Positions 1-64,000 of a stretch of DNA of 64,000 nt are shown here, in pieces (the stretch's first letter is position 1; every line of letters starts with the position of its first letter). The translations under genes and the position numbers were made by a program. Below the pieces are notes generated by a model. The model saw nothing but the letters and a program-made list of their open reading frames with translations, made no database searches and had not been told where the DNA came from. Source of the DNA: Mantamonas sphyraenae STR306. Its lineage: Eukaryota; Protista; CRuMs. The stretch is from positions 401,754 through 465,753 of the forward strand of contig JAPMXV010000031.1 of NCBI GenBank assembly GCA_026936335.1, written 5' to 3'.

Positions 1-3000
1 CTACACGGCGCTGTTTGCGCTCCTGCAGCTGTGCATTGCAGCGTTGTACAACTCGCATCGCGGTAGCATCTGGGTGAGCATCGAAGGACAGGTGATCATT
101 GCCAGCATGGTGGCTGCCACAGCGCTCGTGCTGTCGCTGATCTTTCTGGTGGGCATGGATCCTGTGAGTGTGCATCTCATTGCGCTTGCGTTTACCGTGC
201 TTGTGCTCTTCTTCACCTTTCTGTACGTGGTGCACTACCACTCTGTGCAGTACGCAGACATCAAGACCACCAGCGACCAGGAGGTCAACGACTGGTACGC
301 AGCGCTGCACGACGTGCGCATGCCGCCCACGCACAAGGACCCCGCCGAGCTGGACCGTTTGCTCAGCGAGTGGTACGCAGACGACATCCTGCGAGTGCCG
401 GACGAAGAGCGTCCGGACCTGCTCCAGTCGGCCATCTTTCTGAACCGGGCCAAAAAGTACGCGGTGAAAATGACACGGCAGGCACGCAACGAATTTGTGC
501 GTGCTGTGCATGAAGCGCGCTACATCAAGGCCAAGGACTTTGTGCGCCGCGACGCGCTGGTGCAGGCGCGTGCAGCCAAGTACTACACGGAGGAGTCACT
601 GGTGCACTGGTACACACTGTTGACAGGCAAAGTGCGGCCGGATCCGGCGTCGGCCGAGTGGGACCAGCTGCTGGACGAAGGCATGGGTGCGATGAACGTC
701 AAGCAAAAGACAGACCTGCCGCACCGTGGAGGTCTGTTGTGGGACATGGTGCGCACGTACTGGGTGCACGGTGCCTGCTACTTTGCGTTGATGTTTGTGG
801 ACCGCCTGTTGCGCCTGGCGGGAGGTTTGTCGTCGAGTGAGTTTTTCGTGCCGACGTCGCCGTACGAACTCGGTGTGGGCTGGGCACAGGTGTACCTGCT
901 GCTGGCCATCGGTGCCCTCGAGCCCATTCTGTTCCGTCGCGCGGCCAGTGTCAACAACATGTTCAAGCCCCGCATGAGTGAGACGTTCACGGCGGACGTG
1001 CTGATCAAGTCGCGTTCGCGCCAGGCCAAGCGCATCTTTTGGACAGAGTTTAAGCTCATGTGGAAGTTTGTTATTCTGGCCCTGTTTGCGTCGGTAGGCA
1101 TGATGTTCTTCCTGAGTGACAGCGTGACGCTGGATGTGCTGTGGGTGTTTGGCGTGTCTGTGTTGGGTTACACCGGCTTCATTGTCGGAGGGTTCAATTC
1201 GCTCTTCCTGGCACAGGACCACGGCAAGGCGAGCCGCGGTATGATGAAAGGTCTGCTTGTGGGCAGCCTGATCGGCGGCGGGGCCATGGTGGCGGGCTTC
1301 CTGCTGCAGATCGACGCATCGGCGTTGACGGGCCTGGACCTGCCCAAGACGACGTACCGCGACTTTGCTGTATTTGGCCTGTTGGCAGGTGGCATTGCGT
1401 ACGGCGCGTTTACGTGGCCGACCCCGGCCAAGAACAAGGCGTCGCGCGAGTTTGACTTTGCGTCACAAGCGCCCATGCTGTCGACTGGGATGGCCACCAG
1501 CGGACAGAGATGGTTGCAGGGCTTGTCGCACGGTGTGCAAATCAACGAGGACCACATGACACTGCTGGCGAGGCAACTTTACAAGCGCAAGGATATCCGC
1601 AAGGTGCAGGGTGGCGAAACGGGCAAGCTGGTGATGCGGACGCTTGGCCAAGCGCGCGGCATCATGGAAAACATGGACGAGACGTCGCTGCTGCGCCAGG
1701 CGTTTCCAGATGCAGCCAAGCACTTGGACATCCTGCTGCGGTCGTGGAAGGCAGACCAGATCCGTGTGTACCTGGTGCCAGAGCAGTTTCTGACGCTGCC
1801 TTCGGGGCAGCACTTTTCGGCGCTGTCGTACGCGCCGGAGTTGGACACGCTGGATGAAAACGCACACGTGGATAACTTGGAGCTGGCAGGGTCGGTGGAG
1901 GAAAAGAAAGGGTCGCGCAGGGTGCGATTGGGCTACGATTCAGACGAAAGCGACGACGAAGACTACTCGCAGCCTGTGCGGTCGCGCCAGACTCGACTCA
2001 AGTCGACATTCCGACGCAACACGGTTAGCAACTCCAGGCGAGCGTCGTCCACAACGGACGTCAAGTTGGTCGTGTTTGTGGGCGTGCAGGAGGAGCGGCC
2101 GCCCGAAGAGTTTGCCGACCAGATTGTGGAGGCCATGGTGCACGAGTACTACGAAATGATCATGGGCTATCCACACTCGTTTGCAGTTGCCGCTGAGTTG
2201 CTGGTGAAGATCGATCCGACGGGCAGCGTTGTGCCGGAACGCATCCTGCGCGAACTGCACGCCACGAGCGACAACGGCCTGCACGCAGTGGATCAGAGCG
2301 CAGACATGGAAGTGATGGTCAAGTCGCTGCTGGGCTTTGACATCAACGAGATCGACGCACGGTGGGAGCGCATCCCGAAGGCGCAGAAGCGTGTGATTGT
2401 GTCGTTGCTGGAACTTGTGGACCCGCATTTCCAGGCGCCGCCTGTGACACACATGCAGTTGATGGCGCACACGGGCCTGGACACGCGGCGGTTCAACCGT
2501 GCGTTCCGTGCGCTGATTCCGCACGACGATTTGTGGCGTCGGGTGAGCGCAAAGCAGCGGCCGCACTCTGTGTTTCTGGCCATGGGCCAGCTGAACGCAC
2601 GGCTTGCGCTGGCAGTGAAAAAGGCGGCACGAGAGATTCTCACTGCGCGCAATGTGCGCCACAACGCGGTGCACATGGAAATCCCGTTCACATCGCTGGT
2701 CAAAGCGGAGTACAATCCGTTGCAGTCGAAGCGCAACGACGAGTCGCAGTTTTCCGAGTTTGAGGACGCCATGCCTTTCGGCGAAAAGGTGTTGATGGTG
2801 CTGGACACGTTCTGCAGGTTGTCTGCGCTTGCGCTGAGTGCAGACGTGACGTTTGGCTATGAAAAGGACTACGCGATGCGCGCAAGTGTGGGCAACGGCG
2901 GCCTGCCACAGCCGTTCAAGTTCCTGCTGAACACACTGGTGACGTGGACGTTCAACGTGAATCGTGTGTTTGTCAACATGATGGTGTGGCTGCCGCTGCG

Positions 3001-6000
3001 TCTGTTCCGGCCGGACGTGCAGCTGCTGTTCTCGCAGGTCAAGACGGGTCTGAACAGGATCAACTTCAAGGCACGCGGGCGCAACGGCCTGGACAGAGTG
3101 CATCGCATGAACCCGGAGGCGCCGCTGACAACCTTTGTGGAGTACAGCCAGGAAACAGGCTTGGTGGAGCGCACAACGACCTACTCGGGCCTGCTGAAAA
3201 CGCGTCCCAGTGACGAATTCAAGGGCAGGGTGGCGTACTGTGTGTACAAGGGTGGGCGTATCCACCAGCGCTTCGAGTGCAAGGACAAAAAGGTGCGCAC
3301 GAGTGCGTGGTACTATTACGACGGCTCGCACCTGCAGTCGGGCAAAAAGTCACGCCGAGTGGCAGCCAATGTACCGACGATGAAGGAAGTGTACGAGAAG
3401 CACGTGGCAACGGAAGAAGAGAAGCAGCTGCGGCAACCAGTGGAGGAGTTTTACTACGATGACCGCGGACGTGTGGCGCAAGGCCTGGTGATGCGCGAGG
3501 TGGATCTGGCAACACTGGACATTGGCGGCCTGGACGACATGGTGTTTTCCATCCAAGCCTACCAGGCGGACGGCGAGGAGGGTGGCGACGAAACACATGG
3601 AGCCGGTGGAAGCGAGGGCAAGGTGAAACTCAACGTGGAGGTGGACTTTGAGTACCCTGTGGATGCGCACGTGGCAGACAGCAGCGCCAACCGGGCGATG
3701 TACCGGTGCGTGCTTCCGCACGGAGACAGTGGCCAAGGGGTTGGAGAAGGTGCGGGCGAGCTGGAGCTTGTTGTGCAGTGGCACGATTACAGCCGGTACG
3801 TGGACAAGACAGAGGTCAAGGTGGACCGCATGCCTCGCGTGTACACCGACTTTGACTATGTACACCTGCATCACCCGCAGCTGCGCAGCTACATCATCGA
3901 CGAGGATGTGGGCGAGCAGCGCAACGAGGATCCAACACTGGTGACGGAGGATCCGCTGATGATTGTGCGCAAGCCGCCGCCAAGTTCATTCTACGACGAG
4001 GATCTGGTTGCGGTTGTGCCGAACCAGGCGTGGAGCTTCTCACTGATCGACGCGATCACGTTCCGTGGCCAGGGCGCAAGCACAGTGTACACGAAACGGT
4101 ACCCGACACGCAAGGCGCGCATGACCGTGTGGGACGCGTGGGCTGCAGGCAACCTGGACGGCGTGTATGCACAGCTCTTGGACGAGGAGATCCTGCGTGC
4201 GGAGCCGAAGCTGAAGAAGTACTGGAAGTACAGAGACCACGGTGACCTGCGACGGGCAAAGCGGGCGATTCTGAAACAGGAGGGCTCGTTGACGCCCGTG
4301 ATCAGCTTCCGCACCAACTCGCACTTGGCTTTCCGTGTGCCGGACCTGCTGATGTGTGGTGCGGGAGGTACGGCCCACTCGCAGGGCCGCAGCGAAAAGA
4401 CAAACCTGACGACCGCGTTTGACCAAACGGTGGGACTGAACTTTTCGGAGGAGAACCCGCTGCTGACGTGGGCGTTGGACTCGGGCACGTGGCCGGCGGA
4501 CGGTGGAGGAGTGGCGTCGTGCAGGCGCGACGTGATCAACCGTCTGCCGCGTCTGCGGTGGATCTGCAACGCAGAGATTGGCAACACGATGAAAATTGTG
4601 CAGAACAGCTACCAGGTGGAGCAGAACGTGGCTTCGTTGACGTTTGTGCCGCTGTGGGGATCTGAAATCGGCGGGCCGAACCAGAGCATCCTGTCCAATG
4701 TGCCGTACGGCAAGCTGAGTGCACGCATTTGGCGTACGACGGACGAAATCATTGTCAAGTTCTTCTTGCCACTGATGGAAGAGCTGGTGATTGGGTCTGT
4801 GAACCAGAACCCGCGTTCGGAGCAGATTGACGGGTACATGTCGCTGTTCACCAACTTTTACCTGTTCTTCCAGCGCTACGACTGGGCAACGGTGTGGGGC
4901 AACTCGATCGTGCACCAGGCGTGGCGACGTCTGTGGCTCCGCATCGAGACAGAACGGTACACTGCGTTCCAGCGGGAACTGGCAAAGCGACGCGGGTCTG
5001 TGAGCGGCAAGCCGATCCAGACGGTGTCTGGGGAGAACGAGTCGGATGTGCCGCACATGCGGATGTTTGCAGGCGAGCTTGCCTCTCTGGACGACATCGA
5101 CTTTGTGATGAACCTGTACGTGCACTTTCTGTTGCCGTTTACGGTGCCGCTGCCCGACACAAATGTGACGCATGCAACGCACCACGGCATCCAGGCTGTG
5201 CTGGGCGTGGTGGCGAAGCAGATCCGACAGTCGTCATTCCTGATCTGGGACCACGGTGTGCTGTGGCGCGAACGACTTGCGGCGCTGGACAACGTGTCGT
5301 ACAGTCTGTTTGTGCGCAACGCGCTGGTGGACCTGACGCGCATGTGTGTGATTGTGAACCTGCGTGCGGCAGACATGGTGATCTCGTGTGCAAAGACGAA
5401 CAATCCGCAATGGGAACAACGCATGGGTGGACGCGGCCTGAACCAGCTGACGACGGATGTGAAGCGGCGACAGTCGCCGGTGATCAACGGCATGGAAACG
5501 AACCGATTCAGCCCGAACCGAGACCTGGAGCTGGACACGCCGACGTCTGTGATGCTGTCGCATGTGTATGACCTGAAGGATGTGAAGAATGCGATCAAGG
5601 CGGCCAACGTGATTGTGAACCAGTTTGGAGTCAAGTCGTACCAGCTGATTGTGTACGGGTCGCTGAACAAAGACCTGGGCTACGTGCAGGACTGCAGAGA
5701 CATGATTGCAGACAATGGTTTGTCGAACAACGTCAAGCTGGCAGGCTTTGGCAACGCGTCGCAAGTGCTTCCGCAAGGATGGTTGTTCCTGAACTCGAGC
5801 AAGAGCGAAGGTCTGCCGCTGGCGCTTGGTGAGGCCGGACTGGCGGGACTGCCAGTGGTGGCGACGGACGTGGGTGGCAGTCGTGAGGTGGTGCGTGATC
5901 AGGAGCGAGATATCACATTTGGGGCCATTGCGCCTGCGCAAAACCCGCTTGCGCTGGCCAAGGCGCAGGTCAAGGTGTTTTGCATGCTGGAGGAGCTGGA

Positions 6001-6352
6001 GGCACTGTGCGTCGCACCGGGGGCGCCAAAGCCGGACAAGGTGTGGACCCTGGACGACTTTCAGCCATTCAACCCGGATCCCAAGGCACCGCGACTGGAA
6101 CAGAGGATGTTGGCGATGAAGGAGCATCGTCTGCGTCTTGGCATGCAGTACCGGGCATACATCCTTGGCAGTTTCACCATCGAAAGATATCTGCGAGAGC
6201 ACGAGCAGTTGATTTCGCTGGGAGCGCTGCGTGCGCGCGAGCGAGAGGAGCAGCTGGCAGACAAGAAGAAGCAGACGGGCGGTGGGATTGTCGGGAAGCT
6301 CAAGTCGTTGGCGTCGCTTGGATCTTCCCCGTCTCAAGCGAGCTACCAATGA
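1..6352 (+). CDS. Giant polytopic membrane glycosyltransferase family 4 (Gtb3/PelF-like; DUF3492 + Glycos_transf_1 at C-terminus), 5' end outside window
   Basis: Frame open from position 2 to TGA at 6350-6352. Many hydrophobic TM segments in the first ~460 aa. C-terminal PelF-like motifs IWDHGVLWRER, LKDVKNAIKAA, NSSKSEGLPLALGEAGLAGLPVVATDVGGSRE (GT-B EX7E). The motif DSGTWPADGGGVASCRRD resembles the fungal Gtb3-type large GT4 proteins (from memory). Confidence 0.8.
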   Translation, partial: YTALFALLQLCIAALYNSHRGSIWVSIEGQVIIASMVAATALVLSLIFLVGMDPVSVHLIALAFTVLVLFFTFLYVVHYHSVQYADIKTTSDQEVNDWYAALHDVRMPPTHKDPAELDRLLSEWYADDILRVPDEERPDLLQSAIFLNRAKKYAVKMTRQARNEFVRAVHEARYIKAKDFVRRDALVQARAAKYYTEESLVHWYTLLTGKVRPDPASAEWDQLLDEGMGAMNVKQKTDLPHRGGLLWDMVRTYWVHGACYFALMFVDRLLRLAGGLSSSEFFVPTSPYELGVGWAQVYLLLAIGALEPILFRRAASVNNMFKPRMSETFTADVLIKSRSRQAKRIFWTEFKLMWKFVILALFASVGMMFFLSDSVTLDVLWVFGVSVLGYTGFIVGGFNSLFLAQDHGKASRGMMKGLLVGSLIGGGAMVAGFLLQIDASALTGLDLPKTTYRDFAVFGLLAGGIAYGAFTWPTPAKNKASREFDFASQAPMLSTGMATSGQRWLQGLSHGVQINEDHMTLLARQLYKRKDIRKVQGGETGKLVMRTLGQARGIMENMDETSLLRQAFPDAAKHLDILLRSWKADQIRVYLVPEQFLTLPSGQHFSALSYAPELDTLDENAHVDNLELAGSVEEKKGSRRVRLGYDSDESDDEDYSQPVRSRQTRLKSTFRRNTVSNSRRASSTTDVKLVVFVGVQEERPPEEFADQIVEAMVHEYYEMIMGYPHSFAVAAELLVKIDPTGSVVPERILRELHATSDNGLHAVDQSADMEVMVKSLLGFDINEIDARWERIPKAQKRVIVSLLELVDPHFQAPPVTHMQLMAHTGLDTRRFNRAFRALIPHDDLWRRVSAKQRPHSVFLAMGQLNARLALAVKKAAREILTARNVRHNAVHMEIPFTSLVKAEYNPLQSKRNDESQFSEFEDAMPFGEKVLMVLDTFCRLSALALSADVTFGYEKDYAMRASVGNGGLPQPFKFLLNTLVTWTFNVNRVFVNMMVWLPLRLFRPDVQLLFSQVKTGLNRINFKARGRNGLDRVHRMNPEAPLTTFVEYSQETGLVERTTTYSGLLKTRPSDEFKGRVAYCVYKGGRIHQRFECKDKKVRTSAWYYYDGSHLQSGKKSRRVAANVPTMKEVYEKHVATEEEKQLRQPVEEFYYDDRGRVAQGLVMREVDLATLDIGGLDDMVFSIQAYQADGEEGGDETHGAGGSEGKVKLNVEVDFEYPVDAHVADSSANRAMYRCVLPHGDSGQGVGEGAGELELVVQWHDYSRYVDKTEVKVDRMPRVYTDFDYVHLHHPQLRSYIIDEDVGEQRNEDPTLVTEDPLMIVRKPPPSSFYDEDLVAVVPNQAWSFSLIDAITFRGQGASTVYTKRYPTRKARMTVWDAWAAGNLDGVYAQLLDEEILRAEPKLKKYWKYRDHGDLRRAKRAILKQEGSLTPVISFRTNSHLAFRVPDLLMCGAGGTAHSQGRSEKTNLTTAFDQTVGLNFSEENPLLTWALDSGTWPADGGGVASCRRDVINRLPRLRWICNAEIGNTMKIVQNSYQVEQNVASLTFVPLWGSEIGGPNQSILSNVPYGKLSARIWRTTDEIIVKFFLPLMEELVIGSVNQNPRSEQIDGYMSLFTNFYLFFQRYDWATVWGNSIVHQAWRRLWLRIETERYTAFQRELAKRRGSVSGKPIQTVSGENESDVPHMRMFAGELASLDDIDFVMNLYVHFLLPFTVPLPDTNVTHATHHGIQAVLGVVAKQIRQSSFLIWDHGVLWRERLAALDNVSYSLFVRNALVDLTRMCVIVNLRAADMVISCAKTNNPQWEQRMGGRGLNQLTTDVKRRQSPVINGMETNRFSPNRDLELDTPTSVMLSHVYDLKDVKNAIKAANVIVNQFGVKSYQLIVYGSLNKDLGYVQDCRDMIADNGLSNNVKLAGFGNASQVLPQGWLFLNSSKSEGLPLALGEAGLAGLPVVATDVGGSREVVRDQERDITFGAIAPAQNPLALAKAQVKVFCMLEELEALCVAPGAPKPDKVWTLDDFQPFNPDPKAPRLEQRMLAMKEHRLRLGMQYRAYILGSFTIERYLREHEQLISLGALRAREREEQLADKKKQTGGGIVGKLKSLASLGSSPSQASYQ

Positions 6353-6444
6353 GGAGGAGAGAGAGGAGAATGAAAGGAAGGTGCTGTACCACATGTGCAA
6401 GGGAGCAGTGTGCGGCGTTTTGGCCAACCGATTGGAAAACCTGC

Positions 6445-9400
6445 ATGAGCGCAAACGCAGAGAGCGCAGAAGCAGGGGAGGTGAAGGCAGTGCAAGATGA
6501 GGAGGTGGAGGAGGTTGCAGTGGTGGAGGAAGCGGAGGATGAGGTGGTGGAAGGGCGGGAGTACAGCGAGGAGATTGCTGCAATGATTGCGGCGGCGCGG
6601 GAACGGCAGGCGCCGGTGATCCACCTGCAGTCGGAGGAGCTGAGGGGTCTGCCGGAGGAGCTGTTCTCACTTCTGTTCCTGGAGGTGCTGATTCTGGGCA
6701 ACAACGAACTGGAGGAGCTAAGTGGGAAAATTGCATCCTTGAGCAACCTGACGCGTGTGGACTTGTTCCAAAACAAACTGACGACGCTTCCGTTTGAGTT
6801 TGGGAGGTTGGAGGCGCTGCAGGAGCTGTACTTGGATGGGAACCCACTGGGTCAGGTGCCAAACTGCATCTACAACCTGAGGAACTTGCAGCTTCTTTCT
6901 CTGACGAAGTGCGGGCTGACTCGGATCGCGCCGCAGGTGTCGAATCTGTACCAGTTGGCAATGCTGAATGTGTCGGACAACGAACTGACGACGCTGCCCG
7001 CACAGATTGCGTTTATCCACCATCTGGAGGAGCTGAACGCAGAAGACAATGCACTTTCGTCGCTGCCGCGCAGTTTCAGCCGGATGCGTAGCCTGGTGAC
7101 ACTGCGACTGGGTGGCAACCAGCTGGACCGGTTCCCCGACTGTGTGTCGCACGTGGCGTCGCTCAAGACGCTGGATCTGGACAGGAACCAGCTCGCTGTG
7201 CTGCCAGGCGGGTTGCCGCCAGCGCTGGAGACGCTCACGCTGGCGCGCAACCGCTTGGTGTCCATCGAGGCATCGATCAAAAACGCAGGCAACACATTGC
7301 AACACCTGGACGTGTCTGAAAACGACCTCGTGGACGAAGAGCTGCGCAGCTTGGGTGACGTCCTGTCGCTGGTGTCGCTGAACTTGACGGGGAATGCCAA
7401 GGTACGGCGTTTGCCAGCCCGCTTTGCGGCGCTGAAGAAGCTCAAGACGCTGGAACTGGGTGGCATGGAGCAACTGGAACTGCCGTCGCGCGAGGTTGTG
7501 GCGATGGGTCTGGGCGAGATCATGGAACAGCTGAAACAGGGGAGCTCGGGTGAGTCGCGTAGACGTGGGGTCGGGGAGGAGCGGTTCGGGCCCAGCGCGG
7601 CACACAAACTGACACAGAGAGGGGACACGCACACACACACATACACGCATGCACATCTGTGCACAGACGAGGATATGCTCGTGATGGCCAAGGCGGAACA
7701 GGCAAAGGTGGTGCAGCTTTCGGGAGAGGGTTTGGAGACGCTGCCGGCGGCGGTGTTTGAGATTGGGTCTGTGGAAGAGCTGAACGTGTCACGCAACCAC
7801 TTGAAGGGAGTGGAAAAGGAAGTGAGCCAGCTGGGTCGTCTGCGAGACTTGGATGTGTCGTTCAACGAACTGCAGGAGGTGCCGGTGAGCCTGCTTGCCG
7901 TGAGCACACTGCAGCGACTGGACCTGGATCACAACCAAATCGAAAGTGTCAGCTTGCAGTCTATGGGCGACTTGACAAAGCTGTCGTGGTTGTCACTGGC
8001 CAACAACCAGATCGAGGCGCTGTCGACGGGTGCCGAGCAGCTGCGTGCGCTGACATACCTGAACCTGAGCAGCAATGCATTGCAAAAGCTTCCGCATGAC
8101 CTGGGAGCCATGCGTTCGCTGGTTGAGCTGCATGTGGCACGCAACCGGCTGGACAAGCTGCCACAGAGCATTGGAAGGTTGAACAAGCTGAAAGTGCTGA
8201 ACGTGGCACAAAACGCGCTTACCCGGCTGCCCCGTTCGATGGTGTCGATGCAAACCATGCGTGCGCTGAATCTGTCGGACAACCAGCTGCCGAGCCTGCC
8301 TGACGCAGTGCTGCGGCTGACAGGTTTGCGCACCCTGCACGCCGAAAACAACCACTTTGTTCGCATCGAATCACTGAACAGCCTGACGACGTTGCGTGAG
8401 CTGAACCTGAGTGCAAACAAGCTGGAGAACGTACCTGCCATGGAGGAGTGCAAGGGCCTGCAAAAGCTGACGTTGGACGGGAACCAGCTGCGGTGGTTGC
8501 CGTCGTATGTGGGCACGCTGGACGAGCTGCAGGTGCTGATGGTAAACGACAACATGTTGGAGCACATTCCGTCGAGTGTGGCACAGCTGCCGTACCTGAC
8601 TGTGCTGGGTGTGGCAGGGAACCGGCTGGCATCGCTTCCGGCGAGGTGTGTGAGATGAAGACTCTGATGCTGTTGCGGCTGCAGGGCAATCCGGTGGAGG
8701 AGGAACTCCGTGCCTACGAGGCAGAAAAGGAGCGTGTCAAGCGTGAAGGCGGCTTGCTAGGATCAATGATGGAGGGGGTGCCCATGCCGGGATACCTGCA
8801 AGGTGAGTCACACCGCGCCGCGGTGGCCAAGGCCCTGGGAGGCACGGCCACGCAGACGCTGTCGTTGAGTGGAGTGGGCATGTCGCGGCTGCCGATCGAG
8901 CAGGGAGTGTTGGAAAGGCGACAGTGGCGGGAGGTGCTGCAGCGGTTGGATCTGTCGCACAATTGCTTGGACGACCTTCCATCCGAACTGCAGTCTCTGG
9001 TCAATCTGCGTGAGTTGGATGTGTCGCACAACCAGTTGCAGCAGGTGCCAGCGGTGGTGGATTCGTTGCACGCGTTGCAGCGCCTGGATATGGGCCACAA
9101 TCACCTGCGAGAATGGCCTGCACGAGATGTGTTTTTCACGACGCTGGGCAGCCATCTGATGGTGCTGGACATGCGACACAACCACTTGCAGAGTGTGCCT
9201 GTGGAGGTGGAGCAACTGAGCGCCCTGGAGGAGCTGAACGTGAGCGAAAACCAGCTGCGTTCGCTGCCAGCCGAAGTGGGCCAGATGGCACGCGTGAAAA
9301 AGGTGGATTTGAGCAACAACCAGATCCACACTCTGCCTGCTCAGTTGTGTGACATGGAATCGCTGGAGGAGCTGCGCGTGTCGCACAACGAGCTGCAAGT

Positions 9401-12400
9401 GCTGCCGATGTCCACGGGCGACCTGGCCAACCTGCGCGTGTTTGGCTGTTCGCACAACAAGCTGCGGCGCTTCCCACCCGCGGTGTGTGGCGCCGAGGCT
9501 TTGGTGGAGTTGGATCTGAGCCACAACGAGATGGAGGGAGCAACAGACGCCGGGATTTGGCGTCTGACTGCGTTGGAGGAGTTGAACATCAGCCACAACG
9601 CGCTGAGTGCAGTAAGCGACGAAGTGGGCAATCTGGCCAGCTTGAAGACGGTGCGTATGTCCTACAATTTGTTGCGAGAGCTGCCGGCGTCGATGGGTCT
9701 GCTCCGAACCTGCATCGTGTAGAGGTGGGACACAACCGGCTGCAAGAAATCCCGGCCGAGTTTTCGTACATGGACACGCTGCGTGTGTTGGATGTGCAGT
9801 TCAACACAGATCTGTCGTCGCTGCCGCTGTTTCTGTTTGAGCTGCAGTTGGAGGAGCTGGACTTTCGCGGGTGCACGAGCGTGCGTGCGCCTGCGGTGGT
9901 GTTTGAGCATCTGGACAGCATCTGGGCGTCAGAAAACCAGCTCAAGGTCTGTATGACTCTGTTGACATCGGGCGAGGACGGCGGCGCTGCGGCGGCAGCA
10001 CTGCTGGGATCTGGGTCGGGTGGATCGCTGGGATTGGCTGGTCTGAGCGAGAGCGGCAGCGGAAGCGAAAGCAGCACGAGTCTGTCGCTGGCAAACAAGC
10101 GGTTGCAGCTTGTGGACCGACAGGTGTTTAACCGCAAGGGGCTGACACAGCTGGATTTGAGCAACAACCTGCTGGAAGATTTCCCGGTGGGTGTGGCCAA
10201 GCTGACGGCGTTGAAGACTCTGGATCTGTACAACAACCTGCTGAGTGAGGTGCCGCACGACATGTACCGCTACACGATGTTGGAAGACCTGCGTCTGTCG
10301 CAGAACAAGTTTGACCGTGTGCCGGCTGAGCTGGCATTGATGTCGACGTTGCACCGTTTGGACATGAGCCGCAACCGGCTCGAGCCGCAACCTTTGGAGC
10401 GCATGATGTCCAAGATGCTTGTGCTGCATACGCTGCGGCTTCAACGGTGCAACCTGGGCAGCGAGACGCTGGACAGCGACGAACTGGCGGAGATTCTGGA
10501 CTCGATGCCAGCGCTGGTATGCGTGGATGTGAGCCAGAACTACGTGGGTCACGTGCCGCACGCTCTGCGCAAGCTGAAGCGCTTGCAGCATGTGCACCTG
10601 AACGGGTGTCGCATCCGTGAGGTGGGCGTACGTGACGTCAAGGAGTGGACAAAGCTGCAGAGCCTCCACCTGGCCGAGAACGAGCTGAAGGAAATCCCAC
10701 AGGTGCTGGGCAGCATGGCCTCTCTGTGTACGCTGGTTCTGTCAAGGAACCAAATCCGCAAGGTGGACGAAACGATGCCGTTGCTGCACGTGCACACGCT
10801 GACGGATCTGGACCTGTCACACAACATGGTGGATGAGTTGACGCCTTTGGTGGGCGAGATGCACTGGTTGCGCGTGCTGAATGTGTCGCACAACGCGCTG
10901 GAGGTGTTCCCGTGGCAGGTGTGCAGCGTTCGCGACATGCGTGCCCTGAATGTGTCTCACAATCGACTGCGTGTGCTGCCACAGGAGGTGAGCAATATGC
11001 ACATGCTCCAGCATCTGGATGTGTCCCACAACCAGCTGCGTGCACTGCCGCAGTCGCTGGGCAGCATGATCCAGTTGCGCGAATTTCTGTACGAGCACAA
11101 CGCGGCGCGGCTGCTGCCCCGAGCCATCGAGGGCAAGGGGGTGGCAAAGGAGCTGCGGTTCCTGCGTGGGCGTGTAGATGGCATCCAATTGGAGCAGTAC
11201 GACCAGATTTATGATGTGGTGTCTGGCGAGAGCCACCGGCTGGATCTGGGCGGATTGAGCCTGAATCGGCTGCCGGGAGAAATCCTGCGCATGCGCTCAC
11301 GTCTGCATCGCTCAACTTGGGCAACAACCACCTGCAGGAGCTGGATGAGGCAATTGTGGAGCAGTGTGGACAGCTGCGAGAGGTGTCGCTGCGAGACAAC
11401 CACCTGCGGCACATGCCGGCAGTGTTGGGCCAGCTGGCAGATACGCTGGTGGACTTGGACGTGAGCAAGAACGTGTTGGAAAACGACGAGACGTTTGTGG
11501 AAACACTGCAGGTGTTGGGGCAGCTGGAGCGGCTTGTGTTGAGTGAGAACGAGCTGCGGTCTGTGGATGCCAGTGTGCTGGAGGGCAAAACACATCTGTC
11601 CACTCTGGAGCTGGAGGGATGTGGGCTGCGCATGCTACCTGGCACGCTGTGTCTGTGCAGCTCCTTGTCTACGCTTTGTCTGGCCCGCAACTCCCTGTTG
11701 GACCTGCCGTCGGATCTGCCCCAGCTTGCGCCTGCGCTGACGCATCTGGACATCAGTGTGAACCAGTTTTCACGCTTCCCAGCCAATGTGTGCGAGCTCA
11801 CGCGGTTGCGCACGCTCAAGTTTGCGTACAACGGATGCCTGATGCTCCCGCTGAACCTGGGGGCGCTGGAACACGTGGAGGTGTTGGGACTGTCGCACAA
11901 CCGATTCCACACAATTCCCGATTCGTTGAGCGCATGCCAGAAGCTGCGCGAGCTGGATTTGCGCGAAAACAAGCTGGCCCGCGTGTCCAAAACGCTGCTG
12001 GCGTGCACGAGTCTGGAAAAGCTGCTGCTGGATGGAAATGCCATGCGCAGCTTGTTCCAGGAAGCCAAGGAGGAGGAAGAGGGTGCGGCACAGGAGCAAC
12101 CTGTGTCGTCGACTTCGATTCGCGTGTGGACGCGTCTGCAGGTGCTATCGCTGGAAGCAATGGGATTGCAGGATGTGCCGGCGGGTCTCTGCGAGTTGAA
12201 TTGTCTGCACACACTGAGTATGGCCAACAATGCGCTTGTGGAGCTGCCGTCCGAGATGGGCAACATGGCTGCTCTTCAGCGGTTGAATGTGGCAAACAAC
12301 GAGCTGGAAGAGTTGCCCGAGTCGCTGAGCAAGGTGGAAACGCTGCAGCAGCTGGTGGCATTCAACAACCGGCTGCGCACAGTGCCAGACATGCGTGCGA

Positions 12401-15366
12401 TGCAGCAGTTGGAAGTGTGCCTGTTGGCAAACAACGGCTTGCGCGCGTTCCCCGAGGTTTGGGATCTGCCGCATCTGCGGGTGCTAGGCCTGAGCAACAA
12501 CAGCCTGCTCACGGTGCCGCCTTATGTGGGCCGCTTGCAGGGGTCGCTGATGCGACTGGGTCTGTCGTCAAACTTGTTGGAGGAGCTGCCTGATGAGATC
12601 GGCTCGTTGGGAGAACTGCGAGAATTGCGGGTGGACCACAATATGCTGCAAACACTACCGGACACGCTGGGAGACTGCATGCAGTTGCACACGTTGTGTG
12701 TGGAACACAACCAGCTTCATTCGCTGCCGCCTGCGTTGTCAAAGCTGACAATGCTGGAGCATTTCACGTATGCAGACGGGCACGAAGAGACAATCGAGTC
12801 GCCGCCTGTGTGGGCGCTGTACATTCCGATGGAGGAGATGATGGATCTGATGAAGGTGCTGTACAACAACGAGCAGCAATCGTTGGCTCTGCATGCAGAG
12901 GGTCAGGCCCAGGAGGATGGACAGAGCCAGGCGGCTGCAGAGCAGGGACGGGACGCATGGACACAAGAGGCGCTGCGCGAGTATCGAGATCAGTCGGAGA
13001 GGGCGCAGGCACAGGCCGCTGCCATTGTGTCTGACGCAAGTGTGTTTCAGACAACCATGCTGGATCTGAGTGGCCTGCAGCTTGATTCGTTGCCTGCAGA
13101 CAGCGAGTCATTGCGGGAGAACGGAGCAATTGCCACGGTGCAGCTGTCTGACAACAAGTTGCAGACGCTCGCACCATGGACGCTGCTGGACAGTGTGTCG
13201 CAATGTGTGCAGGAGCTGTACCTGGACAACAACCTGTTGCAGACACTGCCCGAAAGCATGGCATCGTTGCAGCGCCTGCGAGTGCTCAGTTTGAACGGAA
13301 ACGATCTGGCACACGACATCTCTGCTGCACTGCCTGAGGCGCTGTCACAGTGTCGACAGCTTGCAGAGCTGCACCTGTCCAACAATGCGCTGGACACGCT
13401 TCCACACGGCCTGGAGCTGTTGGCGGGATCATTGCAGGAGCTTGATCTGGCACACAACAACTTTACGTCGGTGCCCCACGCGGTGCTGCTGCGCTTGACC
13501 AACCTGCGTGAGCTGTCGCTGCGCAGCAACCTGCTGGACAACATGACAGAGACTGGGCTGGAGCAGCATGTGTCGCTGCAGCACATAGATCTGAGCATGA
13601 ACCGCCTTGCGAGTATCCCGAACGACTTGAACCGCATGCGTGCCCTGACGTCACTTGATGTGTCGCTGAATGCCCTCCAGGAGCTTCCCGAAGGCTTGTG
13701 TCCGCGACTGAAGAGCCTCAATGTGCGTGGCAATGTGCTGACAGCTGCAGAGGCTCTGTCGGAGCTGTCTGCGCTGACGTGGCTGGATGTGAGCGGCAAT
13801 GCGGGCTTGGAAATCGACGAAGAGGACTGGGAATCGCTGGTGGGTTTACGCACGTTGAACATGGCGGGTATGGGCATGACCGAGCTGCCAGAAGGCTTGT
13901 TTGCTGTGTCGACCTTGTTTGCACTGGACATTGGCCACAATGCGCTGGGTGCCGTCGACGTGCGACTGTGCAAACTGAACCACCTGCAGAGTTTGCGCAT
14001 GGACAAGTGTGGGCTTGATGACGTCCCTGCGGAGCTGGGCAGCATGGAGTTGCAGCGATTGTCGATTGCAGGAAACCGGCTTGAGCACGTGCCGGCTGCT
14101 GTGGCACACATGACGTCGCTGCAGAGCTTGGATCTGCGTCACAACCGTGTGATTGCGATGCCGCAGGACACACGTTGGCCCCAGCTGCACACCCTGGCAC
14201 TGGCGCACAACGCGCTGATCGAACTGCCGGCATCGCTGCCCGAGCAGACTCCTGCCTTGGAGAAACTGTATGCGCAACACAACCGGCTGTTCTGTCAGCC
14301 AGGCGATGCGGTGGCACATGTGGCCAAGGTGTGGCTTGAGAACAATCCGTTTGAAATCGAGAACGGGGCTGTCGATGTCAGCCGCAGCCAACTGAAGGCG
14401 CTGCCCGTGGCCATCGACCGCACACGCACCACAGAGCTGGACGCCAGCCGCAATGCATTGGAGGAGCTACCGAGTTGGATCAGCTCGATGACGCAGCTGC
14501 AGCGTGTGGACGTGTCGTACAACCTGCTCGACGCGTTTCCCGAGCAGCTGTTTACGCTTGGCACAAACTTGAAGTGGCTGAACCTGGCTGGCAATGTGTT
14601 TCAGGACGCATCGTTGCCGCGTGCCATGGATGCGCTGCAGGCACTGGAGTATTTGGACGTGAGTGGATGCAATTTGCGACAGGCACCCATCCCGGCGTCG
14701 CTGCCGAGGCTTCACACGCTGATCCTGCGCGACAACCCGGCGCTGTCGGTACTGCCTGTGTCTCTTGCGTCGCTTGGCACATTGGAACACCTGGATGTAG
14801 CAAACTGCTCTATCCAAAGCGTCCCGGCGTCGCTGATGCGTCTGGGCAAGCTGAACTACCTGGACGTGAGCAACAACCAGATCACAGAGCTGCCCAACAT
14901 GCTGATGCGCTTGAAACTGCACACTCTGCTCCTGTCGGGCAACCAGGACCTCATTGCGCTGCCGGAGCGCATCAAAGGCATGACGTCGCTGCGGGTGCTT
15001 GCTGTCGACGGCACAAACATTGTCGAGCTACCCACCATGGCGTTTCTGGAAGAGCTGCACGCACACAACATGCCTTCCCTGATGAGTCCCACACACGAGG
15101 CCATCGAGGCAGGGTTGGACACGGTCAAGGCCTACTGGGCGATGAAGGAGGACTACGATGGCATGATGCGCACAGGCTCGATCAAGGAAGGGTCTGGGCC
15201 CATTGTCAAGCCTGCAGCGAAACCCAACACACCCATTCCCAGCACGACGCGCCACATTGTGCGCCGAGTGAACCACTCAGAAGGCGGAGGGAGCACCGTG
15301 GGGCGAACGCCGCCCGTGGGCAAGCGCAGGTCCATTGAGACTGCGCCGATTGTGATCATGGATTGA
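6445..15366 (+). CDS. Very large leucine-rich repeat protein (~2,900 aa, dozens of LxxLxLxxNxL repeats in several capped modules); intron 7550-7666; three apparent -1 frameshifts at ~8642, ~9704, ~11305
   Basis: ATG at 6445 (MSANAESAEAG). LRR register continues across ORFs 5980-8658, 8448-9722, 9485-11464 and 11317-15366, e.g. LASLP/EVCEMKTL, MGLL/NLHRVEV, RSRL/SLNLGNN. The intron has GTGAGT...CTGAC...CACAG. Confidence 0.8.
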
Positions 15367-15443
15367 CGTGTGACATGTGACGTGTGAGAATGATGGAAGA
15401 AATTGCATTTGCATGTGTACCCGGTGGTGGTTGCGAGCGTGGA

Positions 15444-18400
15444 TCACTCGGCCAGCTGGCGCACGTTGTTGTCCAGATCGATGAGCGAGCGCTCGCAGGG
15501 TTTACACACGCGCTGTGGTCGCGTGTAGTGCAGATGCGGGATGGTGCGTTTGCCGGGAGAGCAGGCGCCGCAAAAGATGAGGCCACAGTTGCGACAGTGA
15601 TGCCGCCTGCGGCTAAAGGTGAACTTCTTGCGGCACATTTTGCAATGTTGAAATGTCTTGTCTGCGGCCCAGTGAGGCCTGTGGCGTGCAATCTGGCCCA
15701 TGTGGCCCTGTACAGTGGTGCCGTCGTCCATGTCATCATCCTCGGATTGCTTCTGGGCCAGCGGAACGGAGGAATGGGTGGTGGATGACTGCGTGTCGTT
15801 GTTGTTGTTGGCAGAGGCAGCAGACGACGACGATGAGGAGGAGGTGGTGGAGGAGGATTCTGCTTGAGAACCTTTGCTGGAAGCTTGCTGTTCGCGCTCG
15901 ACTTCTTGCCACAAGTCGTACGAGCTGTTGAGGTTGCGCGAGAGCATGAGGGAGTACCGCGGGTTGGAGGTTTTGTCTGCGTGGGCAACCTTGTGGGACA
16001 TCTTTTCGTTTGTGTGCTCGAGGGCACGGTGAACGTCTTGCTGGGTGCCGAGTTGCTTGTTGTCCACGCGCGGGGTCACTCGCGCCTCGATCATGGTGGC
16101 GATGTTTTTCATGGAGTTGGACTGGGCGTACTGAAGGGCCAGATGGCCCATGACGTTGGTGATGTTGACATCTGCATAGGCGTTGATGAGGAGCTCCGCG
16201 CAGTCGAATCGGCGTTGCTGACAAGCGACGTGGAGGGCGGTGTCGCCGTCAGAGTCGGTGAGGTCGCAGTTGGCGCCCTCGTCCAGGAGCAGGCGGACGA
16301 CATCGATGCGATTGCTGCTGACGGCAAAATGGAGGGCGCTGCACCCATTGGTGTCTTGCAGATTGATGGAGGCGCCGTGCTGCAGCAGGACGGCCATTAT
16401 CTGCGTACGTCCTTCTTGAGCGCAGTGATGAAGGACAGAGTTGCCCTCTGGGCTGACGGCGAGGTCGATGTCTGCTTTGTAGTCCTGCAGGAGCATGCGC
16501 AGTACAGAGTGGTCGTCGTTGCAAATGGCAAAGAGAAGGCATGAGTTGAGATTGTCGTTGCGGTGATTCACGTTTGCGCCAGCGTCGAGGAGGGAGCGCA
16601 GGATGCCCTGAGGCACACCTTCCTGGACGGCAGCAAGGAGGGCAGTGTAGCCATTGGGCAGCAGCTGGTCGACCTTGGCGCCGTTGCGCAGGAGCATGTC
16701 ACACATGGCCTTTTCTTGCTTGGAGACTGCGACAAAGAGCGGGGTGACGCCATACGAGGTGAGAACGTTGAGGGAGGCGCCCTTGGAGACCATCATCTGG
16801 GCACAGCCGACGTGGTTGTTGTCGACGGCGAAAAACAACGGAGTTTCGCCGTCGCTGGTGGTGATGTCTATGTCCTGGCCAGCGTCGATGAGGAAGATGA
16901 TCATTTGTGTGTTTCCAGAGATGCCTGTGTGGTGGAGGGAGTGCATGCCGTGAGCGTCGACGGCAGCCGGGTCACTCTTGCGGCTGAGGAGCCACTTGGC
17001 GGCAATGGGCTGGTCGTTGGCAATGGCGACGAGAAGAGGGGTCATGCCGTTGCCATTGGGACACTCCTTGTCTGCGCCGTGGTCGACGAGAATCCGAATG
17101 ATGTCGAGGGCGCCAAGCTCTGCGGCGCAGTGGAGGGCGGTAAAGGCAAAGTCGCCGTTGACGTTTGCGACGTGGTTTGCGTCTGCGCCGTTGTCGAGAA
17201 GAAAACGAACTGCATCCAGACTGGATGCACGGACAGCAGTGAAGAGCGGTGTGGCGTGGTCGTCCTCGGCGGCGACATCGACGGGGAGGCCCGTTTCGAC
17301 AAGGAGCTGGAGGACGGGAACCGAGCCGGTTTCGGCGGCCAGATGGAGCATGGAGAGGCCTTCTTCGTCGGGAATGGAAGAGTCGGCGCCTGCGTTGATG
17401 AGTTTGGCAAGGATGTGTGTGTTGCCCTCGCAGGTGGCGGGAACGAGCGGGTTGAGCTCTGGCCACTGGGTGATGTACGGGGTCAGTTGGTCAAAAGGGA
17501 GGGCGGCAAGGAGTTCGTCGACGTCATCGAGATAGTCAGTGGCGGCAGCGTTGCAGAGGGCGAGGAGGACGTGGAGGGGTTGGTCGAGGAGGGCGACTGA
17601 GCCCTGGGCAAGGAGCCAGCGAGCGACGTCAAAGTCGTGCAGGTCGATGGCGGCCTGAAGGACAGAGAGCTCGTCGTTGTCTGTGATGTGCAGGTTTGCG
17701 CCGCGTGCAACGAGGAGCTGGGAGGCGCGATGGGCACGGTTCTGGATGGCGTGGAAGAGGGCGGTGCGGCCGTGGGCGTGGTCGGGTTGGTCGATGGGCA
17801 GGAGTTGGGTGTCGAGAATAATGGAGAGGGAGTCGATGTCGTCGCGTGCAGCGGCGGCGTGGAACATGGCGAGGCATTCGGGTTTGTGGTCTGCGGTGAG
17901 GGTGGTGTGGGCAAGAAGAAGGGCGGCCGTGTCCCAGTGTTCCTTGCGGACGGCAAGCTGGAAGGAGATGGCGTCGTCAAAGACTGCGACGAGGTTTGGG
18001 TCGGCACCTGCTGCAAGGAGGCTGTGACAGATCTGGGTGTTGCCCTGAGAGGCAGCGACGACAAGGGCGGAGCGGCCTCGAAAGTTGGTTGCGTTTGTGG
18101 ACGCACCGTGGGAGAGGAGGAGGGAGACGATGCCCGAGTGACCTGCAGACGCGGCTAGGAGGAGCAGGTCGTTGCCTGCAGTGTTTTGGGCCGATGTGTC
18201 TGGGGATTCGTTGAGAAGGAGGGCGAAAACGGGCAGTTGACCGGCTTGTGCGGCAAGATGAGCAGCGGTGTTGCCGACGGAGTTGGCCATGGACGGGTCT
18301 GCACCTGCGCCGAGGAGGTAGGACACGACGTTGACGTGTCCTGCCTGTGCAGCAAGCATGAGTGCAGTGCAGCCCTGCTGGTTGGCTGCGTGGGGGGAGG

Positions 18401-18843
18401 GGGGAGGAGCAAGGAGTGAGAAAGGGGAAAACGGAGGGTTGGGCAAGGTGGAGTCAAACGGGCCCAGCGGGACAAATGGGCTTGAGGTGGGACGTGGGGC
18501 ATATTGTTTGGAGACACATACCAGCGTTGACGTTTGCACCGGCTCGCTTGAGGATCTTGATGAGTTCGAGGTTGGCGTTGGTGGCAGCGACCAAGATGGG
18601 AGGGTCGACGACGACGTTGGAGAGACGCTTTGTGGGCGAGTCTGCGTCCATGTCCGAGGCCGATTGTTGCTGAAGGACACCTGTGTCTCCTCCGTTGGCG
18701 GCTTGGGGCAGCTTGGTGAGGAGCTGGCGAAGTAGGGATGCGTCTCCGTCGCGGCAAGCCTTTTGCACGCCGAGGTAGATGTCTGCATCGGAGACAGCAG
18801 AGAAGAAGACGGCGTTGTCCGAGTCGCGGTTTCCAGCGGACAT
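15444..18843 (-). CDS. Ankyrin-repeat protein with C-terminal FYVE zinc finger (Rabankyrin/ANKFY1-like architecture, no BTB seen); intron 18386-18521
   Basis: About 20 ankyrin repeats (GxTPLHxA-type). FYVE signature WAAD...CKMCRKKFTFSRRRHHCRNCGLIFCGACS...RVCKPC. Spliced join ANVNA/ANQQGCTALMLA via GTATGT...CGCAG. Confidence 0.88.
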
Positions 18844-19042
18844 GAGGTGGGATGAAAGAGGGTGAGGGATGGAATGGGTGGAGCTGCGCGTGGAGCGCAG
18901 GTGGTGGCCGTCGTGGCAGAGATCCATGCGCAGTGTTACGTGTTGGAGAGCATCATTGTGTGACTGTGACCGTTCAGGGTGTCTACTATGGTGGACAACC
19001 ATGGTCATGCTGTTCTGCGAACCAGGGGCCAACGAAAAGGCG

Positions 19043-20296
19043 ATGCGAGCTGCAGTGTTGATAGCGTTGCTGATGGCGAGCATGGTGCTTGGTCAGGATG
19101 TGCCGTGTGGTGTGGGCAGTGTGGACTTGAGTGGTCTGGATCGACCCGAAGGATGGGTCGGCTACGACGCCATTGGAAAAGTCTTCTTTGCAGCACCGTG
19201 TCAACCGATGGCCAAGCAGCCTTTCCAGTGCGAGGGGATCGGGTGGAGCAACGCAAGTGTGTTGGCGGTGCAAACCAACTACATGTGTGTGGCTGTGGGG
19301 AGCAAGGTGGCGTGGAGCGAGGTTGCAGAGGGGCGAGTTCGCGCGACGTACACGCAAGGCGAGACAATCACTTGCCCAGCGGGCCAAGAGCGCAACATGA
19401 CGGTGGATTTTGTGTGTGATGCAAGTGCGGGAGGTGGGGCGTTGACGGATTTGACGTACCCTGCACAGTGCGAGCACGCAGGGGTGTTTCGCACGGCACA
19501 AGCGTGCGCGGAGAACGTGCGGTGCGGGACGGCCGTGGAGGGGACGTATCTGGATTTTGGAAAGTTGGACGGACGGCCGTGGACAGTGGACAATGTGACG
19601 ATGCAGGTTTGCAGCGGACAGGCAGGCGGGCATGGATGTCCGGGCGGGTTTGTGGCGTTGAAGGAAAACGGTGACGGGAGTTGCATGGGCTACGGCAACG
19701 CAACGACAAGGCGATATGTGGTGCATGCTGACGGACAGGGAGTGTTGGTGGACTACGACAGCTTTGCGGTGGATTTCACGTGCGACGCGAGCGCGGGAGC
19801 CGGGGCTCCGACCTCTGTGCGGGAGGTGGAGGGCAAGCTGACGGCAGAGTGGCCGACGATGTATGCCTGCCAGCGCAAACCGTACGTGGAGACGTGTGGG
19901 GCGTCGTGGGGAGGACACATTTTCGATTTCCGAGGTCTGAGCGCAGGGACCGGGTTGTACTCAGTGGGCGACTTTCAGGTGGACCCGTGCGCCCAGGGAC
20001 AGACGAGTCCGGACCCTGCATGTCCGTTTGGATACAGTGTGTACCGGAAGGATGGAGAGACGTGCGAGGGATGGGGCCAGGGAGCGACCACGCAGATTGT
20101 GCGCAGCAACAGCGAAAACGGGTTTGTGTTGACGACGACGGGCGAGAGTTGCGGCAATGGCGGACAGCGCACGTTCCGTGTGCGTTTCGTGTGTGATGTG
20201 CCGGCCAAGTTGGGCAAGCCGAGTGCGTTGAAGCGGGTGAGCGAGTGCGAAGCCGAAGTGGAGTGGCACACGATGCTTGCATGTCGGCCGACATGA
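19043..20296 (+). CDS. Secreted/luminal protein with three MRH (mannose-6-phosphate receptor homology) repeats, no TM anchor
   Basis: Signal peptide MRAAVLIALLMASMVLG. Three Cys-patterned repeats (DLSGL/DFGKL/DFRGL...VDFVCD/VDFTCD/VRFVCD...TAQAC/TMYAC/TMLAC). Stop directly after the third repeat. Confidence 0.7.
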   Translation: MRAAVLIALLMASMVLGQDVPCGVGSVDLSGLDRPEGWVGYDAIGKVFFAAPCQPMAKQPFQCEGIGWSNASVLAVQTNYMCVAVGSKVAWSEVAEGRVRATYTQGETITCPAGQERNMTVDFVCDASAGGGALTDLTYPAQCEHAGVFRTAQACAENVRCGTAVEGTYLDFGKLDGRPWTVDNVTMQVCSGQAGGHGCPGGFVALKENGDGSCMGYGNATTRRYVVHADGQGVLVDYDSFAVDFTCDASAGAGAPTSVREVEGKLTAEWPTMYACQRKPYVETCGASWGGHIFDFRGLSAGTGLYSVGDFQVDPCAQGQTSPDPACPFGYSVYRKDGETCEGWGQGATTQIVRSNSENGFVLTTTGESCGNGGQRTFRVRFVCDVPAKLGKPSALKRVSECEAEVEWHTMLACRPT

Positions 20297-20421
20297 GGGA
20301 AGGAAGGAGAGGAAGGAGAGGAAGGACGGGAATGAGATGAATATTCTGGTGAAGCAGTGCACATGAGGGTTGAAAAGCGCGGGTTGGGTTTGCGCCAAAC
20401 GGGCCAAACGAAAGAGTGAAA

Positions 20422-21730
20422 ATGTCCCTGGCCCAAGCCATTGCAAGTTTTGACAAGTCGGGCCTGAAGCCCACAGAAACGGTGGTGCGTAACCTGCCCA
20501 TCTATGGTGTGAATGATGAGAAGCCTGGATACGGCATGCAGACAGAGGAAGAGCTGGAGGAGCATTTCGATTCGACGGAGGTTCTGCACGACAAGGTGGC
20601 GACACTGGCGACGATGATTGCAGAGAGCAAACACATGGTGTTCTTCACTGGGGCCGGCGTGTCGACAGCGGCCAAGATCCCGGACTTTCGCTCTCGGGAC
20701 GGTGTCTGTGAGTTGATGTTGACACGACGACGAGTTTGCGATTTTGAATTCCTGACACGGGACGTTTGACGACGCAGGGACGTTGCAAGAGGCGGGATAC
20801 ATCCCAAAGAGCGCAGTGACGATGGAGGCAGCAAAGCCAACGTTGACGCACCTGACGATGGCGAGCATGGTGGATGGCGGAGTGTGCAAGCACGTGATTT
20901 CGCAAAACGTGGACGGCCTGCACCTGCGATCGGGGATTGCGGAGGAGGATCTGAGCGAGCTGCATGGAAACTGCTATGTGGAGCAGTGCCCCGAGTGTGG
21001 GGCGCGGTACGCTCGGCCGTTTGATGTGACGGCGCACAGCGGCGGACACGAGCTGCAAAAAGTTCACCAAACAGGCAGGCTGTGCAGCGCAGAGGGCTGC
21101 TCGGGGATGCTGCAGGACAACATCATCAACTTTGAGGAGAACCTGGATGCAGACATTCTGAATCGTGCGTGGGAGGAAAGCCAGGCGTGCGATTTGATGA
21201 TCTGTGTGGGTTCGTCGCTCCGTGTGACGCCTGCAGCGGACATGCCGAAGCTGGTGGCACGCAATGGCGGCCAGGTGGTTGTCATTAACCTGCAGGGCAC
21301 ACCGTTGGACAATGGCAAGAACGTGATGCGCATTGGGGCCAAGTGTGACGACGTTTTTACGCTGCTCAACGAGTTGCTCGGCGTGGAGCCCAAAGCATGG
21401 GAGGCGGAGCAGCAGCTGAGTGTGGGCAACGTGTGGGGCAGCGAGAACGACGCCGACGGCAACCTGTGCCTGTCGTATCGTCTGCTGGTGGGACCCACAG
21501 GCGTGCAGCCGTTGGACTTTGTCGCCAGCGTGACGGCAGGCGAAGGCATCGAACTGATGTTGGACACAGATGGGGTGTACAAATCAGAGTGGTTGCCAGC
21601 CACGCAAGAGGATGAAGACCGACAGGTGGATGTGTGCATCGCAAGGAACGACGGCGGCGAGGACGTGCACATTGGCTGGCACCTGATCCTGCACGGCCCC
21701 AAGAAGCACCTTGTGCCGTTTCTGCTGTGA
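20422..21730 (+). CDS. Class IV sirtuin (SIRT6/SIRT7-like NAD-dependent deacylase) with C-terminal extension; intron 20708-20777
   Basis: FTGAGVSTAAKIPDFRS..GVWT (W formed by splicing), SQNVDGLHLRSG, ELHGN, CxxC...C zinc ligands, GSSLRVTPA, INLQ. Confidence 0.9.
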
Positions 21731-21763
21731 TGGATGGATGGATGGATGGATGGATGGATGGAT
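21730..21763 (+). repeat. (TGGA)n microsatellite at the sirtuin stop, between convergent genes
   Basis: Direct tandem atggatggatgg... Confidence 0.9.
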
Positions 21764-21809
21764 GGAGGAGAGGAATGTACAGTGTGAAGAGAGTTTTGAA
21801 TTCAACGCA

Positions 21810-22412
21810 TCACTGGCAGCGGCTGAGAAGGATGTCACGGACCTTGAGACGGTGCTCGTCGCTCTCAAAGGGCACAAACTTGTTGCCATCCTCCTTCATG
21901 TGGTCGAGCACGTCTTCGATGTCCATGTACTTGACTTCAGCGACTTCCTCCTCCTGGAGGACGAGCTTCTCGGGCTCAACGACCTTTTCGAGGACAAACA
22001 CCTCGACAAACTCGTTGTTGAAAAAGGTGCCGTTGTTGCTGATGCTGCTGTCCTGGAAGGTGTACACGTGTTCGAGTTGGTCCTCGATGCCGGTGAGGCC
22101 AAGCTCCTCCTCCAGCTCGCGCACGGCGCCTTCCGTAATGTCATCGCCTGCGCTGAGGTGTCCGGCACATGACACATCCCAGTATCCAGCCCAGCTGTCC
22201 TTGGTGTCCACGCGTCGCTGCACAAGCACGCGTTTGTTTTCCGTATCCAGCAACCAGATTTGCACGGCCTTGTGCCAGTCTCCGTCGCGGTGAACAGCCT
22301 TGCGGCCCTTTGTGCCCAGGTGGTTGCCGTCTTTGTCGTAGATATCCAGGTACTCCTTCTCCTGCTCCTGCTCCTGGTCGTTCACGGTGGTTGCTGCTTC
22401 GTCGGAGGACAT
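21810..22412 (-). CDS. Nudix hydrolase, IDI-like/NUDT3(plant)-type
   Basis: VHRDGDWHKAVQIW, QRR..KDSWAGYWDVSCAGH, Nudix box G...AVRELEEELGL, LQEEEVAEVKY. Confidence 0.85.
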   Translation of the reverse strand: MSSDEAATTVNDQEQEQEKEYLDIYDKDGNHLGTKGRKAVHRDGDWHKAVQIWLLDTENKRVLVQRRVDTKDSWAGYWDVSCAGHLSAGDDITEGAVRELEEELGLTGIEDQLEHVYTFQDSSISNNGTFFNNEFVEVFVLEKVVEPEKLVLQEEEVAEVKYMDIEDVLDHMKEDGNKFVPFESDEHRLKVRDILLSRCQ

Positions 22413-22522
22413 TTCGGCAACTTTTCTTCTTCTTTGAGTCAAGCAGCGATTTCGATGCATCAAAGGGGGCAAGAGCAATTCATTTCTATTGATTCAATCC
22501 AAGCAACAGCAGCACTCTAGAC

Positions 22523-23743
22523 TCACCTCAACAACTCGACACCACGGCCGGCATGCTTGCTGGTAATATCATCCCAGTCGGCACTCTCGATGAGCGTGGT
22601 GACAATGGGCCTGTGATCGCTGGCCATGCTCTCGGGGATAATGGCCGAATGGACTGGGAACAGGCTGCTGGGGTTGACGTAGATGTAGTCGAGGCGAACC
22701 ATGGGCCTGTCGGAGGGAAAGGTGTTGCCGATGCGCTGGCGCGGTTCCCACAGGTTCTTCCAGTGGGCACGGTCCTCGTAGGGGCGGCGACGTACCTTGA
22801 GACCGTCGCGGCGGTTGCAGTAGTGCCATGTGTCGAGGAGATGCTGGCCGAGCGTCTGTGTGCCAAGGTAGGATTCGGGCGAGTTGAGGTCGCCGGTGAC
22901 AATGACCCGGCGGGGCTTGAGCGACGCCAGAAAGTTGAGCAGGTGGGAGACCTGGCCTGGTTGCTCGCCGCCGGTAAAGTCGTTCTGGAGGTGGGTGGTG
23001 ACGAACCACACGTCCTCGGTAAAGCCCTCGGGCCTGACACGCACGCCAAAGGCTTGGCGCGGGGCACGTGAGCTCCACTCCTCGTAGGCAATGTGGCGCA
23101 CCTCTTTGATGGGTAGTTTGCTGATGATGCCCTCGCCGTACTCGCCGCCGCCAAATTGGTCGCGGATGCGCGAAAACAAGTAGTGTTCGTAGCCTGCCAG
23201 CTCGGCAATGTGTGCCAACTGGTCACCCGGGTTGTGTGCAGTGAAGCGTTCGATCTCCTGGATGGCCACAATGTCTGGGTTGGCCTGGCGGATGACGTCT
23301 GCGATGCGCTTGTCGCTGTAGCGCGTGTCCATGCCCATGCCGGCCTGGATGTTGTATGTCATGACCTTGAGCATGGGCCACTGCTTGGAGCGGGCCAGGT
23401 CGCGCAGCGTGAGGGGCGACAGCCATGGCGCCGTGTCCAGCAGGCGCTCCTCCGGCCGCTGTGCATGTCGCAGGCCTTGGATGCGCGTGTCAGCAAACCG
23501 TGCCTGACCTCGGTTGTACTCCTTGGCCTTGAAGCGGCGCATCCACAGGGGAAAGATGATATCGTTGAAGTAAATGAGGGCGTAGAAGGGAAGCAGCAGC
23601 AAGCCGCCGGCAATGACGATGCCCACGTTCAGGAAGCGCGGCAGGCTCGGCCGTTTGTACACAAAGAGCTCCATATGGAGCATGATGGTGCCCAGCGCCT
23701 CGCGCAGCTTCTGGATACAGTAGAGCCACGCCAACGCGTACAT
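22523..23743 (-). CDS. Endonuclease/exonuclease/phosphatase (EEP) family protein with N-terminal TM segment; start codon uncertain
   Basis: [28 protein letters not shown] and SDHRP catalytic motifs; hydrophobic stretch [20 protein letters not shown]. Confidence 0.85.
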
Positions 23744-23847
23744 GACGGGGGCAGGGAGGGGAGGGTACAGACAAGAATTGTTGACGCGAGATGCGCCCGC
23801 GGGCCCAGCAGCGTGCACACACACACTTCCACACAGCACTGCACGCC

Positions 23848-24256
23848 ATGTCATCTGTCGACGACATCATGAGCGGGCTGAGCGACCTTACGGACGGACC
23901 GGTGTCGAGCAACAGCAGCAGCAGCGCGGGTGGGAGCGGGAGCAGGGCCAGCAAGGAGTCAAGCAACAGCAGCGGAGGAGGAGGAGGCGGAGAAACGTCC
24001 GTGGACTCGATGGGAGGGGGCATTGCGCTGCAGCGGTTGATGCAGGAGCGGAAACGCTGGCGCAAGGATCACCCACACGGGTTCTTTGCCAAGCCTGTGG
24101 TGAAGGAGGAAAACGGCGTGAAGAACACAAACATGATGCAGTGGAACGCAGGCATCACCGCCAAGGAGGATGTAAGTGGGAGGTAGTGTGTGGGCAGCGG
24201 GCACGGCTGCACGGCTGGGAATGGGCACACGACAGGAGACAAAGCGGAAAGTGGCA

Positions 24257-24314
<58 letters not shown>

Positions 24315-24662
24315 TTCAACACACAGTCGCCATGGAAGGGAGGCGTGTACAAACTGGTGCTCCTCTTCTCGGACGACTATCCGCTGCGGCCGCCAAAGGT
24401 GCAGTTCCGGCCGCCCATCTTCCACCCCAACGTGTACGAGTCGGGCACTGTGTGTCTCTCCATCCTCAATGAGGACAAGGGCTGGAAGCCAGACATTTCG
24501 CTCAAGCAGATCCTGCTGAGCATCCAAGATCTGCTGGACGACCCGAATCTGGACGACCCTGCCAACGGGCCGGCATGCGCCCTACTGCGTGCAGACCTGG
24601 ACAACGGCACGTCGGAGTACGAAAAGCGTGTGCGTGAGGAGGCCATGCGGAGGCAGCAGTGA
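23848..24662 (+). CDS. UBC9: SUMO-conjugating enzyme Ubc9 with Ser/Gly-rich N-terminal extension; intron 24172-24326
   Basis: [25 protein letters not shown] and [16 protein letters not shown] (catalytic Cys) are Ubc9 signatures. GTAAGT...ACAG intron gives AKED/SPWKGG. Confidence 0.9.
24260..24308 (+). repeat. (CA)n microsatellite in UBC9 intron
   Basis: Uninterrupted CA run. Confidence 0.95.
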
Positions 24663-26200
24663 TGGCCCAGGGAAGCATAAGGTACGGAGTGTGTGTGCGG
24701 GGGAAAGGCATCACAAACGAATCAAGGTTGCGGAGCTGCATTGACTGCATGTCACTCTCGTCGCCAGCAAATTCGACGTGGTGCCACGCCTCGACGTGTT
24801 CGCCAAAGTACTCTTGGTACATCTTGGCCATTTGGTTGGGCACGGCGCCCGGAGCCGGTGCTTCGTGGACGTCCTCGTCGTAGGAGACGTCGAGGGCGCC
24901 GAGGGCATCCTCGAGGCCGTGGAGAAGAGACCACTCGACATAGGCCCACTGACGATAGGGCAGAAAGCCGTCGGTGACGGAACGGCAGATGGAGACGGCG
25001 CGCGGCTGGGCTTGGGTTTCGATCCATTCGAGGATGACCTGGAGCATGGAGCGCACCTCGCTGCGAGTGGGCTGTGCATAGGTGGGCAGACCCGCAGCCT
25101 GGTTGCTCTCACTGATGGCCACAAGGGCGTCACGAGGCGAGAGGGAGCGGAGGATGTTGTAGATGCCGCGCAGGCGAGTGGTGTTGCACATGGTGGAGCG
25201 AACGAGCTTTGGCACGCGCTTGCGAAAGGCCTTGAAGGAGGATTTGTACCACTTTTCCTTGGCCATGCGAATGAATGTTGTTTGCACGTCAAAGAGGCGG
25301 TCGAGGCGTTCGTTGGGGTCGCCGTTGAGGCCGCACCAATGACGCTGATTCATGAGGGCAATGATCTGCTGAGTGAGCTCCTTGCCAAAGCGCACCTCCA
25401 TGTCCTCCTGGGCCGGGTTTCGTGTGCTGAAAAAGTCCTCGTCAAAGTCGAGGATGACGGGCCCGTCGAGCTGAGCGACGGTCTGCTTGAGCTTGCTGAG
25501 GGGCACGGCACGGAAGAAGAAGGGCCGCACCTTGCCTGGCTCGGACAGGGTGCGTCCTTGCTCAAAGCCGTCGCGTCGCCAGTAGCCTCGCGGGCCGTCG
25601 TCTTCAAAGAAGTACTCCTCTTTGATGGTGGCGGCAAAGGCAGCGGTGAGCTTTTGGGCCGGGATGGATTCGATGGGCTTGTTGAGGCGGAATGGCCCGC
25701 TTGACAAGCTTGCTGACGCGATGCTTGAGAACCTCGTCGGGCTCCAGGCCCAGGTACGCCTGTGTGTCGTTGAGATAGTCGACTTGCAGTTGGTGGGACC
25801 ACTCTGGCCGCACCCAGATGACGCGCTTGACCAAACCCAACCACACACCGGCGAGCTGGAAGGTGTCGATGTCCAGAATGTCGTTGCGCTCCAGCTCGGC
25901 GGGGTCGTCGGGCCAGGACTGGTCAAACATGTTCGGGTAGCCCATGTCCGGGTGGCTATCAAAGTGCACAATGGTCACGCCGGACTTTGGCACGACTCCT
26001 GTGTTGGCCCAGTGGAGCCAGGTCTTGAAGACTTGGTGGTGGCTCTCTGTCACAAACACAGGCAGCCCTGTATCGTTGTTTGTGCGTGCCGCGACGCGTG
26101 TTCCGTCCGCGAGCGGCACGTCGCCAGCCTGGTGTGCATGCACGCACACAAGGGCTGTGTGGCACACCAACAGCAGCACCAAACCTGTTGGGAGGTTCAT
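24502..26200 (-). CDS. UPF0489 (C5orf22-like, arginase/deacetylase-like fold) protein with signal peptide; apparent +1 frameshift at ~25691; 3' end uncertain
   Basis: Signal-like [22 protein letters not shown]. Motifs [36 protein letters not shown]. Coding continuity KRAI/RLNKPIE across ORFs 25604-26302 and 24502-25971. Confidence 0.7.
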
Positions 26201-26264
26201 GTGCGGGCAAGGGAGTGGCGTGGTTGGCGTGGTGAGGGTTGTGCTGGCGCAGTGGGGGCCAAGC

Positions 26265-26269
26265 ACACA

Positions 26270-26300
<31 letters not shown>
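26265..26300 (+). repeat. (CA)n microsatellite inside the 108-nt divergent intergenic region
   Basis: CA run with one TA interruption. Confidence 0.9.
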
Positions 26301-26302
<2 letters not shown>

Positions 26303-26308
26303 GACAGC

Positions 26309-27091
26309 ATGTCGTCGAAAACACGCAAATCATCGATCAAGTAGGTGGTGGGAGGGGCAGGGAGAGGAGGGAGGGAGCATCCGGGACGTGTGGCTGACGC
26401 AGGAATGTTTGGTTGCGCAGGCAGGGCAGCAAATCACGAGTTCTGCGGGAATCCAATGCGGCGAACCGCGAGGCACGCAAAGATGCACCAGTGGTGAAGA
26501 AGAGGCCCGACACACGCGGGTAGGTTTGGCCAAAGGGAGAACAATGGGGAGGCGCGCGCTTTTTTTGCAACGATCAACGCGGATTTGAATTTTGAGCCGG
26601 CTGACACGTTGACACGTCGGCGGGAGTTTAGATTCACAGAGATCCGCAAGAGCGAGGCGGCGCTGCAGGAGGAGAAAGCAAAGTGGCAGGAGGACGCAAA
26701 GAAGATGAAGCGAAAGATCCGATCTCTGCAGAGCGAGACGGAGGAGCTGAAGGAGGCAGCGGAAGTGGCGGCGAAGAAGGAGGCAGAGGACACAGAGCGC
26801 ATGGAGCAGATGGGAGCGACGCTTGAACAAGCAGGAGTGGATCCTGTGTCGTTGAAGGCAGTGAGTGTAGAGGCCAAGGAGGCAGAAGAACTGAAGGAGC
26901 AGGCGGCAGCGTTTGCAGCCGAACTGGCTCATACATCGGCAATGCTGCAACAGCACAAGGCTGAGCTGCGTGAACAGCTTCAGGCCATTGACGAGCTGAT
27001 TGGACTGGAGCCGGTGGCTGTGGAGGTGGCCGGGTCTGTGGTTGCGTTTGCAAGTGGAGAGGCTGGGGAAGCAGAAGAGGATGAAGAGTGA
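26309..27091 (+). CDS. Small coiled-coil protein of unknown function; introns 26341-26420 and 26520-26631
   Basis: Both GTAGGT...CTGAC...YAG introns restore a continuous frame MSSKTRKSSIK/QGSKSRVLRESN...DTRG/FTEIRKSEAAL. E/K/A heptad-rich. Confidence 0.65.
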
Positions 27092-27138
27092 AGAAGGGTG
27101 CGTGGCCCACAGGTTCATTCATTTTCCTTGAATTTTGG

Positions 27139-28167
27139 TCATTCGTGAAGCTGGATGGAGTCGGAGGGCACTGTCTCTTGCAGGGCGCCTGCCACGGCGA
27201 GTCCGTCGGCCATCTCGTTCCCGTGTTCGCCCTTGTGTGCGGCAACATAGGTCCACTGGACAGAGTGTTGACGCTGGGCACGGTCGAGACGCTTGATGAG
27301 ATCGATGTTGAGGACGTCGTTGCCCTTGGAGGTCTTCCAGCCATTGCGTTTCCAGTTGTGGATCCATTGGGTGAGGCAGGAGATGACAAACTTGGAGTCT
27401 GTGCGGATCTCGACGTGACTGTTTTGCTGGGTGAGGGACTCGAGGGCGACAATGACGGCCATGAGTTCGGCGCGGTTGTTTGTCTGTGTCTTGCCCTGCA
27501 GGCGTTCGCTGACGTTGCGCGGATCGTCGGGGCCAAAGTAGACGCCAATGCCGCCGCGTGCGCCGTGGCGGCCGTTGCCACGGCATGCTCCGTCGGTGTA
27601 TATGACAAGAGGGGAAGATGAGGAGGAGGAGGAAGAGGAGGAGGAGGAGGAGGAAAGGGATGCAGACGAGGAAGCGGCGGAGGAAGAGGTGGAGGAAGAG
27701 GCAAGGGTGCTCGAGGAGGAGCTGGAGCTGTTGTCGCCTATCCTGGCGCGCTTTGAGTCATGTCCGGCATGGACATTGACACTGTGCACAAGGTGGGAGT
27801 GGAACATTGGGGTGACGAGGGCTTGGGCGAGTGGGGACCGCGGGCGTTTGGGGGCGGCGGATTCTGAGTTGGCCTCGATGAAAGCCTTGGCGTCGGCGTA
27901 GGAGGAGAACTTTTTGTGGCGTGCGTTGCTGTAGCCCTTGACAAGAGGGAGAACCTCATCACTGCAGTGGAGCGGGCGGAAGGCGGGCCGGAGTCAGAGG
28001 GATGGGCTATGGGCGGGGAGACACATGCGATCGCGCGATCGCGCGCGGGACGAAAAAATCCGCGGGCAGCAGACGTGGGGAACGTACTAGGAGGAGAAGA
28101 TGCCCGTGGAGTGGCCACGAGCGACAGCATAGTAGCTCTTTTTGGAGGTGTTCTTTGTGGAGCTCAT
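27139..28167 (-). CDS. RNASEH1: Ribonuclease H1 (N-terminal hybrid-binding domain, poly-Ser linker, RNase H domain); intron 27962-28087
   Basis: HBD YYAVARGHSTGIFSSY/DEVLPLVKGYSNARHKKF. Catalytic IYTDGAC..NG, TNNRAEL, TDS, W..NGWK, GNEMADGLA. Confidence 0.92.
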
Positions 28168-28390
28168 GGGGAGAGGATTCTTGAGCCACGGGTGGAGGAG
28201 GTAGAGCGGGGCGGGCTGGTGGTGATGGGATGGCAATGTGCGATGGATGAGGCGAGGGCGCACGTGTGGAGTGGCTCGACCGAAAATGGTGGCAAAAGGG
28301 GGAGGGGGAAGGGATGGGGTGGGGAAGGGGGCTGTGTTGCTGTGGGCCAGCGCCCGCGGTGGCGCTGCAACAGAAACGCCCGCACACGCG

Positions 28391-29834
28391 ATGAACTACG
28401 AAGACGAGGAGCGGTACGAGGGCGATGATGGGGAGGAAATGTACGAAGAAACCGGGGAGGAGAGGGCGGAGGTGGTTGCATTGACGCACGAGATGGTGGG
28501 CGGGACGCGGAACGAGCACACGGGCAAGTGGGAGGGTGGAGGCTTGTCGAGCTTGAAAAAGGTGCCTTCGCTGGGCTATGCGTTTGTGAAGCTGGAAGTG
28601 CAGGTGAGTGACGTGGGTGTGCGGCACTGGGTGGCGTGTGGAATGGGGTACAGGGCGTGTATGCGGCGGAAACGGGCGGGGAAGGGAGGGGCTTTGGTGA
28701 AGGGCCGTTGGTGGGTGGCTGGGGCGGATCAGAGCAGGGCGGCTCACACTCAGGTGGGATGGACAGGACACGGATGTGGAGGACGTGAGCGTGCTTTCAG
28801 AGTATGCGCACCTGCAGCACGTGAACCTGGCCAACAACCAGATCAAGGACGCAAGCGCGCTGGCGGCAATGACTTACCTGCTGACCGTTAATCTGGCGAA
28901 CAACCAGCTGACGAACGTGCTGGACTTTGAGCCGCTGAACCATCTGCAGCTGGCCAACCTGAGCAACAACAACATCACAGAGATGAACGAGATCGTGCAC
29001 GCACGGCTCAACGTGCTGAATCTGAATGGTAGGGCAGGGTGCGGAGAGAGAAGAGAGAAGGGTGGGCGGCGGGGGGGCGGCTGGCTGACACAGAGACACA
29101 CGTGGGCACACACAGACAACAAAATCGCAGCCATTGCTGGGTTGTCGCAACTGGGCGAACTTCAGTTGTTGGAGATGCGCAACAACGCACTGACAAGCAC
29201 GGCAGGCCTGGAAGAACTCGGGGCGTCGCCTTGCAAGGAAGTGTATCTGGCAGGGAACCAAATCCAGTACGTGGAAGGGCTGGAGTCACTGCCCGAGGTG
29301 GAAGTGCTGCACCTGCGCGACAACCAGATTGCAGACCTGACGGGCTTTGCAGAGGCCGGAATGCCCTCGCTGCGCACGCTCAACCTGCGCGGCAACCTGA
29401 TCAGCGAGTTTGAAGAGCTGGAGAAACTGGCGGGACTCAAGTCGTTGCGGCGCCTGAATCTGCTGGGCAACCCGATTGCGGACGAGGAAGGGTACTTTGT
29501 GGAGGTGATCAGCAGGGTGCCGCAGCTGAAGATCCTGGACAAGGCCGAAGTGACGGACGAGGACCGCGAAGAGGCCATCGAGCTGATTGAGGAGCGCAAG
29601 GCGGAGCAAGAGGCCCTGCTGCGTGCGCAAGAGGAGGAGGCAGCGGCGGTGGCGGAGGAGGAAGAGGAGGAAGAAGGGGAAGAGGGTGAGGAAGGAGAGG
29701 AAGGCGAAGGAGAGGACGAGGGCGAGGGTGAGGGTGAAGGCGATGAGGGGGAGGACGGCGAGGATGAGGGTGACGAGGAAGACGACGGAGAGGAGTTTGC
29801 AGAGAGTGAGGAGGAGTTTGCGGAAGAAGGATGA
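28391..29834 (+). CDS. LRRC23: LRRC23 (axonemal radial-spoke SDS22-like LRR protein) with acidic tail; introns 28604-28766, 29029-29115
   Basis: GLSSLKK...YAFVKLEV, LHLRDNQIADLTGF, LNLRGNLISEFEELEKL and LDKAEVTDEDREEA match the LRRC23 pattern from memory; poly-Glu C-terminus. Confidence 0.8.
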
Positions 29835-29862
29835 AGTTGGGCTTTTTCTCCTTCCCATGGCC

Positions 29863-30459
29863 TCAGTTTGTCACCACACTTCGTTTGCCCAGAATGGTTT
29901 CGAGCCTGCCAAGGGTGTCTTCGTCGGTGATGCCCGGGTTGTCGTTGACGTGCAGACCCTCGAGGAACTTGTTGCGCTCACAGAGACGGAGACAATGCTG
30001 CAGGCACTCGTTGTCCAGCTTGTTGTTGGAGAGGTCGAGCTGGATGAGTGTTTTGTTGTCATGCAGAGCCTCTGCGAGATAGCGCAGACCAACACTGGTG
30101 ATGTTGTTGTAGGAGAGGTCGAGTTCCTCGAGGTGGGTGTTGCTGCGTGGACGGCGGCGGGTGCGGAATCGGGGTTGTGTGAGGTTTGTGGAGGTTGTGC
30201 GGACATGGGTGGTGGACAGGCGGAAGGAACCGGATCGGGTAAAACACGGTGGGTATTTTCTGGGGGCGACGGGTGTGGGTCGGGTGTCGGGAAGGCGAGC
30301 CGGGAAAGAGAGAGACACGCACCCTTTGATTGCTTCTGCGATCTTTTGGGCGTCATCGTCGTCGAGGTTGGCGTAGGCACGAGCAAAGTATGTGCATTTG
30401 GGGTCGTTTTGCTCGGCCTTGGCCAGAAAGGTGGAAAGGGAGGAGGAGGAGCAGCCCAT
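29863..30459 (-). CDS. Small RNI/tropomodulin-like LRR protein with predicted N-myristoylation/palmitoylation (MGCSSS); intron 30143-30322
   Basis: IAEAIKG/NTHLEELDLSYNNITSVGLRYLAEALHDNKTLIQLDLSNN; GTGCGT...CGCAG intron. Confidence 0.75.
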   Translation of the reverse strand: MGCSSSSLSTFLAKAEQNDPKCTYFARAYANLDDDDAQKIAEAIKGCVSLSFPARLPDTRPTPVAPRKYPPCFTRSGSFRLSTTHVRTTSTNLTQPRFRTRRRPRSNTHLEELDLSYNNITSVGLRYLAEALHDNKTLIQLDLSNNKLDNECLQHCLRLCERNKFLEGLHVNDNPGITDEDTLGRLETILGKRSVVTN

Positions 30460-30544
30460 GCCGGGGCACAACCGTGGTCGGGGCGTGCGGGAAAGGGGAG
30501 AAAAGGTTTGTTTGGGTGGTGTGGATGCATTCATCGCAACAACT

Positions 30545-32179
30545 TCAAAAGTAGTCAAACTTGCCAGCGTTGGGGTTGTCTTGCTGTTGCTGTTGGTTGA
30601 TGTTGTAGCTGTAGGTAGGAGGGGCGTCGTAGGTGATGGGCTGCATCGGAACAGAGGTCGGTTCGTCCTCGTACTCGGGCGGGGCATTGGGATGGCGGGA
30701 TGCAGATGTGGTGGAGGTGGAGGTGGAAGTGGCAGCAGGTGCAGAAGGACGCACGTCGCGCTTGGTGTAGTCGTCGTTTGAGGTATTGCTGTTGGCGGGT
30801 TGCGGTTGCTGCATGAGGTCTTGGAGGACGTTTCCTACGAGACCCTGGTTGTCCTGGATGAGTTGGAGCAGGGCCTCGCGTTGCTGCGGGGTGAGGTTGC
30901 TTGTATCCAGCTGGGTGTTGAGCTGGCCGCCGGTGTTTGCGTGCATAGTGCGCACGGTGACGGTTTCCCTATCGCTGGCCGCTGTCGCGGCGATCAGAGG
31001 GGCGCGGTTTGCCTTTGCCCTGCTGTTGTCTACTTGGTGGTTGGCAATGGTCTGGTCTGGCTCGCCGTAACAGCAGCCGTTGCGGTAGTAGGCGTTCTTT
31101 TCAATCTCCTTGATGAAGCCTGCAAAGAGCAGGAGGTGGAAGTATGCGCCTTCGATGACATAGAGCTTGCCCTTGTGGATGTCGCTGTCGAAAAAGTCGT
31201 CTGCGAACAGCTGAGTGACGTCGCAGGTGTTGCCGTGGGCAAGGCTCTCAAACGGGGGTGGGATCAAGCAGGGGGTGTACACCCAGAAGATGGTGTGGAT
31301 GAGTTTCCACACCGCGAGGGCAGCGTAGGCCCACAGGTTGTACAGCGTGCGAAGAGATCTGCGGAAGCCCTCGGCCTGGCCGATGCAAGGGCTGAGGACG
31401 ATGCCGAGGATGGCGATGATGGTGCGAAGGATGAGCTGGACGAGGCAGAGGACGTAGACAACGACGGTGAAGTTGCCAATCATGGCCGGAATCATGCCGA
31501 AGCGCAGGATGATGGTGAAGATCCAGACAAAGAAGCTGAGGAAGAAGTTGGCGATGGGGTCGCACTCGGGCACGCCCTCCTTGGGCTCCTGTTTGAAGAA
31601 GCACGGGGCAATGAGGCAGAGGGCACAGAGTCCAGCGAGGGCAAAGAGGGCTGGGAAGAGGATGGACGCTGTGATGGGATCGATGGGGCAGTCTTCGCTG
31701 TAGGACGCGGAGAAGCCGTAGCGGTAGCGTTCGCCGTCCGAGGCTTTCACGGTGGAGGTGGAGCATGTCTCGTTGCCTGTGACGGCGTAGGAGCTGGTGG
31801 GCAGGCACTTGAAGCCCGACTGGTCAAACACAGTCCAAGACGGAGGGTCTGGCGTGGGAGTGGAGCTGGGGAAGCGGCTGGAACTGGATCTTGTGCCTTG
31901 GGTGTAGATCCCCTGCGGCGAGCAGTATGCACACACAGTTGTGCCAGGCGTGCGCGTGGAGCTGCTGGAAGAGGAGGAGGAGGAGGAGGAGGAGGAGGAG
32001 GAGGACGAGTCGGATTCAGAGATGAAGCGTGCTGTGGCGCAGTCGTGGCAATTTTTGAACTGCGCACAAAAATCCTTGACTTGGCCGCTGTTCCTCTCTG
32101 CAGTGGTTACGGCGAGGATGGGCACCACTGAAACCATCACGATGATGGCGAGCATAGATAGAGCCAGGCGCGGGCGCAT
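30545..32179 (-). CDS. Multi-pass membrane protein: signal peptide, Cys-rich PSI-like ectodomain, 3-4 TM helices, cytosolic tail with PPxY motifs
   Basis: MRPRLALSMLAIIVMVSVVPILA; CAQFKNCHDCAT...CAYC; hydrophobic segments; PPEY and PPTY in the tail. Confidence 0.65.
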   Translation of the reverse strand: MRPRLALSMLAIIVMVSVVPILAVTTAERNSGQVKDFCAQFKNCHDCATARFISESDSSSSSSSSSSSSSSSSSTRTPGTTVCAYCSPQGIYTQGTRSSSSRFPSSTPTPDPPSWTVFDQSGFKCLPTSSYAVTGNETCSTSTVKASDGERYRYGFSASYSEDCPIDPITASILFPALFALAGLCALCLIAPCFFKQEPKEGVPECDPIANFFLSFFVWIFTIILRFGMIPAMIGNFTVVVYVLCLVQLILRTIIAILGIVLSPCIGQAEGFRRSLRTLYNLWAYAALAVWKLIHTIFWVYTPCLIPPPFESLAHGNTCDVTQLFADDFFDSDIHKGKLYVIEGAYFHLLLFAGFIKEIEKNAYYRNGCCYGEPDQTIANHQVDNSRAKANRAPLIAATAASDRETVTVRTMHANTGGQLNTQLDTSNLTPQQREALLQLIQDNQGLVGNVLQDLMQQPQPANSNTSNDDYTKRDVRPSAPAATSTSTSTTSASRHPNAPPEYEDEPTSVPMQPITYDAPPTYSYNINQQQQQDNPNAGKFDYF

Positions 32180-32401
32180 GCTGGGCTTTGGCTTGGTCGG
32201 GAGGAGGTTGTGTGGATTTGTCTGGAGGAGTAGGTGCGGGAGTCGGGTGGGGGAGAGGGGGAGGGGGTTGGGAAGACATGGTGGAGGGTTTGTGGACACC
32301 GTGTACGGTGGGAAGTTGGTGCGAGTGCAGTGGTGAAGCAGGAGAGGGACGGGCGCTGGGTTGGGTAATCTTTTTTCTTCTCTGCTCACCAACCTGAACA
32401 C

Positions 32402-33567
32402 ATGACGAGAGTTGAGAGCGCGCTGTGTGTGTGGCTGTGCGTGGTGGGCATGTGTGCAGTGGTGGAGGGGCGGTATTTTGTGAACGAAACATACCCCGTT
32501 GTGAAAAACAGCCGGCCTGTGCCGCGGGTGTCGAATTTGACGCTGGAAGAGTTTTACACGACGTACACGCGGGGTCTGCAGCACCCCGTAGTGCTGACAG
32601 GCCTGACGGATGACTGGCCTGCACGCAAAAAGTGGACGCTGGACTTTTTCAAGAAGGAGCTGGGGGACGTGAGCGTGGAGGTGTCGGACCACGCGGAGCG
32701 CGTGCTGCAGGGATGGACGATTGGACGGTACATCGAGTATCTGGAGACGACGAACGACGAACGGCCGCACTACATGTCCAACTGGGAGTTTGGGGACACG
32801 CACAAAGAGCTGCTAGAGGACTTTACTGTGCCGCACCTTTTCCGCTTCAACTGGGCGCAGTACCACGAAAAGGTCAAGGTAAGCAGACGGGTTGAGGACC
32901 ATGTGGAATGGGCACCGGAACGTGTGCAGGAGGCAGGGCGGAGGCTGGGGCACGCGAGTGGAGGGTTGTGGGAGCGAGAGGGCCGGTTGCGTTGAACGAA
33001 AGCTCGAGAAAGTGCTCACACACACGCACACACGGGTGGGCACGGCAGGAGGAGATGCGGTGGATCTTTGTGGGTGCGCGCGGGTCGTACAGCCAGATGC
33101 ATACGGACATGATGGACACGAGCGCGTGGCTGGCGCAACTGCAAGGACGGAAACGCTGGGTGCTGTATCCGCCGTTCATGTCGCCGTTTTTGTCGAAGCA
33201 GGAGTCTGAAGAGGCGGTGGATGCGTTTGCGCCAGACTTTGAGCGGTTCCCGCACTATGGACGCTGTCTGAACTATGGTGCGCTGGAGACGGTGCTGGAA
33301 CCGGGAGATGTGATCTTTGTGCCGAGCAAGTGGTGGCATCAGGTGATCAATCTGGACACCAGCATCGCGCTGACAATCAACTACATCGACGCAAGCAACA
33401 TTGACAACGTGATGACGCTGCTGGATGAGCAGGCGGAGGTGAGGGCGGCCAAGGGTCGGGAGCCGTCGGAGTTCCACAACTGGCTGCGCACAAAGGTGCA
33501 GAAGGGCAAGTTTGCACGACAGATTGCACAGCGGAGCAGGTGGATGCATGCGAAGGAGGAGCTGTGA
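32402..33567 (+). CDS. JmjC (JMJD6/JMJD4/JMJD8-like) 2-oxoglutarate/Fe oxygenase with signal peptide and C-terminal KEEL; intron 32879-33048
   Basis: PVVLTGLTDDWPA..KWT, RWIFVG, HTD, GRKRWVLYPP, PGDVIFVPSKWWHQVIN; ends AKEEL*. Confidence 0.85.
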
Positions 33568-33649
33568 GGAGAGGGGTGCAATGAAGGAGGGACGATGATG
33601 AAGTTGGAACGTTTGTTGGTCTCGCAGATTTGTGTGTGAGCCAATGCAA

Positions 33650-35546
33650 TCAAACAAAGGACTGGACGTTTTGGGCGTTGCCAAACACAACCTGTGTGGC
33701 AGCCGAGTCGAGGGCAGCCTTTGCGGCGGCGTTGACGTCGGCTGTGGTGACGGCGTCGATGGCGGCGCTGAGCTCCTGGGCGTCGCCTGCATCAAACATA
33801 AGCTGCTTGGCGAGATGTGCGGCCTGGAATCGATCGGAGTCGAGGACGTTGGCAACGTGAGCCTTGAGCTGGGCCTTTGCGGCGGCAACCTCTTCGTCGG
33901 TGGCGCTTTCGCGGAGCTGGGCGACGATGGCCTGGCCAAAGTCGTTTGCGCTGGCTGCGTCGGTGACCATGTACACTCCAAACAGGCCGCCGTCGCGGTA
34001 GCTGGATTCAAAGGCGGCCGCGCGGCCACCAAACTGGTTGGCGAGCTTGGCGAGGCGGCTGTTGGAGCCGTTGCCGAGGCTGACGGCGGGGCCCTTGAGG
34101 GGAGCCTGGCTGGGCAGAGTGGAGCCCATAGGGACAGAGACAGTGAGACCAGCGTGCCACATGCCCTTGGAGCCACCGAGGAGGGTGGAGAGGACGCCCA
34201 GGGCGATGCGGTTGCCGTCGGTCCAGGAAGCGCCGTTGAATGCAATGGCGGCGTGGACAGCGTTGGTGTTGGCCTCGACGACCTGGCGGCCGCCGGTGTA
34301 GGAGCTCTGTTCGGCGGCGGCACCGGGGGCGGTGTCGAGGTCGGCGAGGGCGGACTTGTTGACGGCGGCGACGAGATCGTTGTGGTCGACACCGACGGCA
34401 GAGACGACGATGCGCGGGGCGGTGACGGTGGCGTCGACGTAGGCACGCATGGCATCGGTGTTGAGCGAGTTCCAGCTGTTGTTGAGGAGGGGCAGGCCGA
34501 GGTTGTTCAGGCCAAAGGCGGTGCTATGGAGCAGATCGGCAAAGGCAGTGGCGCCGACCTCTGCGCTCTTGCGGTTGGCACGTGCGATGGCTGCGTCCAG
34601 GTTCCATTGGCTGTGTGTAGAGAGGGGCATGGAGAGTGAGCGGGCAGACATGCGCGGGCAGAGGTGGGTTGGGCGTGCAAAAGGCATGCGTGCGCAGAGA
34701 TGACGGATGAGGGGATGTAGAGGAAGTGGTGGCGGGGCGTGGACGGGGATGGGGGACGTGAAGGAGTGGGTGGAGAGTTGCGGGGGTGGTGAAAGGCGGG
34801 AGGGGAAAAATCACAGACCTGTGCTTGCCGTTGGCAAGGGCGTCCGAGACGACGTCGATGGGCTGTGCGACACGGTCACGGGGGACACCGAAGCTGAGAG
34901 AATGGCCAAGCAGGCGGTGAGAGCGGTGCAGTGTGCAGGCGCGCGGCGTGTGAGCGAGCGGAACAGAGGGGGGAGGCCGGGCGAAATCGGCAGGAGAACT
35001 GAACTGACCTGACACTGATGGAGTCGCGGCCGCCTGTGTACACGGGGTTTGCGCCGTCCATCTCGAGAGAGCTGACCACACCAAAGCCCGAGCGTGTCTG
35101 TGTGGACTGTGGGACGGGAAGAGAGAGAGGTGGGCGGGCATGGGGGGGCGGAAGAAAGGCAAAAGGGTGGAGGGTGAGCATGCGTCGGAGGCGGGAAGGG
35201 GCGGAGCGGGCGAGCCTCCGAAACAAGGACGGAAGGGAAGGAGACGCACGTTGAAGAGGGAGTTGGCGAGGATGTGGGTGGCACCTCGGGTCTGGGCAGT
35301 CTCGTAGCGGGAGCCTGCGTCGACGAGGATGTTGACGCTGCTGAGGTGGCCGTAGGCTTCCTGGGAGACGACACGGACGCCGTTGTCGAGCTGGGTGGTC
35401 TGGGTCTCCGGGGCGGTGTCCATGGGCTGGAAGTACTGGTTGTCCAACTCCTGGGCGGGGGCGCTGCCGAGGGAGTGCTTGTTGGCCAGCGTGCTGATGG
35501 TGCGCCGTTGGCTCTTGAGCGAGTTGGTGGTGCGTCGGACAAACAT
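33650..35546 (-). CDS. Peptidase M16 non-catalytic subunit (alpha-MPP / cytochrome bc1 core protein 2-like); introns 35107-35249, 34894-35008, 34611-34818
   Basis: Arg-rich mitochondrial presequence. TQLDNGVRVVS, VDAGSRYE, GATHILAN (no HXXEH), LLGG, YRDGGLFGVY, AAKAQLK, IDAVTTADV. Confidence 0.85.
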
Positions 35547-35727
35547 TCTTCACGTGGGATGCGGTGGGTGAAGGGGCGCAGGGAGGGCAAGACCGTATGG
35601 GGTGTAGGCACATGGGGATGGGTCGGGATGGGAAGGTGGTTCGGGGGAATGTGAGGGTATGTGTGAGGAGGAGTGGGGGAGAGGGAGAACAAGAACGAGA
35701 GGCGCGCCGTGGGAGCCACACAAAACG

Positions 35728-36974
35728 ATGATGACGACGATGAGAACGACGAGGAGCTTGGGAACAGTGGCGTGTGTGGTTGTGCTGTGTGTGTGGCTGC
35801 TAGCTGAGAGTGGGCAGGCACACCAGCACCACACAGTAACCGAGACGTACCCGGAAGTGCCGAACTGCCTCGAAGTGGAACGTGTGCCAGGGCACAACAT
35901 GACGCTGGAGGAGTTTTACAAGCGATTCACGTACGGCCTTGGCAAGCCCGTGGTTTTTACCAATCTCACGAGTAGGTGGCGCGTGCGTGGCAGTGCATGT
36001 GGGCGTGGCAGAGGGAGGGAGAAGCGACGCCGGAAAAAGGGGGTCGTTGTGAGAGGTGGCCGACGTTCTCGAGGCTTCTACAGCGACGGGATGAAAGGGA
36101 AACGAGGCACTGACGCATGGAAACACCTGTGTGTGTGCTGGGGATACACATAGGCACATGGCCGGCCCGCAAACTATGGACGTTTGAGTACTTTGAGGAG
36201 AAGTTTGGCAACCAGACGGTGACCATCACAAAGGGGGATGATCTGGAGCGCAAAAAGACGACGATTGCAGAGTACATCCAGTACTTGCGAGAGGGGGACA
36301 CGTCGGGGACGCCATGGTACATGATCAACTTTGTGTTTGCAAACAAGCTGCCGGAGCTGCTGAACGATTTTACGGTGCCTCACCTGTTCAAGCTGAACCT
36401 GATGGACAAGGTGAACCCGAACCATCTGCGGTGGTTGTTCTTTGGCGTAAAGGGATCCGGTTCAGCGATGCACAGCGACACGTTCAACACAGGAGCGTGG
36501 CTGACAACGCTGCAGGGTCGCAAGCGGTGGGTGTTGTATCCGCCCAACACGCTGAACGACATGGAGGAGGTGGATGCATTTTTCCCGCAGCCGCGCAAGT
36601 GTCGCCAGTACATGAAAATCCGTGGGGAAGCAGCGTCCGGGTACCACACGGTGCTTCACCCGGGCGAGATGATCTTTGTGCCGCCGACGTGGGCACACCA
36701 GGTGGTGAACATTGACAACACGCTGGCGCTGACGATCAACTTTATGAGCCCGTCCAACATCCGCTTTGTGGACGAGTACTTTGCAGAGATGTTGGCCATG
36801 GACGAAATGAGCAAGTACGACAAGGTGGTGAAGCGGCAGATCATGCCGATGCGCAGGAGGAAGTGGTGGAAGAAGGCCATGCGAGAGTACACAAAGTGGA
36901 TGGATGAGGAGACCGAGGCGCGGCAAGCGGCGTACAAGGCTCGGGTGGCCGCGGAGGAGAAAGCGAAGGAATGA
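35728..36974 (+). CDS. Second signal-peptide JmjC oxygenase, paralog of 32402-33567; intron 35972-36153
   Basis: ETYP.V.N, MTLEEFY, PVVFTNLTS/TWPARKLWT, DFTVPHLF, HSD, GRKRWVLYPP, PGEMIFVPPTWAHQVVN are all shared with the upstream JmjC. Confidence 0.85.
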
Positions 36975-37074
36975 AGAAAGAACAGAAGGAAAGAAGGTGG
37001 CGGCGTTTCAGTGAGGTTCGGAGTGGGGAGGGATGATGGATGGGAGGATGGAGATGGGCTAATGCATCCATTCT

Positions 37075-37599
37075 TTACACGCGGAGAGGAGGGGCAACGA
37101 GGATGACGGCGTCACCGCGGACAAAGAGCATGGGAGACTCGCGGGTGATGACCTGCACGGGGCCGGGATGGAACGAGAGGAGGGTGGGATGGGAAATGGG
37201 GATGGGGAGGGGTGGACGGATAGGGAGGGGGGGGGGGAGGGGTGGGAAGCGAAGAGGGGCGGTGTGAAGAGGTGAGCGAGGGGCGGAAGAGATGTCTGCG
37301 GAAAGAGGGCACGGGGGGGCAAGTAACACACCTCGCTCTTCTGAGTGCTTGTGTCTTCGTCAAAGGTTTTGTTGGTGATAGTCTCGACGACGTCGCCAAG
37401 GACCATGTTGAGATGCTGGTCGTAGGCCTGTGGAGAGGGGCAGGGGTCAGGATTGAGCGCAGGAGTGTGGCGGTCATGGGCAGCAGGGACGTACATGCAG
37501 CTTGCCCTGCAGTTCACGGTCGCCACGCAGTTTGACGTGGATGCGCTCGTCGAGACTGAGGCGGATGAGGTCCATGGGCTCCTCCACGGTGCTGGTCAT
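37075..37599 (-). CDS. LSM3: U6 snRNA-associated Sm-like protein LSm3; introns 37428-37494, 37153-37331
   Basis: [43 protein letters not shown]...[17 protein letters not shown]. Confidence 0.95.
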
Positions 37600-37671
37600 G
37601 GTTGGATGTTGCGCTGGGAGCGGCGGCGGAGCGCTCGAGCGGCAGCAAAAGAACCAAGAAGAACGGACGGC

Positions 37672-40600
37672 ATGGAGCTCGTCGAGCAGACACGGGAGGC
37701 GGAGGATGGAGATGTGGCGCTCAAGGTAGACCACGAGCTGTTGCAGGGAATGCTGGAGGACGAAGGCGTGAGCATGGACGAGGGGGTGTGGAGTGCGTAC
37801 CTGTGCAGCGAGAACTTGGCATTCGGAAGTGGAATGGCAAGCTACTTGTCACTGGATTCACAAGGAAGTGGGTACAGCATGGGGGGACTGTCATTTGAGC
37901 TGGAGGACGACGAAGAGGGGGAGGTCGGGGAGCTGGAGGACATTGGGTCGTTGCGGAAGAACGGGGTCGTGGACGAGGAGAAGAGGGCAGCGATGGAGGC
38001 AGCTGGGATCGACGTGGACGTGCTGTACACGCGTGACTGGAACGAGGAGTTTCAACGGTTGCTGGAAAGGCCAGTGGGCACGCCGGAGCAAGCGCGAGAG
38101 AGGTCCGAGGCAATCCGGAGGCTCTCGCAGGAGTTTGTGCAGGCGTGCACGCCGGTGGTGCAGCTGATTGTGTCTGAGAGGCACGTGGAGGGAGGAAACA
38201 AGGTGATCCGGGCGGCAACAGGAGTGGGAGGCCTGGCGGGCGGGAGCAAGTTTGTGGTGGGCCAGGTGTTGTTGAAGGTGGCCGTGGACGGGGTGGGCCA
38301 GGGAGGTCTGTACGGGGGTGGAGACAGTGGCGGCAGTAGCAGTAGGAGTGATACGCTGTACGGTGGGATCGACAACGCGCAAAAGGCGGCTCAGCTGGAA
38401 CTGCTGGCGCTGCAGGAGTACGTAAACTGCCAGGTGTCTGGGCTGCACTTTCCACTGATGGCACTGCTGTCGTACCAGGGCTACGTTGTGATCTGCACAA
38501 GCATCCTGCCTCTGGTGAGTTCGCACGGAGACGGGGACCGGGCGACGCTGGTGTACGGGAGCGACGATGGCGGACGCACGGTGGTTACATCGTCGCCCGT
38601 GATGAACAGCATGATGGAGACGGCTGCGAAAACGTTAAACCTACAGGCGCATCGTGTGGGCGGGCAGGTGTTGCACACGTGCGGGGACATCGAGGGCCAT
38701 CTGGGCGAGGATGGGCGATATACTACGTGCTGGACACGGCGCGCGCGTTCCCGCCGGAAACACCGCTGAAGAAACAGCCGCAGTCACACCTGTACAGGCG
38801 CCTGAGACCCGAGTTTGTGCGTGCGTACCCGCGGCCACTGAATCCAGACGCGTTTACGCTGTGGACGGCCGAGGACGAGGATGTGGCTGAGCAGGAGGCT
38901 GATGTACGTGCAGCGACGCGACACCTTGTGGGCGTGGTGATAGGCAAGGTGGCGGAGAGCTTGGAGCGGGATGTGGGCCACGGGATTGTGCATCCGCTTG
39001 GCAAACTGTCGTCGTTGATGCACCGGTTTGGGGTCAATGTGCGCTTCATGGGGCTGCTTCGATCGTGTGCACGTAGCGGGCAGCTGCTCAGTGAATTGTT
39101 GATGGAGTGTGTGGTGCGTGCGTTGAAGTGCAGCGTGCGCGCAGACTGGAGAGAGGGTGGAGTGGATGCGCGTCAAGTGGTGACCGAATACGCCAACCTG
39201 GTGCTGGGCACGCACAGCAACGCAGACAAGGTGTCACAATTCTGGCATGTGGATGTAAAGAGAATGGTGGTGAACAAGTTTGGGGAGGCGGCACTCACGG
39301 AGGAGGAAAAGGAGAGCGGAGTGGATCTGCGGGACGCAGGCGTGCGTGTGCACGTGCTGTTTGACAGGCTGATGGGAGTGTTGGGCGTGAGGTTGGACTC
39401 TGAAGTACACAACATGGCTGTGCGTGTGGGGCGTGGAGCAAGAGAGGGAAGTGAGGCGATCCGGGTGGAGGACATCCAGGAGATTGGCGTGCGTGCGGTG
39501 CAATTGGAGGTGATGCCGTTCATGCAGTGGCGAGGCAAAGAGGAAGAGGAACAGGGGATGGAGGACATGGAGGCTGTGGTGGATGCGCTGATGACGGACC
39601 GGGTCGTGGAGCTGCCGGCTGCAAATGAGGAGCAGCTGGCGCAGTACGAGGCAGAGTTGGGGTTGCGGAGAGAAGCGCTGGGGGAGCGGCATGCGTTTGT
39701 GGCGGACACCATGGAAAACTTGGCGCAGGTGCTGCGTGCACAGGGCAAGTTTGAGCGTGTGTGCGAGGTGTACGACGAGGTGGTGGCGATCCGGCGCGAA
39801 TGGATGGAGACGCACGAAAGCAAAGGAGAGCGTGCATGGAAGCATGGGTATGCGCTGGGGGCGTCGCTGGAGCGGTATGCAGAAGTGATGTGGGGCATGG
39901 GACGAGACAAGGAGGCAGAAGGGCTGATGGTACAGGCGGTGGATCTTTGGAAGGGGCGATTCACGGCGCTGGAGGAGCAAGGAGCCGGACACGAAGAGAT
40001 GAAGGAGAACATGGGGCGTCTGGCGCGTTGTGTGCGCGACCTGGGGATGCTCAAGGTGCGTCTGGCGGCGTACGACGAAGCAGAGCGGCTGTTGGAGCGG
40101 TCGCTTGCATTGGCAGAGAGCATGGACCTGCCTGTTGATAGCAAAACACTGCGGCATCTGGGCTACCTGTACAAGCTGCAGTGTCGCTTTAGGGAGAGCG
40201 AGGAGGTGCTTCAGCGTGCGCTGGCGCTGTGCAACAGCGAGCATCGCGGGCTGCCCGAGTTGACATTTGCGGAAGTGAAGCCGTACATGCATCTGAAACA
40301 GGACTGGGATGAGGCAGAAGATGGGGAAGAGGCAGAAGATGGGAGTGGAAGCGCGCTTGTGCGGCGTTGGCGGATTGCGGTGCACAGCAGCGTGGCCAAG
40401 GTTGTGATGAGGCTTGCGTGGCTGTGGTCGGCACAGGGAATGACGTGGGAGGCGGAGTGTGCGCTGTGGTATGCGTTGTTGGTGCTGGGCAAGGCGCAAG
40501 GGCCGTATCACGTGGATTTGGCGCAGCCTTTGCGGGACCTGGCCGCTCTGTACCGTGACACGGGATTCTTTGTGGAGAGCAAGGGGCTGTTGCGACGATG

Positions 40601-41642
40601 CTTTCGCATTCAGATGCACTACTATCGAAGTGAAGCGTTTGCAGACGTGGCGCTGACACACATGGGGCTGGGTCACACGTTGCGGGAGACAATGCGGTAT
40701 CACGAAGCGACGCAGCACATGGGCAAGGCGGTGCGCATCCTGCGCGATTTGTACGGCGAGGAGCACCGCCTGGTTGCGTACAGCAAGTCGCTGCTTGGCC
40801 AACGGCTGAACAAGGGTGGGCGACACGAGGAAGGGATGGAACTGATTGAGGGTGGGCTGAAGACGATGGTGGCGCTGATGGGAGAGGAACACCCAGACAC
40901 AGCGAGTGTGGTGGAGCGGCGGGGGGAGGGGTGGATGGACATGAAGGAGTGGGACAGGGCGATGGAGGATCTGGGAAGGGCGCTGGAGATCAGGCAGGCG
41001 TTGATGGGGACGGAGAACACGGTGTGCATGCGCACGGAAAACAAGATGGCACTGGTGTGGGAACACAAAGGGGAGCGGGAGGTGGCGATTGAGAAGTGGC
41101 GGGAACTGCTGGCTCGGCAGAGACCGATGCTGAGCGAACGGCACCCAGACCTGCTGCGGACGATGTCGAACCTATCGCGTGTGCTGGAGCAGGTGGGAGA
41201 GTACATGGAGGCGGAGGAGCTGCTGGACGAAGGGATGGCGCTGTTGAAAAAGTACCACCCGAAGCTGACGTCTGGATTCGAGCACCGGCGCAAAGAGAGG
41301 TTGGCGTCGCTGACGGCACGGTGCAGAGTGCACAAGACGGGTCATGTGTGGAAGTTGCGGCGGTTCCTTGGGTGGCGGCAAATGTGGGGAGAGGTGAAAG
41401 GAGACAGCGTGAACTTGTACACGCTTCCGCATCGGGAGGGCGACAATCCAGACGAAGTGATATCGCTGGAGCACTGCGTGAACATGGAGGAAGTGGAAGT
41501 GGGGCGGCTCCCGAGGCAGGTAGGCCAGGGCCGAAGCGTTTTGTTGATGCTGCAGGATTCGACAAAGCAGCTGCTGGTGGATGTGGAAGAGGAGGATTTC
41601 GACGAGTGGCAGCGTGCGTTGGACAAGGCGATGCGTGCGTGA
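37672..41642 (+). CDS. Clu-domain protein with kinesin-light-chain-type TPRs and C-terminal PH domain; apparent frameshift at ~38719
   Basis: [68 protein letters not shown] (Clu). Repeats of LGE.HPD.A type (TPR). HKTGHVWK...WRQMW...EWQRAL (PH). Confidence 0.8.
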
Positions 41643-41691
41643 TGGGGTGACGAGGTGGTGGACAAGGCGATGCGTGGGTGATGGGGTGACG
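41620..41691 (+). repeat. 33-nt near-perfect direct repeat (period 39) duplicating the stop-codon region of the Clu gene
   Basis: tggacaaggcgatgcgtg(c/g)gtgatggggtgacg occurs at 41620 and 41659. Confidence 0.85.
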
Positions 41692-41729
41692 GGATTGAAG
41701 GAGAGCTTCCATTTGTGCAGGGTGCAGGC

Positions 41730-42308
41730 TCAGTTTGCACTGGCCTCCTTGATCTGGTCGCCGGCCTTGGAGAGGATGGTGGTCTTGCTTGAGTCGTCCA
41801 TCTCGTCGCTGACGCTCTGGAAGGAGGCGAGGCTGGAGCTCATGTTTGTGGAGAGGAAGTGCTCCTCCTGGGCGGACAGCTCCTCGCCAAGCTTCTTGAG
41901 GGCAGAGAGGATCTCTGTGGCCTGTGAGTTGTACTCGTCCTGTGAGAGCTTCTTGAGGGCGAGGTCGCGCTGGAGATTGTCGAGGCGTGTGCGGAGCTGG
42001 CCGGGCTGCTTCTTGGCAAACATGCCAATGACCTCGGGGGTTTGGAAGGCGTCGCTGACGGCGGCCTGGATGGCCAGACGCATGGCGCCGAGCTCGTCGA
42101 CGAGGGAGACGTCGCCGGAGATGAGTTTGTCGAGAGAGGCCTGGAACTCCTTGAGCTGCTCGGTGGTCTCTGCCTTTGTCTCCTCGTACTCCTCCTCGTC
42201 GAGGTCCTCCTTGAGCTCCTCGACGTCCTTGAGCTGCTCGATGAGCCTGGTCATCTGCTCTTGCATGTTTGTGATGAGTTGCTGGGTTTCGTTCTTGCCG
42301 TGGGACAT
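41730..42308 (-). CDS. LZIC: Leucine zipper and ICAT-homologous domain protein LZIC
   Basis: DLDEEEYEETKAET.EQLKEF, GDVSLVDELGAMRLAIQAAVSDAFQTPEVIGMFAKKQPGQLRTRL, EILSALKKLGEELS. Confidence 0.92.
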   Translation of the reverse strand: MSHGKNETQQLITNMQEQMTRLIEQLKDVEELKEDLDEEEYEETKAETTEQLKEFQASLDKLISGDVSLVDELGAMRLAIQAAVSDAFQTPEVIGMFAKKQPGQLRTRLDNLQRDLALKKLSQDEYNSQATEILSALKKLGEELSAQEEHFLSTNMSSSLASFQSVSDEMDDSSKTTILSKAGDQIKEASAN

Positions 42309-42383
42309 GGTGTGATGGTGTGGTTGGGTTGGCCCACGGGAGGGCAACCACCTTTTTTTTGAAGAGAGAATTCGCAAGCGAGC

Positions 42384-43415
42384 ATGAAGATTGCAGTGAT
42401 TGGATGCGGGTCGATTGGCAAGCGACACATTCGCAACCTGTACAAGGAGCATGGGATGCGAGAGCTGCTGTTGTTTGACGTGTTTGATGGGATGTACGCG
42501 GAGCTGGTGGAGGAGCTGGAGGGTGTGGAGGGCACGACGTCCATGGAGCGTGTGTGGGAGTGGGAGCCAGAGGTTGTGTTTGTGTTGAGTCCGAGCAACT
42601 ACCACCTGGAGGCGGCGCTGGAGGCAGCGAAGCGCGGGTGTCACCTGTTTGTGGAGAAGCCCGTGTCGCACAATCTGGAGGGTCTGGACGAGCTGATGGC
42701 GGTCGTGGAGGAGAAACAGGTGGTGACGTTTGTTGGGTGCAACATGCGGTACCATCCCGGGCCAGCGACGGTGAACAAGCTGGTCGGGGAAGGGCGTGTG
42801 GGCCGTGTGCTGTCTGCGCGCATCAAGACGGGATCGTTCCTGCCATCGTGGCGGCCTGGAAGCGACTACACCAAGAGCTACAGCGCGTCGACAGAGTATG
42901 GTGGAGCCATTCTGGACTGCATCCACGAGTTGGACCTTGCTCTGTGGCTGTTGGGCCCAGCGCAGTTGGGAGGGTGTTTGACGCTGCCGGCGGAACATCT
43001 TGGTTTGGCCACGGACGGGGCATCTGAGATCCTACTGGCGCACGAGAACGGCAGCGTGTCCTCTGTACATCTTTCGTTCATGCAGCGTAACTACAAGCGC
43101 TGCATCGAGGTGGTGGGAGAGACAGGCACGCTGGAATGGGATTTTGTGGCGGGCAAGGTGGACGTGTACGGCGACGACGGCCAGGTGAGCGAGTCTGTGG
43201 CACAGGAGGAGGACTGGGAGGTAAACAAGATGTATGTGGACGAGATTGCGCACTTTCTCAAGTGTGTGGAAAGCGGAGAGACGGCGACTGGGAACGACGT
43301 GGCGACGGCGACCAAGACGCTTGCGCTGGCGCTGGAGATCCGTGGGAAGGGCATGGTGGGGAAAGACGGGGAGGGAGAAGAGGGAAGTGTGGATGTGGGG
43401 GTGGAGGTGGAGTGA
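42384..43415 (+). CDS. Gfo/Idh/MocA family NAD(P)-dependent oxidoreductase, intronless
   Basis: IGCGSIGKRH, FVEKP, GCNMRYHP, GGAILDCIHELD. Confidence 0.88.
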   Translation: MKIAVIGCGSIGKRHIRNLYKEHGMRELLLFDVFDGMYAELVEELEGVEGTTSMERVWEWEPEVVFVLSPSNYHLEAALEAAKRGCHLFVEKPVSHNLEGLDELMAVVEEKQVVTFVGCNMRYHPGPATVNKLVGEGRVGRVLSARIKTGSFLPSWRPGSDYTKSYSASTEYGGAILDCIHELDLALWLLGPAQLGGCLTLPAEHLGLATDGASEILLAHENGSVSSVHLSFMQRNYKRCIEVVGETGTLEWDFVAGKVDVYGDDGQVSESVAQEEDWEVNKMYVDEIAHFLKCVESGETATGNDVATATKTLALALEIRGKGMVGKDGEGEEGSVDVGVEVE

Positions 43416-43461
43416 GCGGCAATGGATGCAAGAGAAGAAGTCTTGTGATCAATACTGTAGG

Positions 43462-44009
43462 ATGGGAAAGCGCAAAATCATTCGCAACGGAGAGATTGTA
43501 GAGGTGGACGACGCAGAACTCGCGAGACAACACTCTGGACAGGGAGGCGCAGGAGGGACGGGAGCACAGGCGGGCGGAGGGGATGGGTTTGTGCAGTCGT
43601 TTGCCGGAGGCGGTTCGTCGAACTTTGACAACCCTGGAGGCGGAGGTGGGAGGCGCGGGAACGGGAACGTGGAGAGGAGGGTACCTGGAGCGAGCGAGTT
43701 TGTAGGTGGGCTTCCGGACGTGACGCTGGGAGGGCACACGTTCCCAGGGTGGGTTGCGGCAGCCGCGGTGCTGGCACTTGTGTTTTCGGGCCCACAGGGG
43801 CTCATTGGAGTCATGCTGGTGTATGCGATTGTGCTCCGTGTGAATCCGTCGCTGGTGGCGACTGGAAACAGTGGTGGTGGCGGTGCTGGTGTGGAGGAGC
43901 AGGGGCGGCGGCAGGAGGCGGAAGCAGGCCCCAGGGCGGGAACCGTGTGGGTGGAAGCGGGCGTGGACAGCGCATCGGGACGTTGCAGGACCTGGACAAG
44001 CAGGATTGA
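43462..44009 (+). CDS. FAM241 (DUF4605)-like small membrane protein; apparent -1 frameshift at ~43891
   Basis: IIRNGEIVEVDD and GLPDVTLGGH..P...LALVFSGPQGLIGVMLVY resemble FAM241. The Gly-rich tail continues in the shifted frame to RIGTLQDLDKQD*. Confidence 0.6.
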
Positions 44010-44058
44010 GCAAAGGGATGTGGGTGGGGGAGTGCGAAATGGGACGCAATGCAAAAGG

Positions 44059-45200
44059 ATGGAGGACGACGGGTTTGAGTCTGAGGAAGAAGTGGTGCCG
44101 AGCCGTGTGGCCGTGCACTCGCAGGCAGGACTGCGCGAACTGTTGCATGGGGTGGAGATGGGTGGAAGTAGCCCGTCACCAAAGCGTAGTGGGCGGAAGA
44201 GCAAGCGAAAGGGGCAGGCTGCGCAGGAGCGTGCGCGCGAGATCAAACGGGAGGCGTACGAGAAGCGGCTGAAGGAGATGGAGGAGGAGACACAGAGGAT
44301 TGTGGAGAGGAGCAAGGTATGCGAGAGATGGGGGTTGCGGTGGGGCACGGGTACGGGGTTGCTGACACAGGGAAACGAGCGCAGATCAAGCGAGAGCAGC
44401 AGTTTAACGACCTCTTTGACAACATCCGGGAGGAGCAGGAGACATTTGTGCGCAGCGTGGACGAGTATCTCGAGGCAAAGGAGCGGCAGGAGGCGAGGAA
44501 GAAGGAGCAGCTGTATCGAGATTGGTCGGAGCAGATCTTTGAGCCGATTCAGGCGCAAATAACGGAACAATTGGAATCGTTGGACAGCGACGAACTGGGC
44601 AGGACGCACAGGGAGGAGTTTGACGAGGTAGGTCGGCGGGCGGGTGAGGAAAACGGGAGTGTGGCGGGCGTGTGGAGGTGGGAGGAGGTGCGGGTGTGGT
44701 GTGGTGGTGAGGTGGGTGGAGCGTGCGGGTGGGCGGCTGGACGGAGCGCTGACGCGGGACTCGTGGCCACATGACAGTATCTGGCACAGTCGTCGGCTCG
44801 CACAGGTGGCGGACTGGAGGTGGAGAGCAGCCGAAGCAAGCAGAAGAGCAGAATCCGATACAAAAAGACACAGCGGGATCCGCTGAAGAAGGACTTGGAA
44901 AAGACCATTGCGGAGAAGGCGTTCATGGGGGAGAAGATGAGTGTGAAGGCAAAGACACGGGAAGACATGTTGGGCATGGAGTATTGGACGGAGCTAGAGT
45001 GCACGCCGTACCACGACTACGACGCGCGACGGGGAAAGGCCTCGCGACACGGAAACACAAAGAACTCGTCGCGTGTGGTGTTGGATCACTTTTCGTATGC
45101 GCAAGGGTATGATGTGGTGAAGGAAGAGCTGCCCAATGGTGGAAAGACAGGCGTGAGGACGGGGTTCACAGTGGGAGACACGACGATGGGGGATTTGTGA
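44059..45200 (+). CDS. FAM228-like coiled-coil protein; introns 44317-44384, 44628-44777
   Basis: Spliced frame RSK/IKREQQF...RKKEQLYRDWSEQIFEPIQ...EEFDE/YLAQ...RDPLKK resembles FAM228 motifs from memory. Confidence 0.55.
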
Positions 45201-45245
45201 GCGGCGAGAGAGAGCGAGAGCAGCAAATGCAGAACCAAGGTACGT

Positions 45246-46758
45246 TTATCGTCGTGATGAAGAGGCGTTGCTGCGTCCAGAACGTGCGCTGCGTGCGCTG
45301 CGTGCACTGGCTCGGCGTGGGGAGGTGGAGCGGGAGCGGGATCGTCGGGAGGTTGTGCGGCGGCCTGTGCCTCGGCCACGACCGGCGTTCTTTCGTCGTC
45401 GACGTCGTCGGCGGCGAGCAACTTTCTTGGCGTAGTACTCGTGCCAGAGAGTCTGGATGCGGAGGGCGGCTTCGTTGCGAAGTTTTTCGAGCTGCTCGAG
45501 CTCGATGCGCTGTTGCTGGAGGCGCTCTTCTTCCTCCAGGAGTCCCTCGGCCTCCTTGAACTTCTTGGTGTGGTCGCTGAGACGGATGAGGTCTGCAGCG
45601 CGCTGGGCCTTGAGATCTTCGAGCTCTTGGTCTTTTTGCTGGAGGTCCTGGTCGCATTTGAGGGACCAGAAGCGGATCTCCTCTTGCATGGCGTCATGCT
45701 TCTTCTTGAGAAAGGCGACACTCTGGTCGTGGACACGGAGCTCCATCTCGATGCGCTTCTGCAGATGCTCGGCCTGCGAGGCGAGCTGGTGCTCCTTCTG
45801 ACTGAACAGGCGCTGGCCTGCTTTCTCCTTGGCGTCGTGCTCCTTGCGCGAGTATTTGAAGCCGATGGTGGTGTTTGTCTTGAGCTCTTGCAGCTCCTGG
45901 CGGCGCCTGTGAATCTCGATTTCCAGCGACTCGACCTCAGACTCTTTCTGCGTGGTGATGTCGTCGATTTCTGCGCGGATGCGTTCAACTGGGCGATGCG
46001 TGTGCTTGCGTGTGAGATCGGGGAGAGGCAGAAAGAGGCGTGGCAGCAGGGGTGCGTGTATGCGAGCGGAAGACGCGTCGGGCGGGCGACGCAACGGTCG
46101 AGCCGGTGCGAGGAAACGAGGCCGTGTGGGCGGACTGGAGGACACACATGAAACAGAGTGTGGTGGAGGGGACGGACACGGGAGTGGGGTGTGCAAAAGG
46201 GAAGTGAACGAGACGCATGTGCGGCATACCTTCGTCTGTGGCCTTGCGAGCGTCGTGGATGAGGTCGTCCAACGACTTCTTCTTGATCTTTTCGTCCTCC
46301 ACGGTGGTGTACAGGGTGTGGAAGGAGCCATCGCGGAGCTCGCGGATGGTAAGTGCAATCATCTGCTCGAGCTCGGTGCGCTGGCGCTGAATCTTGAGCA
46401 GGTTCTCGCTGACGTTTGGGTTTTCGCGCAGGTTGCGGGTGAGGACTTTGGTGCTGTGCTTGAGCTCTCGCTGCACCTCTTTGATCTCCTCTTCGTTCTC
46501 CTTGAACTTCATTTTGTTTTGCTTGAGCTTGAGGTGGGAGCGGAGAGCGAGGAGCTGCTCGTAGCGCTCCTGGTACTCGCGCTGTTCGTCGATGGTGCGC
46601 TTGATTTCCTGGTCCATAAACTGGGCGAGCTCGTCGCGGTGGGCCAGGATGTCTGGGGTGTTTGCCTCGAGCAGGTGCAACTTTTCGAGCCCCTCCTCCA
46701 TGATGGCCGCCACGCGCATGGCTTCCAGCGTGCTCAGGGAAGCGTGTTGCGAGGACAT
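45246..46758 (-). CDS. IQCG: Dynein regulatory complex subunit DRC9/IQCG-like; intron 45989-46229
   Basis: EAMRVAAIMEE, RNLRENPNVSENLLKIQRQR, long coiled coil, C-terminal IQ motif AALRIQTLW; Arg/Ser-rich tail. Confidence 0.75.
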
Positions 46759-46818
46759 GGCGAGCGTTGGTGGAGCCAGCGTTTGCGTTGATTTTTGGTT
46801 TGGATTTGGAGGTTTGGA

Positions 46819-49109
46819 ATGTCTACGACGACAGGGTATCCGAGTGTGGAGAGTGTGGGTGTGGATGAAGTGGCGTTGTACAAGACATTGCAGCTGCGGT
46901 TTGGGTACGAGGAGTTTCGTGGAGAGCAGCTCGAGGTGATCAAGCACGTGATGGGAGGTAGGTTGGGGAGGGAAGGGAGGGTGGGAGGGAGGGTGGTTTA
47001 AGGGAGGGAAGAAGGGGGGGTGAGGTGGGGTAAGGGAGGGAGGGGAGGGAGGAGGGGAACGGGGGGTCGGGGATCAAGGTCTCGAGTGCTGACGTGGACT
47101 CAGGGAAGGACACGTTTGTGCTCATGCCCACGGGATCGGGCAAATCGCTGTGTTTCCAGCTGCCGGCACTGGTGCGGAGGGGTGTGACGCTTGTGGTGTC
47201 GCCGCTGATCGCGTTGATGCAAAACCAGATCCAGGAGCTGGCCAAAAAGAACATCAAGGCGCATCTGCTGAACTCGTCGATGCGCAAAAGCGAGCGGGAC
47301 GCAGTGATGGAGCAGCTGCAGGATTCGCACGGAGACGGCGGGTTTGGCGAGGGGAGAGAGGTGAAACTGCTGTACTGCACGCCGGAGCTGATCGAAACGG
47401 AACGGTTCCAAAAGGTGCTGGGGTCGTTGCACAAGCGAGGCATGCTGACAATGCTGGCGGTGGACGAGTGTCATTGCATCAGCAGCTGGGGCCACGACTT
47501 TCGACCTGCGTTTCGCAAGCTTAGCGGGTTCAAGAAGCAGTTTCGGGATGTGCCTGTGGTGGCACTGACGGCAACGGCGACAGACAAGGTGGTGAAGGAT
47601 GTGATGGCGACGCTGGACATGGCCAAGGACGCGCGTGTGTTTGTGACGGGGTTCAACAGGCCGAACATCAAGTACCACCTGGTGTACAAGGACTTGATGC
47701 GGGACTCGAGCGGGAATGTGAGCGAGTCGCGTGTGTACAAACATCTGCGCAGCTTTGTGCTGGCTCGCGTGAAGCAGACGGGCATCGTGTACGCGGCGAA
47801 GCGCAAAACGTGCGACCAGCTGGCCGGCGCCATGAACGGGCTGGAGGATCCCAAGAGCGGCGAGATGCTGAGGTGTGCTGCGTACCATGCGGGTCTGAAG
47901 GAGCAAGAGCGGACGGCGGTTCAAGAGGGGTGGTCGAACGGGACGATCAAGGTGGTGGTGGCGACGATTGCGTTTGGGATGGGCATCGACAAGAAGGACG
48001 TGCGGTACGTGCTTCACTACAACATCCCAAAGTCGATGGAGGCATTTTACCAGGAAAGCGGACGCGCAGGACGTGATGGGCAACCGGCAACGAGCGTACT
48101 GTACTACGGCGTGGACGACGTGAACCACACGACGTACCTGTTGGAGTTGGAGGACCGGAAACGCAAGGGGCGAGAACGTAAGGCCGGCAAGACTGGTGAG
48201 ATGGGCGGCAGGGACGAGTTGGTGGCAGGGATGCGCGCATTTAGCAAAATGGCCAAGTACTGTGTGGTGCCCGGCTGCAGGCGCGTGGCGCTGCTGAAGT
48301 ACTTTGGAGACACGCATGCGGAGGAGGTGAAGCAAGTGCGATGTTGCGACTACTGCGACGCGCCAGACAAGGTGCTGAGCAGGATCCAGAAGATCAAGGT
48401 GCGGGGCGGCTCGGGAAAGAACGGAGGACCGTCGATGCTGCGGGACTTTGGCGATCTGGTGAAGCAGTACGAGGCACAGTCGAGCCAAGCAGAGCAGGAT
48501 CGGGCGCGTGCAGAGGCAGATGCAGAGGAGGATGCCGAGGCCGAGGAGGCAATGCAGGAGGACGAGGAAGGCTGGGCGGAGGCGGTGGCTGCAAGACTGG
48601 GCAGGAAGCGGTCACACGCCAAGATGTTGGAGAGACTGGAGGAGAAGGAGGCAGCAACGGAGGGGTTTGCATTGGGTGGGGCAGAGGCAAGCCGGAACAG
48701 CGAGAATGCGCACGCGGAAGTGTTTGCAAACAGGCCGTTCCTGCACGCAGAGCAGACGGCAAGATTTCGGGACCTGACGCTGGAGGTACGTGAACGTGGG
48801 TTGATGAAGGTGGCGCGTGTGCTTCAGGACAACTGGAACGCGTGGGTGTTGGGGGAGGAGGCGCAGGGGCTGGGGGTGGAGGCAGACCAGGTGGATGTGC
48901 AGCAGGTGGCCAAGGAGTGCGAGTTTGCGTGTCTGTCCATCAACAGCGTCTACATTTCCAAGCTGCTGGGAAATACGCGGCAGATTGCGGCGCAGACGGC
49001 AGATGGCCAACTTGCAGACGGTCTGCGGTTTGCGCTGGAGAGCAGCCAGAGTGCAACGGAAGCAGAGGGGGATGTGAAGCGGCAGCGGGTGGAGGGAAGC
49101 GAGGGGTGA
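46819..49109 (+). CDS. RecQ-family DNA helicase (RECQL5/plant RecQ3-like); intron 46958-47103
   Basis: FGYEEFRGEQ, MPTGSGKSLCFQLP, VDECHCISSWGHDFRP, ALTATA, ATIAFGMGIDK, YQESGRAGRDG, RQC Zn ligands CRR...CCDYC. Confidence 0.93.
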
Positions 49110-49524
49110 TGGAGGGTGGAAAACAATGTACGGCGGGCTTGGTGCCCATCGTGTGTGGGGCTGCACTACGACGAGGTATCTTTCACCGGGTTTTGATCTG
49201 CGACGTCGTGTGGCCCGCGTAGGCATGGGGAGGGACCAGGCGGGTCTGTTGAGCGTCGCATTGTGTGTGTGTAGGCTCTCTGCGCTTCCGCATGCACGGT
49301 GTAAAGGGTGTGCACCGTACAGCGTGGCTAGCAGGGCCGGCATGTCGCGCACGAGAGGGCTGGCAACGCGGTACGCGTGGCAGCGGGTTCGCACGCGGAG
49401 GAGGAACCCTGGCATGCCACGTGCGGTTGTGCAGCCATGCATGGCGAGCTTTAGCGTGTGATCTGCGCCGCTTGTATCGCCGCAGGGGCGAAGAAAGACG
49501 AGTCCGAGCGGTTTCTGTGCGGCG

Positions 49525-52500
49525 ATGAGTTTTTGCGATGGGCAAGCCAACGCGATGGAGGTCGTCGGCGAGCAGCAGCAGCAGCAGCAGCAGCAGGTTG
49601 TGGATGTGATCCACCAGACGCCTGTGGCGGAGCTGGTGCACAAGCTGGTGCTGGACGCGTACAACTCGCTGAGCAAGCTGACGGACAGGCTGAGCAATAT
49701 GAGCGACGGAGAGAAGAAAGCAAACGTTGCTGGAGTACCTGCACGGGACTCGGTACAGGTTCATCCGGCTGCTGGTGATTGTGCGGTGGGCGAAAAAGGT
49801 GGAGGCGCAGTTTGCTAGGTTTCCCGAAGCGAATGCACACCTGAACGGACAAGACATGGTACTGTCGCAGCACGCGTGGACTCTGATGCGCATGGCACAC
49901 GAGGACGTGCGTACGTCGCGGTAAGTGGGGAGGGGGGGGGGTGAGAGGATCATGCAGGGTGAGGCCTGACAAGTCGCCGAACAGAGTGCCTCGGTACGAC
50001 GTGCAGATTGCAAATGACGTGCTGTCGACAGGCACGTACAGACGGTTCCCACGGTGGATCCTAGATGTTGTGGGCGGAGAGGAGTGGCTGGAGGGGAACC
50101 GGTTGACAAACGCGCTGAGGCGGCTTGATCACCTGCTGTACCAGCGCTTGATGGAGGCAGAGGTGCTGCCGGAGAAGTTTGAGGTGCGTGTGGAGGATGG
50201 TCAGCTGCTGTGTGGTGTGCACGGAGAGTTTGAGGTTGCGCTGGTGGTGCTGAACGAGGCGGAGTTTCCGGTTGAAGGCGGGCTGGAGGAAGAGGGGCAA
50301 GAGGGCGGAGCGTCGGAGGAGCCCAAGGCAGTGCGGGAGGCCGGTACGACGCCGTGGGAGGTGTTGGAGGTGGCGATGAAATTGCGTACGCTTGTGCCCG
50401 TGCTGAACGAGTACATATACGTTCAGGACGCAGGAGCGCGCGGGGCAGCGGTACAGCTGCGTCGCAACCAGCAGGAAGCGCTGCGGCACCTGCTGCATAG
50501 GTCGATGAGCAGTGCGTACGCGTTGTGTAGGTCGCCTCTGGTGGCCATGCACACGTGTATGCACACGGTGTGTCTGCACGCGCAGTTGGACGATCTGCAC
50601 GTTCAAGCGGAACACCTGGGACGTGAACAGTGGTCGCACACGGTGCAGTGGGTGGTGCAACAGGACGGTCGGTTGCAATTGCGCTACTGGGGGCGGCAAG
50701 GAGTGCTGTCTGTGGGTATGGCGGCAGACGGCAAGTCGCTTGCGGTTGAACATACTCCGCACCTTCGCGGTGTGAAGCTTACGCTGGAGATGGGCAAAGG
50801 AGGAGACGGATGCGCAGTGGAGCTGCAACGTTTGCTGGTGGAGGTGCGGTGGCTGTACGCACGACAGCGGCTGCAACGGTTGGAAGCGCTGCTTGTGGAG
50901 AGCGGATGGGCGCCCGAGTCGCTGGAGGTGACGGATCTTCAGCTGCGTGTGGAGCTGGGCGCACACGTGCATGCGTTGTGCATAGAGGTGGACGAACACG
51001 CAGGTGTGTTTGTGGCAGCTCAAGAGTGCGTGCGCGAGATGAGCGGGCTGGAACGAGAGCGAGTACGGCTGTGGCTGCGCGGGATGGTGGTGGAGAGCGA
51101 GTCTGAGGCGCAGCGGGTGGTGAAACACATGGAGTACGTGCGGCAGCTGGTGCTTTTGACGGCGATGGAGCGCGGGCTGGAGTTGCTAGGTCTGCAGCGG
51201 CAGAACGGGTTGAACGCGCGCTTGTCGAGCAAGGTGTGCAGGGAAAAGGCCAAGGGACACGCATTGCTGGCATCTGTGCTGCAAACGTATCCAGAGAGCA
51301 ACGGGGAAGGGTCGGGCGCACGCATGGCGAGTGGATCGCAGCGACGGCGCGCGAGCGTGCGCAGGCATGCGTTCTTTGCACTGGACAGCGGCGTACTGGT
51401 GTTGTGGATTGGAAAGGGATTTGTGCCCCAGTGGGCTGTGCTTCTGTGCCGTGAGGGCGTGTGTTACGATGTGGTGGATGTGCCCTGGGAGGCAGAGGGC
51501 CCGGGGAACGAGCAGGTGGCGGACGAAGCCGCAATGGTGGGCAAGGGAGAAGGGTTGCGGAAACGAAAGCGAGAGGATGAGGATGAAGAAAGCGGGGAGG
51601 TTGCGGGCGGACCGGGAGGGGACTTGAAGCGCAGTCGCAGCAATGGGCTGGAGGCGAGTCTGGATCTGGACTGGATGGGGGTGGAAGAAGCAAGAGCGGG
51701 AGAGGAGGACGAGGACACGGAACATGAGCTGCTGCGTGTGTTGCAAGCACAGGTGCAGCGTGTAGAGAGGCGTGCGCGTACGCGTCTTGTGTGCGACATG
51801 CTTGGACGCGAGGGAATCGGACACAGTGTGCTGGGCAACACGGGGTGTGTGAGCGCACGCATGAACTGCCTGCCACTGCGTGTGACGCAGCTGCTGTTTG
51901 TGGTGAACGCCGAGGCGGAGCTGGAAGGCGATGGCAACGGGTGGGAGGTGGTGCTGTTTGAGAGTGGCAGTGCGTTTGACGTGGTGGAGGGCGAGGAGTG
52001 TGGAGAGCTGAAACACAGGGTGCAGGTGGCCAAGAACGTGGCGTACGAGGCAAGTGACAAGGTTCTGCGCATGCGATATGGGCGCATGGACGAAGAGACG
52101 ATGCAGCGATTTCTTGCACAACTGCGCGGCCTGCTGACGATGACACAGCTGAATGTGCAAGTGGCGTCTGCGTTGGAAGGGCAGGCGGCGTTGCGGGAAC
52201 GCGTGCGCGTGGTGCATCGGGACCACCAGGTGCTTGTGTTGGAGTTTGGAGGGGCGGAGCCGGTGCGCATGATGTGGAGCTGGGATGTGGAGGGACAGGC
52301 GCTGCAGGTCGCGTGCGAAGAGGAATTCGTGTTGGCGCGACACGTGTGCAGCGTGCTGAACAGTGGCGGTGTGGAGAGAGAAGAAACGGTGCGTGAGATG
52401 TTGTGGGTGGTGTCCAACGCTGTGGAGCCGCTGCGCGAGATGGGGCGGATGTTTGCGCGTGGCGAAACGGCGCAGCTGCTGGATGCGCGGTATCCGCTGG

Positions 52501-53576
52501 CGATGGGCCACCACATGTTTTCGCTGAACTTTCACGTGGAGGTCATGAGCATGGACGAAGTGCTTGTTGTGTACACGCGTCCGTTGGGAGGCAAGCTTGT
52601 GCGGCTGCAGCTGGGGTGTCGGATGCGGTTTGCGAGCGAGAGGAGCGGGCATGTGGTGCTGGGAGATGTGTCGCGTGTGCTGCCGCACTTTGGCGGGATT
52701 TACCAGCACATCCGGAACTTTGCGGCGTTCATGAAGGGGTTTGTGTCGCGTGCGTACGGAGAGGAGCGGGTGCAGGAGTACAGCGCGAGCGCAGCCGAGT
52801 ACATGGTGGAAGGAGAGGATGTAGGCAAGCTTCTGGAAGAGCTGAGCCATTTTATGGGTGTGACGTACATGTACCAGCTGCTGGTGCAGATGTTTGAGAA
52901 GCTGAAGCGTGCGCGGTTGTTGGAACTGCGGATTGGCAACGAGAAGGAGTTTCGTTTGCTGGACGTAGAGTTGCCTGGTGCGTCTGGACGTGGCCTGAAG
53001 CTGCGTGTGGTGGATGTGGTGGACTCGCTGACAGTGGAGGAGGTTGTGGGCGACGGGGAAGAAGGAGTGCTGAGCACGGCGGAGGTGCAGGGCCTGCAGC
53101 GGTATTTCCAAGAGGCTGTGCTTGCACCGCCGTACCGTTTGGATGCGCTACACTCGTTCGAGGCGTTGATGCGCATTCCACTTGCGCAGATGCGACCGTT
53201 TCTGCGCGTGATGGCGCTGGACGGATTGCAGGTGCTGGCGGTGTCGCCAGAGCCGTATGTACAGGGAAGCAGCGCGCATGCAAGCGGAGAGATGGATCAT
53301 CGGACGTTGGAGAGTGCGTTCAAGTACGATGAGGGTGTGGTGAGCTTCCAGGTGGCGGTGGTGGGGGAGATGGAGGTGGAATGGGAGCGTGTGCGTGAAG
53401 CAGAGTCGCGAGACGCGGTGATTGCACAGCTGAATGCGCGGTACTTTACGCGTGTGCTGCGCTTCCAATGCAACGTGGCGTCGGATGGCAAAGGGGAGTA
53501 TGTGGGAGGGGGAGAAAACGGGAGGTTTGGGGACGAGATCGACCGTGTGCTTGGATGCTGGGAACGTGAAGGATGA
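49525..53576 (+). CDS. MED14: Mediator subunit MED14; apparent +1 frameshift at ~49718, intron 49921-49984; start may be 49555
   Basis: AYNSLSKLTDRL..MSDGEKK/QTLLEYLHGTRYRFIRLLVIVRWAK and R/VPRYDVQIANDVLSTGTYRRFP match the Med14 N-terminal domain. Confidence 0.8.
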
Positions 53577-53616
53577 AGGGAATATAGCATGGAGAGGGAG
53601 AGGTTTGTTGCGTGGA

Positions 53617-55581
53617 TCAACCCGCTCCGTCTTCGGTTGGCTCGGCAGCATCGTCTGCATCTCCACTGGGCCCAGCCGCCTCGCCTTGCACGGCCTCGCC
53701 CTCTGCTTCTGCGGCGACGTCCTCGTCGTCGACCGCCACCTCCTCGACATCGTCGCCATCGTCCTGCTGGGGCACGTCGTCGTCGCTGTCGTAATCGACA
53801 ATGACGAGGTAGTCGACGTGGACAAACGAACGGTCCTCAACCTCTGCGGCGTACTGGCTGAGCTCAATGGCAAAGGCCTCGTCGCAGAGCTCAAAGGGCA
53901 GACTGCCAGACTTGTCCTCGACCATGGGGTCGGCCTTGTGCCAGAGGAGGGACTGGACAATCTCTGCGTTCTGGTTTTCGCAGGCAAGGTGAAGCGGGGT
54001 GCGCTTCTTGCTCTTGTCCTGGGAGTTGATGAGTCCCTTGGTCTTCTTGGAATGCAGGTTCTTCTTGGTGCCGGTGCGTGCGATCTCAAAGCGGTTGAGC
54101 TCAAGGATGACCTCGACGGCCTCGGCGGAGTTGTTGTCCACGGCGACGTGCAGGGCAGTGAGACCCGCCTGGTTCTTGGCGTAGCTGGGGCAATCCATGT
54201 TGAGCAACTCGGCGACGAGATTGTAGGAGTTTGCAGCGGCGGCAAAGTGGAGAGCGGTGTTGCCACTGGAATCCTTCTTGGAGATTGCGGAAACGTTGAG
54301 GGATTCTGGCTGGCGGAGCATGAGGAGGGCGATGTCTTCGAGAGAGTTTTGGCAAGCGTAGTGGAGCGCAGTGGTGCCAATGTTCTCGACCTCGACGCAG
54401 AAGGAGATCTGGGCGAGGAGAAGAGTCTCTGCGACCTCGAGGCGTCCTTCGAGGAGCGCCTCGGAGAGCATGTAGGCGAGCTCGGTGGAGAGGTTCTCGA
54501 GGAGCGGGCCCGGGGTGCCGTCGTGCGACGAGGCTTTTTGCATCTCGGTGGAGAGAAGCTTGAGGAGGTTGTCGTCGTGCATCTTGTAGGCCAGGTTGAT
54601 TGGGTAGTCGCCGCTGGTGTTCTTTGTAAACAGCGAGGTGGGGTCTGCGCTGCAAATCACATTGGCGATGGTGAGAGACTCTTGCTTAGCAGCCTCACCG
54701 CTGAAGGACGTGGGCAGCGGGGGTGGAGCGGAGGAGCGTGTGTGAGCGGTGAGGAGGAGGTTGGTGGCGCGCACTGTGTACCTGCATACCTTTGAATGGC
54801 CAGAAGCACGGCATGGAGGGGCGTGTTTCCGTCGCCGTTGAGGATGTTGCAGTCTGCACCATGTGCAATGAGACCGTGGACAGTCCTGGAGAGGGGGGTG
54901 GACGCAGCAGGGTGTGTCAGGGATTTTCCCCTCTTGGGCCTTGCAAAAAAAAATGCCCTCCCGATGAAGCGGGGAGAGGCGGGGGCGCACAGAGGGGGGA
55001 GGGGGTGGGGAAGAGAAAGGAGGCACTCACTTGATCTGGCCACGGACGCAAGCAAGGTGCAGGGCGGTGTTCTTGGTTCCGTCAAAGGCGTCGATGTCGT
55101 AGTCCTCTTTGCAGTCGTTGAGAAAGGCGACGGCGACGTCCTGCTTGTCACGGGGCAGGGCGCAGAAGGTCTGGAGGGCATTGCGCTCAAACTGGGTGTC
55201 CTTGATGTTGATGTCTGCAGAGAGGGCGAGGAGGAGCGAGGCACAGCTGGGCTCTGTGCACAAGTGGAGGGGCGAGCGGCCATTGTCGTCGACCTCGTTG
55301 ATGTCCACAGAGACGTCCTTGAGCAGGCGGCGGAGCTCTTCAAAGTCACTCTCGACACACAGCTGGTGGATGGACTTTTTCTCCTTCTTGCCCTTCTTGT
55401 CGGACTTGTTGCGGCCAAAGAGAGACCCAAGGCCTTTCTTCTTCTTGCTGCTGGAGCCCTCGTCCTTTTCCTTGTCCTTTCCCTTGTCCTTTTTCTTTCC
55501 CAAGCGGAAGCTCCTGAGGGAGGGTGGTGTCAGCGGTGAGGGTGGAGGATGGGAAGGGGGGGGATGGGAGAGGACGCACAT
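53617..55581 (-). CDS. Ankyrin-repeat protein with Lys-rich N-terminus and acidic tail; introns 55514-55579 (splits ATG), 54886-55030, 54701-54789
   Basis: Repeated GxT(P/A)LHxA ankyrin motifs (GRSPLHLC, NTALHLAC, GNTPLHA, GTTALHYAC, GNTALHFA, RTPLHLAC). Canonical GT-AG introns restore the frame. Confidence 0.8.
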
Positions 55582-55739
55582 GTTGACGGGGGATTCGTTG
55601 GGTTGGGCCGGGGGGGAAGGCGGGAATGGGATGTGGGGAGGGTGGGGAGGGTGGGGAGGGTGGATGGAGGAAGGATGGAGGAAGTATGGGTTCGGTTGTG
55701 GGATATGGGCGGGCGGTGGGCCAAAGGAAAAAACCGGAA

Positions 55740-57798
55740 ATGGTGCGCCGTCGAAAGAGCAGCAAGGGAAAGGGAAAGCCAGTGCACTTTTCGCCAGAGG
55801 AACCAGAGGTGGTGGAGGTGGAGCCACATGGAGCGCTGCAGGTACCGTCGCTGCATGTTTCGTCGCTACCGGTGGACTCGCCGTCGCAGCCGAGTCGCCG
55901 TCGCAGGCAGACAAGCCGCGTTCGGAGGTGCGGCGGGAGATTCCGGCAAGCAACGGGTCGCTTTTTCTCATACCAGAGGTGGACGAGATGCTGGTGGACG
56001 ACATCAAGGAAGGAATTGACCAAGAGGCACGGAGTGACAAGCGCACGTCGGTGTGGAGCTTTGTGGTGTTTCTGTTCAAGGTTCTGTGGAATCCGTTGCT
56101 GATTCTGCTGCCGTTCCTGTTCAAGCTGCTCTCGTCGTTTCTGCACATTCCTGCGCTGCAGTTTGTGTTTTCGCTGTTTGACCCACACTACAACGCGCGC
56201 AAACTGTTTGACGAGCGCGTAAAGGCAGCGTCGACCTACGAGGAATGGAAGCAGGGCGCTCTGGCGCTGGACCGGTCGCTGGGCCTCGAGACGTGGAAGT
56301 CGGATCCAGAGAGCACTGAGTATGACTGGGAGAGGCTGCAAGCAAGGCTGGACGAGCTGCGGTCTCTTGCGCAGTCGGGGAACGTCGAGGAAATTACGTT
56401 TTATCTCCGCTCGTGTAGGTCAAGGGTTGGAGACGGGGTGTGGGGTGAAGGAGGGAGGCTGAAGGTGCTGACACACACACTCGCATGCACATACACACAG
56501 TCCTGCTGAGGAATATCAACGGTATCGGAAACCCGAGGCTGTACAACGTGGCGACGCTGGGGACGAAACACATCATCGACGACTACGTGATGGAAGTGGT
56601 GGACCAGCTGAATCTGATCGTGCAGGACAGCTCAGAGAGCGGTCTTGTGACGGACTGGACGGCGCAGGAAAAGTTTGACTTTTTCTACGAGACACGGCAG
56701 GCATACGGGCGCAGCGCAGTGTTGTTTTCGGGCGGGGCAACGCTGGGCCTGTACCATCTGGGAGTGGCGAAAGCGCTGTTTGAGGCGGATCTTCTGCCGC
56801 GTGTGATGTCTGGATCGTCTGTGGGGTCGCTCATCTGCGCCATTGTGGGAGTACGCACGGACGAGGAGCTGCCCGGGATCTTCCGTCCAGGCTCGCTGAA
56901 GCTGGACACGTTTGACAGCAACGATACGGGGGCAATCCACCGCAAGGTGCGGCGGCTGCTGACACGTGGCGTGCTGATGGATGTGCGGAAGCTGCAAAAG
57001 GCGGTGCGCGAGAACATTGGAGACATCACGTTTCTGGAGGCGTACAACCGCACGGGCCGCATGATCTCGATCACGGTGAACAACTCGGACAAGGGGGAGT
57101 TTCCAAGGCTGCTAAACTACTTGACGGCACCGCACGTGCTGGTGTGGAGCGCGGCGTGTGCATCGTGCGCGCTTCCGGGGTTGTTTGAAAGCGTGGAGCT
57201 GATGGCAAAGGACAGGCACGGGAAAGTGGTACCGTGGATGGCAAGCTGTCTGCGATGGTCCGACGGCTCGGTGAACAACGACCTGCCGATGGCGAGGCTC
57301 AGCGAACTGTTCAACGTCAACTTTTTCATTGTGTCGCAGGTGAACCCGCACGTGGCGCCCATGCTCAAGTTTAGCATCGAGCACCAGCGAGACCCGTCGC
57401 TGTTTTCGCGGGTTCTGCACTTTGTGAAGACGGAGAGTGCGCACAGGGCGCGGCAGATGGCGGAGTTGCGCATTTTGCCGTCGTTCTTGCAGCACATCGA
57501 ACCTGTGTTTTCGCAGAAGTATGAGGGAGACATTACGATTGTGCCGGATCTGCAGCTGGAGGACTACAAGCTGATTGTGACGAATCCGACGGATGAAAAG
57601 GTGCAGCGGTGCATCGCCGGCGGACAGCGGTCGACCTGGCCGCAGCTGCACTACATCCGCAACCTCACGCTGATTGAGCGTACATTGGAGGCATGCGTGC
57701 AGTGTATGCGAGCCAAGATGAAAAAGTCTGGCGGGATGATCCGCAGCCGATCGGATAGGAATCTGCGACTGCTGGAGGATTTCAGCGCCGGTGGGTAA
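55740..57798 (+). CDS. Patatin-like triacylglycerol lipase (SDP1/Tgl3-5 family, DUF3336 + patatin); intron 56415-56500; probable -1 frameshift at ~55891 (alternative start 55988)
   Basis: YEEW..ALALD...WK, YGRSAVLFSGGATLG, SGSSVGS (GXSXG), TFLEAYNRTGR, LLNYLTAPHVLVWSA, WSDGS, LSELFNVNFFIVSQVNPH. Confidence 0.9.
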
Positions 57799-57812
57799 CC
57801 CGAAATGGAGGT

Positions 57813-59810
57813 CTATTCGAGGCGTTGTCGTTTGAAAGATGGATTGTGTGGCGCAAAGTGCACTTTCCGCTTGTTGTTTGTGTGGAGGTGGGAAAGGTCG
57901 AGGTTGGCCACGTCTTCCAGAGTGCGCGGGCGCACGTGTGGACATGCACGCAACCTGCGCACGATTCTTGGGAGAAGAGCGTACGTGGGGGTGGTCAGGC
58001 CACTGAGGTTCAGTGCCCAGGCGATGCGGAGCGAGAGGTAGGTTGTTCCAAACACGAGAGAGGACTTGATGGCGTTGGCGATGTCGAGGATGGACACATC
58101 ATCCTGTGGGCGCAACAGACGTGCAAAGTAAAAGAGTTCGACTGGCGGGATGCCTCGTGAGTTCAGGGCAATGGAAATATGGACAAAGAGGTCGGTGAGC
58201 TCGCTACTGTGAATCAGATGGTCGGCAAACACCGCTTCACCTCGGCTGAGCACGGCGTACTTGACGGAAAGGGAGCGCATGTACGCGTACAAGGCAGCAA
58301 ACTCCCTATCTGTGCACGAACTGCGCGAACCGGGTTGCCAGCCAGGCGCCATGGGACGTGGGTGCCAATCGCTCAGGGGGGAGAGATCGTGGTCGTACTC
58401 CAACGCGCGAAGCACAGGGCCCACGGACTGTTGATGAGCAAGTTGACGCCAATCTGTGGGGCGCGGCAGGTTGCGGGACGCCAGGACGTCCAAAACGATG
58501 TGCAGGAGGGCATACGTGGGTTCTTCGTCGCTCGACGAGATGCCGTCTGCCTTGCATGTGCGTAGCATGTGCGAATTCAGAGCCGACGAGACGTTGTGGA
58601 GCATGCGCGCGGAGTGAAGCGTCGAGGCGAGCGTGTTTGCGTCCAGATTGTGGCCCAGCAGGTGGGCAAAGAACGCGATATCACCTTGTGGGATTGCATA
58701 TCCTTCCAGATCAGCACAGAGATGTCCAATGAGGGCGGCTGTGTTGTTGTGGTATACAAGAACGCGTATGGCGAGGAGCTCCTCAGTGGAGATAGAGGAC
58801 GACGGGTGGTCTTTGGCGATGCGGTGCATGGTGGAGAGGAGGGCGTTGAACTCGTCATCATTGGCAAAGACACGGATGGAGGGGGTGACTTTGCGGGCGG
58901 GAGGGAGGGCGGAGTGGGGCGCCGAGACGGTTTTCTTGAGCGGAGACGTCTCTGGCTCGGATTCAGAGAGCTCTTGCGAGTCAGGGATGACTTGGATGTC
59001 CATGGAGTCTGTGGTAGGGGTCACGTCTGTTGTGGAGCCGCTGGTGGTGGTGGCCGGGAGAGGGCTGGGTAGAATTTGATCATGTTGCTCTGGAGAGACA
59101 GGCGGGTCCACGTGGCTATGAGAGGCAATTTCCGGGGTAGTTTCGGTCTCGAGTGGGCTCTGCGAGGGCAAGGGTGAGGAGGTGAGGCCGGTGGAGCTCT
59201 GGAGCGTTCTGGCGCCAAAACTTGGGTCGTCCGTGTCCGAGCCACTGCTGCTGGCCACGGAATCTGAAATGACGGAGGCATCGTCTTGATGGAGGTTTTC
59301 GGTGGTGAGAGATTCCTCGTGTGTGTCGGCGGATGATGAGGATGTGTGGACAAGGCGCTGCGGGGGCGCGGGGACCGGTTGGGCAAATTCTTGGAGGTCG
59401 CTGTCAGACCGTGCGCGTGCTGAGTCGGTGTTTGGGTGAATCTGAGGGAACTGCTGGTAGGCGTAGGGAAATATGGACGTGTTTTGATGGTAGTAGGGGC
59501 TGTAGACTGGTTGTTGGAACTGTTGTGGAGCGGGTTGCGAGTTGGGTGCGTAGTAGAACGGGGTTGATCCGGTCTGTAAGGCTGCTGTATGCGTCCCAGT
59601 GTTCATGTGGGCTGTGTATTGTTGTGGGACGTAGTACATGTACTGTGGAGTGTTGGAATAGTGACCGGGTTGGGCAAAGTAGTATTGGGGCTGGCCTATG
59701 CCGGAAGCTTTCCAGGCCCCTTGGTTTGTGTATGTGTTGGTGTTGAGGTTTGTGCTTGTGTTTGGATGTGTATTGAAGTTGGAGTTGGGGTTGGGGTTGG
59801 TGCCCTCCAT
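57813..59810 (-). CDS. Orphan subtelomeric protein A (665 aa): Q/Y/P/N-rich N-terminus, S/T/D-rich linker, one A+B pair of an unrecognised helical domain, C-terminal KRKVHF...KRQRLE
   Basis: Uninterrupted ORF with clear amino-acid similarity to the neighbouring 59932-63522 gene (QGD.AF...LLG, YALLH, YDH.L...WHP.P...GW, SCT.REF, G.PPV.L..F.RLLRP, SL.I.W). Confidence 0.75.
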   Translation of the reverse strand: MEGTNPNPNSNFNTHPNTSTNLNTNTYTNQGAWKASGIGQPQYYFAQPGHYSNTPQYMYYVPQQYTAHMNTGTHTAALQTGSTPFYYAPNSQPAPQQFQQPVYSPYYHQNTSIFPYAYQQFPQIHPNTDSARARSDSDLQEFAQPVPAPPQRLVHTSSSSADTHEESLTTENLHQDDASVISDSVASSSGSDTDDPSFGARTLQSSTGLTSSPLPSQSPLETETTPEIASHSHVDPPVSPEQHDQILPSPLPATTTSGSTTDVTPTTDSMDIQVIPDSQELSESEPETSPLKKTVSAPHSALPPARKVTPSIRVFANDDEFNALLSTMHRIAKDHPSSSISTEELLAIRVLVYHNNTAALIGHLCADLEGYAIPQGDIAFFAHLLGHNLDANTLASTLHSARMLHNVSSALNSHMLRTCKADGISSSDEEPTYALLHIVLDVLASRNLPRPTDWRQLAHQQSVGPVLRALEYDHDLSPLSDWHPRPMAPGWQPGSRSSCTDREFAALYAYMRSLSVKYAVLSRGEAVFADHLIHSSELTDLFVHISIALNSRGIPPVELFYFARLLRPQDDVSILDIANAIKSSLVFGTTYLSLRIAWALNLSGLTTPTYALLPRIVRRLRACPHVRPRTLEDVANLDLSHLHTNNKRKVHFAPHNPSFKRQRLE

Positions 59811-59931
59811 TGTTTGGAGGGTGGGTTTGTTTTGGTGCGGGAGCGTGGTGTGATTGTTCCAACGTCATGTGTCAGAGGTGTCAGAGGAGAGATTTTCCGG
59901 TGCTTGGAAGTGGAAAGTGGCATGAATGGGT

Positions 59932-62900
59932 TCATTCCAGGCGTTGGCGTTTGGAGGAGGAGGAGGAGGAGGAGGAGGAGGAGGAGGAGGAGGAGGAGGA
60001 GGAGGAGGAAGGATCTTTGCGCTTGGGGAGGGTGAAAGAGGGGATGGTGTAGGCGTTGACGAGAGCGGGAGTGGTGGGACGGGTGGTGATGTGGGGTGTG
60101 ATGCGGTCGATGAGGGTGTGGAGGAGAGTGTGCAGTGTGGCGTCGCTGGGTTGGGGGTTGTCGAGCCAGGCGATCTTGAGGGAGAGGGGGGTGACGCCGC
60201 GAGTGAGGGTAGTGCTGATGGCACCTTGCACATGTTTGTAGGTGAGTCGTGGCCTGAGGAGACGGACAAAGAAGGCCAGGTCGACAGGCGGCACGCCAAC
60301 GTTGCCCAGCGCCAGGATGACGTGTCGCACCAGGGATTTCAGGTCGCCGTTGTTGATCAGCTCACGCAGTGCCTGGTTCTCTTGTGCGTGCTGATGGCGA
60401 GGGTGCTTGGCTGCGCGTGCCTTCATGCGTGCCAGCAGCGTCTGGAACTCCCGCGCCGTGCAGCTGCCTCGCTCGTCTCCGGTCTTGCTCCAGCCACTGC
60501 GCACAGACTCAGGATGCCACTTGTCCACCTCTTTGGTGGTGAGGTGGTTGTCGTAGTCGCATTGTGTCCAGTGTGGGTCGCTGTCGTTGTCAGCAGGGCG
60601 TCGTGCTTTCTGCAGCCTCAGCTGGGTCTGCTCGTGCTCCTTCCAGGTGGTGGGATGGGGTCTGTCGCCGAGAGTGTCCATCTCTGTCATGAGGAGGTGG
60701 AGGAGGGCGTAGTTGGGGTCGCCGTGGTCGTGTGGCTCCTCCAGCCAGCACACCTTCAATCCAGCCTTGGTCACACCAATGGCCAGACCAGCGTGTCGGA
60801 TGGCAAGGCTGCACACATGTTGATCCATATCACGGCCGAGGAGGGTGAGGCAGAAGGCCATGTCGCCCTGGGAGAGGGGGATGTTGCCCAGAGAGAGCTG
60901 AACCTGTCGGACCAGCGCGGTCGTGGTGCCATGGCAGACCGCAACACGCGCCTGCAGGGTCATGAGGACGGAGATGTCGTCGATGGGATACTCGTTCGCC
61001 AGGGTGTGCATGTGGTTCAGCAGTGCCGTGTGCTCCTTCTTGTTGCTGTGGCTGCGCTCGCTCTTGCCCCACTTTGTCCAGCCACTGCGCACAACGCCAT
61101 CTGGCAGTTCATCCTCCACGGCCATCATCTCCTCCTCAGTGGGCTCGGGAAGATCAAGCTCGGTGATGGCAAGGGCATTGACGGCGTCGACTGTGGTAGG
61201 GCGGGTGTTGATGTGGGGTGTGATGCGGTCGATGAGGGTGTGCAGGAGGGTGTGCAGTGTGGCGTCGCTGGGTTGGGGGTTGTCGAGCCAGACGATCTTG
61301 AGGGAGAGGGAGGTGACACCGCGGGTGAGATTGTCGCTGATGGCAGGGGATAATTGCTGGTAGGTGAGACGTGGCCTGAGGAGGCGGACAAAGAAGGCCA
61401 AGTCGACAGGCGGCACGCCAACGTTGCCCAGCGCCAGGATGATGTGTCGCACCAGGGACATCTTGCTTCCGTTGTTGATCAGCACACGCAGTGTCTGGTG
61501 CTCGTGTGCGTGCTGATGGCGGGGGTGCTTGGCTGCGCGTGCCTTCATGTGTGCCAGCAGCGTCTGGAACTCCCGTGCCGTGCAGCTGCCACGCTCGTCG
61601 CTGGGAGTGGCACTGCTCCAGCCACTGCGCACAGGCTCAGGATGCCACTCTTCCACATTGGTTGTGGTGAGGTGGTGGTCGTAGTCGCAATGTGTCCAGT
61701 GTGGGTCGCTGTCGTTGTCAGCAGGGCGTCGTGCTTCCTGCAGCCACAGCTGGGTCTGCTCGTGCTCCTTCCAGGTGGTGGGAGGGGGCCTGTTGCCGAG
61801 AGTGTCCATCTCTGTCATGAGCAGGTGGAGGAGGGCGTAGTTGGGGTCACCGCGGTCGTCTGGCTCCTCCAGCCAGCACACCTTCAACACAGCCTTTGTC
61901 ACACCCATGGCCAGACAAGCGTGTCGGATGGCAAGGCTGCACACATGTTGATCCATATCACGGCCGAGGAGGGTGAGACAGAAGGCCATGTCGCCCTGGG
62001 ATATGGGTGTGTTGCCCAGAGCGAGCTGAATCTGTCGGACAAGCGTGTTCAGGGTGCCATGGCAGACCACAACACGCGCCTGCAGGGTCATGAGGACGGA
62101 GATGTCGTCGATAGGATGCTCGTTGGCCAGGGTGTGCATGTGGTTCAGCAGTGCCGTGTGCTCCTTCTTGTTGCTGCGGCTGCGCTCGTCACTGATTCCT
62201 GCTGTCCACCCTTTGCGCACAACACCATCTGGCAACTTGTTCGTCTCGTTCACGCCTGATTTCTTCCGCTCGCTGGTGTCTCCGTTCTTTGCACTCCTTG
62301 CCCGTGTGCTCGACGTTCCTGTCTCTGTGCCACTGCCAGGCGTGACCCTGAGCCTGCGCTGTCCACTGCCTTTCATCTTCTGTGGACCAGTACTGGTGAG
62401 GCCTCTGCGTCGTCGTGTGCGGAATTTTCTTGTGCGCCCCGAATGCCATTCGTCCGTGCCCTTCTGTTCCATGTCGTCTGCGTCGTCGTCGCTGTCATCT
62501 TGCGGCATGTACTCCTCATCCATGGCATCACCAGTGTCCGAGAAGCTAAGTGTGCCCTGAGTTTCCGACTCGTCATCCGCGTGCTGCTGGGTTGCGTCGT
62601 TTGCCTCGCCGTCTTCTTCGTACGCCTCCATCCCTGAGCTGGTCATCCACTCTGAGTTGCTGGAGATTGAACGTGGTTCACGGTGGCCAAAGTTCAGGAA
62701 CATCAGGTCCTCCACGTCGCCGGTGTCATGTGTGTGTGTGTCCTGGTCTTCGTCGTCGTCGTCGCTGTCTCCAGTCTGCCGTGTGGCCTGGTGGTAGGAG
62801 GACGACGTTGTGGTGGCGGATGTGGCCCGTGTGATGCCGACAAAGGCTGGGCTGGTGCGTTTGGGGACGCGGTTGTGGTTTGTGGTAGGTTGAGCAGGCG

Positions 62901-63522
62901 GAGGGTGCGACGGAGGCTGAGCGAAGTGCACCTGGGCGGTTTGTCGCGGCTGAGGAGGCGGCGGAGGAGGGTAGGCGTAGTATGGGTGGCCCTGATGAGC
63001 ATATGCGTGGTGCTGCTGGGGGTGGGTGTTGACAGGGACCCAGATGATGGGTGGTTGTGGGTGCTGGTACGGGTTTTGTACGCCAGATCCGGGCAGCATG
63101 ATCGAGAACGGCTGAGCAGCCATGGGAGGGACCATGTACGCGTAGCTGAGAAGGGGAGGGGCAGGGCGGGGTGGGGACGGTGAGCGGAAGGCGGAGTGGA
63201 CGCCGTCAGGGCAGAAGCGGGATGAAGGGAGGCAGGGGCGAGCAAAGAGGGAAAAACGGAGGAGATTGGCAGACCGGGAAACCGGCAACGGGGAGGGCAG
63301 TAGCAGGGGAGAGGGGATCGGAGAAGGGCAGAGAAGGAAGCAGCGGTGGTGATCGGGAAGTGGAGATGCAGGGAAGGCGTGGAGGGAAGCGACGGAGGCA
63401 TGGAGGAGGCATTGAAGCGGGAGGAGCGGGCAGTCAGAAAACGGAGTGGAAGGCAGAACGCACGCTGGGTAGGTGTTGGATGTGTATTGTTGCTTCGGAG
63501 TGTTTGGATAGTCGTTGTCCAT
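59932..63522 (-). CDS. Orphan subtelomeric protein B (~1,090 aa): P/Q/Y/H-rich N-terminus, acidic and basic linker, two A+B domain pairs, poly-Ser, KRQRLE; probable in-frame intron 63146-63463
   Basis: Long ORF. Probable start MDNDYPN at 63522. A pyrimidine-rich GTGCGT...CTCAC...CTCAG segment of 318 nt behaves as an intron. Internal duplication is conserved in frame. Confidence 0.75.
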   Translation of the reverse strand: MDNDYPNTPKQQYTSNTYPACVLPSTPFSDCPLLPLQCLLHASVASLHAFPASPLPDHHRCFLLCPSPIPSPLLLPSPLPVSRSANLLRFSLFARPCLPSSRFCPDGVHSAFRSPSPPRPAPPLLSYAYMVPPMAAQPFSIMLPGSGVQNPYQHPQPPIIWVPVNTHPQQHHAYAHQGHPYYAYPPPPPPQPRQTAQVHFAQPPSHPPPAQPTTNHNRVPKRTSPAFVGITRATSATTTSSSYHQATRQTGDSDDDDEDQDTHTHDTGDVEDLMFLNFGHREPRSISSNSEWMTSSGMEAYEEDGEANDATQQHADDESETQGTLSFSDTGDAMDEEYMPQDDSDDDADDMEQKGTDEWHSGRTRKFRTRRRRGLTSTGPQKMKGSGQRRLRVTPGSGTETGTSSTRARSAKNGDTSERKKSGVNETNKLPDGVVRKGWTAGISDERSRSNKKEHTALLNHMHTLANEHPIDDISVLMTLQARVVVCHGTLNTLVRQIQLALGNTPISQGDMAFCLTLLGRDMDQHVCSLAIRHACLAMGVTKAVLKVCWLEEPDDRGDPNYALLHLLMTEMDTLGNRPPPTTWKEHEQTQLWLQEARRPADNDSDPHWTHCDYDHHLTTTNVEEWHPEPVRSGWSSATPSDERGSCTAREFQTLLAHMKARAAKHPRHQHAHEHQTLRVLINNGSKMSLVRHIILALGNVGVPPVDLAFFVRLLRPRLTYQQLSPAISDNLTRGVTSLSLKIVWLDNPQPSDATLHTLLHTLIDRITPHINTRPTTVDAVNALAITELDLPEPTEEEMMAVEDELPDGVVRSGWTKWGKSERSHSNKKEHTALLNHMHTLANEYPIDDISVLMTLQARVAVCHGTTTALVRQVQLSLGNIPLSQGDMAFCLTLLGRDMDQHVCSLAIRHAGLAIGVTKAGLKVCWLEEPHDHGDPNYALLHLLMTEMDTLGDRPHPTTWKEHEQTQLRLQKARRPADNDSDPHWTQCDYDNHLTTKEVDKWHPESVRSGWSKTGDERGSCTAREFQTLLARMKARAAKHPRHQHAQENQALRELINNGDLKSLVRHVILALGNVGVPPVDLAFFVRLLRPRLTYKHVQGAISTTLTRGVTPLSLKIAWLDNPQPSDATLHTLLHTLIDRITPHITTRPTTPALVNAYTIPSFTLPKRKDPSSSSSSSSSSSSSSSSSSSKRQRLE
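59953..60009 (+). repeat. (GGA)19 trinucleotide tract encoding poly-Ser in gene B
   Basis: Perfect GGA run, read as TCC codons on the minus strand. Confidence 0.95.
60088..62235. repeat. Recent tandem duplication, ~1.12-1.13 kb period, within subtelomeric gene B
   Basis: atgtggggtgtgatgcggtcgatgagggtgtg at 60089 and 61211 (offset 1122). The offset becomes 1128 after an in-frame 6-nt indel. Long identical blocks throughout. Confidence 0.95.
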
Positions 63523-63790
63523 GGTGGTGGTGGTGGTACTGGAGTGTATGTGTAATGTGTTGGACAGGTGGAGGGTGTGGTGGGTGTTGGTGATATTTTG
63601 GTTGAAGGCGGATGGGCAGTGCTGACTGCGCGGCGTTGCCAGACGAAGGACACTCACCAGCGACAATTCCACTCCCACCCATTGCCCACTGCCCCGTGTC
63701 ACCACCCAACTCAGCCACCCCGCCAGCAAACACAAGCTCAACTCACACGACATAGACCAGAACCATAACACCACCACATTTGTGAATAAA

Positions 63791-64000
63791 TCAGGGTTAG
63801 GGTTAGGGTTAGGGTTAGGGTTAGGGTTAGGGTTAGGGTTAGGGTTAGGGTTAGGGTTAGGGTTAGGGTTAGGGTTAGGGTTAGGGTTAGGGTTAGGGTT
63901 AGGGTTAGGGTTAGGGTTAGGGTTAGGGTTAGGGTTAGGGTTAGGGTTAGGGTTAGGGTTAGGGTTAGGGTTAGGGTTAGGGTTAGGGTTAGGGTTAGGG
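63791..64000 (+). repeat. Telomere: one TCAGGG variant followed by (TTAGGG)34 to the window end
   Basis: Perfect TTAGGG array from 63797 to 64000, with the G-rich strand running 5'->3' toward the end. Confidence 0.99.

Follow-up and report, generated by a model that had tools for sequence, protein, structure and literature searches.

A telomere-adjacent repeat unit of Mantamonas sphyraenae and its apparently nuclear, modular orphan protein family

The 64,000-nt stretch of the Mantamonas sphyraenae genome analysed here (the window) runs into telomeric repeats, and its last two genes, inner gene A and outer gene B, raise the question of what kind of gene sits directly at a chromosome end of this organism, how widely it is found at other ends and what its protein might do. 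Mantamonas is a free-living bacterivore belonging to CRuMs, a supergroup of deep-branching eukaryotes. The published M. sphyraenae genome comprises 78 contigs (25.06 Mb); repeats were masked ahead of gene calling, and the family described below is unmentioned there (PMC10492846).

Layout of the chromosome end and its two genes

A first-pass annotation of the window described two tandem genes read away from the telomere, the outer one starting about 270 nt from the TTAGGG array, and both ending in an identical KRQRLE. All three points hold: the genes correspond to minus-strand ORFs (57813-59810 and 59932-63522/63777), the ATG of gene B at 63522 lies 271 nt from the start of the array at 63793, and KRQRLE followed by a stop is present in both ORFs (Table 1). 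The array comprises 34.7 copies of period 6 with 100% matches (Tandem Repeats Finder). In an alignment of 15 chromosome ends, the junction sequence is different at every end, the conserved start TCCGGTCTATGTC being preceded by 25-150 nt of T-rich, mutually unrelated sequence. The adjoining leader, a candidate promoter region, is found in telomere-adjacent copies and is missing from the inner copies of tandem arrays, in which homology starts only at CCATCTGCCTTCAACC; the leader segment shared by both kinds of copies closes, in gene B, with the Kozak-like ACCACCATGG.

Table 1 Features of the window end (positions in the window).
Feature	Position	Strand	Basis or remark
Telomere array (TTAGGG)n	63793..64000, up to window end	+	Tandem Repeats Finder and sequence reading
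Short junction, telomere repeats/conserved unit	63765..63792	−	Alignment of 15 chromosome ends
Terminal-only leader, G-rich on gene sense strand	63616..63764	−	Kept in 15/15 ends
Shared 5' leader, C-rich	63523..63615	−	Common to terminal and inner copies
Gene B (outer gene) exon 1, 59 nt, begins with ATG	63464..63522	−	Comparison of copies
Gene B predicted intron, GTGCGTTC ... polypyrimidine ... CAG	63146..63463	−	Comparison of copies only
Gene B exon 2	59932..63145	−	ORF, composition, family dN/dS
Module A1 (gene B)	61750..62229	−	Near-neutral, pI 6.1
Module B1 (gene B)	61168..61644	−	Basic, pI 10.5
Module A2 (gene B)	60622..61101	−	Module alignment
Module B2 (gene B), used for folding	60046..60522	−	Predicted winged-helix-like core at module residues 57-124
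Gene B tail: PKRKD, poly-Ser, KRQRLE	59935..60045	−	ORF, tandem repeats, dN/dS
Gene A (inner gene), 665 aa	57813..59810	−	ORF
Module A (gene A)	58425-58910	−	pI 6.2
Module B (gene A)	57891-58370	−	pI 9.1

Comparison of copies predicts that gene B consists of a 59-nt exon, an intron and a long second exon. Exon 1 is exactly 59 nt long and begins with ATG in all 29 copies that have the standard leader, the intron donor is invariant among the copies compared, and the acceptor is a CAG behind a pyrimidine tract ((C/A/T)ACAG; TCTCAG in the window copy). Intron length varies from 318 to 330 nt, with a remainder modulo 3 of 0, 1 or 2 in 8, 9 and 4 of 21 copies, respectively. When the exons are joined, solely as a check of the reading frame across copies, 25 of 29 copies can be read through without a premature stop, compared with about 7 unspliced, and 25 of 30 copies are full-length under the splice model. 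The prion-like N-termini claimed by the annotation are borne out only in part: the N-terminus of the spliced, 1090-aa gene B protein is still P/Q/Y/H-rich, but what had been read as residues ~20-125 of the outer gene (63146-63463, ~106 aa) appears to be the conserved intron.

Exon 2 encodes, in order, P/Q/Y/H-rich, acidic and basic regions, modules A1-B1-A2-B2, poly-Ser and KRK...KRQRLE before the stop. The acidic linker that had been annotated is indeed acidic (pI 4.05); the very basic stretch behind it (pI 12) had been missed. By composition, the B modules are strongly basic (pI 10.5-10.9), and the A modules are not (pI ~6.2). The poly-Ser tract of the tail varies in length among copies and reads (GGA)19 on the plus strand. 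As proposed, the protein ends resemble a nuclear localisation signal: the KRK...KRQR tail of both genes, judged as a motif, looks like a bipartite one, and no evident signal-peptide-like N-terminus was seen by eye in the family protein.

The two tandem genes are paralogs (32% identity over ~350 aa, E = 8e-42), the A+B unit of gene A aligns twice on the A+B+A+B of gene B, and the A and B subtypes can be aligned with each other at 25-35% identity, all as initially annotated. The N-terminus of gene A is rich in N/Q/Y/P, its middle is acidic and S/T-rich, and its tail reads KRKV...KRQRLE. It is 32-36% identical to the outer-gene family and lacks a close copy, the closest match elsewhere in the genome being only 34-37% identical; no record was found among the public assemblies searched for contigs encoding the gene A protein. 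Gene A is probably an old relative in which the ancestral two-module layout has been retained.

Exchange between chromosome ends homogenises and reshuffles the repeat units

The repeat unit is 3.85 kb long and carries one gene (59-nt exon, ~320-nt intron, 3.2-kb exon). The family was counted by patterns in the genome rather than from fetched ends: the marker pattern of the outer gene gives ~173 copies (88 on the plus and 85 on the minus strand), compared with 0 matches for the reversed-pattern control. A 33-mer of the terminal leader occurs 124 times (63 plus, 61 minus); of the 100 occurrences listed, all except a few are 150-450 nt from a contig end. With 132 telomeric contig ends reported for this genome (PMC10492846), the leader is accordingly found at ~94% of telomeres, at the same distance. 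Among the 100 marker copies listed, all those on the plus strand are within 11 kb of the contig start and all those on the minus strand are at the high-coordinate contig end (within 10 kb for all contigs of known length), except for an internal cluster (C29), which also accounts for the only two listed copies that do not point inward. The chromosome ends carry 1-3 head-to-tail copies of the unit. The expansion at chromosome ends in fixed orientation that had been guessed from the window is far surpassed by the 173 copies and the 124 places with a terminal leader.

The limits of the unit are sharp. Nucleotide identity among copies is 87-92% from the telomere junction or leader to the stop codon and ~45% (unrelated) beyond it, homology being gone within ~100 nt past the stop and within ~10 nt in the copies that were read. 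At tandem junctions, the stop is followed by a C-rich spacer of 70-190 nt and then by the leader; no run of (TTAGGG)2 or longer was found in any of 30 loci, which take in both of the tandem junctions that were read.

In two pairs of copies located on different contigs (L014/L019 and L008/L027), divergence is 1-2% over one part of the sequence and 6-11% over another. The four-gamete test fails for 33% of site pairs, and incompatibility between neighbouring sites is lower than in all 300 permutations. Hence, exchange among different ends both homogenises the units and shuffles them anew. The non-coding leader and intron are conserved as strongly as the coding part, so that much of the similarity among copies reflects homogenisation rather than constraint.

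Selection on the modules, their predicted fold and the search for relatives

The annotation had proposed dN/dS between copies as a check, with a value near 1 counting against the family; the value obtained, about 0.5 across the family (median 0.51, range 0.38-0.67), indicates protein-coding sequence under selection, and the lowest value within gene B is that of the tail (0.15). Parsimony counts, which ignore recombination, identified 53 codons in which nonsynonymous change exceeds that expected under neutrality, and these codons occupy homologous positions across the four modules. They form three hypervariable patches per module, one of which runs along one face of a helix (i, i+4, i+7/8). With numbering from MVPP, the hypervariable codons are 312, 314, 363, 397, 401, 404 and 405 in A1 and 507-512, 558-559, 593, 597 and 601 in B1; codons 688, 739, 773, 777 and 780 of A2 are exact homologs of A1 ones, and codons 967, 971 and 975 of B2 fall on helix 95-105 of the predicted model described below. 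When sites were chosen in A1 and B1 and scored in A2 and B2, dN was 0.68 and 0.97 vs. a dS of 0.165 (sets of only 5-7 codons each), compared with a dN of 0.062 for the remaining module codons; patch dN exceeds the background dS by a factor of 4-6. The hot columns hold roughly 5 to 12 different residues among 21 copies, with invariant neighbours alongside. These observations are suggestive of a module scaffold under purifying selection and of putative recognition surfaces that diversify faster than neutral.

Module B2 folded alone gave a confident AlphaFold2 model (pLDDT 90.9, pTM 0.87); pLDDT was only 71-75 for the other four models, and the A+B unit folded together (pLDDT 53) was discarded, with no fold search made from it. 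DSSP assigns to the B2 model helices 61-71, 79-89 and 95-105, a bridge at 77 and strands 107-110 and 115-119, matching the winged-helix order H1-S1-H2-H3-S2-wing-S3, with two long helices before this predicted core and one after it. Nearly all of the best 50 matches among 48,161 chains (VIA-align) are winged-helix or related DNA-binding domains, including Fur, MecI/BlaI, MarR, forkhead, histone H5, ORC/MCM WH and SAMD1, with the best rows at an rmsd of 1.6-3.7 Å over 59-88 residues; Z is weak (4.5-5.9), and, according to the tool's warning, Z < 8 can reflect a common arrangement. The best Foldseek rows are of the MarR family, likewise weak (E ≥ 0.5), and the top row of the Atlas structure search is a winged-helix AlkZ-like protein (TM ≤ 0.46). 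The module core is probably winged-helix-like with extra helices, a confident model with weak structural matches; the first-pass description of an unrecognised helical domain does not stand as worded.

By sequence, the family remains an orphan, as the annotation had held. Protein searches were run with exon 2 and the modules, exon 1 (19 codons) being too short to search. Pfam yielded no family for the four modules at E up to 10, no sequence profile (Pfam; PDB sequences) assigned them to a winged-helix family, and the PDB sequence search and the Atlas features gave no match. The annotation had recognised neither a family nor RT, transposase or helicase motifs, and Pfam has no match for either. 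The claim of a lineage-specific family is likewise upheld: no relative was found by words in 5.8 billion clusters, and none was accepted from an HMM search of 1.84 billion representatives, whose sole match (P0001), an EF-hand repeat protein with an hhalign probability of 2%, was rejected as spurious. No copy of the family was found in the protein collections, which may omit records of the M. sphyraenae genome.

Possible roles and comparison with known systems

The window ends in the standard M. sphyraenae chromosome cap, a 3.85-kb terminal unit that lies directly beside the telomere, points inward and is present in 1-3 head-to-tail copies. We favour, tentatively and with somewhat less than even confidence, the reading that this cap unit is a nuclear, transcription-factor-like repertoire gene with diversified winged-helix-like modules that are exchanged between ends. 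The family protein would be nuclear, with a transcription-factor-like architecture of P/Q/Y/H-rich, acidic and basic regions, the A-B-A-B modules and the NLS-like tail. Three small patches per module seem to be driven to differ between copies, one of them lying along one side of the helix that would occupy the recognition-helix position of a winged helix. The ~170 copies would then most likely encode nuclear binding proteins that differ in specificity and together form a repertoire, whose variety subtelomeric recombination may generate. The basic B modules, with their pI of 10.5-10.9 and a hypervariable face on helix 95-105 of the model, would most likely bind nucleic acid. Binding of the TTAGGG repeat itself, suggested earlier, is a poor fit and was judged unlikely, because an invariant target is hard to match with a hypervariable putative recognition face.

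It is unlikely, yet worth weighing, that the unit is a selfish terminal repeat of the Y' type, which persists by recombinational spread and whose protein serves this spread or end maintenance and not the cell. The position right beside the telomere, the tandem arrays of 1-3 copies, their fixed orientation, sharp unit limits, mosaic exchange between ends and a leader and intron as conserved as the ORF all suit such an element, whereas the lack of any helicase, RT, nuclease or recombinase domain in Pfam, of telomere repeats inside the tandem junctions that were read, and of poly(A) and terminal repeats does not, and hypervariable patches on a conserved scaffold would be unexpected in a protein with one fixed job. 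We consider equally improbable an intracellular repertoire that recognises proteins rather than DNA, for example sensing or restraining viruses and the transposons in which this genome abounds, with the modules as protein-binding scaffolds. Winged helices bind proteins and RNA too, and diversifying selection on surface patches and the non-basic A modules are compatible with this reading; however, the NLS-like tail, the acidic and basic regions and the strongly basic B modules suit a nucleic-acid binder better.

A bolder form of the favoured nuclear repertoire, which we regard as more doubtful still, would be a diversity-generating set of ~170 DNA-binding nuclear proteins in which each of the four winged-helix modules can be re-targeted, recombination writing the new specificities, that is, a nuclear counterpart of antigenic variation, used in genome defence or in telling ends apart among ~66 small chromosome pairs. 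Each promoter would touch a telomere, so that only a few copies of such a repertoire might be expressed at once. Least probable of the readings retained, and very unlikely, is that the DNA itself matters as a cis-acting subtelomere (a telomere-adjacent promoter, origin, boundary or pairing/bouquet site) and that the ORF is merely carried along: a leader that recurs at the same distance at ~94% of telomeres and the equal conservation of non-coding and coding parts would be expected, but not a dN/dS of 0.5, the intactness of 25 of 30 long ORFs despite ~11% divergence, the conservation of exon length and splice sites while intron length drifts, or site-specific selection. A telomere-targeted non-LTR retrotransposon of the HeT-A/TART type, which ends 3' in poly(A), is truncated to varying extents at its 5' end and carries an RT or Gag ORF, is rejected, as the unit has no A tract, loses homology within ~10 nt past the stop in the copies read and has no RT/Gag domain in Pfam, sharing with that type only a head-to-tail arrangement and a 5' end directed at the telomere.

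To our knowledge, the subtelomeric gene families known so far encode helicases, surface antigens or metabolic genes. M. sphyraenae caps nearly all of its ~130 telomeres with one orphan, apparently nuclear, modular and focally diversifying gene. If the modules bind DNA, they amount to a naturally occurring library of related binders whose specificity positions have been mapped; failing that, the family is still a very uniform gene-bearing cap and a clean system for studies of end-to-end exchange. The predicted fold has the same order of helix, short strand, helix, helix and beta-hairpin as MarR, Fur, BlaI/MecI, forkhead and histone H5, and differs from known winged-helix domains in the presence of four modules of two charge types in one chain.

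The Y' elements of Saccharomyces cerevisiae are subtelomeric repeats of several kb next to the telomere, arranged as 1-4 tandem copies whose single long ORF encodes a helicase (Y'-Help1); they are spread and homogenised by recombination between ends, are found at only part of the ends and have telomere repeats between tandem copies. The Mantamonas unit is similarly telomere-adjacent and arranged in short tandem arrays, but it encodes a four-module, winged-helix-like orphan without a helicase domain, is found at ~94% of telomeres with no interstitial telomere repeats seen, and has hypervariable patches, of which we know none in Y' elements. Plasmodium var, Trypanosoma VSG and Pneumocystis MSG are telomere-linked repertoires of secreted or surface antigens of parasites. 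The Mantamonas family resembles them in its large repertoire, ectopic recombination and conserved scaffold with hypervariable surface positions, whereas its protein looks nuclear and has, by eye, no evident signal-peptide-like N-terminus.

In Candida albicans, TLO (telomere-associated ORF) genes are the last genes and point to the centromere. They form an expanded subtelomeric family of Med2 subunits of Mediator (PMC5908203, PMC10721199, PMC4335505). They offer a parallel for an expanded subtelomeric family that acts in nuclear transcription and not at the cell surface, with functional differences between paralogs as a TLO feature; TLO comprises 10-15 copies with a Med2 domain, compared with ~173 copies in Mantamonas that have no Med2 or other Pfam domain and carry repeated modules with focal hypervariability.

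Two paralogous genes at a chromosome end

Two minus-strand open reading frames (ORFs) occupy the final 6.2 kb of the window (60% G+C): gene A, the inner gene with two modules, and gene B, the outer gene with four, which adjoins the telomere. The proteins are 32% identical over ~350 residues (E = 8e-42), and the gene A unit matches gene B twice, i.e. A+B vs. A+B+A+B, A and B being the two module subtypes; no Pfam family was detected in either protein. The first-pass annotation, which described tandem paralogs with KRQRLE ends next to a TTAGGG array, this module layout and no recognised domain, is therefore accurate: the ORFs and the repeat array bear out the arrangement, the double alignment the layout, and the Pfam search is blank for both proteins. 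A patatin-like lipase gene ends 14 nt from the gene A stop, so that the subtelomeric zone here spans only ~6.2 kb. The GGA tract encoding poly-Ser varies in length from copy to copy.

Features of the window, the internal cluster and the hypervariable places (codons counted from MVPP; A1-B1-A2-B2, gene B modules in order)
Feature	Position	Strand	Remarks
Patatin-like lipase gene	55109-56509, 56485-57798	+	with intron; convergent with gene A
Gene A	57813-59810	-	ORF, 665 aa, terminal KRQRLE
Gene B ORF	59932-63522	-	terminal KRQRLE
(GGA)19 tract	59953-60009		encodes poly-Ser run preceding KRQRLE
Gene B predicted intron	63146-63463	-	318 nt, stop-free
TTAGGG array, perfect	from 63793		telomere side of gene B
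L031	G000:C29:80001-88000	+	ORF 51-5864; internal cluster
L032	C29:90001-100000	-	ORF 4568-9982; internal cluster
Hypervariable place 1			loop joining GW and ER
Hypervariable place 2			loop preceding first core helix
Hypervariable place 3	A1 397/401/404-405; B1 593/597/601; A2 773/777/780; B2 967/971/975		one helix, positions i, i+4, i+7/8

Nearly all telomeres carry a terminal repeat unit

The published Mantamonas sphyraenae assembly (25.06 Mb, 78 contigs, 59.19% GC; our count, 25,061,354 bases in 78 contigs) carries TTAGGG at both ends of 59 contigs and at one end of 14, that is, at 132 contig ends (PMC10492846). A six-frame genome search with gene B recovered full-length copies on most contigs (82-86% protein identity), those on the plus strand ~1.7 kb from contig starts and those on the minus strand near contig ends. 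A 30-mer of the single-copy linker (up to 3 mismatches allowed) occurs 173 times in the genome (88 +, 85 -; 0 matches for the reversed-pattern control), and several chromosome ends hold two or three copies spaced by 3.3-3.9 kb. A 33-mer of a leader segment limited to telomere-adjacent copies occurs 124 times (63 +, 61 -), corresponding to ~94% of the 132 telomeric ends, and in the 100 places listed it lies, with few exceptions, 150-450 nt from a contig end. Nearly every telomere thus carries the terminal repeat unit, 3.85 kb long with one gene B-type gene, and both markers confirm the suggested enrichment at chromosome ends in fixed orientation, strand being set by the end. No close copy of gene A turned up: apart from itself, the best match in the genome is 34-37% identical. 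The word 'subtelomere' is absent from the genome paper, and because repeats were masked ahead of gene prediction (PMC10492846), this telomere-capping family is probably missing from the published proteome.

Unit limits were taken from an alignment of 30 copies, in which DNA identity is 87-92% from leader to stop codon and then drops to ~45% within ~100 nt; in copies read closely, homology is gone within ~10 nt past the stop. The conserved unit start (TCCGGTCTATGTC) is set off from the telomere repeats by 25-150 nt of end-specific DNA. At tandem array junctions, a C-rich spacer of 70-190 nt separates the stop from the next leader, which lacks its first ~145 nt; no interstitial telomere repeats at these junctions and no poly(A) at unit ends were found in the copies read.

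Several variants were observed. Loci L035 (C5:100-520) and L041 (C25:100-520) share an extra insert of ~120-150 nt between telomere repeats and unit start, absent in the other 13 aligned ends. The sole internal cluster seen is on C29, the longest contig (75-97 kb), where plus-strand copies at 75-86 kb face minus-strand copies at 90-97 kb and one 1937-aa ORF comprises two full proteins fused in frame, with eight modules; L031 and L032, two pieces of this contig, contain no telomere repeats, and the cluster could be a rearrangement relic or an assembly join. In some arrays the innermost copies, as at locus L017 (G000:C22:220500-225824, minus strand) and also 3' of the stop in L020 (C46), retain four modules (85% identity) but differ at the 5' end, with an N-terminus beginning MFRISGSVNRPL...; two or more alternative heads therefore exist in the family. 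At G000:C17:2852-5158 and C35:2860-5208, copies have open frames of 1624-1646 aa and one further partial match. Module number seems variable: two in gene A, usually four, and more in the C17 and C35 copies.

Copies from different contigs are mosaics. Two pairs, L014 at the left end of C12 with L019 at the right end of C20, and L008 (C46) with L027 (C23), differ by only 1-2% in the 3' part of the gene (half or two thirds of it) and by 6-11% in the 5' part, a pattern that points to recent conversion tracts linking different chromosomes. The four-gamete test fails for one third of site pairs, and neighbouring-site incompatibility is below that in all 300 permutations. Together with the mosaics, these results show recombination between chromosome ends.

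Predicted splicing and selection

From the comparison of copies, the gene B family gene is predicted to consist of a 59-nt exon, an intron and a long exon. The reading frame between the ATG and 'MVPPMAAQPF' differs from copy to copy. The standard leader is present in 29 copies; in each of them the ATG has a Kozak-like context and exon 1 measures exactly 59 nt, with an invariant donor (GTGCGTTC). At the acceptor, CAG follows a pyrimidine tract, reading CACAG or AACAG in most copies and TCTCAG in gene B of the window, and intron length, 318-330 nt, is unconstrained to multiples of three. With the splice, 25 of 30 copies have an uninterrupted frame through to the stop, compared to ~7 without it (L017, whose 5' end differs, was left out of this scoring); frameshifts in the acidic or the basic region disrupt 4 of the 30. 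Since the predicted gene B intron in the window lacks a stop, the first-pass annotation read through it: gene B keeps a P/Q/Y/H-rich N-terminus, but part of the N-terminal stretch taken for protein is predicted intron.

For pairs drawn from 21 copies, dN/dS ranges from 0.38 to 0.67 (mean dN 0.09, dS 0.18). Parsimony counts of changes on the tree identified 53 codons with nonsynonymous changes exceeding the neutral expectation, and these occupy the same three places in every module. In a non-circular check, sites picked in A1 and B1 were scored in A2 and B2, yielding dN of 0.68 and 0.97, compared to dN 0.062 and dS 0.165 for the other positions of the modules. Hot columns hold roughly 5 to 12 residue types among the 21 copies, and adjoining positions are invariant. 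The gene is protein-coding and, by prediction, spliced; purifying selection acts on it overall, and focal diversification recurs from module to module.

Predicted fold and candidate functions

Searches for relatives, covering exon 2 and the modules, by words (5.8 billion clusters), PDB sequences and Atlas features found none, and the profile search (1.84 billion representatives) gave a single match, an EF-hand repeat protein, which was rejected (hhalign probability 2%), in keeping with the proposed lineage-specific family. The model of an A+B unit was poor (pLDDT 53). B2 was then modelled alone, from an alignment of 86 rows that pooled both module subtypes from gene A and the gene B copies; the best model reached pLDDT 90.9 and pTM 0.87 (the other four, pLDDT 71-75), with two long helices, a helix, a short strand, two helices, a beta-hairpin and one further helix. 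Foldseek returned no significant match for this model, the best rows being MarR-family regulators; in exhaustive structural alignment against 48,161 chains, the top 50 were almost all winged-helix or related DNA-binding domains, at weak scores (Z 4.5-5.9; best rows, rmsd 1.6-3.7 Å over 59-88 residues, model residues 57-124), and the top Atlas row was a winged-helix AlkZ-like protein (TM 0.46). Topology and the uniformity of the hit list, rather than a strong score, suggest a winged-helix-like core with family-specific additions. The 'unrecognised helical domain' of the first reading remains outside Pfam and has a confident model with such a winged-helix-like core. The hypervariable helix face falls on helix 95-105 of the B2 model, which would take the place of the recognition helix in a winged helix.

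After its P/Q/Y/H-rich start, gene B has an acidic stretch (pI 4.05, 39 D/E in 112 residues) and then a basic one (pI 12); pI is 10.5-10.9 in its B modules, which are basic, and 6.1-6.3 in its near-neutral A modules, a split also found in gene A. The two genes share a tail of KRK, a spacer and terminal KRQRLE that resembles a bipartite nuclear signal.

We suggest that the protein would be nuclear and, with a winged-helix core in its modules, would bind varied targets, most likely nucleic acid via the basic B modules. A hypervariable putative contact face is a poor match for binding to the telomere repeat, which is invariant. Possible too, and ranked below this nucleic-acid-binding reading, are a protein-recognition repertoire, a cis-acting DNA role of the unit, and a purely selfish repeat comparable to Y'.
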